The position numbers and the translations under genes were made by a program. Of a DNA stretch of 64,000 nucleotides, positions 1 to 64,000 are shown piece after piece (positions within the stretch are counted from its first letter, which is position 1; each line of letters begins with the position of its first letter). The notes below the pieces were generated by a model that worked only from the letters and a program-made list of their open reading frames with translations, was not told the origin of the DNA and ran no database searches. The DNA comes from Tubiluchus corallicola (Eukaryota; Animalia; Priapulida). The DNA is taken from the NCBI GenBank assembly GCA_030141605.1, contig JAQGDQ010002377.1:387582-451581 (forward strand), read 5' to 3'.

Positions 1-2647
1 ATATGCTCCTGTGGCAGTACCGGGGTTGATATAAAATTTGCCTTCATGTTCAAATGCCTCGAACTTGTGGGTGTGTCCGCTAATTAAAATATCAACGTCA
101 AGCTGTCTCTGTAAGAAAATTGATAATTAATATGGAAGTTCACAACGAATGGAACAAATGACAAGGTAAATAACTGCTACAGTTTAAAATGTTACTAGAA
201 AGTCGTAAATTATTTCTTTCAGTAAAAGCGTACTATAGTTATACATGCAAGTCATTTTGTACACTTACTTTTATTAATGCTCGAGTATTCTTCAAAATAT
301 TAATAAGCCAATTAATTTGTTAACCAATTAATTAATCTAAGCAAGTAACTAATTAAAAAATTAGTGCTTTGTATTTAAAATTTTTGCAAAACCCACATTC
401 TAACGATTACGATAGCATTAAGCACATTGCTAAGTATTCAAAACACGAATGTTTGAAAATCAAAAGTACATCATTTATATACAATGTACTTTGCAATGTA
501 CAAATATATCTGTTGTACTGGACTTTTTCTATCATCATTATTACAGTTTTCTAGAAATATCTACCTTGGCTATTTTAAGTGTTTTCTGATGCCATCAGGG
601 CTAATTCATTCAATCAAGAATCGATCTGACCAAAATTAAAACCTCATTGCTTTCCAAATAATAGGCTGATGCTATCACAAGTGATAGACTAGTAACATAT
701 GCACTATATGCAGAAACAAAGTTTGTACAGAAGCCTACATATGTAGATCACTACTATGTATAATGCACATTTTGGGTGTAGTATCAGGAACTACTTTAAC
801 TATAAATCTTAACAACCTTTGCAGCATATGCAGTTGTCCTCTTCTCTTCAGTGTATTATAAAATAATGTAATAAGGGCTTGAAAGATGCTATACCTACCA
901 GGACAATATGTCACTCAATTTCTTAGTGCGTAGAATATCTTAAATTGCAATTAGCCTTTTCACAGTTTCAGCGATTGATGAAGATTGTGAAACAGTCAAA
1001 GGGTAAGTGAACCTAACAAAGTTATCTGAACCAAACAACGCATTTGCTTACACTTGACAACACCTTGAGGCCCATGCTGTTGTAGCAGCAGTTCTTGGCA
1101 TCAATATTTGTTTCCCTTATTTCATTAAACATGGATTGTTGCTGCTATTTTGTTAGGTGTTTTCATATAAGAATAAAATGCTAGTTTAAAACTATACACG
1201 TGTAGTATATAATAAAAATAACCATGTATTTCACCAGTTTCACCTACATATTGACACATGCATAAGGTCATGTGACCGTTGCAGTTAAGTAAGATGCTCT
1301 GGGTCCAGTTAACTTTTGATGTACAGTAACTGGGTGCGCACATAGCGAAACAGTGAAAAGGCTTATTGCCATGAACTAATTGATATGTAGCCGGGTTTGA
1401 GGTTAGAGGTGCTTGAAGCCCAAACCTTGATCAGGTTCCTCTCAATGACTTCAGATGTGGTGTGGTAGTGTGCGGTGTGGATAAGGTGTGTGGCTCAACG
1501 AGTTTGCAGTTGTTTTGATTCAATTACATTGAAAACCACTTAACTAGTATCATAATTGTATTGTTGTTATAATTATGAACAGCAATTTATTATTTCAAAA
1601 ATACCGAATGCATTGACTCATCAGTTCTTTAAGCAGATGATCCAGAAACATCATTTTTCTGCTCCTTGAAAACGGGTCCCTAACAACTAAATTAACACCA
1701 AGCCAGGAATAAACAAACAAATGAAATGAATATAATTTTGGGTATAAATTTTAGTTTTATTCCTACCTGAATTATTGCTAAACTTTCTGTATCACCCCAC
1801 GGCACGACTTGATGTCCATGACAGAGGCCAATCCTAAACTGACCTACAGTCACCACTTTCTGTTCAGGATAATTCAAATTCTGAAAAAAGATATTCGTCA
1901 AATTGTCACTATAGCTGGTTAAATAGTAATGACTTAGAGACTCTGAGATTAGAATATATAGATAATAAAACAGTACAGAAGACAGTAAAATAATGTTAGG
2001 CAAAAAGCTATACTGTTTGTTAATTCGCATCGTAAATTTCGAACATACCTCGTCAAAATCACCTCGTACTACATGAACATCACTAGCAAGTGTTTTCAAG
2101 TAATCAAAAGACTCCTTTGTGCACAGATTACCCGTGCAAAGAATGTGCTGAATCTTTCCAGGAACTAGTAGTTTCTTGAACTTTTGAGGTAGACTGTTGC
2201 ATCGATGTGGAATGTGCAGGTCTCCTAATACCAACACCAACTGAAATGTTAAAAACACATTTTGCACCAGTAATAATAATAATTATCATGTACTAATTAT
2301 TATAATATTAATAATAATTATTATGTAAGAAGAATAGTGGTACTGTTCTTCTGATCAAAAAAGAACTCACTGCACACAAGTTCATCTGGAAAGTATTGAC
2401 TCTGTGTGAATGTACTTAAATTACATCACAGATAAAACTGAGAACTTGAGTGATTTACCATCTTAGTGGTGCTAACGGTAAATAACATCTGTGGCTAATC
2501 TCAAGATTTTTATGTATCACTACTAGCTGGTGCTAAAAAAGGCCGCGGGCGATAGTACTTTTAATATAATTTTTTTAGAAAATAAGGCACATGTGAACAA
2601 AATATAATTAAAACAGGCGAATTATCTAACTAAAATAAACTCACCAT
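1..2647 (-). CDS. VPS29: Vacuolar protein sorting 29 (retromer subunit), 5' part; the gene continues off the left edge
   Basis: Exons on the minus strand: 2645-2647 (ATG only, followed by GTGAG), 2049-2240 ([13 protein letters not shown]...VRGDFDE), 1767-1880 ([30 protein letters not shown]...) and 1-108 ([36 protein letters not shown]). All introns are GT-AG and phase-compatible, and the peptide closely matches known VPS29. Confidence 0.97.
2371..2385 (-). CDS. VPS29: Candidate 15-nt alternative microexon of VPS29 (MNLCA)
   Basis: The minus strand reads tactttccAG|ATGAACTTGTGTGCA|GTGAGT. It is phase 0 on both sides, frame-preserving, and lies in intron 1. Confidence 0.45.
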
Positions 2648-3917
2648 AATTAAAAACGTTATAACGTTCAGTCGGTAGAGAACACGTTATGCTGTATGAA
2701 AACACCCACGTCTAACGTAACAGTGTTGCCGTCAAAATATCGTTTTCTCGCCAAATCATAACTAAAACGTCGCCAAGTTTGGCCAAAATTTGGCCAAAAT
2801 TTTAAACAATCATAAAAACTTTCAATATAAAAAACAACATATTAATTTCTTCGTGTCTTTTTCTGCGTAATATTTGTGCAGACTGCGTTACAAAAAATAA
2901 TGAAATAGTTAAATAAAAAAAATTGATAAAAGACAGACGTGCTGTATATACCTATTGAAGCTGCAGCAAAATTAAATATTGAAAGAATACTGACTTCAAT
3001 ATTAATTGATTATTAACATTTTCATTCATTGAATTTCTATTTCGAACGGAAATATTCATAAATTATTTCTATTAAAACACTTGGATTGCAACAACTTAAC
3101 TGTTTTACAGCAGATATATAATATAGCTGGTGTATCCTGTATGTCAACGACAGTGAACATCTCATCTGATGTCGGAATGATTTATGTAGTAAACGATCCA
3201 AATCTAGATGCCAACTTTTCTGTTTGAGAATTAACTGAAACTATAAATAGATTATTTTAGAGTCTGTACTATATTTATTGCCCCCAGTAGGCATCGTTCA
3301 ATATGCAATAGCATACATTCCTAAAGTGAATCGTAATTATGTGTAACAGAGTTCTAAAATTAAGGTAGATAGGTTGCACTAGATTATTAATGTTCTGTGT
3401 CTATCTGACAGATAGTGTAGACACAAAGGAAACAACAATTGAGTTGCATTACTTTTTTATTCGTACTGAATTGTTATACAATTGAGCCAAAGTAAAATTT
3501 ATTTCACTCTAACTTAGTCGAACTCAAGTTTCGAATAGCTTCTTTCTCAAAATGTATTATAGCCTTAACCTCCTAACTCTAGCAATTAATAAAAATCAAT
3601 AGAATCGAACAATCAATTAAATAGCGCTAAAAGAGGCTAATTACCTAATATTACCTACTTGGCAATACTTGAAGAAAGTTGTGAAATTGAACTATAGATG
3701 GCGCAAACGTTGCAAACACAGAGCTCATTGCTCACTGGGTACAGTACGATTATCGTACACTTTATTGATTTAGAAATTTGTCAGTGTATGTCTTTACGTC
3801 GTGTCTTGTTGTCAATAATTACATCGTTTTCTTGTGTACTTTAGCAAAAGTTTTATGTAATTAATCCATTATCTGGGATCTTCTGGTGTTGTGTGTATCT
3901 TGCTGTATGCGACAAAA
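2648..3917. promoter_or_regulatory. Divergent (bidirectional) promoter region between VPS29 and the SEC14L gene
   Basis: The two start codons face away from each other 1.27 kb apart. CpG-containing patches lie near both ends, and a TAGATGGCGC (CTCF/YY1-like core) motif is at 3695-3704. Confidence 0.6.
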
Positions 3918-6900
3918 ATGAGTGGTTATTTTGGGGACTTAAGTCCTACTCAATCTGAAACTTTAGCGGAGGTATTCGTTCAATTTTTCTTTTTCAGTGC
4001 ACGATTATTAATTTACACCGCCAGGTAGATACTATCAGTTATTATTTTACACCGCCAGGTGTTTGTAAATTATGTAGCTATCGCGCGGACGCTACAATAT
4101 TGTCAATAATTATGTTTTAGGCTACAGTTCTATGTGGTATTGGTGCTAACACCTAGTAATAGCGGTTTATGGGATGTGTGTGTGTTTCACATTATACAAT
4201 TCGTCATTTGGTTCGCCAAGTAGCTGAAAATATAATTTATTTTAAAATGTTCCGTAAAACATTAACTAATTTAAGAAATTAATTAAAATGCCAAAAATAA
4301 GCTACTGTCTAGCAGTATATAAGAAAGTCTGACCTTGGTAGAGAGGTGTGGGCAATATGATTGTCAACACGTAAAACACTTTTTAGAGAATTTGCATTTA
4401 AACTTGAAATTCGCTAATATAGAAAGTGTCGTCTAATTTGTCAATCATTATGTCAATCATTTTCGTTGACTGTCCAATCAGCGTGCAAGTTATTTCACGC
4501 ACCTGCAGAGCTTAATTAACGCAGGTACGTTCAGGACATTTAACCACAGCACTGTCTAACACTGTTATGAAAAATGCTCAACTTTTCATTAAGTGGGAGA
4601 AATATTGGCCTGGTTCTAAGTGTTATTATTGTCAATTGAAATTGCAAGTGAATTAGTGGAAATATATAGTCTAGTTTCATTTATAGGAAGAAATGCACAA
4701 CGCTTACGTCTGTGAGTTGTTGATTAAATCATTTTGCAATGAAGAAAATATGCAGTTTAGTTTAGTTTATGGCTTTGCAAGTTAGATAAAAACAACTATT
4801 TGATTAACTATAAATAAAGGCAAAACAAAATGTTCTCTTTTCTGGCCAGTTTTTATAAACCTCAATGAGATCGTCACACTCAAAATTAATTTAAATGTGG
4901 TCAAAACCTATATTATACATCAATGTAATATTAGTTAATTTTACGCTATTTTTCTGGTTGTAATCATGGTTAAAAGATGCCATTGGGACTCATGTAACTC
5001 GGACATTCAATATAAGGGTCGTCGATGGAATGGAATAATCAAATTTATTCTATTTCTGTAGCCTAACAAACGGAAAAATACAAAAACTGAATAAATCTTG
5101 CAGATGAGCACATGATCAGTTAATATAGAAAAATACATCGCAGGCATGATGGTATTCAAAGGCAAGAGAGACTTTTAATATTTTTGTTGCTCATTTATTT
5201 TAAAGCCATGCTAGCTGGCTTAGTCTCTTTATTATACTTATGTCTCTGTGTTTTGTAGTGCTTTAGAACTTCGTCTCTACATTCTGTTTAAATTTAAAAG
5301 TCATTTCCTTGGCTACTTGAAGTGTTAATTTTGTGTTAAAATAGCTGCTGCTTTGCAAATTTGTGTTTATGAAAAAGAGCAATCAGTTTATCTGCTGATT
5401 AGACATTAGTTGTGACTGTCACGTTGTTCAGGTCAGTTTAGTTTAGTTTAGACAGTTGTTATCCAGCGTGAGCTGTTTTTCCAAATGCCGCTGAGCGTGC
5501 TTACGTTACAGCGGAGGCAGAGCGATAGACCAATATGTTTGACGTCAATTGTGAAGGTGTACCGATTGTCCTACTATAGCGAGATGTTGTGAAAATATTT
5601 TGCATAGCGAGAAATATAGTAAGTTCTCGCTTAACAACCACTAATTTGGATTAATGTGTTCCAGTAAAAACACGAAGTTAGGCAAAACGTCTTTAAATGA
5701 TGCATATCTTCTATAGAAAGTAATGTAAAAGTGTTGAGATATATTCAATGGAGAAAATTAATGAGGCTTAACTCAGGTAAGTTAAACGTTTTGAGTTTTA
5801 TGAGTTTTTGACTTTTCTGAAAATTTTCATAAAGACGCTAGTTGCTATAGCTACAGGTTGTAGGCAGAATTCCTGTGCATAAAGTTTCACACAGGTGCCT
5901 GGAGACGTAACTGTAGGTAAAAATGGTTTTAACATTTGGCAGCGTGTTGGGAAGCAAAAGCAAATAATATTGTGCTATTGTACTTTACTAGCTGTGTTTT
6001 AGAATAAAGATTTAAAAGTTTTAGATTTAAAACTACAAAGTTGATATGATGCACATCTATGACATTATTTGATACTTTTCACCTTCTTTGGCTTTTATGG
6101 ATTTTTTAGATGCCTCTATTTTTGTGCTCGATTTTCATTTAGTTAGTGTATTTTCTTATCATAACAGCACTTGCTTATGCCACTGGCATAAATTTGGAGT
6201 TTAACCTTTTAGTCTGTGCTGCTGTGTCAACAAATCAGTTGCTATTAATTTGCATTGACATTCTTAATCTTGATCGGGAGATACTGATGGTGTCTGAAAG
6301 TGCGAAAATCTTGCATGTGATTATGACCAAAGATCAACAAGTTCTTCTTTGACGTTCTTAAGCTGCTAACAGCCTAAATACATGACACAGGAAGTGGTTT
6401 AGAACAATGCATGTGTTTGAATTGTCATTGCAAATATATTTACAAACAGTAGTACCACAGTTGCATAATAGCATTATAACTTTTATAATTTTCATTACAG
6501 TAGAGATTTTAATAACAAATAATGATGAAAAATTTCCTGAAATGCAAAATATATGCAGGTAAATGATGAGGGAAATGTGGTTACTAATCGTATGACGAGC
6601 ATTAGGTGATTCATGTGTCAAATTATCAGTTACTCTAAGAGATAATCAAATCTAAAGCGTAACTTTGTTTTTGTGTTGGAAAAGCAACATGTTGTGATAA
6701 ACCAAAAGAATCTTTAAAAAAATACAAAGGTAGCAGCAGTTTTGCCATTTGTACAATCAACATGAAAGTTAAAATTGCCCACTATTAAAGGTCTGCACTA
6801 GCTTTATGAAGAAGGTGGGAAAACTCGTCAAAAATCAGAGTAGGTGAATATCTGGTATAAGTTAGATGTCCATAATCTAGATACAATCAGTAATCAGCAC

Positions 6901-9900
6901 AGATATATTTTTACACATCACAAGTGCTTCCAAATATGCAATGACTTGACCTTTGTTCTCAGAAAAGCTTTATCTGGTGTTAACGTTGAAAGATTGTGGA
7001 GTGCAAAAATGCATTACTCTGTAAACTGTAAAATTGTTCACAGGTCGATACAAAGTGGTCTCTAAAGCGTGGTCATCTTATCGTCACATTTATCTTTGAA
7101 AACTACTGGAGGCCACAGTTTACACTGTAGGAGGCTGAAGTTTGCACGAAGTTGGTGCGGACCATTGTGCAGAGCCCGATTTTTCAATTTTGAGGATTCT
7201 CTCAAATAAATGGTTCTTTTTAACGTTATTACGTCGTTGGGTTTTTTTCGTAAATGGATCTCCTTCAACACTGTTATTAATTTTTTTGTGAAAAACTGAT
7301 TCCACGGTAACCATAAATGCTTTCTATGATTTTTTTATTGTAGCTATCAAATTTTACGAGAAGTAACTTTTGTTTTTCCTTTGACACGGAATTAGTTTTT
7401 TAGTGGTATAATATTATTGTTATATATCATTGTGGATAACTATGGAAAACACTAGAAATAGACTCTTGTTAGGGGGGGGGGGGAGTTGAGCAATTAATAT
7501 TTGTGTTAAAAAACTAAACATGTGCCTACGTATCCAGATAACTGCACAAAGAAAGTATCTGCTTTCACATATAGGAATGTTCAAAGTATAATAATGTAAA
7601 CATACATTTTTAGTTTCAGCAATTTAGTCTAAACGTTTCATGCGTGCCGGTATCATTAAGCTTTAATTTGTGTTTTTCTGAGATCTTGAATAGGAGGCTT
7701 GATTTTCCACTAAAGCCCCAGTTTTCCAAGTTTCTTCAGTTACGTATGGGCTACTCTAAACTTAACTATACCATCTTCATAAAATTGGAGGCGCTAATTC
7801 TTCACTCTGTGAGTGTGGTTTAGTGAATTCTAGCTTTAGTGAACATTTTTTGTCCGAGTGTGTGCTTTATTCTAATCAAAGGGATATACTGTTATACAAC
7901 ATTGCCAGGCATACTGGCTTGTCTAATTTCAAGCTAGTAGATATATTGTCAGATATAGAAGATGCTGACCCAAGAGATTTTGATTTTGAAGCGATAATTG
8001 AAGGTCTTGTTTTATAGACAGCACTGAACGTTTAAGCAAACGGACACCATTTCAGTGTTAGAGTCACATTGCCATGTACTCCTTTTTCAGTTTTTGTGAG
8101 GAAATTTTCCCTTTTGATAAATAGCTCCTATTGTGTTGATTGAAACATCTGCGTGAACATTTCGTCCACAGATTTTGATGTGGAGAAAAAGCTTTATATA
8201 AGAAGCTACCTGTTATTCTTTTTTCAGTTTAAAACTCAAGTAAGGGATATAGCAAGGCCAGAATGGGATGACTACTATTACCTTCGATGGCTGAGAGGTA
8301 TGCTAATAATTAACGAATACCAATAATAGATGACATCACTTTTATTAGTTTCACATCCTGAGTTTAAAATTAAAATAAACTTTGTTTTATACAAATCGTG
8401 GTTGAAGAATCCTTAGAAGAATTAGTTAGAATATGTATAAATGAAAAAGTTATTTCTCCCATTGACCATCATTTTGCTACCTTATGAAAGTTTGTGATTT
8501 GACTGGCAGTGGTTTTGTCTATTATGACTGACACGTTACCCGCTAACTAATATCGATAATTAGGTTTTAGTGAAACTGATGTACCTTTGCTATATTCAGG
8601 TATCTATTTGACGAAAATGACTGACGAAATGACATCAAAAAATGTTGTCCATAATTTGTCCATTGATCCCTTTAGTTGTAAAAAACTCATTTAATTATCA
8701 TTAAATCCACTTCAAAATTTCTATTTCAGCACGAGACTTTGAACTGAAGAAATCGGAGTTGATGCTTAGAAATGTAAGAATTCCACTTTTTAATATGGTG
8801 TCTGAAGATTGTAATGACACACATTTAATTCTTAATGATAGGTAGATAAAACCACCCTAAAAGCAGCCAAGGTTTTAATAATTATATACACGATGTACCT
8901 GCTTAGTTTATATTATCTTATAGAAATGTAAACATGTTTCAAAGGTTTTGGACCTACAACCAAAGATTAAGATTAAAATTGTTTATTTATCAGCTTTAAG
9001 TTTGACAGTGCATAATAAACAAAACAGTAATTTTGACAATTTTACATACTAATCAGTATTTGCTAGTAGCTTACTTCATGTTAAAATTAAAGTTAATCAT
9101 ATGGAGAAAGGGTGGTGAACAACCACACAGTCAACTAAGTCAGCCACCCCAAAGTCGGCCTTATTTTGTAATGTACTGGTAATATGGTGTATGAAATGGC
9201 ATTTCATAATATTGTTTATGTGTTTGTAACAATAGAAAATTGCACTACCATTAGTAGCTTTGTGATATACATTAACAACACACAGTATGCATTATCTGTC
9301 TAACTTATATGTAATAAACATTCAGCTTTCCTTTGTAGGATGTCATTTGGCGAAAGCAGATTAATGCTGACAAACTATTGGAAGAATACAAAGTTCCAGA
9401 GGTACTGATCTTTGGGCATTGATAAATATCTTACATAATTTTCATATCATTTCTCTTGCTAACTGCAAAGACTGGGCCTTAATGCAGCATTACTGTGTGT
9501 GTAAGAAAAATGTATTATGGTCTGTGAATAGAAATTCTAATTTTTTTAAAATGTTGTTTTCTAGATAAACAGTCATTAAGGGTGCTGTGTTACTCTGAGT
9601 GGTTTAACGTTTGTTCCTTAAATTTATTAAAGTTATCCGTGTATTACTTGATCGTTAATGATTGATAGTACCATAAGTATTATGACATAGCTTTCCATTT
9701 ACTCTTCCACGTGTTATACATTACTATTTACAATGTTGCAATAATTGCTAAGCTTTACATCAAGTGGACTTAGGGGATTAGCTATCGCTGCTTGTGTTTT
9801 CTCAGGTACAAAACATAAATTAGGACATAGAGGATAATGCAAATGCCAAGCTCGCTTAACACCCAAATTTTTAGCAAAACAAAATATCCGTATTTGCATA

Positions 9901-12900
9901 GACACATATGTATCAATCAACTCATTAGAATATCGGATTCGCTATTATGCCAACTTTTTTTTAGTCCCAAATAAGGTGTAAAGATTTCTGAACGTATATG
10001 TTTCTGCTCAATAAATAACGGTATAATGCTTCTGAATTACCAGTAAACTATGACCAGTCAGCAACGTCATCCGTATTTCGATAACGGACATGTGCAAATG
10101 CAACCCAAGTCGAGCTGATGCTCATATGCTGGCAACTTGAAGTGTAGGGCAAATAACCATGAATAGTTTTGCTTTGAGTTGACAAGCAACCATTAAATGT
10201 GCAGCATTTTGCTGAGGAATTAGTATTTCTTTTGCTAAAGATCTAAGAGAACAAAAAAAAGTTGCTGCTTGAAAAGTTACTCCACTTTTCATTTTACTAT
10301 AAGTTTAAGTTACAACACGATCACATTCTACTGTGAGTTGATTGCTTGTACAGTAGTGATGTGTCATGTGAGCAAGTTGCTTACGACTGTTCCTGCTTTC
10401 CGTAATAAAATTTCTCATAACAAAATGGAGTGCCCATTCTTATGGTCTGCAGCAGCTACAAAATCAGAAGTGACAATCTCAATATTAATTTGCTGCCACA
10501 CAAGTGAAGTTCAGTGGATAAGATGTCACTTAAGCGACAAAATCTTTAACTTGTGAAAAAAGCGTAAAAGTTATTATATGAGTAGTTTAAATTTTGGGCT
10601 TTCTATTCGAAAGTATACCTGTGTCTAGTCAGATGCCATCACACGTAAATTCTTACCAAATTTATGAGGGATAATGGGATTACGTTATATGTGCCAAGGC
10701 GATCTTTGCAGATATCCTAACATGCGCAATTATAAAATTATCGGTTCCAGCTGTCAGTCCTTCTGTCTCCATTTTTTCTTGGCTCTGGAGTAATGTTGGA
10801 AGTTGATACTTTGCACAGTGGTAGGGCAAGGTTCAAGCTTAGAGCTTGTAGATTTTGGGGTCATGTGGCACAAATATGAATTTTTTTACTCTTCACATTT
10901 ATCGATGTTCTACAATATTACCTATCACCCAGGTATATTTGATATATAAATTTTAGTGACATCAAAATTGATTTATGATTCATTAGCAACGCAGTCAGTA
11001 AAATATATTAAGCCCTTACAATGGTGTCTACGTTTCTTCACAGTCATTACTATAATGTCTTTTGGATTAATATTACAATCCAATGCAGAAGATACATTTT
11101 AGTTAAAATAAATTTTGAATCTGGATCTAGATTTAACGTGAAATATATTATGATTATGATACCATATTGTGATAGTGGCTGTACAGAGGTTTAGTACATT
11201 TTAAGTGGAGGCCACTATACATGTCAATTGCAGTACCTAGCCTCGACGTACATTGATTTCATCGGGCAACTATGCCTATGTACTGAGACTCCAGCTAAAG
11301 ATGCTGTTGTCTTAAATTTTGTAAAACGAATGTATTTGACAATTATTTTGCATTTCAATCACGAATGATGTCAATTCTCAACTTGTGTGTAGTTTCTGGA
11401 AAGCCTTGTTATATTTCTTGTGATAGGACATAGGAAACTAGAACTAATTTTTCCATTTAATTTGTCACTACAGTATAGTATAATATGATTATCAATGTAA
11501 CATAGGGTAGCACCTGATTATTGTTTTAAGCTGTGTGCATAGGCTAGTGATAAATCCATTTTTCAAGTATTTTTCTAAGTTGTGGGTACAAGGCTACAAG
11601 CACTTCGTTTGCTGAATAAACTGTCATGTAAACAGTTTGGAATTTTAATATAAGAAAGTCGGATTGATTTCTTGATACAAAAATTAATGATTTCTGCAGG
11701 TTTTGCTAAAATACTCTCCAAAAGGAATATGCGGAGAAGATAGGGAAGGCCATCCTGTCATGTACTATTATTTTGATCTGGATCTAAAAGGTAAACGCAG
11801 GCATGTCCATTAGTTAATTGCATTGCTTTGTACTATTTTAATAGCTGCACAAATAAAGATGCATTAGCTGAAAGCTTGAGCTCAGTCTTGAAGTCCTGTT
11901 CGAATTCTTTCTTTGGCATAGAGGAGTATGCCATAACTATTGTCATAATTAAGGATAACTGTCTCGGTCTAAATATGAGTTAATCCAATTATACAGTGTT
12001 GTGTTGTGCTATTACTGATTGGATTGATTTTTTTCCTACTGCTGCTGAGTAAATTGTGATTTTGGGGTTTGTGTGTGCATGCGTGAATGAATGAATGAAT
12101 GAGTGAATGAATGAACTAAAACTTGTTACTAGTTAAATTACTTTTAATATTTTAAGGTTTTTGAATGACTGAATTTATAAAGGAATTGAAATTTGTTATT
12201 GATCAAAGTATGTTTATGCTAGTACTGGATAATATGTGAAAAGTGACATAATATTATAATGTGTTTTGCATGAAATATACAGTCTGCTATAAGGAATCAT
12301 TCTATATTTTAGTGGATGCATTATATCAATTAGTTCATAATTTTGCATTTATCTTAGGCATGGTACACTCTGCTACTAGAAATGATGCACTAAAGTCCAT
12401 GGCTCATGAACTTGAAAAAATGTACAAAGCCATGGAAGCGCAATCAAAAAAGGTAGGTGTATATATGTTGGAATGAAAACATTTTGTAAAAAAATTCCCT
12501 GCAACATGTTGTATTTTTGTTTATACCTGCTAAGTAACCTCTTACTGAATATTCTAAACCATGTATAAGTCAGTTCTTTACCTTAATATGCCAAATGTTT
12601 TGTTTTTAAGAGTGTTAAGTATCAATAAGTGTTTTAAACATAATTAATATAATTGCTCACATATAAATTTTTATTGATAAAATTACTGTCAGTATGTGGA
12701 ATATCTGAAATGACATTTGCCAACTACTTACTTTCGTTATTGCAAAGTCATACGTAACCTGTATCATATTCTTTGTTATATTTTTTTCTTAGCACGATAA
12801 GAAAATAGAGGGCATTACAGTTGTGTTTGACCTAGAGAATCTTGCCCTGAAACATGTTACATACAAGCCTGGTATGTATGATGTCTGAGGTAGATGAGTG

Positions 12901-15900
12901 CAAAAAGTTCTGTGTATGTGGTCATTCTATTGATGTACAATCAGTGATCATCGTTTATTATAAGGGTGGGAATTTCGAATAATTTATTCTTCGAAGATTC
13001 GAGGAAAACATTTTTGAATAATCGAATGTTCGCCCCTGAGATATTTGACCTCGGTAGTCCACTCATGGAAATAGACAAACGCAAAATACAGGGCAGCAGT
13101 TACTGTACCACTGTAGATGTTAACAGATGAACTGATATGATAAATTATGCATACCACACTCTTATCTGGATTGAACTGTGGTGTTAATTACTGCAATATC
13201 ACTGCATTACTTAGGGCTGTACATGATTGAATATAGGGCTTGTTGATTTTTTAATAACTTGTTTTTGCATAATAAACATTTTACTGTGTTTGAATGGGAC
13301 TTTTTCGAAATGTTCCCATACCGAGTTCTGCTGTTTGTTGTCATATGGACAATTAAATATATATCCAACTTCCCAGTGAATTAGTATTGCCCAGGCAATG
13401 AGCTGACATTGGTGTAATTGTTTTTCGGCTGTATGGGAGCAAAGACAGCAGATTCTTTTCATCGGGACAATGATGTTCGCTTAGTGCCAAGGTTTTTGTC
13501 TCCGCAAATGTGTGGGTGGTATTCAATATGTGGTCAATGCAGTGTGTAGCAGAATTGGATAGTATTTTATTTGAAGCTTCAAATTATCGTTATTTGTGTA
13601 CACCCCTAGTTTATTATTCGTTCAAAACAAGCTCTGAGAAGTGGTTACAGTCCCATTGACTACAGGTTGATACTCGAGGTATATTCATGGCTTTCAGAAG
13701 CTACTTACTGCCGACAACTGAATTTAGAAATGACAATGTCTTAGATATTGCCCTGTATCAATCTTTAAAAAACCTGAACACTAATTTATTTACATATGAT
13801 TAACGTTTTTCTTCGTGTAGGTATAGATATGTGCCTAGATTTACTGCGGATGATGGAGGATCATTATCCAGAGACTTTGTACAAACTAAATGTTGTAAAT
13901 GGTAAGTGTAGCTACCTGACTCTAACCATAGATATTAAACACATTGTGTTTTGTACTTAATTTGTAGTGTAAGTTTTGTCTTTGCTTTTACATATCATCG
14001 TATAACGTGTTTTCTAAACTAGTAAAGTAATACTCGATTTACACCATTTAGAAAATTAGTTTGTACCTAGACTTATTGTTCTGAATTAGTTTATACCTAG
14101 ACCTATTGTTCTGAACTAGTCTGTACCTAGACCTATTGTTCTGAATTAATCTGTACCTAGACCTATTGCTCTGAATTAATCTGTACTTAGATCTATTGTT
14201 CTGAATTAATCTGTACTTAGACCTGTTGTTCTGAATTAATCTGTACCTAGACCTATTGTTTTGAATTAATCTGTACCTAGACCTATTATTCTGAATTGGT
14301 CTGTACTTAGACCTATTGTTCTGAATTAGTCTGTACCTAGGCCTATTGTTCTGAATTAGTCTGTACTTAGACCTATTGTTCTGAATTAGTCTGTACTTAG
14401 ACCTATTGTTCTGAATTAGTCTGTACTTAGACCTATTGTTCTGAATTGGTCTGTACTTGGACCTATTGTTCTGAATTAGTCTGTACCTAGGCCTATTGTT
14501 CTGAATTAGTCTGTACTTAGACCTATTGTTCTGAATTAGTCAGTACTTAGACCTATTGTTCTGAATTAGTCTGTGTCTAGACCTATTGTTCAGAATTAGC
14601 CTGTGCCTAAACCTATTGTTCTGAATTAGTCTGTGCCTAGACCTATTGCAGTTAAATGGTAAAGTTACAGATCTGGCTATTTTCTGCATTGTTTTTGTTT
14701 AATAACTGTAAACAGGGATCATGAGACAATTCTCTTTACACTATCTAATTTTGAATTAGTGTAGTTGCTGGACTAGAATGAGTAGTGTAAATAAAAATTT
14801 TCACGAAGTACTATTTTGTTTTACAGCACCAAAGATTTTTCCTATTGCCTATGCTATTGTGAAGCCATTTCTAACACAGCACACACGAAATAAAATTCGA
14901 ATACATAGCGGTAAGAAGTCTATAAATATGTAACAGAGGCTGGAAGATAATTTTGACTATATGATTGTTTAAAGTGTAAATATGAAATATGTAATTAATG
15001 TAATTACTGTATAAAGCTTTATTTAGTTAATTTGACTGGAGAGCAAACTGCTATTACAATTTGTGCAGAATAATAAAATAAGTTTAATTTCAAAGACTTA
15101 TATGTTTTTTGGATTTCCTTAATTTTAACTAAAGAAGTCATTTTTTCAGATTAGATTACAAACTAATTGCTGAGAGAATCAGTCATTAATGTTAAGATGC
15201 TTAATCATTTCGTGTAATAGAAAATTATTTAAAAATTCTGAAAATTAGGCATGCTCACTAATTGTGGCCAAACATTTTGTGTGTTTGGCTTGTGGCAGAT
15301 GACAGTTGGTTGTTCTTTAACAAGACAGTGCTGTTGGTTAGTCAGCTCCAACATAGCAGTTTTAGTTGATGAAATCAAGTTATTGTTAAACTCATACAGT
15401 CTTACCTCATTATAATGCCAACCTCGCTTAATGCTCATATTTTCAGCAAAACAAAATGTCTATATTTGTGCAGATGTAAGTATTAATACACCTTGTTATA
15501 ATGCCAAATTCACTTAATGCCAACTTTTTTGCAGTCCCAAATTGGGCAGTAAGAGGAGGTTTGATTATATTATGGAACACTTTAATTTTTCAGATAACTG
15601 GCAACAGCTAATACTTGATGATATAGCAATGGAAGAGGTTCCAGTGTTCTTTGGTGGTCAGAACAGAGGTCCAGATGGTGATCCCAAGTGTTCTCATCTT
15701 GTATGCAGCACTTGTTTGTTTGTTTATTTTTCTTCTTTAAATTAAAGATCACAGTCAAACCTTAACAGCCTGGTCTTCATTAATATTTGTTGCCGTAACT
15801 TAAATGCAACGGTGGGTGGCTGCAGTATATTGTATCATATTCTGTACTGGACTGCAACGTTATAGACAAAAGTTTGGAGTACTTTTTGTTAACTCTAGAT

Positions 15901-18900
15901 TGCCTGTAATTTAGAGAGAGAAAATGTCTATGTTTTGCAAGTTACTCTTAACAGTACAAAGAAGAGATTTCTTACTAGCCAGTATGTCCCACGTAAACAG
16001 ATAATTTGCATGCTATCATATTTTGTACTGGACAGCAACGGTCTAGACAAAAATTTGGAGTAGTTTTTGTTAACTCTAAATTTTTATTATTAAAAAAAAG
16101 AGAAAATGTCTCTATGTTTCTTAATAGCACCAAAAGAGAACAACTGCTGCTGAGAGATTCCATGTAATCAAAGAATTTACCCTCCATTTGTGGGATATAC
16201 TAGTTATTCTCAGTGCTGTTAAAGAGTGTAAAAATTCTTGTTGCTGTTTAATGTGAATATGAATGATCAAGTCCGATCCGCCGGCAGGTTGATAATGTTA
16301 GTATAATATAATGTATGCAGATTAGTGAGAATATTTTGACTATGAGAAACCAATATGTCATTCAAGAGCTGAACATAATTGCACATTTGTTTGTTGATAA
16401 TTATTTAAGAATAAATTTGCATTTTGGGTGCCTTGTGGTTTTGCTCAGTGTTCTGATTGGCTGTATTAGAGGTTTCATTTTGATGAATTTGTTCATCAGT
16501 GAATTCAGTTAATGAAACCGTTAAGTCAAGGTTGCTTTTCGTTGATATGTTTACCGTATATACTCGCATATAAGCCTACATCGCATATAAGCCGACCCCC
16601 TAACACTGCTTTAAAATGGCCAGTTTTTGCAAAAACCCGTATATAAGCCGACCATCAACTTGTCTAATTTGACTCCATACCCAATCAACAAAATTCATCC
16701 CTTTTTGTCACATTTTGTTACATTTTCTTTTTTCTCCAGGCATGGTGTATTGCACAAATAATTTTACAACTAAAATTATCAAAATTCAGCACACTTTTAA
16801 ATTCTGTGGCCGCGTGCTCACGTTTGCCTCATTGGTTTGCTGTTCCTCTATAAGCCACGTGACCCTCGTCTCCCCACGCGCTGCCTACCAATTGGCTGAT
16901 GACGTCGGCTTGGTTACGGCTCGCAACTGGTGACACACAGTGGTGTATTGCTAAATAAAAAGTAGGTGGACGGCTAGTCTCAAGACTTACCATTTTACAT
17001 TCACAAATTTGAAAGAAATTGACATTATTTAAAACCGTTTTTTGAAAAAATGAAAACAAGTAGATTTAATATTAAACCTGTATACATTTTTAATGTTTTT
17101 TATCTAATGAATACAAAAAGCAGACATTTATTGAATTGTGAATTTTTTCTAAAAAAAAAAGTGGGTGGACGGCGATCCCCCACGATCCCCCTCCAATACA
17201 CCACTGGTGACACACAACCAAATAAAGAGTCAGATAGCGATGAAAATGTGTGGCTGGAAAATTGGCATTAGTGTCTGTCCTTGTGTTCATTTTGTTTCAT
17301 GTGCATATAAGCCGACCCCCTGATTTCAGTATTGTATTTTACAGTTCTAAATTCGGCTTATATGCGAGTATATACGGTATGTTTCGCTTTTTATTTGTCA
17401 AAACAGTTAAATCATTTCAACTGCAAGGTTTGTTTTACTTAATAATTTGTATACTTTTCAATTAATTTTTCATATACACTAAGTGCCTTATTAATTGTGG
17501 TGTTTCTTTTGCAATATTTCAGATTTGTTATGGAGGGGAAATCCCAAAAAGCTATTACCTTCAAAACAACAAAGAAGCTATAGATAAGACTAAGATGGAC
17601 ATGGCTGTTGTGAACAAGAGGGCAAATTTTTATGTTGAACATCATGTAGGAAAGGCAGGGTCCATAATCAGGTAATGAATGACGGACTTTAAGTAGATTT
17701 CTGATTTTCTAGTAAAACAGCAAATCGTGTTTTCAAATAAAATTGAAAGAGCCCTGTTGACAAAAAGAATGTCCGAAATAAGGAAGGTGTCATTGTAGAT
17801 TTTTATACTCATCCTTCCCATTATTTAAAGAATTTATGCATATTATCAGCCATAGTGACAAAATTTCTGCAGAGTAAAGTGGTCTTTTCTTTCTACCAAT
17901 TAGCAATCTGTTCTAGTCCTATATTTCCACATTTCTCTATGTCATGTTATGTCTGCAAACAAAAACTCTCAAATATATGCATTTTTGTACCCAAATTAAG
18001 TTAAATTGCTTGGAGAAGTATTCTGAGAAAATTTTGTCTGCAAAAATATAACAGTGTTGTACTGTTTGACTAATAATATTTTATATTTTGTCCTGACATG
18101 TAGGTAAGTTTATAATCAAGGGCGGATACTGGCTTTTGAAAAATGGTGGGCCCAACAAAAGGCAGTTAATGGGTCTGGGGAAGCATTGTAATATTCAGCA
18201 ATATAGTGGTATACAGTGTACATGGTGTACTTAAATTTCATGTGTTTTGAAAAGTAGAACTCTTGTGATATAGGATTTTTATAGGTATTAAATTTTAGTA
18301 AAGCCACTGCTAGGATTTAGCAAATCGTTCTAATGCTTATAATCCAGAGAAAATATTTATTTGATGTGTTGTAAGTGCTACTGTGAAAGGGGAGCAGGTT
18401 TCTTAGACCCATCCTCTAAATCTGCAACTGATAATCCATAACCTGATCCTGAAAGGTATGGCTAGGTAGTTGCTAATTGTCTCTAAGCAGCCCTAATCAG
18501 AAAACATTATAACTGCAAATGTTAAACATTTGGTGGGTTTTCTGTGTTTTAAATATTTAGTATAACTGATTTGTTATAATTGTTTAGGTTAACGCTTCTA
18601 GTGGACCAAGTCATTTTCTTTAAAAGAGATGCACAGATAGATCTTGTTTTGATGTCTCACCAGCTTTGCTTATCACTAGTATATCTGTATTAACAAAAAG
18701 CAGGCAACCTTATAGATTTTTTTATAATGCTGTCACACTGATCTGTTTGCAATAATTAAAACTGTCGATGTCTAAAATAAGCACTGTAAAGTAGCTTTGG
18801 TTGAGCCATCGTTCTTCATGGGTATTGGCCATTTATAAACGTCTTTGTTTCCTACTACAAGTTAATTTTGGTTTGTTTGCAGGTGGGAGTTCATCACAGA

Positions 18901-20319
18901 CGAAAATGACATTGGCTTTGGCTTGTACCTGAAAACGGATGGCACTCCCATTGAAAAACTCAAACCGTCTGATTTAACGAATGTGCGAAGCTTGCAGCGG
19001 TGTAACTGCCATCTAGTGCCAGAGACAGGAAGTTTCATTGCAGAAGTTCCAGGCATATGTAAGTATATGATTATGCATTTGTGCAGCCCATCTTAGTTTT
19101 TTTAGCAAACACTATTGTTAGCCAGTTTCTGGATGAGTTAGTGCTTGTCACATAGTTCTTCTAGTTAGTTGAAAAGCATCTTTAATGTTATTTATAGAAC
19201 AGAAGAACAGAGGACAGAGATGCTTATCTATGCAGTGACAAGTAGGAGTGAGCATCGAATGTTCGAGTTTGAACATTCAAATCAAATTCGAACGAGTTTT
19301 TTTAGTTTGAATTCGATTCGAATGTAAAACTATAGATTCCAATATTCAGCACTTCAATCACATACATTCTTTATCATTAAAGTGATTGAAACATCATGCA
19401 ATTAGCATAATTCAGCTGTGATTTCTGTGCACAATTTTAAACAAATTATTAGTGTTTTTTCAAATTCGATTCTATAGATTCGAATATTCATCACTTCAAT
19501 CACATACATTTTTTATCATTAAAATGATCGAAACATCATGCAATTAGCATAATTTAGCTGTGATTTCTGTGCACAATTTCAAACAAATTATTAGTGGTTT
19601 TACTGCAGAACAAAATCGAGTAATATGTATGATCCTTGTAAGACTATTTTACTGGTGATTCGAAAACTTGTTTGAAAATCTTTCAATTTGAATTTGAATT
19701 TGAAATACTGAAGCTCGTTTCGATTCGAATTTGCTTTCTGGCAGAGAATGCTCACCCCTAATGACAAGGTCGTTCAACCCTGTAGGGGATGTTAGTAGAT
19801 CTGGTATTTCAGAAAATTATTTCAATGGTAGTCTAGTCCTCGTCTGGAGCTTAGACTACAAAATGATCTAATTAAATTTCAAAGAGTAAGCTCTTTACAG
19901 ACAGTAATTTAACATAAAAGTTACAAGGCATGAACAGAGTGAATTTTTTCAGACTGATTTTTTTTCATCAGTTATTTGACAATTATGCATTAAAAATTGA
20001 TATATAATTAAGCTATTTGCGCAATCGATGATTAGATTGCTCTAACTGTTGCTGTATGCGACTTTCCAGATATGGAAGAAAGCTGTTTTTTTGTTTAAAA
20101 TGCTGAAGAACAATTGGAAGCATATTGTTATAGTACTTTACAGCAAATGAATATTGCAGGTATTCTGTTTCGTGCAGCAAGCCACACTTGTAAAATTTCT
20201 TAGCGGAGTTTATTGTATTGTTTTTAGATGTCACGTTATTCGACAATTCGTACAGTTGGACAAAGAACAAAACACTATGGTATAAGGTTGATGTTCTTTC
20301 GCCTGATGATCGCTTGTAA
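3918..20319 (+). CDS. SEC14-like lipid-binding protein (CRAL-TRIO plus GOLD domain, SEC14L2/3/4 family), 394 aa, 13 exons
   Basis: Exons: 3918-3971 (MSGYFGDLSPTQSETLAE), 8228-8297 (DDYYYLRWLR), 8730-8773 (ARDFELKKSELMLRN), 9339-9401, 11700-11790, 12358-12452, 12793-12871 (VVFDLENL), 13821-13901 (EDHYPETL), 14827-14910 (APKIFPIAYAIVKPFL), 15594-15700 (PVFFGG..GPDGDPKC), 17523-17671 (ICYGGEIPKSYY), 18883-19058 (WEFITDENDIGFG), 20228-20319 (FDNSYSW...stop). All GT-AG, phases consistent, total 1185 nt. Confidence 0.95.
9830..9990. mobile_element. Degenerate copy of the Tc1/pogo-type MITE also found at 15397-15567
   Basis: Shares TAATGCC repeats, ctcgcttaa, ttagcaaaacaaaat and gccaactttttt..agtcccaaat with 15413-15545. 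Confidence 0.5.
12961..13608. mobile_element. Non-autonomous hAT element (MITE)
   Basis: Imperfect TIR TAAGGGTG...CACCCCTA flanked by an exact 8-bp TSD GTTTATTA (12953-12960 and 13609-13616), with TTCGAA subterminal motifs. Confidence 0.75.
14054..14648. repeat. 30-bp minisatellite, about 20 copies, in SEC14L intron 8
   Basis: Consensus ACCTATTGTTCTGAATTAGTCTGTACCTAG repeated head-to-tail with scattered substitutions. Confidence 0.97.
15397..15567. mobile_element. Tc1/pogo (Tigger-like) MITE
   Basis: Begins TA|CAGTCTTACCTC and ends ...GAGGTTTGAT|TA (degenerate TIR), with internal TAATGCC repeats. A related copy is near 9830-9990. Confidence 0.5.
15833..16160. repeat. Diverged direct duplication with a period of about 180 bp
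   Basis: tatcatatt(c/t)tgtactggac(t/a)gcaacg...tagacaaaa(g/a)tttggagta...ttgttaactcta occurs at about 15833 and about 16014. Confidence 0.7.
16554..17377. mobile_element. Non-autonomous pogo/Tc1-mariner DNA transposon
   Basis: Perfect 23-bp TIR CCGTATATACTCGCATATAAGCC / GGCTTATATGCGAGTATATACGG, TA on both flanks, and repeated subterminal TATAAGCCGACC motifs. Confidence 0.9.
19243..19760. mobile_element. Non-autonomous hAT element with an internal tandem duplication of about 142 bp
   Basis: TIR TAGGAGTGAGCAT / ATGCTCACCCCTA, 8-bp TSD GTGACAAG / ATGACAAG, TTCGAA arrays near both ends, and a duplicated block starting at 19330 and 19472. Confidence 0.8.
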
Positions 20320-20491
20320 AGTCTGTTCATTGTCGAGTCTTCCAGACACTTTCAGGCTTCGAGTAACAGGTATAAAGATTTGCAAAGGATATGAATTTTT
20401 GCATTAACCAAAGACCATTGCTTGTCTTTATGGCAAGTGTCACTGTGGTATGGTTGTATACATACAGGGCAGTAGCGTGACAAAGTTATTA

Positions 20492-20771
20492 CAGTAAAGT
20501 CTCAGTTAACCAGACTGATAGTCAATTATGGCAAATAACTGATTCTTGGCTAATTTGCCATAGTTATAAATCACACTACATTTATTTGTTGCATTGTATG
20601 TAGGGTTAATTGGAAATGATGAATGTTTGAAGTATTCAGGTTTTAAGGGTCAAAAACTTCGAAAAGCAGTGCTTGACCATGTATTTAAACACAAGGTATA
20701 AAACGTGCTACAAATAAAACACGAACTCGTTCGTTTGGTTAATAAGTGTTCGAGTAATTGAGATTCTACTG
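20492..20771. mobile_element. Tigger/pogo-like MITE in the SEC14L 3' region
   Basis: TA|CAGTAAAGTCTCAGTTA ... TAATTGAGATTCTACTG|TA, an imperfect TIR with TA duplication. Confidence 0.65.
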
Positions 20772-23700
20772 TAAGTGCAAGATGAGCGGCAAAACAATAG
20801 GTAAAACATCTTCAGTCTTTCCTTTAAGATGGAAAATGGTTGACATTATATTAGATACAATGTGCAATATAAAAGCATGATTATAGCATTATTTAAGGTT
20901 ATTTTAGCAAAATAAACTTGTTTTACAACATGAGGAATTACTATACTTAATTTTTAGATGTTATATTACTTGGAGTGATAGCTTTGAGGCTTTCCAACTG
21001 CATAACTACTTGCAGATCGTTTTAAGCAATATTATTTAACTTGATGCTGATTTTGTTATATTTAATATTTTATGTTTTAAGTGCATTTGCTTATAACTTT
21101 GTTAATTGTTAAAGTACAGTCTAAGCTTACTTGCTATTAGTTCATTGATTATGCACCCAGAAAAGTTGTGGTGTATTGATAAGGTTGGCAGTAAGACAAG
21201 ATGTGAATGTAATTGCTGTTGCACAAAAGCTTTTTGTTCAACCAGTGCATATTGAATACTATGCAACAATAATGGTAGTCAGTAATTTGTTCATATAATT
21301 TTAAATATTTACCTCACTGAGGTCATGTAATTTATTCTAGAAGCATTGTAGGTACTATAGGTGGTTACTTTGCCATTGTTAATGTTGTATTTGTTAGTCT
21401 GTAGCACACTGGTTGTAATTGTCATTAGAGATGTATTATTAGGTGTTATTTTTTAATTTTATAGTGATTTTGTTAGTCACAAAAGCCAAAGAGTTAATGC
21501 AGTTCTTGCAGCAATGCCAAATTCTTGCCCTCGTTAGTAGTCTATTTTGTGCATTTAGGTGTTTTAGTGATACATGTGTCCATTATGATTTATTAAGTTA
21601 TAATTTGTTTGTGATTACTAATGTCTGAGTATATTGTTACGTGTTAAGGCTGAAAAGTTGTTTAAGTCATAATTATTATAAAATTACGTTTGGCCTAGTC
21701 ACCTTGCCATTATGCAGAGGTAAAACACTTTTGTTCTTTTGGTTTATGATTTCATTTAGAAGCTTTTGCTTGGTATTCCTAAATTTATTTTTGCTTAGTG
21801 ATATTATACATTTTTGCAAGTTTTCTTTTTTTACTTTTGACTGTATTATGATTGCAAATGCTTAATTGGCCCTGACAATTGATGCTAGTGTTGCTATTGC
21901 ACTTTATTTTCTCTATTTTTCGCAGCATTTGTAATAGCTAAAGTTTGCCAAGTATTCCATTCCATATATTGTATGCCCAGCCAACATTTATCTCAATACT
22001 ATAGCTTGAGCAATAAGTGATTGGCTGAACTTTAATTTGCACAATTAGTTGCGAGAATTTGTGAATCATTTAGTGTATTGTTTTTGTAGCCATCTGTAAT
22101 TACGCTGAGAATTTTTTTTGTCGAGCATGTATAAATTGCACACATTTTCAAAAACTCTTTATTCTCTTTCAAGCTCAACTCATTTTCGATTAAACAGCAG
22201 ATAAGTTACTTATGTGTGTTTGTGAACATACTAACATGGTTTTTCATTTTTTTAGTTTTAAGTATGTCATAGCCTTCAGAATTTGATGTATAATCACAAT
22301 TTGACATACTAGTAATTATTCAGACTGGTTTTAAACATCATTCATGGAGCCTTTCTATAAGGTATCTTTAACAACGAGTATGCTTAGACATATATGTAAT
22401 GAATTATTACTTTTATTGGCCTCAGTTTTTCATTACTTTACATTTACTATTATTCCTAAATTCCTAGCATTCATTTTGTTTAATTTGTGATTTGACTGTT
22501 TGGTAGGTATTATAAACTATGCTTATAATGTCTGTCATTTTCAGTATCATATTTTATTGGCATGAATGTATTACTATGATAATTTACTGTCTGTGGACTG
22601 ATGAATTAATAACAACTGTTAACATCACTAATCATACGTGAAAAAAAAAATAAATGATTTAATTTAGTTTATTGATCTAGTCATAGTCGTTTTAATACGA
22701 GTTTTTTTTGTTTAGATGTTATTAAAATTATTATGTGATTAAGTGTTAAATTATCCTAAGTTGCCTACTAATTGTATTGATGTTGTTTGTAATTAAAAGT
22801 AATAACTGTGTATAAATAGTTGGTGTTTATAATCTTGATTTTGCATTACATGTATGTTGTTAGCAATTAGAAATTTTTCACTATGTGGCAATAATCATGA
22901 AGTCATGGATAACCTTGTCAAATTTTCATTGTTATATAATTTAGTTGTTTAGCAGGTGATGTGCAATATACATTTTCGTGTTTCAAGTTTATTGGTGTGC
23001 AGTTTTGCATTAATTATATTGTTGATACAGTTAGAAATTCTACATTGTGGAATAGTCAGTAATTGTAGATAGTACTGTTAGATTTTCATTATAGTAAATG
23101 CACAGAACTTTTTTTAGCAAGGGATAGTTATTGATACGTTTAAAGTTCATAGATTTGCATTTATCATGTGCTAATGTGATGAGACTCGTTAGTTATAATT
23201 TTTAATGGTTATTCATTTCATCTGAATAATCTGTGATTGAAATATATTTGATTTGTTTGTTGGGCTATGGCCAGTTCTCGTAAATTTGTTCATAACGGGT
23301 AATCAGTGTTGTTATGTTTTATGCTTTGTTATTATTATTTGTTTTGATTTGTTGATTTGATGACCATTCCAACATAAAATCACAAAGATTTGTGCTTTCA
23401 TTAAGATTTTACTTGTAAGCACGTTTTGGCATTCCAGAAATGAATTCACTGAACACACTAGATAAATGAGTTATTGCAGTTTTATTTTGGCTGTTTTTTT
23501 CATTGGAAATGCATTAAAAATTAGCATTGCAATGGACAAGTAATGATTATTAGATAGTACATAAAGTGATAATTAACTTGTAGAAAAAATATAGATATTT
23601 TAAGTATATGAAAGAAAGACTTGAAGTTGATTAGTTTGTAAGTCATTCTTAAACAGTACAATAGTTTACTGCAGAGATATACAATAAACAAGTATGAGTA

Positions 23701-23951
23701 AATAGACAACTGTCTGTAACATTTTTCAGCATGTTGATACACGTATGTACAACTACTCCATTCAGTTATTCAATCGGCTGGAGGTATGAGGTTCAAACAT
23801 ATGTTAAATTATGAGGTTCAGACATACTTACAATTGAAAATATTGTTTCAGTCCACATCTTAAGCACATCTGTTGCTACTATATATCGTGTACATAGAAT
23901 CATGGTGCACAGAACCTCATTTGCCACATGCTGTGAATCGGTGTGGACTAA

Positions 23952-26900
23952 TTATGTTGTTGGCTTGTTGACTTTATAGGAGAAGACAAAGCTGACTGCA
24001 TTGCCAACAGCTTGCAAATGGCTGCCCTGTAATTAGTTGCAAATAATAGTAACTTATACGTATAACTTTTTTAGTGAAATTAGAAAGACTCGTAGATTAC
24101 TTTCGTCGAGATAATATTAATAATTTTAATACGATTGATGCTATTATATTGCTTATGGTGAACACAGCCAGGCATTTTATAGTAGCTAATTCTGTAAGTG
24201 GTATTTACTCTGCTTTGGCATTTAAGATCTGTTTTTATTTAATTTAAATGAGAAGTATCGTTCATTAAAATACTGGACAGCTGAATTGGGACTTGGGAGA
24301 CAAAAAGAAAAAAATGCTTAAAGTCAAATTTTGTGATCTCACCAATTTATGGTAAAGCAGTAGGGGCAGATGTTAAAGGAAAACCAGTTCTTGAATTAAC
24401 AAAATTTATTGCATTTTAATATACACTGAGAAGTACTGAATTCACCGCACAATATATGCACATAAGATGCCTTGCTTAAAAATGCAAAATAATTTTTTAT
24501 GTTCCGCCAAACGAACCTCGCTGAGGACAAACACAAAAAATGATGTAAGCTGGTAAGTAACAGGAAAGCACGCTTTTCATCAAATAGCAAAAAATGGTAT
24601 TATTAATATCTACTATTATCGTGGGTAACTGATTTTATTATATAGTGGGCAATAAAGATTCATCAAACAGCAAAAAAATGGTATTATTAATCTCTCGTTT
24701 TATGTTTTGGACTGCTTCTAAGTAATATAACAGCAAATGCAGCTGCAAAAAAGTTTGCTGAAGCACCTGGCAGGATAGGTGTTTATACTGAACGGCAACC
24801 ATATGACGTCATTTTTCATTCAAAATGAGCACCCCAAGTGTGAAATTATCATGACTTTAAATTGACTTTACTAATTGCACCAGGCTTTAAACTGAACGGC
24901 AACCATATAACGTCATTTTTCATTCAAAATGAGCACCCCAAGTGTGAAATTATCATGACTTTAAATTGACTTTACTAATTGCACCAGGCGCCTGTAAACT
25001 AAAGCTGAAGTTACTGCTGAAACTTTCTTAACATTTTCCCCCCAAATGTTAAAATAAGTTCAACTTCCTAAAAGTCCTGATTTTTCCTTTAATGTATCCA
25101 GCATGACGCAAACAGGGCACTTTTTTTATTTTTTCGATAAGTTTTTAACCACTGATAAATTTAATGTGTGAAGCTTAAGAACGCGTCCGCCAGAAGACCA
25201 TGCAAATTCGAAAAATTCCGGCACAAGGTTAGGTAAACCGATTCAGACCAAAGTTCGGGTATGAGGTCCACTAGTCACTAGTATTCACTATGTGAATCTG
25301 CTTGGTCCAACTCCTCATAGTAGCAGAGGTACGACATAGGCCGATTTTCATGAAAAAGTGCCTATTTTTCTCTATTTTTTTACACATATTTGAAGGATTA
25401 ACCATGCAACAACCACTGAGTTTGAATAAATCTGACTCTGCACAGTATTGGGTCTTGTTATCTTCTCCAAAATGACTTTTCGACTTTTGTCCCAAACCCC
25501 CCTCTTTCAGCTCGCATTACGCACAAGATGCAAATACTCCGTCATTTCAAAGTCTTATATCTTACCCACTGCGGGGGCGGGAACAAAAATATCGATATGT
25601 ATGTGAACAGAGCATCCCATCCCACTATGTTGCAGTGACAATTTCGATGGAGCGAATTTCCACCCTATTGTAAATGACCCTTGAAAGAGGCATGTATCAG
25701 GGTGAAAATATAGGTAACAACGTTCATCAAAAAGCTTCGTGTAGGTAACATGAGTTGTCAAATCCTGTCAAAATACTTCAAAACGTCATAAATATTCATC
25801 TTTGGCAACTAGGGGCCTGGACAGCACATTGGTTAAACTACCGACAGGACTGGACTCTAGCATTCAAGATGGCGGCCACTGCTGGACTAAAATGTTCGTT
25901 TTCTGGGCTGTTTACCAGCGTTAAATGCGGTATTCTGACTAGTTATCCGCACAAAACGAATATTGCGAATCTGTTAGCCTGTACTAAAGACACTGGAGCG
26001 CATTTAGAGCGCTTCCATCTTCAAAAAATGAAATATCTACGGAATGGAAATTGCTTCTTGCAGGGACTGGAAAATGTTTTATGTACTGTTTATTTTCTAT
26101 GCTTTGTAAATGTTATGTACAGGTTATTGCCTAGTTATTACTCATTGTCTTACGTAGGCGTACAAGCCAGGACACAAAGAAAATTGCCATAAATCTGAGC
26201 GAATGCCCAAAAAGTAGGGGACAGATGGTTACCCACCTCTGGTCTCATTGACCTACAGTTATCTCATCTCTTTGTTGCAGGATGCCATTATGCAATATTG
26301 AAAGGGTCGGTTAGTTGCACAAAGTTACCCTACCTACATCTGTATATTAAGTCACTAGAGTTTCTGTGCTAAATTAAACTTTCACTTGCACTGGCCTTTA
26401 AAAGCTTTTATCGATAAATTAACTTTTACCAAATAAAATTTACAGTAAATAATATTAATTGCTGTAAAAACATCGTTACAATAAAACTTTAATTCTCACT
26501 TGAAGAACGCAGTTCTGTATTGGTCCTTTGTAATGCTCCCACTCCATCAGTTGATCCATAGATAAGTGTTTGGCTTTCACATTCATAGGTACCATACTGT
26601 CAATTTTGGAAGATGAAATGGCACCACATAGTTGGTCACACACGCAGTTCAGCAAGTCATGTGTAGCACAGGTTTCACTTTTCACCAGAGTAAATAAATC
26701 CTGCGAACAATTTGTCATAACATAAAGACAGATAGGAAAATCCTATTAATAAAATACCATTAGGCATTGTTGTGGCAAGAAATTTTTAATAAAAAAGGAA
26801 ATAAAAATAAATTTCATCAATAATGCAAGTATTTACACATTACCTTGTGCATTACCACATTTGTTTATGGTGTTGATGCTGCAAACCAGCATATCGCACA

Positions 26901-29900
26901 AGCAGACTTGAATGTTTGTCTCTGATTTTCTTTAATAAACTTCAGTATATTAGCTCAAAAGTCATTGTAATAATAATAGCAATTTATTTCCTTAATACTC
27001 ATGGTACAGTTCAACCAATTATGAAGTTGAAGTTTCCAATTGCTGCTTAAAAACAATTATCGTGATTGACAGTTTGTTTCAAAATGCAGACTCACACGAG
27101 TTACTCATGCATTCCCTTTTTTACCAGAAATTCAACTGATCAAAATTTGCATATACAACCTTTAATTCCTCTTGAGAAAAAGTGACAGTGCTGCTGCAGC
27201 TGCTGGCATCGACTATGGCACTGCTCAAGCCTTGTTTCATTACTTGCCGCTGATAAATCTTTTCTTCTATGGTGCCCTGTATAAGACAAAATAACTAACA
27301 CACCTGCAAATAAATATGTAATGCAACAGTAACATTGGTTAATACATATAGACAGCTAGGTAACAGAACCATCTCAAAACAGTATTGTAGGCCCCCAGAA
27401 AAGCAGTGTATTGGGACCCCCTACCTACACAACCATTCTGGAACAAAAATGTAAATGTCGATAAAATTAAACATATATTTATTGTATTGGTACTTCCAGT
27501 ATAGTATAGTATAGCTTAGCATAGTATTTATTTATTGACAGCAAATCACAACATTCATAGATTAGCATGGGCCCGATGCACATCGAGTCCCGGGGCAACT
27601 GCCCAGCATGCCCATGCATTAGAGATGCCTCTGCCATGCAAGGCTAATAGTACAACAGTTAAAGGTCTACATTTACTAGGAAGTGAAATGTGAAAGCAGG
27701 TTTAGAGAAAACAGAATTCCTACAATTAAGCTGTTACCGAATTGAAATATTTTATAACATATTTTCCTGAAGCAAAAGGTACAATGTAAGTACTGCCAAC
27801 AAGTTGTTGGCATTTAGCAACCAACAAACAAGGATCGTGAATGCATCTTCTCAAGCGGAGCAATAAGCGGCTTCATGTAACAATAAACCTTCGTTGTACA
27901 AAAGACTGCAGATCCCAAGTCAGATGTCACTAGAATGGTTATTTGCAATCTGCCAAGTGCTTTACAGTAAAAAAGACAATGACACCATCCCAGACACGGA
28001 CTCCATAAGTGGTCCAATGGTTGAACTGCGCAGATAGAGTACAGTATCAGGAATTAGGTCTTTACAAGTGAGAACAGGCATATTCCAAGTTTTTTCACGT
28101 ACTCCCAGCCACTAATGTGAGCTACTTTTCTTGTCTAAGAGTCACACCACAAGTTGAAAAAGTGCAAGGAAAAGATTGGAAGATTCATCTAGTAATACAA
28201 CATCTACATTCATCAAGATTAAGATTATGACAGAGGTTCGGCAAAACGTTTGTCAGTAATACGGTCATGTATTTGAGTGGGCCGGCTGACACTTTAAATG
28301 AGATCCTGACCTCCCCAGACAATGTGATACTTGCTGAAAGACGATGTGATCAACCTGACAAGACGTTGTCCAGGACATGTGGGTCTCCCGCTATGATTCA
28401 TCACAATTCAAATCAACAACTCTTATGCATATAAAAAGCTAACAGTGCATTTCTGTAACTATCTACATAGTAGATGACAATGAGTGCAAGTTTTCTTGAA
28501 CAGCTTGAACCACTTTCTGTCTGCAGAAGCAGAGAGTGGAGTCCTTTTGTTAGACATGTACAATTGTGCAGGCATTAGTATCCACATCATTTTACATCAT
28601 TCAGTCAATTATAGGCATGACATCAATACCATGGGACACTTCCAGCACCTGTGCCATAGTGGCCAGTATGCTGTGGATGCCTGTAATAAGCAGCATGCTA
28701 GGGTTCCCCGTTTGTGCATGGTTAGTATGCATTATCATAATCTATAATTACATAATAATTCATAGGTTTTTGTTACTATTTTTACTAGGTGGCATTTAGC
28801 TAGCATGGCACATTACTGGGAAAGGGGAGACCAGAAAAGAAAAGCAGCAACCGCTACCTGCCAATTTCATGTGACGGGCAAATGATCCAAAAACTGTATC
28901 TAAACTAATTGCGTTATGGTTAGTAAATAAAACGATATTGTAGAAGAAAACACCTAAAAATGATTCAATCCAATTCTAAGAATAAAATTGCTTTTAAAAG
29001 ACAGTAATAAAATACCACTGTGAGCAGACGATATATGTGCACTGTTCTTTTCTGTCCATCTCGCCATACACGAGCCATGGCCTGCAGGTCATTGGCCGGA
29101 TTCCAGTCAATGTCGTAGAGAATAAGCCTCGAAGCTCCGATCAGGTTTAATCCTTGTCCGCCAGCTTTGCAGCTTAGTAAGAATACAGCTAGAATGCGAA
29201 TACAACAGAATTTAATTAATAATTTATGCAAGTCATGGATCGAACTCATCGTTGACAAAGATATCAAGCAGTTTCTTCTAGTATTAGTATTTATAAAATT
29301 TCATGTCCATAAGCTTAAATAATGATGCCAAATTTAGGTGTGTTTGAAGTGACATATACCAACAAAATTACCACCTTTTTAGCCATTTCTAAATATGAGC
29401 AAGAATGCAAAACCAAACTACATCACGATTTCACTAACCACATAAACAACTAAAACTCTACATACTTTCTGAAGCGTTCCTGTTGTTAAACTGATCTACC
29501 AGTTCTTGCCGTCTACTGGAAGGTGTTGTCCCATCCAGTCTCAAGTAACGATAATTGCTTTTAACGCACACTTCTTGTAAAATATCTAACGTCTAAAAAC
29601 ATTAACCACTTGATTACAAATACATTTCAACTGCATCGATGTACAACAAATTTAGGACGAGGTTTCTCAGGAATTTACAAAATAAACAATTTAGTGGTTG
29701 TAGTTTACAAATAGTGGTAACTTTTAACACAATTTAATTACGGTGTAACAATTAATACTCATAGTATATAGTATAATAATAAGTGCTATTAATACAATTA
29801 TGAATGCATGTTTAAACTTTATTGCATTTTCTTTATGGCATATTCAGACGTCGAGACTTCTCCCGCAACTTCTCTCTGAGAGTACGCCACACGTGTGAAT

Positions 29901-32900
29901 GGTTGGCAACTTTTCTTGCAGCTTATTGCAAACCCAGAAGGAAAAGAGAAAAGTTGCACAGCAAGTTGCGAGAGAAGTTGCCAAACCACTCACACCTGCA
30001 ACTACTCTCAGACAGAAGTTGCGCAGCAAATTGCGAGATTAGTCTCTACGTCTGAACGTGCCAGTAGCATACCTCAGTATAATTTGAAACAACAACAGAT
30101 TTCTCTACATTTTTGTTTGTTGCATGAAAAGAGTACAGCAAGCTAGATAACACAAGGAGTTTCCCTGAATGTTCTGCCAGTGACACGTGCTCTCCAGAAA
30201 ACAATGACAGTATATCGTCAAAAAGGCACAACTGTATGGAATAACAGACAGCCAAAATTAATATGCCATAAGAGTAATAAAACATAAGTTACATGCAGAA
30301 ATTTAGTACAGTTAACTGTGCATGCTTGCACAGACAACAGTAATCAGAAAAATAAGGATTTTGATCAAGAAGTTGATTGACTAAGATACTAAGCTGGCGA
30401 ATTCAGACTCAATTTGTGAAAGGAAATTTATCTTTTTTGAGAGGGATTACAATATTTTGTTTACGTACAGTATGTAGATTTAACAGTACTGCTAATTTAC
30501 AACAGCTAGTGTTCTTGTTGGTAAGACAAAGTTAGTTTCAATTGTAGAAAAGTCATGTTCAAGACTACAGAATGTAAAATACCAAAAGCAAAATCAACAT
30601 CAGAAATCAAAATTTTATAAGACATAGACAATTTATTTTTCTTCTCTTAAGCATAATGCAACAAATCAACAATTGACTGGATGTATGTTCCTTCCATTTC
30701 AGGACTGTGAATTTATAACGATATCATTTTGAAGTAACTTTAAAAAAAATAAAATCTATAATACTAACTAACATGTACCTAATAATAGGCCCAGATCTAT
30801 AATAAAGTCACAGGAAAAAAGTCACGGAAAAAGCCACAGTTCTGGCTAAGGTCAGGGTTAGGGTTATTTTTTTTCCAATGCATTTTGTCAGCAACTTTTT
30901 TACCTGGGATCAGATAACCAGTAATGATAGTAATGCTAGTTGTTACAGTAGTCAGCTATAAGACTAGATCTTAACTTTAATAATGTTTATATTTTAGATT
31001 ACGATAGGAAGCAGTTTTCATATCACTGGGAAGGCTATTCCACAAAATAGACCCTGGAATTTCAGTGACCTGTCTCAAATTTGTGTTGAAACGTTCTATG
31101 TCATAATTGCTGCTGCTTGCAAATCTAGAGTTGTAATCATGTGTTGTGTCTATAGAGTGATAGTAATAAGAAAACAGTACTGGATGAGTGTTATGTTTGA
31201 ATCTGTAAACAAAATTGTTTAATTCTAATTTATGTATGTTTTAGTTTTAGCAGGTTTAATTCATAACACAACGATGTAACATGAGCTCTTCTACTGGCAA
31301 ATGTCATTAATTAAATAAATTTATTTTGATTGATTGTAAGGGGTTTCAAAGCTGAATTAGGGGCAATGCCATGAACAGTCAGAAATGAGTTTCATTGTAT
31401 CTTTATTGATATTATGCCCAATTTAAAAAAAGACATTCCATTAATTTTGCTTATTTTGCTGTTAACATGTTGGAATGGGAATGCCATGCCAATTAATAGT
31501 CAATTATTATTCCCAAGTGTTGTTCCTATATCTGTAATTGTCATGTGGCCTAAAACCAATTATTGCACCAAAATAATTGAGATTCTTTTATCATTTGTCT
31601 GGGAATAGTTTGTTCATCTAGCCCTGTGTTTAGCTACAACTCTGGCAAAGATGTAGTAATCGGTAATTTATGCTACGTATCGTCCATTGTTAAAGATCCA
31701 ACATGCCAGATAATACAGAAACAATTTGTATAACGACTATAACACAAAGCATGGTAAATGAGCAAGCATTCAGTAACTCAGCGAGCGTCTGCTTGTACAG
31801 TGAATGAGGCGCATGCGCATTTTTCCCACGATCTTGTGCTGATAGGCAAGCCTGTTCGAGTGCTTGTTGCTGGAGCTGATGTACAAAGGAAAAGTACGGC
31901 AGAAAATATTGCCCTCAACGCGAAGCACAATGTAGCAATGAATGATTTCAGTGAATTAGTTGAGGAACGTACTGATCATTACAAAACGAATCGGAGAATC
32001 ATCATGTGAAAGAAATTGCCACAAATACCTTCAGTAATGCAAGTTATGAAGATTACGAACCGGCTGTGCCGAGGAGCTTAATGAATGGAAAGCAGTTCAA
32101 ACGCAATTCGATACTCGGGTAAGACGTATTACAAACATATTCGCTCCGCCATATTGACCCCATACTAATGCGATAAATTAGTTAAGGACTGCAATTAGAA
32201 ACGTTTTTTCCAATAACAAGAAACGTCTTATGATACAACAAAAAATTGCTATACGGGAAGAATGTAGCAACATAGTTTATGAGACATTGAGTTTAATTTA
32301 ATAAATGTACCGGCAGTCCATAAATGCAAGTACATTTTTGGTGGGGAGGGGGTTTGAATCTCTCCAAACTTAGATCGTGAGAAACAATTTTAAGTTGAGT
32401 GTAAGAGTGAAGTCATGTGAAAGAAGCTTTTCAAAGCTTAAACAAACCAAAAACTGCTTGCGATCCACAATGGAACAGTCAAAGCTATCTGATCTTTCGG
32501 TTTTATCTGTTAAAATTGACTTAGCAAAAGTAATTGATTTTGATGAAGTAATTGACAACTTTGCAGCAGTGAAATCCAGGAATGGAAAGTTCTGATTGCT
32601 GACATAAATTATAATTAGTAAAATACTGAACTGTTTGTGTTTTAATGCCAGTTTCTTTTGATACTTCAACTAAGAAGTGTATTTTCATATGATTAAAAGT
32701 GCTGCTTCAATGTGCAAATATATCATAAAAATTAAAAATATTAAGTTTTCAATTTAAAATAAACATTGTCAGTATACTAATGTGTGCTTAGCACTTTAAC
32801 TCAGTAGGATGGAAAATAAAGTGATGTTGTCTAGATGATGTTTCTCCTAATCGCCATGCAGCAAGTACTAGCTATGCACATAAGATCATACTAAAGGATA

Positions 32901-35900
32901 CAGTATATAAGCTCCAATGCACGTTTGATACCATGAGTACTGCACCGAATGACACCAACCTTGTGGTTGCCAGATTAGAAAATTAGAAATATGGGACACT
33001 CTTATAATCTCTTTCCATACACACACATATATAATATAAGAGATTATAAGTGTCCCATATTTCTAATTTTCTAATCTGGCAACCATAGGGCAACTGTATA
33101 TATATATATATAGACATAAATTTAAACACGCCTAACACCCAGATCAATATATTATATAAAAGTAGAGACATAAGTTAAAAACATTAAGCAGGGATTTTAA
33201 TGGGTTATGAGGAAAACAAAAGTAAAATCATTTGAAAATATTTATTTAATACCGAAAATGGAGAAATATTATGATTATTTAATAATTACATTTGGGATAT
33301 TTTCATCAAAAGGATCTGAGAAAAGAAAATACAATTATTCATAAAGTTACTAGTAAGAACCCGTAAGAAGGTAGTAAAAATGCATTTTTATCACGAAATT
33401 TGAAAATGAACTAAATACGCCACGGGGGACAAAATTATCAAATATGGGACATGTCCTGTATATAAGGGACGTCCAGCAACCCTAACCCTAGCGAAGCCCC
33501 TGTTCACCAGACAGGCACACCTTAGACGTAGATATTTTTCTTCTCCGTCAGTATATGATTAAATTATTCGTGAGGCAAACAAATAATAAATTTATTTAGG
33601 AGATGGGCTAGGAAAGAGCTCAATGAACAACTTTTAGCTCCTTTGATGATTTTCAAAATTTATAGTAATTCTTTTCAATGGAAGGCATCTGTTACATAAT
33701 AGCAAAATGTTTACTACAACAATGTTGTGAGATACATAAGTTATTAATAACATCCTAGCATTTTAGGAATAACTCATCATTTAAATTTTTGACAGGACAA
33801 AGTTTATAGGCTTCAAAGTAAAATATCCTCTAAAATCTAATAAATCTTAACAATTTTATGCATACTAAAACTGCTGTGATGCCCAGGTATTGCCTTTTCC
33901 ACAGTTTTTGTGTGGCACTCCAGCACTCAGCCTTGGCTTATTTAATACCAGTGATTGTGGCACACCAGTACTCAGCCCTGGCTTATTTAATACCGGCGGT
34001 TGTGACAGGATCTGGCAAAGGATTCTGTGATAATCAGGAATTATCAAGGATAATCCTTTAGATGAAACAGTGAATTGGCAGAAGTGTCTCAGCCCGGTTG
34101 GGAAGATGAATACACTCCCTGAAGGAGATAAGCAGCCCGAATCAGTGTAGTAAGTGAAACAGTTTAAAGTTCATATAGAATCCAGTGGTCATCTATATCG
34201 CATTCACTGACCAGTGCTAGGTTGCGGAGTTGAGCCTAAAAGCACATCAATGTGGGTTCCTGATTGATGAAAGTCGACCCCAAACCTGACTCTTGAGGCC
34301 TGACTCCCAGAAGTTCTTAAAATTTTGATTTTTGAGGCATTTTATTAACCAGACTCAAACCATTAGATGATAGATATTATATTATGAACCTTAAGTAAAG
34401 GTACTGCTTAATATTTATGTTTAAGGCAGGAGTATTTTATTATCAACAGACTGTGGCTTTTCTTTACCTGAAGATCTAATCAGCAAAACATTAGAACCAA
34501 TGGAATTTTAAATGCATTGTTTTAAGCTGCAGACCCTGCATTGATCAGCTTCAGTATTGTTTAATTTTACTTATCTAAGCATATGCCATTATAATTCGGC
34601 TATCACCCTTGCCACAGAGATACTAAAAAGTATTATTATACTGTATTAATAGCATGTAATTATATAAAAATAACTTCCTGAAGTTTTTCTAGACAATAAA
34701 AGAGTAGCTATAAATTGTTGATATTATGATTTATAAATTATTGAACATGTTTTATTTGTTTTGACTTAAAGATTTGAAAGACATGGGGAAGCATTTTGCA
34801 ATTTTTTAACTCATTATCATTGAATATTAGAGCTACATTTATAGCCGAATGACTGTTATAAGTCTGTTGCTACTAAGCTTTAATTATCTGACTTTTTTGG
34901 TGAAACAGTTGTCTTAGCTATCAAAACTGACTAATTTGTTGCTAAAATAGAACATGTGACAGCAATTTTTGCAAAAAGTTAAAAGTCAAATGAAAACTAA
35001 CATGAGAAAACGAATAATTTTTAAGAACAAGAAACAAAGCCATTAGAAGTGCTATTTAGTACACCGCTGTGCGCTATCTTCCGATATGATTTATTGAAGA
35101 CATTTTATTTTGTTTTCCAAACTCTTAGCATCGACTAAGCACGGCATCGAATTGCACCAAGGAAATTCTGTCCTTTTGTCCGTTATGCTACAGATTTTGT
35201 TATGTTACTTTTGTTTTCTATATTATTGTGTTATGGTTTTGAAGTAGTTTTGCAAGGTTGTCTCTCATACCAGTTCAGTTCTTTGGTGTCTTGATCATCT
35301 TAGGCGTGTATTTTTTGTTGCCTCAGATGTGAGATATCAAAAGCCGACAATATACCTTTAGTCTGTTCCCGCAAAATTCAGTTACTTTTTTAGTCACTTT
35401 TCGATTTATACATGCCCATTAAAAAATTTTACGAAACGAAATTGTGTAAATACATGGCAACAATTTCAAAATAGAAAGCATGAATTTTTTTTACTCGAGA
35501 GAGGTACTCTGACTTTTCAGACTCAGAAATAAACACTTGTACTTCAATTACTTGTGTTGGATAAGTAATCCATGTTGTTTATGTTGGGAATTAGGGTTAT
35601 GATTCTATTTAATTTTACTGTAGCATTATTCTTCGAGAAAAATCATTATTTAATGTTTTTAATCTCGAATTTTATATTAGTTAAAGTTAACGTTTTATTC
35701 ACAGGTGAACAATTTGATGCTAGGAAAGCAAGTGAATAGTCTGCACAATCCCTTGTTCAATCATGAATGCTTATGAAATGAACGAAGAGCTGCAAGCTGC
35801 CATTGAACAGTTAGAACTTGAGCAAATCGATCTGTGTGGAGAGCAGGCTGGCGAAAGCTCTATTTCAGAACTGGTTTATACTAACAGCATCAAAAATATT

Positions 35901-38900
35901 ACTAGCAGCGTAACAGATGTGGGCTCAGTACAGCAGCAGCAAGCAGGCAGTCAGACTCGTTCAGCTGTGACTCATGCTACGTATCAGCAGCAGGCTCTAT
36001 CCAGAATAAATGAGTTTAATGTCAGCCTTGAGCTTATGAATACAGCCTGCGTTGATAGTAGAGATGGTTTGTGTGCGCTGGGTACCGGGACCGCTGTAAA
36101 AGATTTTGTCACTTTGGACGAATTCCAAGCTCTGCAGCAGAATCAAATGAAAGAATCATTTTCTGCTAGTGGGTTACTAGAGAGTTTAAACAATAATGAA
36201 ATAACTAATGGTACACCAGAGCATTTAGACAATAATGAAAATGTTTTTGACACTCTACAGAGTGAAGGGTACATTGAAACTGCTATTGATTCATTAGGGA
36301 CATTAGAGAATAACGACGTTGCTGTGACTATTGGCAGCAATGCATTAGATATAAATCTACTGCCGTTCAGCCAGCAAGACTCAGATCATTCGTTGTCTAG
36401 GCAACAACACACTACTTCACAAAAAGTAGAAATCAATAAGCAATATGAATTGGATCTGCCCATAGAAGATGTTACGGAGCAACGTCTTGCTAGTGATGTT
36501 ACCAAGCAGATGTGCAGTGATTATGGTATTGATGTGAAATTCAGTGTGGAAAATTTTACAAGTATGCCTGTAAATAATCAGGATAATGACTTGAATCGTG
36601 ATATAGATGATTCTGATTCTGATTCTTCAGATTCAGATTCTAATTCTGACGACTTTGATAATCAGGACAGTATTCAGAATTCAGTTGCTCCTTTAAATGA
36701 AAAAACTTCTGATAGCATAATTAATGGTTCGGTTTTCGAACGCAATGAAGCTAAAGTGATAAGTGGTTTTCCCATTAGTCTAAACAGTGATAATGTTGAA
36801 CAATTACAAGTAGAATGTAAAATCACAAATTCTCCAGTAAATATTGAAGAATGTCAAAAATACACAATAGAAAATTCCTGTAAGACGATCTTATTCAAAA
36901 CTGATGAACAGTGTGAATGTCTCGACTGTGGTGCATCACTGAGTAATCTTCTGAGTTCACAAGAACATCTTGGATTAATGACAGCCGTTGTGAAGTTGTG
37001 TACATGCTTACAGGAAGGTAGAAAATGTTTACATTATGCAAATGAAGTAAGCACCTCTAAGTTACATGTGAGTGAACTATACAGTTGTCATATGTGTGAA
37101 ATAACTTTTCACAGACTGTCTGCATTAACAAATCACATGGTTATGAAACATAATGATGAGGACTCAACTGACAATCAAAGTGTTGCTGCTAATTACATAC
37201 AACCACCTGCTAGTTTGCAAAAGACCCATAAATGTGGAATTTGTCCAGCTTCATTTTCCAATGTTTTTAATTTGCAAAAGCATGGTAGAGTTGTTCATAG
37301 TGCAATACCAAAACAGTATCGATGTACTAAATGTACTGCTTCTTTTCAAGCCTTGAAGAATTTAACATTACATCTTCGGCTTCACGAAAATGAGCAGCAG
37401 TCATTTGAGTCTCAGCGAATAGATAAAATAGCGACAAAAACCCCAACAGCAGGAACTGATGAAGCCAGTAAGCCTGATCAAGCTAGTAAGCCTGACAGTA
37501 TTGACAAAATACCAGTGAATGGCATTAAGAAGGCTGGGAATACAGATGAGAAATCAATAAAGTGTAGAATGTGCCCGGCTGCATTTAAACATACAGCAAG
37601 CCTTAAAAGGCACATACAAATCACTCATAACAAGATAAAAATGTATTCATGCAAACTCTGCCCAGCTAGATTTGGAGTTAAATCAACAGTTAAAAAACAT
37701 ATGAGTGATGTGCATGGGGGTGTGCCTAAAAAGTATAAATGTCAACATTGTACTGCTTCATACAGAGCCCTGAAGAATTTGCAGCGGCACATGAAACTTC
37801 ATATTGCTAAATTACAGCCTGTACAGGAAAAAAAGAAAAACCAGTACCTCTGTTTTTTGTGTAGCACAAGATGTTCATCAGCGGATGTTCTTAAAGAACA
37901 TATTAAAACCCACTCTGAGACGAAAGAGCCAACGGCAGATATAACAACTACACCAAGAAAAGCACTTCTGAAGATATTTAAGTGTAATGTCTGCTCAGTT
38001 AGTTTTCACAGTCGACTAGACAGGGATGTGCATTTGCAAACTGCTCATGAGAAGGCAAAATCAACACCTGAGCAACAAAACAGTAGCTTGGATTCCAGTA
38101 TATGCAGGGTATGCAAAAACAGTTTTAATTCTAAAGCTCTCTTGGACCAGCACATGAAGCAGTATAAGAAGCTGTATGAGTGTAATGCTTGCCCTGCTAT
38201 GTTCAAAGTATCCACTAACAGAAATAAACACGTGAATAATGTGCATTCTGGTGCATTAAAGGCTTTCCGATGCGATGTTTGTGGAGGTGGATTTCACAGA
38301 GAATATAGCTTGCAAAGCCACATGCTACTGCATAATCAAGCCCACAAAGAGCAATATAAGTGTGATAAGTGTGATTTCAATTGTAATTCGTCAGAACAGC
38401 TGAAGACTCATATCATTTGCAAGCATTCAGTAACTGCACAAAGTCCTGGAATTATCATAATGGACACTCCAACTGTAAGCCTGCAAAAAATCAAAGTAGA
38501 AGATTCACATGCCGAGGCTATTACTATTCAGGAGTCTGCAGACATGGATTTTTGTGAAGATATGGAGCACTGTTGTGACATTTGTGGAAAGTTTTTCATG
38601 AAAGAGTCAGAGTTACTAGTACATGAAAAAGTACACATGGCACTAAAACCTTATAAATGTGGAATTTGTGGTCTAGACTTTTGTGACATGAGTACACTTG
38701 ACATCCACCAAACATCACATACCAACAAGTCATATGAAGCATACACAAAAATGGTTGCCGAGACTTCAAATTCAAGCTGCTATGTTGACTTCCAAAATAT
38801 TGGTATGCGAGAACTACACAGCAGTGGTAATGAAAATCTTAGTAATGAGAGAAAAGTGCCATTTGGGAAGAAAAGAGAAAGAGTTTATGAGTGTGACACG

Positions 38901-41900
38901 TGCAAGAAAGTCTTCAAAGATGGAGGAACTCTGAAAGTTCATAAGCGCATACACACAAACGAAAGGCCATACATTTGTCACATTTGTCAAGCAACATTCA
39001 GACAACACCACCATCTAGTCAGACATGTAGCAAGCCATAGTGATGATAAACCATTTTCTTGTGATGTGTGCGGAAAAAGATTCAAATTAAGCGAATACCT
39101 CACAACACACAAGGCTGTGCATTCACAGGCTAAGAAATTCAAATGTGGAGTATGCGGCAAAGATTTTCGCCTATACAGCGATTTGAGAGCTCATCAGAAA
39201 GTTCATGCATCAAAAAACGCAAAGACTGATGGTATGTTTGACAATAAGCTTGCTTTTGATAGTCATGATACTAGTCACTCTAGGCTTAAACCCCACAAAT
39301 GTCCCGTTTGTAAGAACGGTTTTAAAGTGGTTCGCCACATGAAAATTCATTTGTGGTCACATTCTAAGAACAATATGCACTATTGTCTCACTTGCGGAAA
39401 AAAATTTCAATCTCAAGTTGGCTTAGCTGTCCACAAAAGAATTCACATTGTAAAAAAAGAACTTGAAGAGGTTGTGAATGCAAGCACTAACTTGACGCAG
39501 TACGTGACCAGCACTAGTAAAGGTAAACAGTACCAATGTCCCGTATGTGAAGTGAAATTTGCACAGTCTACCTATCTGAGTGTACACTTGCGAGTTCACA
39601 CAGGCGAGAAGCCATATAAGTGTGAGGTTTGCAATAGTCGTTTTCGACAAAGAGCCCATCTTAAATGTCACATGTTCACTCACACAGACCACAAACCTTT
39701 TTCTTGCAAAATATGTGCTGCATCTTTTAAGCAACTTTCAGCTTTAAAAAAACATGGTTTAGTACACACTGACTTAAAGCCATACAAATGTGATTCTTGT
39801 AGTGCAGAATTTGCACAATCAACCGACTTGCTAAATCACATTATGGTACATAACGAAAATAGACCCTATACTTGTCAAACTTGTTTCGCTACATTTAAAA
39901 CTGAATCATTCTTCAATAGCCACATTAAAGTACACACCCATCTTAAACCTCACGTTTGTGATGAATGTGGAAAAGACTTTCGAATCGCTGCAAATCTAAC
40001 AGTTCATAAGAGAACTCACTCTAACGAAAAGCCATACCAGTGTCAAATCTGCTCAAAGCGATTTAAACAAACAGGACACTTGAAAGTTCATTTGTCAATA
40101 CATGCAGACTCGAAACCATATAAATGTGATTCTTGTGGTGCCAGTTTTAGGCAACCAGGAAACTTAAAGAGTCACCAAACCGTTCACACAGATGAAAGGC
40201 CACATGTATGTGACATTTGCCAATCAGCTTTTAAAACGTTTAGTTATTTGCAAAGCCACAAGCGAATACATACAGATTTGCGTCCATATAGCTGTACATG
40301 TGGAAAAACATTTAAAACACCAGATGGATTGAAAGCGCACGAGAAAACTCACACAGATGAAAAGCCATATGAATGTCGCCATTGTCATGCACGCTTTAAG
40401 CAGCAGCCTCACCTCAAAACTCATCTACTTACACATAGTACTCACAAACCTTATTGCTGTGACACTTGTGATGCACGCTTTAAACAGTCATCCCACTTGA
40501 AAGTTCACATGGCTGTTCATAGCGATGTGCGACCATTTCCTTGTCATATTTGTGGTGCGGCATTTAAAACATCAACTTCACTCAGTAGTCATAAGCGCAT
40601 TCACACGGACCTGAAGCCATATGTATGTGACGTATGCAACAGAGCCTTTAAATTTTCGGAAGGACTAAAATCTCACAAGAAAACACACTCAGCTGACAAA
40701 CCTTTTTCATGTGACCAGTGTGGAGCATGTTTTAAGTTGGCTGGTTATCTCAAAAGCCATATGCTAGTTCACACTGAAATACGACCCTATTGTTGTTCTA
40801 CATGTGGAGCTACTTTTAAAACAGCCAGTTACCTCCATAACCACAGCAAAATTCACACAGACATTCGACCTCATATTTGCCACATTTGTGGAAAAGGTTT
40901 TAAAATGTCATCAAACTTGCGAGCTCATGCACGAACTCATTCAAACGAGAAACCATATTCTTGTGACCAATGCTCTGCACAGTTTAAGCAAATTGCTCAT
41001 TTAAAGATGCATGTCAGAACTCATTCTGATTTGAAACCCTATAAATGTGATTCCTGCGAATCTCGTTTCCGACAGTCTGCGCATTTAAAAGTTCACATGG
41101 CTGTTCACACTGAATCACGACCATTTGCTTGTGAAATTTGTGGAGCTGCATTTAAAACACAATCATCATTAAACTCACACAAGAAAATCCATACAGACAT
41201 TAAACCTCATTCATGTGATGTATGTGGGAAATCATTCAAATTTGCTGTTGGATTAAAAACTCACAGGCGAATTCATACAAATGAGAGACCTTTCTCTTGC
41301 GATACATGCCATGCTAGTTTTCGACAGGCTGGCAATTTGAAAAGTCATATGGCAGTGCATACAGATGTTCGACCGTACGCATGCCCAACATGTCAAGCTG
41401 CCTTTAAAACATCATACTATCTCCAGAATCACATTAGAATACACACGACTGCTCGTCCATTTCAATGTGATGTCTGTGAAAAATCTTTTAAATTTAAGGA
41501 GGGATTACAATCTCACAAAAAGACACACACAAATGAACGCCCATTTGAGTGCGATACATGCCATGCACGATTCAAGCAAGCTGCTTATCTCAGAAGTCAC
41601 ATGCTTGTACATTCAGATGAAAGAAATCATTTTTGTGACATTTGTGGATCAGCTTTTAAAACTGCTGTTTATCTTGCCAATCATAGGCGCATTCACACTG
41701 ATATGAGACCATACAAATGTGATATTTGTTACAAGGATTTCAAGCTGCCCGATGGCTTAAAGGCACATAAGAAGACACATTCCGATGAAAAACCATACTC
41801 GTGTAATATATGTGGTGCAAAATTCCGGCAAACAGCCCACGTAAAGGCACACATGTTAACCCATTCAGATGCTAAACCTTATAAGTGTGACACCTGTGAT

Positions 41901-44900
41901 GCTTGTTTTAAGCAGTCAGCTCACTTAAAATCACATCTTGCTGTACACAGTGAAGAAAGAAAGTACTCATGTGATATTTGTTATTCTGCTTTTAAAACAT
42001 CTACTGCTCTAAACAGTCATAAAAGAATACATACTGATATAAAGCCTTATATATGTGCTACATGTGGCAATGCTTTCAAAACACCAGACGGATTGAAATC
42101 TCACCAGATTAGTCATATGGATGAACGTCCGTTTGAATGTGATACATGTCATGCTAAATTTAAGCAATCCACAAACTTGAAATATCACATGGTGGTGCAT
42201 TCGGAAGAAAGAAATTATACATGTGATATATGTGACTCTGCTTTTAAAACTATGGCATATCTTACCACACATAAGCGTATTCATACAGAACTGCGTCCAT
42301 ACATTTGTGAATGTGGAAAAGACTTCAAGACACCTGATGGACTGAAATTGCATAAACGTACACACACAGGTGAGAAGCCATACTTCTGCAGTTTATGTGG
42401 TATGAGATTCAGGCAGTCAGGACATCTTAAATGTCACATGCAAACTATACATTCCGATTCTAAGCCATTTAAATGTGACACATGTGATGCATGTTTTAAA
42501 CAGTCAGCAAACTTGCGCAGCCACATGGCCGTACATTCTGATATTCGTCCTTATCCATGTCCTATTTGTGAGGCCACTTTTAAAACATCTACTTCATTAA
42601 GCAGCCATAAACGAATACACAGTGATATTAAACCACACATTTGTGACGTATGTGAAAAAGCATTTAAAACATCAGAAGGACTGAAGTCACACAAACACTC
42701 ACACACAGATGCTAGACCCTTTGAGTGTGATACATGCCATGCCAAATTCAAGCAAGCAGGAAATTTAAAGAGCCACATGGTAGTGCATACTGAAGAACGT
42801 CCATGGACTTGTGATGTTTGTGAAGCCTCCTTTAAAACACAAGCATACCTTCATAGTCACAAACGTATCCACACTGATATAAGGCCTTACATTTGTGAAT
42901 GTGGAAAAGATTTTAAAACACCCGATGCATTAAAACTTCATAAACGTACACATAGTGATGAAAAACCGTACGCTTGTGAAATTTGTCATTCAACATTTAA
43001 GCAGCTTGCCCATGTACGAGTTCACATGGCTACACATTCTGATCTCAAGCCATATAAATGTGACACTTGTAGTGCTAGCTTCAAGTTGGCAGCATATTTG
43101 AAAACCCACATGATTGTTCACACTGAAGAAAGACCATGGATATGTGACGTTTGCCAAGCTGCTTTTAAAACGTCTAGTTATCTTAGCTCACATAAGAAAA
43201 TTCACACAGATTTGAGACCATACATTTGTGATCAGTGTGGAAAAGACTTCAAGCTTCCTGATGCCCTGAAACTTCACAAGAGAACACATTCAAATCTAAG
43301 ACCGTTTTCATGTGATGTATGTGGTCAGAAATTTCGGCAAACTGCACATGTTAAAGCACACATGCTTACGCATTCAGATTCAAAACCATTCAAATGTGAT
43401 ACTTGTGATGCTTGTTTTAAACAGTCCGGGAATTTGAAATCTCATATGACAGTACATTCTGATGTTCGGGCTTACTGTTGCCCCATATGCGGAACAGCTT
43501 TTAAAACAACCACATCATTAAACAGTCACAAACGGGTTCACAGTGACATTAAGCCTCATATCTGCTCCACTTGTGGCAAAGCTTTTAAAACTAGAGAAGG
43601 GCTAAAGTCACACAAATACACACACACAGATGAACGTCCATTTGCATGTGATACATGCAGTATGAGTTTTAAGCAATCCTCCAATTTAAAAAGTCACATG
43701 ATTGTGCATACTGATGTAAGACCACACGTTTGTGATATATGTCAGGCAGCTTTTAAAACAGTTAGTTACCTCACTAGTCATAAACGAATTCACACAGATT
43801 TGAGACCATATAACTGCGAAATATGTGGAAAAGATTTCAAGTTACCAGATGGATTGAAACTCCATAAACGAATACACACCAATGAAAAACCTTTCTCGTG
43901 TGATACATGTCAAGCTGCCTTCAAGCAGTCTGCTCATCTCAAAGTTCATATGACAGTTCATACAGACGAGAGAAATCACATTTGTGATATATGTGAATCA
44001 GCTTTTAAAACTGCATCATACCTAGCCATTCATAAAAAAACACACAGTGATGTAAGACCTCATATCTGTGATATCTGTGGCAAGGGATTCAAGTTTACAG
44101 ATGGGCTGAAAGCTCATAAAAAGACTCATACATCTGAGAAGCCATACCAATGTGAGATATGTTTTAGACGATTTCGACAAGGAGGACATTTAAAAATACA
44201 TCTTCTTACACATTCTGACTCAAAACCTTTTAAATGTGACACATGTGATGCATGTTTTAAACAGTCTGGCCATTTAAAGGTTCACATGTCAGTACATTCA
44301 GATGAAAGACCTTTCCCTTGTGCAGTGTGTGGTGCTGCATTCAAAACATCAACATCTCTGAGCACCCATAAACGTATTCACACTGACCTGAGACCCTATT
44401 CCTGTGACTTGTGTGACAAAGCATTCAAGTTTTCCACAGGCTTGAGAGCTCATAAAAAAACTCACACAGGAGAAAAGCCATATAGCTGCAAGATTTGCGG
44501 TGCTCGATTCAGACAAATTGGTCATGTGAAGGTACATATGACAACTCACTCAGACCTGAAGCCATATAGCTGTGACACATGTAACGCTTCTTTTAAATTA
44601 GCAAGTTACTTGAGAAGCCATATGGTTGTCCATTCTGAAGAAAGAAAATGGACTTGTGACGTTTGTCAAGCATCATTTAAGACAAATACCTACCTTAATT
44701 CGCATAAGAAGATACATACAGATTTACGGCCACACATTTGTGATATATGTTCCAAAGATTTCAAGCTGCCGGAAGCACTGCGCTTACATAAAAGAACACA
44801 CACTGACATTCGACCTTATTCATGCGAGCTGTGCAATGCAAAGTTTCGCCAAACAGGACATCTCAAGTGTCACATGCAGACAAGGCATTCAGATTTGAAA

Positions 44901-47900
44901 CCATTTAAATGTGATACCTGTTCTGCATGCTTTAAACAACCTGCAAATTTAAGAACTCACATGCTAGTGCACACTGATGAAAGACCACATCAATGTCAGA
45001 TATGTGGTGCTGCTTTCAAGACAACTACTGCTCTTAATTCTCACAAACAGGTGCACAGCGATGTACGCCCATTCATTTGTGCAAGATGTGGTAAGTCATT
45101 CAAAACCCGTAATGGGCTGAAATCACATAAAATCACTCACACTGATTCTAAGCCCTTTGAGTGTGATACATGCAGTGCCTGTTTCCGACAATCAGCACAT
45201 TTGAAGGTTCACATGACTGTTCATTCTGACTACAGAGGATATCCTTGTACAGTATGTGGTGCTGCTTTCAAAACAGGTACTTCTTTGAAAAGTCACAGTC
45301 GTATACATACTGACATCAAGCCCTTTATATGTGATGTGTGTAACAGAGCATTTAAGTCAAAAGATGGGTTAAAACATCACAAGATAACTCATTCTAATGA
45401 AAGACCATTTGCATGTCTACAATGCAGTGCTAAGTTTAAACAAGCCACTTATTTGAAAAACCATCAGTTAGTTCATTCAGATGTAAAACCATTTCAATGC
45501 CAAGTGTGCTCAGCTGCTTTTAAGCTGCCGGCTTATCTTAGGTCACACATGATGATTCACGGAGATTTAAAACCGTACCAGTGTCAGATATGCAATAAGC
45601 AATTCAGACATTGGAGCACGCTGAAGATCCATACAAGAACACACACAAATGAACGGCCTTATGAATGTGAGACCTGCCATAAGATGTTCTCACAAAATGG
45701 TCATCTAAAGTTGCACATGATGATTCACTCGGGCGAAAAGCCTTACTCGTGTACCGTGTGTAATAGGCGTTTTCGACAACATAGACACTTATTAACGCAC
45801 AAAGTAAAACATGTAACTGATCGACCATACCAATGTAATAGTTGCCAATCTGCTTTTAAAACACATACTTCATTGCAGTCTCATAAACGAATTCACACTG
45901 GTGAAAAACCGTATGAGTGCACCACGTGTTGCACAAGTTTTAGACAGCTGAGTCACTTAAGGAGGCATCAACAATGCCACAGAAACCCGGCTTCAAGGTT
46001 GAAACCATTTAAATGCACTTCTTGTCCAAAAGCATTTAGAAAGGCCACACATCTCCGAGCACATGAAATTGTCCATACTGATAGTAAGCCTTTCAAGTGC
46101 CCAATCTGTGATGCAGAATTCCGTCACGGACGTTCGCGTAAAACACATATGAAATGTCACCAGCCTACACTCATGCATCAGTGTGATGTGTGCTTACAAA
46201 GCTTTAGTGAAGAGGAAGAACTAAGATCACATTCTGAAAGTCATGTACAAGAAAGTGCATATACATGTGAACAATGTGGCGAAAAGTTTAAGAGAGCATC
46301 GCTTTTGTCAGCTCATACTGCATTACATGAGAGAGAGAAATTATCTGCTGATGGCTACATTGAATTTGATAGACCGTATCCTTGTTCACAGTGTAGTGCA
46401 CAATATGAATCAAAACAAGGATTAGCAAAACATATGCTTGTTAGACATGCAACACTTGAAGACCTGCGTTGCAACTTGTGCCACAACACATTTACCTCAT
46501 TGCAGTTACTACGTGAACATATGAGAACTCACAAAGAAAAAGAACACATGTGCAATGTATGCAACAACACTTATACCTCAAAACATTTATTACGTATACA
46601 TATGAAAATTCACAAACATACTAGTAAAGAACATGTTTGTAATGTGTGTGGGAAAGTTTTTAAAAATGCTAGTAGCCTTTGTCATCATAGAGAAATTCAT
46701 GTTGAAGGCAGACCTCATGTGTGCACAAAATGCAATGCGTCTTTCAAAACAAAGAAAACTCTTTGGGCACACAGTAGGATTCATACAAGGGAAAAAGTGT
46801 TTTCTTGTAATAAATGCGGTGAAAAGTTTTCAGTAAAGGAACAGCTACTGCAACATAAGCAAAGTGCTCATTCAGTTGGTAAGACTAAGAAATGCTCTAC
46901 TGCCAGTAAGAATTATGACTGCGAACAATGTGCTGCCAGTTTCAAGTTCCTGACACTTTTAAAACAACACAAAGAGGCCCACAAAACTGCCATATGTGAC
47001 AAAACACAACTTGTGAAAGGAACTGCCAGCAAACCACGAAAGACACACAAGTGTCCCGAGTGCAACAAATTGTTTACTCATTCGTGGAATTTGAAAAATC
47101 ACCTGTATTCTCATCGTGCAAAACCCGTTTACAAATGTAATCTTTGTCCAAGTACATTCAGTAGGGAAGCACATTTAGTTAGGCACATAGCATGCCATAA
47201 AGGAAAAGAATTGTCAGTAAGTGTCAAAGTGCAAAGAATTCCTCATTTGCAAGAACAGCGCAATATGTCACAGACAGTTAATGATGCCCCAATACCAACT
47301 CCTGAATTCAATTATTTGCATAACACAAACGAAATAGTTTTAGACAAAATTCCTATTAAGCAAGAACCCCTAGATTACTCCCTTGTGGAGGATGATACCT
47401 CCAGCCCTGTGCATGAAGAAGGTAGTAATGTAGATGATGCTAACTTCTGTATTGAAGAATGTAACATAGAAGAGTTTTACCTTTCACCATATTTGGGTGA
47501 AAGCAACAAAGAGACAGTAGGTGAAGGCTGTTCTGCTATCACCATTAAGAAGGAAATGTCGCACTTCTTGTAAGTGGCTAATGAAAACTTTTATATTTAC
47601 AAAATTGTCTGCAAAACTCACTTATACTTATACTGCACAGTGTAGTGTACTATATTGCTAATTTTGTTTAATTGTTTGAACCTTGCACCACTTCTTTATT
47701 AAAATGTAGCGTAATTTATCCATATTTGTTGCACAAGTTATGGAAGCATGTTAAGACTATCGTATAACTCATGATAAGCTTTGGGTAAACCTTTGTAAAA
47801 TGAGTTACTTGCTGCAGATGTTTTGTCACATTTTGAATACAAAGATATTTATGGTTTCTTGCAGCAAAAATGTAAGTCATGTATCTATAAGATAAAAGTT

Positions 47901-48803
47901 GCTGGAGCTACATGTACTGCTTTTCGTTTGCTAGCAATTGGGTATTCCCAGCTCTAGTTCTGCTCAAGTGATATATAACGGGCTTCATGAAGCCAAGTGA
48001 CCTGAATGATAAAGTCCTTGCTGCTTCAACCTCAGAAAGCATTGATGAGATAGTCTCCAAAAATCATCACATTAGTGTATTGTTTTACTCAGTATTAGTA
48101 ATAGAGTTAGTGTCACTAACACTGTGTGTAATTTCAATATTATGTGTAAATTCAATCTGATGTGTTGTCTGTGTAAATCCAAGGTTAGTCGTTATGGTGC
48201 ATGCACATTTGCTCTTCCAAACTATAAGTATTATTCAATTCACTTTTTTTTATGTTTTACATCTCGTATTGCTTCGATTTCCTAAAGAAAGGTTCATGGA
48301 TGCGTGTATATTTGTCAGCTAAAGTTGCCTTAAGAGTTGATAAAATATGAATGAAATTATTGTAGGGTTATGTTATTGCTAGTATGTTAGTACCATTTAC
48401 TCGATGTGACTTGATATTGTCAAGCATTAGTGCCATTTATTTAATGTGCAAGCTGCACAAATAGTATTGCTCGTAGATGTACTTGTAACTTTGTCAGTTA
48501 TTCATGTTGTGAACTAGAAAAATTATGTTATTGAACATGTAAATAATTTTAATGTACTTAGAAGTATGATTGTAAAATGAGATGTATAGAACATGTTGGA
48601 AACCTAAGCACGAAAGATGTTCGCTGTTCTCTGACATAATTTAAGTGTGCACTGTGTCTGATGTGCATGTGCTTTTAATTTGCTAAGTAAACTTACAATG
48701 TATATGATGATGTATATTAAATCAAATCCCAGGAAACCGACCCTAAAAACTTTTGTACACATAAAAATAAATGCTGATTAACTTAAATACATTAACAGTA
48801 CTA

Positions 48804-48841
<38 letters not shown>

Positions 48842-48845
48842 CATC

Positions 48846-48901
<56 letters not shown>

Positions 48902-51900
48902 TACCATTACCTTCATGTGTTTAGTTCAAAAAGTGAGTTTGAGTATGTCGAATACATTTATCATATATCGTATTCACGTAGAAAAGTTTTGTCTTATTTT
49001 GACTGGTTTGTAGTTTGTGTTTTAGTATTAACACCAAGTGTAATATACACTCACACATTTTATTATGTTAACAAACTAATTAATAAACACCACAGTAATC
49101 ACAATGTTTTCTTTGGCGTTTTTTTATGTAAAGCTTAAGTCTTATTACTGCTTTTCTTCAGAAATTGTGTTATCATACATAAATTACTTGTGGTTCACAA
49201 GTTAAGAATATTTTTGATATTTTTGCATTAAAGTGCAAACTTGCCAAAAGCATGACTTTAAACGTGGCAAACACAAGGTAATACGAAGATACTATCAATT
49301 AATGGCAAAGCCTAAATGTGCCAGCCCAGAACCTTGTTCATCTTCATAAATGATCCTGTAAGATGAGACACTGAACTACGTTGAGGGCTCAATGCTTCTA
49401 GATACTTATATATTCCGAAAAGAAGGTAAACAACTTAGGGCAGTTTGTCAGATAAAGCTGCCTGTAAGCAGTTTTCCTGTTAGTCACTTATCCTTTTACT
49501 AGCCAAGCTCACTATTATTTAACCTTAGGCACTCATCTATCACCGTGTTTGGATAAAATAAACTTAAACTCAATAATTCTCATATGAATCTTAGAATAAA
49601 ACAGCAGTATCAAGATGGTAATGTAAAACTTCATCACAAATGCTTTATTTCTGTAATGACAGTGTTTTGGCAGCCATTGCGCAATATAATTACCTCATTG
49701 TTATCCTCTTCACTGGACCTCTGTCGCTCCGTTTTCTGAGCTGATTTCCAGATCAGTTGAGGATGGTTGCACAGTTTCTTGAGTGTTGCTATACATGCTA
49801 GATGCACTCTGCCATCAGCTATTACAAAATTAATAAATTCAGTGCAAATTAATCTGCATCAAGTTAAAAAGATGATTATGTAATTTAGCATTACTACAGC
49901 ATTATTATTTTTTTATAATTTTAACTGCAAGATTATTATTAATGATGGACAGAATAAGTATTAACTTTTTTAAACCAACCTAGTGAAGAAGGAAAAGTTT
50001 AACAGTAACAGGTCAAATGTCATGACCAATAGACCACACAGCACCTTGTGATCAAGGCAGATCTTAATTAAATCTTAATAGATTACCAATTAATGCAGCA
50101 TATCTAAGTTTCACTCAAACAAAGTTTCACTTAATTACTAACTGATTAGATTAATGTTTTTATAATTTATTTACAGCCTAGATTAATCCAAGTGCAACTG
50201 TTTAACCCCTGTGTAATATTATGATTAATTATTTATAAACTTGATTGTAAGATTATTATTATAATCATAGAACAACAATCAACATTTTTCTTTAATTTGA
50301 TTTATAGGTGGAAAATTAGGTAGTGTTTTGATAAATTAACACTTTTTCAATGCTAAGCTATACAAAATACAAGTATAGAGAGTCAATTTCCTCATAAAGT
50401 TGCAAAATGCACAACAGTGTTATTTAAAATGTTTTTAATTTAAAAATAAATTGCCTGTGCACACTGACACACAAATTCTTCTGTTTGTTGGGTATTACCT
50501 AACTAATTATAACGCAGCTATAGCTAAATCATGTAGCATTTTTTACACATGCGATACACCAATACACTCAAAAGAACATTAATTTAGATCGACATATAAA
50601 GAAAAACATAATTAAATTTAAATCAAGAATTTACCTGTGTTGTAGTCATCCAAGTATTGTTTTAAAAGTTGTGAATGAAGGATGGCTTCATATACTTTCA
50701 CTTGGAATGATGACGGCTGACAAAATATTACCATTTCCACTAAAACCATACCATTAATTTTTACCATTATTTATAAAATAACTTATTTATGATTGATGAA
50801 ACACATATGTGGTTTTAAGAAGTTTTTTTTACAAAAAGCACAAAACACAAAAAGTTATTGCAGCACAATTAAACAAATACCTGAAGTTAATGAATTTTCT
50901 TAAAAATTAGATTAGTAGCTAAAATTTCAAGGTAAACGGTAAAAATTAAAGTTAACATTGCATGATTCAATATATACATTACACGAATGTCTCCTCAATT
51001 TCTAGTGATAAACGTAATGTTATTTCAGTTCTTTTACTGTATGGAAAAAATAGTTATTTTTGATGCTGATAATGGAGCATCGTAGATGATAATTTCCTAC
51101 CTTTTGATGGTAAATATGCATTATTAACGCTCTGAGTGCGACGTAAAACAAACATTTGTGCTAGCCTCGCTAAGTCATTTTCCCGAGCTTTTCCAAATTC
51201 AACATGTTCCTTGGAAGCTTCTGGCTGCTTGGACAGTAAAATTGGATTTTCCCAGAACTTCTTGAATGTGACACATAAACCTGACAAAACATGACTACAA
51301 TATAATGTATGGGGTTTGCCTGCAATTCCTGAGCCCCAGTAAGCCCCCCCCCCCCCACTAAAAATACATCAAAGGAAAATGTGTAGGTAAGCAAGAGACT
51401 TGAATAGTGATCTCATTAATACAGAGCATTAACAAATTAGCCAAAACTAATAACCTAAAATTGAAGAATAGGCATGCATAAAATATCAAAACACTTTGTC
51501 ACCATTAAACACAAGCTATTTCATGTTTGTACATTCATTGACTGATTTATCTATCATTTATTTCGCTTGTTTTAATGTTAGTATGGGGTTTTGTAGTCTA
51601 TGATGCCCTGGTGTGTGAACCCAGTTAGTCTATATGTAAGTATGGCACTGGCCCAGACACATACGATTAATGTATTGTGAAATTATAACAAAGTACTTTT
51701 ATATTTTAGGATTATATAAAAATTATCATTTCACTGCTAGAATCATTGATTATGTTTTAGTATTTAGGTAAATAAAGACACAGGGACCCCTATTTATTTT
51801 AGTTTCTAATTATTATGGGAGCAGTCACTCACTGTTGGTCTGAATAGTTAACCGAAGATATGACACTGGATCCAAAGGCTATGGACCACAGAAATAGAGA

Positions 51901-54900
51901 AATCCTACTGCGCAGCAGTTTGCGCAGTTAGTGTCGCCCTAGTGGCACAGCAGTATGGACTGTTGTTGTCAGGTACGCTATAGCGCAAGCTGTTCGCACA
52001 CCGGTGTGTACTGTAACAGATGAATTGATGAGACCACCAAAGTCAGGCCGGTCGACAGGTGCTCATAAATTGCTCAGCAGTGAGTTGCAAAATCACAAAT
52101 AAAAATATCTTTTTGAATTTCCCAAGGATGCAGCCAGGTAATTATAACAAAATGCTAATTGTAACACAGTTTTGTAACTTTTGTTACAAGTTAAATATTT
52201 TGTTCATTAAGCAAAGACTGCAAGGCCTACATCTGTCTTTGGCGATTTATAGCAGCTGTTATGAGTTGGAGTTGGTTATAAAATCACGTTGAACAAACGG
52301 AGATGCATTTACGACATTACTCCTCTTTTTTATTGTCAGTGAACAAAAAATAACTAAACGAAACATTAGAGCTGTCATCCTAAGCAGCTGACATTACTTC
52401 CACCTAACTACTAACAACTAACTAACAAGGTCAAAACCAAGTAACAGAATTCAGGTGAGAAGCCAACCTGGCGCATAAATTAGAATCGCATAACATCTTA
52501 TATATCATGTGTAGACGTCACTTATATTTAGCCTAATTTTTTTAAGATCCAATTAGGTTTACGTCAAAATAAATGTTCATTAAATACAGTTTGTTTACAT
52601 GTAAAAAATGTACTGGTATAAGCGTACTAATAAAACACCTGTGGCTAAATCCACAGACAAGTCTTGATAAATATTATTTAGTGATAGGCTTAAATTAATT
52701 GATTTTATACAAGCCTGTGTGCTAAGGGCAATCATTTTATATAGTTAAATATATAGGCTCAGCTTCATAGAATCTTTGTATGTAATAATGCATACATCAT
52801 ACATGTATATGAGTGTGTGTGCATGGGTGTATCAAGATGTTACGACGCCCTAGGCTGGTAGTTCAATCCCACTCATCTCTACTACTGTATTTATTATTAA
52901 TGTATGGAGCACCGTATGCAATTACTTGTTGTGTGCATGCGTGCGTGTGCACATTATTTATATAAAACCTACAATATAATATATGTGTAATTATATAGAT
53001 TAATTGCAGGGCACGTAAATGGGTGCAATTTTTAATGTGCCAAATCCGCTACCTCTCATTTGGAGTAAAACAACCAAGAAACAAATGGCAGAACCTTCAA
53101 CAAAAGGAAGAAGGATCTCTCTCTCTCTGTGTGTGTGTGTGTGTGTGTGTGTGTCTGTCTCTCTCTCTCCCTCCCTCCCTCTCTCTGTCTATCTCTCTCT
53201 CTCTCTTCCTCCCTTTCACTGTTTCTCTTTCTTTCCCTCCCTCTCTTTCTCTCTAAGAGAGGGAGGGAGAGAAAAATTAATAAATCAATAAAAATGCATT
53301 ACTTTGCATTACTTATTTACATAGTAGGCAGCCCATCACGCAGTCAGCTAGCCTCTTTCCTCAGGAAGAACAATAAAATTTTACTTCCAAGAAAACTGAA
53401 GAAGTATTTGCAAGTACATAATACAAATTTATTGCTACAATTTTTTCCTTTTCATGAAATGTTTTCAGTTTTTTTTAAACTAATAATTGCTTTTAATTGA
53501 GATATTCTTCTTTTATTAAAAACGCAAAAGTGATTTTGGCTTATCGAAATTGCGCGTATGGCCAACATTATTGGTGAACCTAAGAATATTATTAATGCAG
53601 TCAACGCGCCGCTCAAAATTTTTTAATCATCCGCCGTTCGATGCCGCCAGCGTAGCCGCTAATCGCAAAAACGAAATACGTAACAAAAGGATTTCATCAC
53701 TTCCTCTTTTTACACTTTGACTGGATCAGTCCGTAAAAAAGATTGCTGCTCTTGCCGTAGCATTCGTTGAGTTTGCCAGGATAATTTTGTCCAGACTCCT
53801 AAATGCTGTTAGAGTAAGTCATGTGTGTATTAAAAGTTCTTCGTTAGGTATGAATTGCTTATCTATTAACTTTGGCTTCCTTGAGACTTGTGACAGCGTA
53901 CCTCGTTAGCGATTTCAGGTTAGTAATAGTTGGTTAATAAAGTCACTAACAGGAAACATCAAAACTGCACAGATTTATGAAAAATAAACTATTTTATTAA
54001 AAACAGTAAAGAAGTTTCACAGCAACAGGCACATAGCATGCCATAAAGGAAAAGAATTGTCAGTAAGTGTCAAAGTGCAAAGAATTCCTCATTTGCAAGA
54101 ACAGCGCAATATGTCACAGACAGTTAATGATGCCCCAATACCAACTCCTGAATTCAATTATTTGCATAACACAAACGAAATAGTTTTAGACAAAATTCCT
54201 ATTAAGCAAGAACCCCTAGATTACTCCCTTGTGGAGGATGATACCTCCAGCCCTGTGCATGAAGAAGGTAGTAATGTAGATGATGCTAACTTCTGTATTG
54301 AAGAATGTAACATAGAAGAGTTTTACCTTTCACCATATTTGGGTGAAAGCAACAAAGAGACAGTAGGTGAAGGCTGTTCTGCTATCACCATTAAGAAGGA
54401 AATGTCGCACTTCTTGTAAGTGGCTAATGAAAACTTTTATATTTACAAAATTGTCTGCAAAACTCACTTATACTTATACTGCACAGTGTAGTGTACTATA
54501 TTGCTAATTTTGTTTAATTGTTTGAACCTTGCACCACTTCTTTATTAAAATGTAGCGTAATTTATCCATATTTGTTGCACAAGTTATGGAAGCATGTTAA
54601 GACTATCGTATAACTCATGATAAGCTTTGGGTAAACCTTTGTAAAATGAGTTACTTGCTGCAGATGTTTTGTCACATTTTGAATACAAAGATATTTATGG
54701 TTTCTTGCAGCAAAAATGTAAGTCATGTATCTATAAGATAAAAGTTGCTGGAGCTACATGTACTGCTTTTCGTTTGCTAGCAATTGGGTATTCCCAGCTC
54801 TAGTTCTGCTCAAGTGATATATAACGGGCTTCATGAAGCCAAGTGACCTGAATGATAAAGTCCTTGCTGCTTCAACCTCAGAAAGCATTGATGAGATAGT

Positions 54901-57445
54901 CTCCAAAAATCATCACATTAGTGTATTGTTTTACTCAGTATTAGTAATAGAGTTAGTGTCACTAACACTGTGTGTAATTTCAATATTATGTGTAAATTCA
55001 ATCTGATGTGTTGTCTGTGTAAATCCAAGGTTAGTCGTTATGGTGCATGCACATTTGCTCTTCCAAACTATAAGTATTATTCAAATCACTTTTTTTTTAT
55101 GTTTTACATCTCGTATTGCTTCGATTTCCTAAAGAAAGGTTCATGGATGCGTGTATATTTGTCAGCTAAAGTTGCCTTAAGAGTTGATAAAATATGAATG
55201 AAATTATTGTAGGGTTATGTTATTGCTAGTATGTTAGTACCATTTACTCGATGTGACTTGATATTGTCAAGCATTAGTGCCATTTATTTAATGTGCAAGC
55301 TGCACAAATAGTATTGCTCGTAGATGTACTTAATCAAGTAACCGATTAATCAGATTTAGGCAACATCGAAGGCCCTCTGTAATTTGCTGACTAGATCATT
55401 AGAAAAACAAATAAACAAGAAATTTACAATGCAAACATATCAAGTGAAACTTTAGAGGAATATATTCAAACAAGAGTGAAACTTTTATACATAGAAAGTG
55501 AAGAATGTCTCTTTGTAAGGATACCAAGTGTTGTTGAAAAAAATTAACTGGTTAATTTCCTGGAGGGTGAGTCAGTGACATTTACCAATTGGCACGAACA
55601 TTTTAAATTATTATTTCTAGTTACATAAGTCTTTCCAGCAGGTAAGTGAAATGCTAAGTAATATAGATTAGAAAGTTTATTGTGACATAATTTGACATAA
55701 TTGCCTTTTCTTCCCTTGATTTACGTTTGTGTATGTGACATTATGTAATGGTGACTTCAGAATAGTATTGCCAGAGATTTAAAATGAAAACAAACAAAAG
55801 TTGCTTTTAATGTGAGTACGATATATGTAAAGTAATATAATTTTTAAGGCAATTTTTCTGAAATATTTCTTTGTCATTTCATTAAAAGGGTAGTATCAGC
55901 GAATTATGACATGCAAATCCTCTGGGGAAACAAGACAATTTATATTTATCATATGCATAAATACCCTGTAGCATTTTTATTGTATTGATTAGTTTTCCAA
56001 TTGTTTTACACCCTTAGTGACAGAATAGCCATTGTTTTATTTATAATTCTGTCTGAGGCATGTATAAAGCAGGACAAAGTTATTTGAGTGTATTTTTCTT
56101 CATAGTGTCTGATTGGTAATTGTGTGACATATGAAGTACAGACGATTCATTATTTTTATTTAACAAAAAACAAATGTAACTTGTGGTAGTACAGTACATG
56201 ATTAGAAACATTTTTATTGTTACTGCTGTTATTTTTTATGTTCTGCTAACACTAATACGCAGCGCCAATAAGTTTGGAAGTGCCAACTTTAATATTTCAT
56301 CAGCTTTCGGCAAATAGCTAAAGCCTACAAAAGTGTATTTGCATTGAAGCTTAACCCACTGATGGGAAATTTGGTCTGCTTTCTATACAAATTTTGTAAA
56401 GTTGAAAGTTGATAAAAATTAATTTGCACATAAATGATGTAATAAATTTAGAAATTGGTTCCTGGCTGCAGCTACTTCAGACACCTACTTCACATTCTAA
56501 ATGATTTGTTACTGAGGTGGGTTCATACTTTAGTAAAGCTTTTGGATGTACTGCAAGACTAACAGTATTGACACTAGAGGTGAATTTATTAAAAGACAGT
56601 GGACCAGCTATAACGATTGAATATCTTTTAATTAGGGTTAGGAACTTATGGTTGTTCATACTTAGGTCCACTGTATCGGCCAAGTTTAAAATCTGTTTAG
56701 TTTAAAGCAAAATGTGATTAGGTGTTAAAATAAACTTTCTTACCTGAAAACTTTCTTAGCTACGATTACTTACTGAGATTCTATGCATGTATATGGTAAT
56801 ACTGATACTATAGCTACAGTAGCAGAATTTTAGAGTTAGAAAACATTCACATTAGGATCAGTTTCAACGAAATGATTTAGAAGGCTGTGACAGACAGTTA
56901 TTTAAATGTGCTTGTGTGGTTTTTTCATCTAGCACTATATTGTGCATCCCACAACATAAATCTGTTACAAGGCACTTATAATTGTATTTTGATATAAAGA
57001 GGTAAACACAGATGTCATTTAGACATTCAGACTGTGGAAAATTTTATAGATTTGGATGAATTTAATATAATAACATAAAGAATGTACCACCGAGTCAGAT
57101 AGTCCTCATTAAAATGATAAAGATAATAATCTATCATCTTTATTAGATGTGTTAAGTACAGCCAAACACATCAAAAAAGTTAGATCACCAACAGTTGCAC
57201 AGACATTTTAAATTATTGTTCCGTTTAAATAACTACATAATTACTGAAAAACATTTCATTACTTCTTTATTGTTTTTTACTTTATCTCTTTTGCAAAGAT
57301 TATAAATCGTAACTTTATAACTATCATTCATACCTAAAACTCCAGGATTACAGAAGTCACAAAGTGAATAGAATTCTTGAAGATCATTCTGTATTGGCGT
57401 TCCAGTTAGCACAATCCGTCGGAAAATATTCAGAGATTTTATCAA
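23952..57445 (-). CDS. RAD54B: DNA repair and recombination protein RAD54B (SNF2-family ATPase), 3' nine exons; 5' exons lie beyond the right edge
   Basis: Exons on the minus strand: 57334-57445 ([30 protein letters not shown]), 51101-51280 (FVLRRTQ..YLPSK), 50635-50739, 49694-49818 (LKKLCNHP), 30073-30231 ([15 protein letters not shown]), 29466-29592 (LRLDGTTP), 29016-29188 ([47 protein letters not shown]), 27160-27276 ([15 protein letters not shown]), 26500-26700, then a terminal exon 23952-24026 (..VSFVF..stop), which makes ten coding segments when the terminal exon is included. Phases are consistent. [15 protein letters not shown] and KQGL distinguish RAD54B from RAD54L. Confidence 0.93.
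24377..25088. mobile_element. Non-autonomous DNA transposon with TTAA target duplication (Kolobok-like)
   Basis: TTAA|AGGAAAACCAG ... CTGATTTTTCCT|TTAA. Contains a 104-bp-period tandem duplication (24787-24989). Confidence 0.6.
24787..24989. repeat. Two near-identical direct repeats of about 99 bp (period 104 bp)
   Basis: actgaacggcaaccatat(g/a)acgtcatttttcattcaaaatgagcacc...gcaccaggc at 24787-24885 and 24891-24989. Confidence 0.92.
29836..30063. mobile_element. Small foldback MITE in a RAD54B intron
   Basis: Terminal inverted repeats TGGCATATTCAGACGTCGAGACT / AGTCTCTACGTCTGAACGTGCCA, with internal GCAACTT/AAGTTGC repeats on both strands. No clear TSD. Confidence 0.7.
31780..32160 (+). promoter_or_regulatory. 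Putative promoter and non-coding first exon of the giant zinc-finger gene
   Basis: CpG-rich patch with the NRF1-type palindrome GCGCATGCGC (31809-31818), a donor CGG|GTAAGA after 32118 and a YY1-type CCGCCATATT (32146-32155). A matching acceptor ttttattcacAG ends at 35704, 58 nt upstream of the ZNF ATG. Confidence 0.5.
32400..32960 (+). mobile_element. hAT transposon 3' remnant (C-terminal dimerization domain, ZMYM1-like)
   Basis: Translates [44 protein letters not shown], matching the hATC motif (ERSFSxLKxxKxxLRSTMxQxRL). A hAT-like right end GCACCG..TGACACCAACC lies near 32942-32960. Confidence 0.8.
32964..33085. repeat. Near-perfect inverted repeat of about 48 bp (hairpin), probably duplicated MITE ends
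   Basis: TGGTTGCCAGATTAGAAAATTAGAAATATGGGACACT(CT)TATAATCTCTT and its reverse complement are separated by about 22 nt. A related end (AAATATGGGACA...CAGCAACCCTA) lies at 33441-33484. Confidence 0.85.
35763..47573 (+). CDS. Giant C2H2 zinc-finger protein, 3936 aa, about 110 fingers, single coding exon, nested antisense in RAD54B
   Basis: Uninterrupted 11,811-nt ORF with an in-frame TGA upstream of the ATG. A manual parse gives about 110 C-x(1,2)-C-x12-H-x(3,4)-H units, of which fingers 21-97 (39537-45980) are contiguous with 7-aa TGEKPY-like linkers. Both termini are acidic. Confidence 0.96.
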   Translation: MNAYEMNEELQAAIEQLELEQIDLCGEQAGESSISELVYTNSIKNITSSVTDVGSVQQQQAGSQTRSAVTHATYQQQALSRINEFNVSLELMNTACVDSRDGLCALGTGTAVKDFVTLDEFQALQQNQMKESFSASGLLESLNNNEITNGTPEHLDNNENVFDTLQSEGYIETAIDSLGTLENNDVAVTIGSNALDINLLPFSQQDSDHSLSRQQHTTSQKVEINKQYELDLPIEDVTEQRLASDVTKQMCSDYGIDVKFSVENFTSMPVNNQDNDLNRDIDDSDSDSSDSDSNSDDFDNQDSIQNSVAPLNEKTSDSIINGSVFERNEAKVISGFPISLNSDNVEQLQVECKITNSPVNIEECQKYTIENSCKTILFKTDEQCECLDCGASLSNLLSSQEHLGLMTAVVKLCTCLQEGRKCLHYANEVSTSKLHVSELYSCHMCEITFHRLSALTNHMVMKHNDEDSTDNQSVAANYIQPPASLQKTHKCGICPASFSNVFNLQKHGRVVHSAIPKQYRCTKCTASFQALKNLTLHLRLHENEQQSFESQRIDKIATKTPTAGTDEASKPDQASKPDSIDKIPVNGIKKAGNTDEKSIKCRMCPAAFKHTASLKRHIQITHNKIKMYSCKLCPARFGVKSTVKKHMSDVHGGVPKKYKCQHCTASYRALKNLQRHMKLHIAKLQPVQEKKKNQYLCFLCSTRCSSADVLKEHIKTHSETKEPTADITTTPRKALLKIFKCNVCSVSFHSRLDRDVHLQTAHEKAKSTPEQQNSSLDSSICRVCKNSFNSKALLDQHMKQYKKLYECNACPAMFKVSTNRNKHVNNVHSGALKAFRCDVCGGGFHREYSLQSHMLLHNQAHKEQYKCDKCDFNCNSSEQLKTHIICKHSVTAQSPGIIIMDTPTVSLQKIKVEDSHAEAITIQESADMDFCEDMEHCCDICGKFFMKESELLVHEKVHMALKPYKCGICGLDFCDMSTLDIHQTSHTNKSYEAYTKMVAETSNSSCYVDFQNIGMRELHSSGNENLSNERKVPFGKKRERVYECDTCKKVFKDGGTLKVHKRIHTNERPYICHICQATFRQHHHLVRHVASHSDDKPFSCDVCGKRFKLSEYLTTHKAVHSQAKKFKCGVCGKDFRLYSDLRAHQKVHASKNAKTDGMFDNKLAFDSHDTSHSRLKPHKCPVCKNGFKVVRHMKIHLWSHSKNNMHYCLTCGKKFQSQVGLAVHKRIHIVKKELEEVVNASTNLTQYVTSTSKGKQYQCPVCEVKFAQSTYLSVHLRVHTGEKPYKCEVCNSRFRQRAHLKCHMFTHTDHKPFSCKICAASFKQLSALKKHGLVHTDLKPYKCDSCSAEFAQSTDLLNHIMVHNENRPYTCQTCFATFKTESFFNSHIKVHTHLKPHVCDECGKDFRIAANLTVHKRTHSNEKPYQCQICSKRFKQTGHLKVHLSIHADSKPYKCDSCGASFRQPGNLKSHQTVHTDERPHVCDICQSAFKTFSYLQSHKRIHTDLRPYSCTCGKTFKTPDGLKAHEKTHTDEKPYECRHCHARFKQQPHLKTHLLTHSTHKPYCCDTCDARFKQSSHLKVHMAVHSDVRPFPCHICGAAFKTSTSLSSHKRIHTDLKPYVCDVCNRAFKFSEGLKSHKKTHSADKPFSCDQCGACFKLAGYLKSHMLVHTEIRPYCCSTCGATFKTASYLHNHSKIHTDIRPHICHICGKGFKMSSNLRAHARTHSNEKPYSCDQCSAQFKQIAHLKMHVRTHSDLKPYKCDSCESRFRQSAHLKVHMAVHTESRPFACEICGAAFKTQSSLNSHKKIHTDIKPHSCDVCGKSFKFAVGLKTHRRIHTNERPFSCDTCHASFRQAGNLKSHMAVHTDVRPYACPTCQAAFKTSYYLQNHIRIHTTARPFQCDVCEKSFKFKEGLQSHKKTHTNERPFECDTCHARFKQAAYLRSHMLVHSDERNHFCDICGSAFKTAVYLANHRRIHTDMRPYKCDICYKDFKLPDGLKAHKKTHSDEKPYSCNICGAKFRQTAHVKAHMLTHSDAKPYKCDTCDACFKQSAHLKSHLAVHSEERKYSCDICYSAFKTSTALNSHKRIHTDIKPYICATCGNAFKTPDGLKSHQISHMDERPFECDTCHAKFKQSTNLKYHMVVHSEERNYTCDICDSAFKTMAYLTTHKRIHTELRPYICECGKDFKTPDGLKLHKRTHTGEKPYFCSLCGMRFRQSGHLKCHMQTIHSDSKPFKCDTCDACFKQSANLRSHMAVHSDIRPYPCPICEATFKTSTSLSSHKRIHSDIKPHICDVCEKAFKTSEGLKSHKHSHTDARPFECDTCHAKFKQAGNLKSHMVVHTEERPWTCDVCEASFKTQAYLHSHKRIHTDIRPYICECGKDFKTPDALKLHKRTHSDEKPYACEICHSTFKQLAHVRVHMATHSDLKPYKCDTCSASFKLAAYLKTHMIVHTEERPWICDVCQAAFKTSSYLSSHKKIHTDLRPYICDQCGKDFKLPDALKLHKRTHSNLRPFSCDVCGQKFRQTAHVKAHMLTHSDSKPFKCDTCDACFKQSGNLKSHMTVHSDVRAYCCPICGTAFKTTTSLNSHKRVHSDIKPHICSTCGKAFKTREGLKSHKYTHTDERPFACDTCSMSFKQSSNLKSHMIVHTDVRPHVCDICQAAFKTVSYLTSHKRIHTDLRPYNCEICGKDFKLPDGLKLHKRIHTNEKPFSCDTCQAAFKQSAHLKVHMTVHTDERNHICDICESAFKTASYLAIHKKTHSDVRPHICDICGKGFKFTDGLKAHKKTHTSEKPYQCEICFRRFRQGGHLKIHLLTHSDSKPFKCDTCDACFKQSGHLKVHMSVHSDERPFPCAVCGAAFKTSTSLSTHKRIHTDLRPYSCDLCDKAFKFSTGLRAHKKTHTGEKPYSCKICGARFRQIGHVKVHMTTHSDLKPYSCDTCNASFKLASYLRSHMVVHSEERKWTCDVCQASFKTNTYLNSHKKIHTDLRPHICDICSKDFKLPEALRLHKRTHTDIRPYSCELCNAKFRQTGHLKCHMQTRHSDLKPFKCDTCSACFKQPANLRTHMLVHTDERPHQCQICGAAFKTTTALNSHKQVHSDVRPFICARCGKSFKTRNGLKSHKITHTDSKPFECDTCSACFRQSAHLKVHMTVHSDYRGYPCTVCGAAFKTGTSLKSHSRIHTDIKPFICDVCNRAFKSKDGLKHHKITHSNERPFACLQCSAKFKQATYLKNHQLVHSDVKPFQCQVCSAAFKLPAYLRSHMMIHGDLKPYQCQICNKQFRHWSTLKIHTRTHTNERPYECETCHKMFSQNGHLKLHMMIHSGEKPYSCTVCNRRFRQHRHLLTHKVKHVTDRPYQCNSCQSAFKTHTSLQSHKRIHTGEKPYECTTCCTSFRQLSHLRRHQQCHRNPASRLKPFKCTSCPKAFRKATHLRAHEIVHTDSKPFKCPICDAEFRHGRSRKTHMKCHQPTLMHQCDVCLQSFSEEEELRSHSESHVQESAYTCEQCGEKFKRASLLSAHTALHEREKLSADGYIEFDRPYPCSQCSAQYESKQGLAKHMLVRHATLEDLRCNLCHNTFTSLQLLREHMRTHKEKEHMCNVCNNTYTSKHLLRIHMKIHKHTSKEHVCNVCGKVFKNASSLCHHREIHVEGRPHVCTKCNASFKTKKTLWAHSRIHTREKVFSCNKCGEKFSVKEQLLQHKQSAHSVGKTKKCSTASKNYDCEQCAASFKFLTLLKQHKEAHKTAICDKTQLVKGTASKPRKTHKCPECNKLFTHSWNLKNHLYSHRAKPVYKCNLCPSTFSREAHLVRHIACHKGKELSVSVKVQRIPHLQEQRNMSQTVNDAPIPTPEFNYLHNTNEIVLDKIPIKQEPLDYSLVEDDTSSPVHEEGSNVDDANFCIEECNIEEFYLSPYLGESNKETVGEGCSAITIKKEMSHFL
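48804..48901. repeat. (CT)n and (TA)n microsatellite
   Basis: Directly visible dinucleotide runs. Confidence 0.95.
52028..53110 (+). pseudogene. Degenerate spliced THAP-domain gene fragment (P-element/THAP-hAT transposase-like relic)
   Basis: Exon A (52028-52137) gives, across frameshifts, INCSAVSCK...FEFPKDAA-R ending AG|GTAATT. Exon B starts ttgcAG|G at 53010 and gives ARKWVQ, then IFNVPNPLP. This matches THAP CxxxxC..FP.D..R...W and the post-THAP 'PTIFxVPNP' motif, with the middle deleted. Confidence 0.6.
53116..53272. repeat. Compound (CT)n/(GT)n microsatellite and polypyrimidine tract
   Basis: Directly visible. It explains the spurious ORFs at 53019-53500. Confidence 0.95.
54027..55331 (+). 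pseudogene. Near-identical partial duplicate of the ZNF gene 3' end (last ~130 codons plus ~0.9 kb of 3' flank)
   Basis: Matches 47181-48484. By eye the only differences are one T>A and one extra T around 55085-55098. No poly(A) tail. Confidence 0.93.
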
Positions 57446-57879
57446 CTATAACAAAATCAAAACAAACATTAATTATAAAGTAAGAACTAAATCTAGATTT
57501 AATCATTTGAGGTGTATGTTCTAGACACATGTATGTTAAAAAGACCAAACGATATTACCAACAATGGTATGAGTTACCTACAAATGAGTACAGTAAAGTA
57601 GTTACAACAGAAGGCTTTCAGAATGAGTGTGAATACATTTAATCTAAAATTTAAGTAACTCCCTAATATTGCCCACAATCATAAATTGGGTAAGTTAGGT
57701 AGCCATTATTAAATGCACTATTGATAATTTTTGTGATTACAGAATATCTGATAATGTGGTTAGGTCAGATAGTTAGACAACTTTAGTTAGATAATGGAAA
57801 AGAGGAGGCCAGACTTATGTACAGAATTTATAAACACCATATAAGAATGTATAAGAAACCGTACTATGTCTGTTCAATA

Positions 57880-58330
57880 TTAAAATGTTGCCTATTGTAA
57901 CATATGGCATTGAGAGTCTTTGGGATGACATGTCATCTGCAATTTTTTTAAACTGGACTCGATTAAAGGAAGGTTTTTGAAGTGTTTTGGGTCTGCTAGG
58001 TAACTTTCTTGCTAGGTAATACAGCATTGAAATTTGTAAATACTTATCCCAGACTTGAGAATTCTGCAAATATTTAGAAAATGTCCAAGATAAGGTAAAT
58101 TCAATAGAGCTGCATTCTACAATACACCAACAGTGACACAGAATGAATGGTAAGAACCCAAGACGCAGAACCGACTTGCCCTGATAAGACATGCAATTCA
58201 TGGATTCCACCAAAAAATCTGCCCCAAACCAGTGCTTTGATCAAAAACAAACCTGCATGTCTAAGCTTCGTATCTCAAAAGTTGGTAGATATCATCTCTT
58301 GGCATGTACAGCAAATACTATTTCCTTATA
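57880..58330 (-). mobile_element. Possible highly decayed non-LTR retrotransposon (CR1/L2-like) RT fragment
   Basis: Minus-strand traces resemble 'SGxPQGSVLGP' (about 58150-58190) and 'IADD' (about 57930-57945). There are many frame disruptions. Confidence 0.35.
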
Positions 58331-58659
58331 CCAGTGGGTACGCAGCTAATAAATTCTAGGCCTGTTATTCTTACCAATTAGATTTTTAAACAATTTTCTT
58401 TTAATGTATAGGAGTTAGTTAAACTATTTTAGACTAACTTATGCAGTTTTATATTGTGTGCATTTTAAATTACCATATCTGGTGCAATAAATATTCTTTT
58501 TAGAATGTATAAGAATAGATCCTTCACTAACCAAGTTAGATATCATGAATACTGAGCATGAAATGCTGTAGTTATGGAATTTCCATGAATGTTCAGGACT
58601 TTATGCTCAGAACGTCGTGGAATAAGAAACAAAAGAGGACATATTAACCTTTGAAATTA

Positions 58660-58760
58660 AATCTTTTTATCAACAGTTAAATTCAAAAAGAGGATGGGTT
58701 TAAAGACACTGAGTAAATTAACTGAACCAGGATTCGAACCCAGATCTTGTGGTAATATAC
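58660..58760 (-). mobile_element. Possible tRNA-derived SINE remnant
   Basis: Pol III B-box GGTTCGAATCC on the minus strand (about 58730-58740), without a foldable tRNA or a clear A-box. Confidence 0.3.
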
Positions 58761-59130
58761 ACACAGATAAGGACAGTTTATAAATAATAATAACCATTTA
58801 AAAGTGGCAGCGGTGCAGCTGTGGCATAGCTAGAGCTTGTGGCACCTTGGGTGACACTTAAAATTACCCCTCCCCCATGAAAATGTTATAGTTTTGTAAA
58901 ATTCAGCAGTGTTACCTCACAGTTGCGATAATATGCGGACATAAATTGATAAATAATGAAGTATTACAGAAAAAGAGAAAAAAATCGGTTTAAAACCAAA
59001 ACCGAGATCGTACTTTGGGACAACAGGTGATAACCAAGAAGCTGCAGTTTCCAGAAGTAGTCAATCACAAAGATTATGCAAAGTTTGCAATGGGCCTCAC
59101 GGTGTTTGGAGGTGTGATGAGTTTCGCAAG

Positions 59131-62100
59131 ATGAGCATTCCACAAAGATGGGACTCTGCAAAGCGGTTGAACTTATGCTATCGCTGTCTGGGGTCAGATC
59201 ACCAAGGTCAAACCTGTCCACGTAGCAGAGTTTGTGGCATAGACAGCTGCAAATACAATCATAACAGATTTCTACATTCGTCAAAAGAAGTTAGAGAAAA
59301 TAATTCGCATTTAGCCGCGACCAACAAGAACTACAACAATACTGTTGGTTCTACACCGTCATCAATCAAACCTGTAGCTGAAGATGGTTCATCGCATCGC
59401 AGTAGAACATCGACCATACCACCTGACAAACAAAATTCGGCTGTGACAATGACATCTGGCAATCCCAAGATAGTTGAAAAAATTATGTTGCGAACTATAC
59501 CAATAATCGTGAAAAATGGAAATCGTAAATTGACAATCAACGCATTATTAGATGATGCCAGCACAAGATCGTACATCAACTCGGATGTAGCAGCAGAGTT
59601 AGGACTTGAGGGTGAGACTCAGCAGATTAACGTCAGCGTTTTAAATGGGCAAACAAAAGTTTTCGAAACAAGACCTGTAACATTTAATCTACAGAGTGTC
59701 AACGGCCAGCTGGACATGAAATTCAGCGCATTAACGGCTGAAAGAGTTACCGGAAATTTGAATGTAATAAACTGGAATGAATGCAGTCACAAGTGGGGCC
59801 ATTTGAAAGCTATTGAATTTCCAAAACTAGGACGTCGCCTCATCGTAGACATGTTGATTGGCAGCGATTACACCGATTTACATTATTCGTACAGAGATGT
59901 TCGTGGAAAGCCAGGGGAGCCAATAGCTAGATTAACTCCACTCGGATGGACATGTATAGGACAACCAAATGATTGCGACAGTTATCGTGTTCGCACCAAT
60001 TTCGTTCACACGTATTTTTCGGCTGAAGCTAGTGAAATTCGGCTTGATGAGATGTTGCAACAATTTTGGCAGATAGATTCAGCTGGCACGATGCCAAGTT
60101 GCCGCATTCTGGATATTGATGCAGAGAACGCTTTAGCTAAAGTAGAGAAATCCATGAAAATGACGGATGGACATTATGAGGTTTGCATACCATGGAAAGA
60201 TAATTCAGTTGAGCTGCCTAGTGCGAAATTGAGCTACGAAAAGGCACTGAAAAGACTACAGAGCACCGAAAAACGTCTACTAAAAAATCCAGAAGTGGCA
60301 AAAATATACGAAGATAATATTCAGCAGTATGTGAAGAAAGGCTTCATACGTCAAGTGACATCATTAGAAGATCAGCAATGCGGACGATGGTTTTTACCCC
60401 ATTTTCCAATAATCAGACCAGATAGAGAGACAACAAAAGTACGCATGGTGTTTGATTCGTCAGAAGAATGCGATGGAGTCTCGCTGAATGATGTCATTAG
60501 TCCCGGACCAAAGCTGCAGAGAGACTTATTCGATGTCTTGCTTCGTTTTCGTAAAAATCCTGTAGCATTGGTATCGGACATTGCAGAGATGTACTTGATG
60601 ATTAAAATTGTTCCTGAGGACAGGGTTTACCATAGATTTCTCTGGAGGAATTTCGAAAACAGACAGCCTGACCAATATGAATTCGAAAGAGTCGTTTTTG
60701 GGGTAAATGCATCACCATTTCTTGCACAATTTGTGACGCGGAAGCATGCAGAAAAATTTCAATTGCAGTATCCAATGGCTACAGAAACCGTACTCTACTC
60801 GACGTATATGGACGATAGCATGGATTCAGCCATCGACGATGAACAAGGCATAGAGCTCTACAGTCAGTTGTCCAGTCTTTGGGAAAAGGCTGGCATGCGA
60901 GCTCGTAAATGGTTATCAAATTCACCTGTAGTGTTAGCCGAGATACCACAAGAGGAGAGAGCATCAGAAATTAACTTAGATGAAGGACTTCTTCCGAGTA
61001 TAAAAACACTTGGAGTACTGTGGCTGGCAAAGGAAGATGTTTTCACCTTCAAACCAAAATCCATAGACATCGACAATTTCTTATTTACCAAGCGTAATAT
61101 ACTGAGGAAGATCGCTACAATATTTGATCCATTGGGATTTCTGGCAGCATTTCTCATTCGAGGGAAAATTATCATGCAGGAAATGTGGACAGCCGGTTTA
61201 GGATGGGACGACGAGCTTGACGAAAACTTGCAATGGAAAGCCAAAATGTGGTTTACAGAATTGATCGAGATGCCAGAAATTCATATTCCGAGATGTTTGG
61301 TCACGGAGGGGGGTACAGATTCATGCACACTGCACACATTTGTAGATGCATCGCAAGAAGCCTATGCAGCAGTTAGCTATCTACGTTGTACCTATCCTGA
61401 CGGAACTATATCGTGTCGACTCATCGCAGCAAAGTCTCGTGTAGCCCCTCTGATTGCAATTAGTATTCCACGACTAGAAATGATGGCTGCAATACTGGGG
61501 CTAAGGCTTACGGACCACATAGCTGGTGCACTAAACATGGAACTAAAAAATGCAATTTTTTGGTGTGATAGTATGAACGTTTTATGGTGGATAAGGAGTA
61601 GAAGTCGCACACTGAAACCGTTCATCGCTAATCGTATAGGCGAAATTCAGAGTCAAACATTTCCACATCAATGGCGGCATGTCACATCAAAAGAGAATGC
61701 TGCTGATGCTGTGACTAGAGGGAAAACTGCAAATCAACTTATTAATGATGAAAAATGGTGGAGAGGACCGAAATTTCTTCACAAGAACGAGCAAGAATGG
61801 CCATCTAAAATTATAGAATTTCAGCAAATGGATGACGCAGAACTTAGAAAGCCAACAAAAATTAGACATGTATCTAATCGTGAAACTGCTGAAACTTACA
61901 TTACTGGACCAATACAAAACCAGGATGACAATTGGCGTCTAAAACCTGAGCGGTTTTCCAGTTGGTTACGACTGATTCGAGTACAAGCATGGGTACATCG
62001 TTTTCTAGAAAACTGTCGTGATTCCAAACTGCACAAGAAGTTTGGAGAATTAGAGCCAGACGAATTGCAAGACGTTGAGATAAGCATTGTACGAAACATG

Positions 62101-63441
62101 CAACGTGAAGCCTTTTCACTGGAATACAAATTACTCCAGAATAACCAACAGTTGCCGAAGAATAGCAATTTATTAAAGCTGCAACCTAGATTAGACGAGG
62201 ATGGAGTTATTCGCAGCGAAGGACGTCTCATTCACGCAGAATACTTATCGTACGATGCACGCCATCCGATCATTCTGCCTAAGAATAACTGGGTAACCAA
62301 GTTGATAATTGGACATCATCATGAAAAAGCTCATCATGCAATAGGGGTGAATCAGACTCTTGCTTCACTGTCAGCTCGATATTGGATAATCTCTGGCAGG
62401 GAAGAAATCAGAAAATTTGAGAAAGAATGTGCAAAATGCCGTAAGCAGAAAGCTCAATCTGCAACGCAAGTGATGGCACCAATTCCAGAGATCAGAGTGA
62501 AACTGCCTTTACGAGCTTTTGCTAGGACAGCAGTGGATTTTGCTGGACCGTTTATTACAGTTCAAGGAAGAGGAAAACGTCGACAGAAACGCTATCTTTG
62601 CCTCTTCACTTGTATGACATCGCGGGCAGTGCATTTAGAGATAGCCTTTGGCCTTGACACTGATTCGTTCTTAAACGCCTTCTATCGCATGGTCAATCGC
62701 AGAGGTTTGCCAACTGAGATGCTTTCTGACAACGGTTTAAACTTCGTAGGAGCGAACAATGAACTACAAAGTCTATTAGTGAAATTAGATGAAGAGAAGA
62801 TTCAACGGACATCTGCAAACCAAGGTATCAAGTGGCATTTTAACCCACCATTAGCACCACATTTTGGAGGAGCCTATGAAATAATGGTAAAAGCCTCAAA
62901 ACGAGCCATATTCGCTATTCTCGGAAACGCTGACGTCACGGATGAAGAACTCATGACAGCATTTACCGGAGCAGAAGCACTATTAAATTCGAGACCATTG
63001 ACGTACCAAACAGCAGATGAGAAAGATGACATTCCCTTGACGCCAAACCATTTTTTATTTGGGCAAGTTGGTGGACAATTCGCGCCCGAATCAGTGGATA
63101 ACACAGACTTTAATCCTAGAAAGCGTTGGAGGCGTGTCCAAGAATTAATACGTCATTTTTGGAAAAGATGGATGCGAGAGTGGCTTCCAGGACTCAACAG
63201 ACGCAGTAAATGGAATCGTGTGCAGAGAGACATTCAAGTAAACGACATCGTACTTGTTATATCTCCAAATACACCTAGAGGACAGTGGCCTATGGGACGC
63301 ATACTAGAAGTCTACCCTGGTAGCGACGGGCACACTCGAGTTGCAAAACTGAAGATTGGCAATAGTGAACTTACACGACCAATCACCAAACTCTGTCCAC
63401 TGGAGTTCATTGAGGAAGAAAAACCCGACAATCAAAAGTGA
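59131..63441 (+). CDS. BEL/Pao gag(C-terminal)-pol polyprotein (PR-RT-RNase H-IN), 1436 aa from the first ATG
   Basis: Intact ORF with the domain order and catalytic motifs characteristic of BEL/Pao elements. Confidence 0.92.
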   Translation: MSIPQRWDSAKRLNLCYRCLGSDHQGQTCPRSRVCGIDSCKYNHNRFLHSSKEVRENNSHLAATNKNYNNTVGSTPSSIKPVAEDGSSHRSRTSTIPPDKQNSAVTMTSGNPKIVEKIMLRTIPIIVKNGNRKLTINALLDDASTRSYINSDVAAELGLEGETQQINVSVLNGQTKVFETRPVTFNLQSVNGQLDMKFSALTAERVTGNLNVINWNECSHKWGHLKAIEFPKLGRRLIVDMLIGSDYTDLHYSYRDVRGKPGEPIARLTPLGWTCIGQPNDCDSYRVRTNFVHTYFSAEASEIRLDEMLQQFWQIDSAGTMPSCRILDIDAENALAKVEKSMKMTDGHYEVCIPWKDNSVELPSAKLSYEKALKRLQSTEKRLLKNPEVAKIYEDNIQQYVKKGFIRQVTSLEDQQCGRWFLPHFPIIRPDRETTKVRMVFDSSEECDGVSLNDVISPGPKLQRDLFDVLLRFRKNPVALVSDIAEMYLMIKIVPEDRVYHRFLWRNFENRQPDQYEFERVVFGVNASPFLAQFVTRKHAEKFQLQYPMATETVLYSTYMDDSMDSAIDDEQGIELYSQLSSLWEKAGMRARKWLSNSPVVLAEIPQEERASEINLDEGLLPSIKTLGVLWLAKEDVFTFKPKSIDIDNFLFTKRNILRKIATIFDPLGFLAAFLIRGKIIMQEMWTAGLGWDDELDENLQWKAKMWFTELIEMPEIHIPRCLVTEGGTDSCTLHTFVDASQEAYAAVSYLRCTYPDGTISCRLIAAKSRVAPLIAISIPRLEMMAAILGLRLTDHIAGALNMELKNAIFWCDSMNVLWWIRSRSRTLKPFIANRIGEIQSQTFPHQWRHVTSKENAADAVTRGKTANQLINDEKWWRGPKFLHKNEQEWPSKIIEFQQMDDAELRKPTKIRHVSNRETAETYITGPIQNQDDNWRLKPERFSSWLRLIRVQAWVHRFLENCRDSKLHKKFGELEPDELQDVEISIVRNMQREAFSLEYKLLQNNQQLPKNSNLLKLQPRLDEDGVIRSEGRLIHAEYLSYDARHPIILPKNNWVTKLIIGHHHEKAHHAIGVNQTLASLSARYWIISGREEIRKFEKECAKCRKQKAQSATQVMAPIPEIRVKLPLRAFARTAVDFAGPFITVQGRGKRRQKRYLCLFTCMTSRAVHLEIAFGLDTDSFLNAFYRMVNRRGLPTEMLSDNGLNFVGANNELQSLLVKLDEEKIQRTSANQGIKWHFNPPLAPHFGGAYEIMVKASKRAIFAILGNADVTDEELMTAFTGAEALLNSRPLTYQTADEKDDIPLTPNHFLFGQVGGQFAPESVDNTDFNPRKRWRRVQELIRHFWKRWMREWLPGLNRRSKWNRVQRDIQVNDIVLVISPNTPRGQWPMGRILEVYPGSDGHTRVAKLKIGNSELTRPITKLCPLEFIEEEKPDNQK

Positions 63442-63781
63442 AGTTTCTACAAACACTGCGGATGATCAGCACCACAGAAAATTATTACTATGATTTTGCG
63501 ATTATTCGTTTTCGTACTGCTTGCTAAAGTTTGCAAGAAATTTGTTTTTTGTAGTTAAACGTAAACGTCATGTAGCACAGAATGGAAAATTTTAATTACC
63601 GAATGTTAGAATAACTTGAAACTTGTAACTCAAAACTTAAAATTTAGCTTCCACTGCTATGTGTATTGATGGTTAAATGGAAAATTAAGTAGTTTAGTAG
63701 AACTAGTTACACTGTTGATTTTGACTAGATTAATAGATTTTGTTGATATGTTTTGTTAAAACTTATCAAAGAGGGGGGAAA

Positions 63782-64000
63782 TGTTCGGAAGAATTCTCTC
63801 TGCTTGCCCTTTAATCTAAAGTTGTACTTATTTAGAATTGCCTGTGAAACTTGGCTTCGTTATATGCATTTAGTAGGTCAACCAATCAGAATTGAGCACG
63901 TTTTTTAGTCTACTCATTGGAAGCGAAGAAATCGCCATGTATTTGATTTGTTCTGTAATATTGAATTTAAAATAAAAGTTTTTGGGATTACTTCAAAACA
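63782..64000 (+). repeat. 3' LTR of the BEL/Pao element (about 219 bp)
   Basis: Starts TGTT immediately after the polypurine tract AAAGAGGGGGGAAA and contains CCAAT and AATAAA. The last bases CTTCAAAACA are an 8/10 inverted match to TGTTCGGAAG, so the LTR probably ends at or near the window edge. Confidence 0.75.

Follow-up and report, generated by a model that had tools for sequence, protein, structure and literature searches.

A giant C2H2 zinc finger gene with an unbroken 77-finger array inside a RAD54B intron of the priapulid Tubiluchus corallicola

Why C2H2 proteins bear far more fingers than specificity requires is a long-standing question. Human C2H2 proteins have a median of 11 fingers (PMC13541613), Xfin has 37 (PMC7614390) and the Oncopeltus ZF271-like proteins have 3-45 (PMC6444547). 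It is common for the human proteins to contain internally duplicated sub-arrays that each serve as a DNA-binding unit, separate from the others but similar to them, and ZNF775 and ZNF721 have arrays built from multi-finger blocks that were duplicated and then conserved, with the ZNF721 blocks matching alpha-satellite sequences (PMC13541613). PRDM9 carries a long tandem array in one exon that grew by internal duplication, its mouse fingers being >90% identical, with positive selection at -1/+3/+6, and it has a SET domain (PMC2779102). SALL4 ZFC4 and Zfp568 have small or hydrophobic contact residues in place of Arg/Lys, by which they read AT-rich DNA (PMC12264921; PMC9838217). SALL4 reads such DNA broadly and is located on pericentric heterochromatin (PMC12264921; PMC9838217), and in ZNF512/ZNF512B the recognition of repeated DNA is coupled to chromatin silencing (PMC13537249).

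The gene described here lies in a 64,000-nucleotide stretch of T. corallicola DNA (the window), and its features are collected in Table 1. A predicted protein of 449 kDa is encoded in a single open frame, 3,936 codons long and closed by TAA; by chance, at the same base composition, a frame of such length would have a probability of ~10^-129. The ATG is the first in frame because an in-frame TGA lies upstream at 35733. With fingers defined by the strict pattern C-x1,4-C-x12-H-x3,5-H/C and runs by linkers of <=9 residues, the runs are, in order, 1, 2, 3, 1, 1, 3, 2, 4, 2, 77, 4, 6, 1 and 2, and the 77-finger run occupies aa 1259-3406. Two degenerate C-x2-C motifs, at aa 386 and 781, are additional to the 109 fingers. 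A preliminary description of this DNA had counted about 110 fingers in 3936 codons without a stop, 77 of them contiguous, and the strict count bears this out. It had also called the gene intronless, which holds for the coding region but not for the transcript, because a 5' non-coding exon is predicted. Pfam recognized only C2H2 families in the whole protein (PF00096/PF13465), with no KRAB, SET, ZAD, BTB or SCAN domain and no SET/PR domain with KRAB/SSXRD of the kind present in PRDM9.

Table 1. Features of the finger gene and its host locus (positions in the window)
Feature	Position	Strand	Basis
Predicted promoter: GCGCATGCGC, sole copy in window, CpG-rich patch	31809..31818	+	
Predicted non-coding first exon, CGG|GTAAGA donor at end, start approximate	31830..32118	+	
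Predicted splice acceptor (...TTAACGTTTTATTCACAG)	35680..35704	+	
Single coding exon, 3,936 aa, 109 C2H2 fingers	35763..47573	+	strict pattern, Pfam
Acidic N-terminal region, aa 1-440, net charge -50, without known domain	35763..37082	+	
Fingers 1-19, clusters of 1-4 with spacers	37086..39446	+	
Unbroken 77-finger run, F20-F96	39537..45980	+	
Core of run, F25-F89: one D finger, then 18 (A)-B-C-D modules	39957..45392	+	
Fingers 97-109, short clusters	46014..47198	+	
Acidic tail	47199..47570	+	
Predicted 3' UTR	47574..48771	+	
RAD54B phase-0 intron, 19,462 bp, whole finger gene inside on opposite strand	30232..49693	-	
Host RAD54B, nine exons of C-terminal half	26518..57421	-	

The motif in the predicted promoter is presumably an NRF1-type site. 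Similarity to the contig of a related organism starts at 35682, at the predicted acceptor, and an additional upstream coding exon is unlikely. The first AATAAA after the frame is at 48766, and pieces of a presumed-RNA run (X6) extend to 48443, inside the predicted 3' UTR; the lack of X6 pieces at the 5' part of the gene carries no weight. The exon regions of the host RAD54B lie at 57421, 51302, 50740, 49816, 30231, 29592, 29186, 27285 and 26703; splicing of the finger frame into RAD54B is ruled out by the opposite strand. In a synteny check, Priapulus caudatus RAD54B spans 12.8 kb, without the 19.5-kb intron and with no finger array inside. Outside the fingers, the protein contains, in the region of fingers 1-19, what we take to be two motifs of the SUMO consensus (aa 910 and 1230) and a basic NLS-like stretch (aa 1036), and in the tail a presumed SUMO-consensus IKQE (aa 3865), with a putatively CtBP-motif-like PLDYS immediately behind it, and a second such SUMO motif, IKKE (aa 3928). 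The 940 non-finger residues hold four [IV]KxE motifs, where 0.66 would be expected (p 0.003).

The preliminary description had named a mis-assembled array as a potential pitfall, which is unlikely: no exact repeat of at least 40 bp occurs in the frame, depth is even (181-196, on contigs of 5,386, 1,783 and 2,974 bp, which show 0-1 differences) and the array pieces covered in a relative at about 6% divergence are colinear and gap-free. Array blocks are only 65-72% identical to each other, finger-to-finger DNA identity is 51% on average and 81% at most, and a sample from a second study agrees in 27/30 bins. Two short-sided joints of run X1 (sides of 25 and 33 bases, 80% likeness) fall within the frame and were attributed to cross-matching by other finger genes; read depth revealed no close paralogs at >=80% likeness. 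That the gene is an assembly artefact or a non-expressed relic has in its favor that no certain-RNA record contains the frame, that no contig spans all of it and that run X1 may be the assembly's own source. These points are countered by the repeat, depth and relative data and by a pN between modules far below pS, and we regard this largely refuted reading as extremely improbable. Divergence from the relative is lower in the array than in the N-terminal region. The classified ortholog differences (29/35, at aa 449-675, outside the array) comprise 18 non-synonymous and 8 synonymous codons, and this stretch is under weak constraint; 15 of the 18 non-synonymous codons fall in spacers or linkers.

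Searches with the array found no ortholog among proteins of 2,164-6,888 aa (best local identity 42%, best 120 of 148 matches) or of up to 1,192 aa (47%, best 120 of 7,013), and a search with aa 1-680 against 1.84 billion representatives found none among the 150 matches listed, all of which go through fingers. Residues 1-440 provided the best-matching stretch in none of the top 150 matches, the Atlas leads for them being sub-0.9 and unusable; otherwise the Atlas search returned generic finger clusters. The class grammar described below was present in 0 of 77 loci from JGI metagenomes, at 45% identity or less in cassette alignments. None of the database matches is close, since the protein's own cassettes are 50-72% identical to each other. 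The database searches did not identify the protein as an ortholog of a characterized giant ZNF, an identity that the preliminary description had allowed for, and the possibly undescribed family it had proposed is seen only as one gene with near-identical copies in related samples. A suspicion that two salamander matches (P0079 and P0076) are ZNF646-like was not confirmed. We found no published description of the gene or of an equally long unbroken array in a literature search that took in few subscription papers, with the supplementary ORF tables of PMC10547256 outside its scope.

The preliminary description had placed the protein beyond typical poly-finger proteins, and its array is indeed far longer than those of Xfin, the Oncopeltus proteins and the human median, the first two being half its length or less. 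The total of 109 is no record, because two beetle isoform models and one blowfly model among the matches have 100-141 fingers, at most 9 in a row. The longest unbroken run among 377 zinc finger matches is 25-30, and the run of 77 is the longest unbroken one among everything compared. Together with the age, order and contact residues of the array described below, it makes the gene a clean and extreme case for asking why fingers are so many. The Callosobruchus CAI5857397.1 (131 fingers, strict pattern) and Calliphora XP_065363358.1 (100) models likewise consist of repeated, conserved cassettes, but these hold <=9 fingers with long spacers between them; both models are 23-26% identical to this protein, and none of its four class motifs is enriched in them. 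The Oncopeltus proteins also lack an effector domain but form a large, fast-turnover family (PMC6444547).

Fingers F26-F89 follow a strict order, (A)-B-C-D, repeated 18 times, in ten modules with four fingers and eight with three; a regular interleaving of the two sizes was not significant (permutation p 0.16). The grammar is recovered without the helix residues, the nearest neighbor belonging to the same class for 62/65 fingers, and clustering agrees with the classes at an ARI of 0.82-0.87 at four clusters. The module duplications are ancient: within classes, synonymous sites are saturated (pS 0.83) at a pN of 0.24-0.31, and all 77 fingers of the run have intact zinc ligands. The array is old and conserved rather than fast-evolving, with four finger types in fixed order. 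The helix positions -1 and +3 are conserved within classes, with pN of 0.23 and 0.28 and entropies of 0.71 and 0.99 bits vs ~2 at neighboring free positions, whereas +6 varies (pN 0.57, 1.9 bits). Nearest-neighbor retention is 0.77 at -1 and 0.62 at +3, compared with 0.45 at both in the 33/116 long finger proteins with comparable framework identity; it is not unique to this protein, because two other matches (P0028 and P0029) equal or exceed it. In contrast to the two or three blocks of ZNF775 and ZNF721, there are 18 modules here, duplicated long enough ago for synonymous saturation and accompanied by no KRAB (PMC13541613). The array also differs from that of PRDM9 in its lower finger identity, its conserved -1/+3 and the absence of SET and KRAB.

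The array is without the arginines that normally read guanine. Arg or Lys at -1/+3/+6 occurs in 0/65 core fingers (F25-89), compared with 3,611 of 7,269 fingers (50%) from 240 comparison proteins and 13/32 fingers outside the run; among the 231 contact positions of the whole run, only 2 are R/K and 158 are outside Q/N/H/R/K/D/E. Gln occupies -1 in 10/10 A and 15/18 B fingers, and Thr in 18/18 C fingers; +3 is His in 10/10 A and Gly/Ala in 17/19 D fingers. Hydrophobic residues are exposed on the helix at +3 in C (Tyr), at -1 in D (Phe/Leu) and at +8 in A/B (Met). Position -2 is K/R in 74/77 run fingers, K is frequent at +5, and the net charge is +2 per finger (+155 for the run), with B fingers low at +0.7. 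The usual CxKxF backbone lysine is gone in 44/46 A/B/C fingers and kept by the D class only; together with the low B charge, its loss could mean weak or no DNA binding. The linkers have the canonical 7-residue length of the TGEKP type in 72 cases, with Gly in 5 and Asp in 47 of these, compared with Gly in 2,868/4,102 comparison linkers. A predicted model of F65-71 has seven canonical fingers (pLDDT 87.9; pTM only 0.46). This DNA-free model aligns with DNA-bound CTCF ZF1-7 at a TM of 0.75 and with the spacer-containing ZF3-11 at 0.37, a fold match expected of any tandem array. Spacer fingers such as CTCF ZF8, HIC2 ZF2 and TFIIIA ZF4/6 cross the groove without base contacts and have no reliable sequence mark; one known spacer finger has Pro at the helix start, and Pro is at +1 in 8/19 D fingers here vs 311/7,269 comparison fingers.

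Judging from sequence, we see about an even chance that the giant protein reads AT-rich DNA in chromatin as a conserved, multivalent binder. The 18 modules would provide many weak, similar grips on AT-rich DNA, chromatin would be bound by avidity, and short motifs of the acidic ends may bring in co-regulators. By the published recognition code, the A and B fingers, which have Gln at -1 and His/Asn at +3, would read A and G/A; the C fingers, with Thr at -1 and Tyr/Ser at +3, may make versatile or thymine-methyl contacts; and the D fingers (Gly/Ala +3, often Pro +1, backbone Lys) would be a low-specificity anchor or spacer. Since a module would specify only ~2-4 bases, selectivity would come from many modules engaging together, either on a single extended stretch of AT-rich or repetitive DNA or on several segments at once. 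The protein would have a nuclear role, with SUMO-linked repression or architecture. Matches to a crude code-derived site in the rest of the window (52 kb searchable) were no better than in shuffles. The small or hydrophobic contact residues of SALL4 and Zfp568 offer a precedent for reading AT-rich DNA in this way (PMC12264921), but in SALL4 two fingers do this, the searches showed no orthology, and AT-rich binding is only predicted here. ZNF512/ZNF512B represent the kind of role proposed and are likened by role alone, not by sequence (PMC13537249). Because single modules as well as multiples of them can be expressed, it is possible to measure avidity, the function of spacers and the reach along DNA directly, and the array is a natural template for the design of long finger arrays on AT-rich DNA.

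The near-invariant K/R at -2 and the frequent K at +5, in fingers without Arg/Lys at base contacts, would also suit an array that binds RNA, or DNA and RNA non-specifically, by contacting the backbone, so serving long or repetitive transcripts as a scaffold, and low-specificity RNA binding by classical fingers has been reported (PMC5100589). We think this rather unlikely, because Gln -1 with His/Asn +3 is a standard combination for reading DNA bases and shows strong conservation, the linkers keep their canonical length and the SUMO-consensus enrichment suggests a chromatin regulator. A conventional modular transcription factor would use a small number of sub-arrays, among them the Arg-containing clusters at the termini, each on its own short site in dispersed promoters or enhancers, with most of the central array redundant. 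It would account for the Arg/Lys contacts outside the run, and human C2H2 proteins normally use their sub-arrays in alternative ways (PMC13541613). Decay or deletion would be the expected fate of redundant fingers, and all 77 keep zinc ligands and class-specific helices despite synonymous saturation; such a factor is accordingly also rather improbable. The exposed hydrophobics and the lost backbone lysine would be compatible with a protein-interaction or structural rod making no nucleic-acid contact, which the conserved basic -2, the base-reading Gln/His/Asn and the charge of the run render very unlikely. The structural role suggested in the preliminary description fares better in a broader sense, as the repeated, conserved module fits a structural or multivalent role.

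The same description had suggested multi-target surveillance of transposons or satellites, and an arms race in which each finger stretch addresses a different element would be in keeping with the repressor-type motifs in the tail and with contact positions that are variable when pooled over classes (2.0-2.7 bits). Across animals, tandem-finger gene number follows transposon load (PMC10547256). The claim is not supported, because the array, instead of diversifying, is a repetition of some four finger types, with -1/+3 conserved within classes over saturated synonymous sites rather than hypervariable. There are no recent duplications among the fingers (at most 81% DNA identity), no close paralogs at 80% likeness by read depth and none of the effector domains listed above, and the array has diverged less from the relative than the N-terminal part has; we judge an arms-race factor quite unlikely. 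A multivalent AT-rich reader might, with only slightly better prospects than the arms race and still improbably, act as a molecular ruler, with one module per helical turn and D as a once-per-turn backbone anchor, one polypeptide reading a phased AT-rich pattern over ~190-230 bp and organizing satellite or centromeric chromatin. The basis for this is a mean of 3.56 fingers per module, which at 3 bp each comes to ~10.7 bp; an ancestral repeat of seven fingers might yield the same mean, and helical-phase regularity in the module order was not significant. The span of ~190-230 bp corresponds to a nucleosome repeat length, and the searches made turned up no finger protein of such reach.

The frame of the finger gene continues for 3,936 codons before its stop, an in-frame TGA at 35733 fixing its start, and encodes a 449-kDa protein with 109 C2H2 fingers by a strict pattern. 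Seventy-seven of these, F20-F96, form an uninterrupted run spanning aa 1259-3406. The preliminary description, which had given 3,936 codons, about 110 fingers and 77 contiguous ones, was therefore correct in its counts. Pfam recognized finger families and nothing else. The protein is a true member of the tandem C2H2 class and, on its Pfam domains, does not belong with the KRAB, ZAD or PRDM9 proteins.

Within the tandem C2H2 proteins, the finger protein is new in length, grammar and chemistry. No ortholog was present among the matches listed in the protein, 1.84-billion-representative, JGI metagenome and Atlas searches. The longest run among 377 finger-protein matches, a ranked sample and not a census, is 25 fingers, or 30 when linkers of up to 15-20 residues are allowed, compared with 77-88 in the finger protein at the corresponding limits. 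Three models (two Callosobruchus isoforms and one Calliphora) have 100-141 fingers, in clusters all of nine or fewer. Xfin is described with 37 fingers (PMC7614390) and the Oncopeltus ZF271-like proteins with 3-45 (PMC6444547). The protein-search matches P0003, P0498, P0029, P0011 and P0028 are uncharacterized models from beetle and blowfly; they have 55-141 fingers, arranged as conserved cassettes of 5-9 fingers that recur with long spacers between them.

Similarity between fingers is highest at lags 3, 4, 7, 11, 18 and 28, and the core, F25-F89, falls into four classes: A (Gln at helix position -1, His at +3), B (Gln at -1, Asn/His/Tyr at +3), C (Thr at -1, Tyr/Ser at +3) and D (variable -1, Asp/Glu at +2, Gly/Ala at +3). 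The order is one D finger followed by 18 (A)BCD modules, ten of four fingers and eight of three. The classes were set by eye and afterwards tested without any helix residue, the nearest neighbor agreeing in 62 of 65 fingers and four-cluster solutions giving ARI 0.82-0.87. Fingers F20-24 and F90-96 match the grammar loosely and are excluded from the class counts.

The contact chemistry is unusual. Arg and Lys are absent from -1, +3 and +6 in all 65 core fingers, whereas 3,611 of the 7,269 fingers counted across 240 comparison proteins carry one there; the longest stretch without them is 73 fingers, as opposed to 28 elsewhere. At -2, 74 of the 77 run fingers carry Lys/Arg. The Lys of the C-x-K-x-F motif, which has a backbone role, survives in all but one of 19 D fingers and in only 2 of 46 A/B/C fingers; that position is K/R in 3,314 of 4,102 comparison fingers. 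Linkers retain seven residues, Asp mostly replacing the Gly of TGEKP. Class D, with Pro at +1 in 8 of 19 fingers, resembles a spacer or anchor finger, but according to a review spacers are not predictable from sequence (PMC12264921). By the code in the same source, the run is predicted to read A 48 times, G 24 times and C once; 158 of its 231 contact positions would make versatile or thymine-methyl contacts, as occur in SALL4 and Zfp568. Inter-finger geometry is set by boundary residues +9 and -2 (PMC7293014), which are class-specific in the array. A DNA-free structure model of F65-71 (pLDDT 87.9, pTM 0.46) is closer to the continuous CTCF ZF1-7 wrap than to spacer-containing structures. Outside the fingers are acidic ends, an NLS-like stretch and four SUMO-consensus motifs where 0.66 would be expected (p 0.003); PLDYS comes right after one of the four.

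Over 522 within-class finger pairs the synonymous difference is 0.83, which is saturated, and pN within classes is 0.24-0.31; by helix position pN is 0.23 at -1, 0.28 at +3 and 0.57 at +6. Framework-nearest fingers retain -1 at 0.77 and +3 at 0.62. The corresponding medians are 0.31 and 0.28 across 116 long finger proteins, and 0.45 at both positions in the 33 of them whose framework identity is similar; two insect proteins exceed the finger protein. Because synonymous sites are saturated, pN is low and -1/+3 are retained, the array is, judged from sequence, old and kept by purifying selection. Counter-evidence comes from sites outside the run (aa 449-675). The 29 of 35 ortholog substitutions classified there change 18 codons non-synonymously and 8 synonymously; most fall in spacers, and zinc ligands and contact positions are all untouched. 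PRDM9 differs in having fingers described as homogenized and positively selected at -1/+3/+6 (PMC2779102).

Mis-assembly of the array, raised in the preliminary description, was not borne out, and it is hardly credible that the gene is an artefact. Within the run, DNA identity between fingers averages 51% and never exceeds 81%. With exact repeats all below 40 bp and only 65-72% identity between duplicated blocks, the array poses little difficulty for assembly. Of the six listed sequencing runs, four were compared with window positions 33000-48600. Run X1 is possibly the source of the assembly and hence not independent support; its contigs over the frame (2,592, 5,386, 297, 1,783, 2,974 and 1,255 bp), none covering it entirely, include some that lie inside the frame, and these have a depth of 181-196, similar to the flank, with 0-1 differences, so the array is neither collapsed nor doubled. 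In X4, from a separate study, 27 of 30 bins have depth and the pieces are near-identical. X5 is a diverged relative whose match to three pieces of the array is gap-free at 5.7-6.2% difference. Its divergence is higher in the other pieces: 10.3% in a fourth from the array, 14.9% in the acidic N-terminal region and 9.4%, with gaps in addition, in the 3' flank. One X5 contig (record 22, window 44562-46072) switches strand between 45644 and 45676 and is probably an amplification chimera. X6, RNA only by guess, has depth in 9 of 30 bins. Four of its pieces fall within the frame and differ by 5-9%, and two more, in the 3' flank, reach 48443, with higher depth in that flank; this is a weak hint, short of proof for a full-length message, that a relative transcribes the gene.

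The reading that we favor, with about even confidence, is a conserved chromatin protein carrying many weak modules for AT-rich DNA. Each (A)BCD module would grip AT-rich DNA weakly, and selectivity would come from module number, whether the modules line up on one extended tract, AT-rich or repeated, or bridge DNA segments. There are precedents: duplicated sub-arrays can work as similar binding units, as in ZNF721 on alpha satellite (PMC13541613), and weak helices can bind with the help of backbone contacts (PMC5588721). Others are SALL4, which occupies AT-rich heterochromatin (PMC9838217), and ZNF512, which binds satellites (PMC13537249).

That the array instead binds RNA is unlikely, and so, to a like degree, is an ordinary modular factor. 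An array serving as a ruler, with one module (3.56 fingers, 10.7 bp) per DNA turn, is distinctly doubtful, module order alone lending it no support (p 0.16). An arms-race surveillance factor is quite improbable: contact residues are the most variable in the families described in PMC10547256, whereas this apparently old array, under purifying selection, keeps -1 and +3 within classes. A protein rod is very improbable.

Minus-strand exons with SNF2 and helicase-C motifs on both sides of the finger gene belong to RAD54B. The host is an invertebrate, and its RAD54B groups tentatively with Priapulus in a quick tree (support 87, long branch, 36 of 120 matches used). RAD54B of Priapulus caudatus has neither a corresponding intron nor any finger array. 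From the CpG-rich patch near 31800, the GCGCATGCGC within it, and the donor, acceptor and AATAAA listed in the table, we infer that the finger gene is a nested antisense gene with a putative non-coding first exon.

Features of the window
Feature	Position	Strand	Remarks
Metallophosphoesterase-fold open frame	1692-2282	-	CpG-rich patch at about 2400-2900
Tandem repeat	14054-14648		about 20 copies of a 30-bp unit; 91% matches
GOLD-domain match, faint	18866-19093	+	E 0.006
RAD54B	26518-57421	-	nine exons mapped by tblastn
RAD54B intron holding the finger gene	30232-49693	-	19,462 bp, phase 0, at about aa 649
CpG-rich patch	about 31800		20 CpG per 400 bp, median 6
GCGCATGCGC	near 31800		inside CpG-rich patch; only copy in window
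Predicted donor	32118/9	+	3' of GCGCATGCGC and CpG-rich patch
hAT dimerisation remnant, faint	32374-32592
High-copy element, MITE-like	32959-33484		42-bp inverted arms 32959-33000 and 33049-33090; X1 depth about 8,800
Predicted acceptor, good	ends 35704	+	58 bases 5' of ATG
Finger-gene frame	35763-47573	+
AATAAA	48766	+	downstream of finger-gene frame
Most CpG-rich patch outside retrotransposon	53300-53900		adjoins CT/TG microsatellites; within RAD54B intron
Bel/Pao LTR-retrotransposon pol frame	58960-63441	+	unbroken 1,493 codons; protease, RT, Peptidase_A17, integrase, DUF5641

Both the MITE-like element and the hAT remnant lie within the finger gene's predicted first intron. The Bel/Pao pol frame is CpG-rich and is probably located in the next upstream RAD54B intron. 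The GOLD-domain match is perhaps an exon of some gene between 3 and 25 kb, and the metallophosphoesterase frame resembles the beginning of VPS29.
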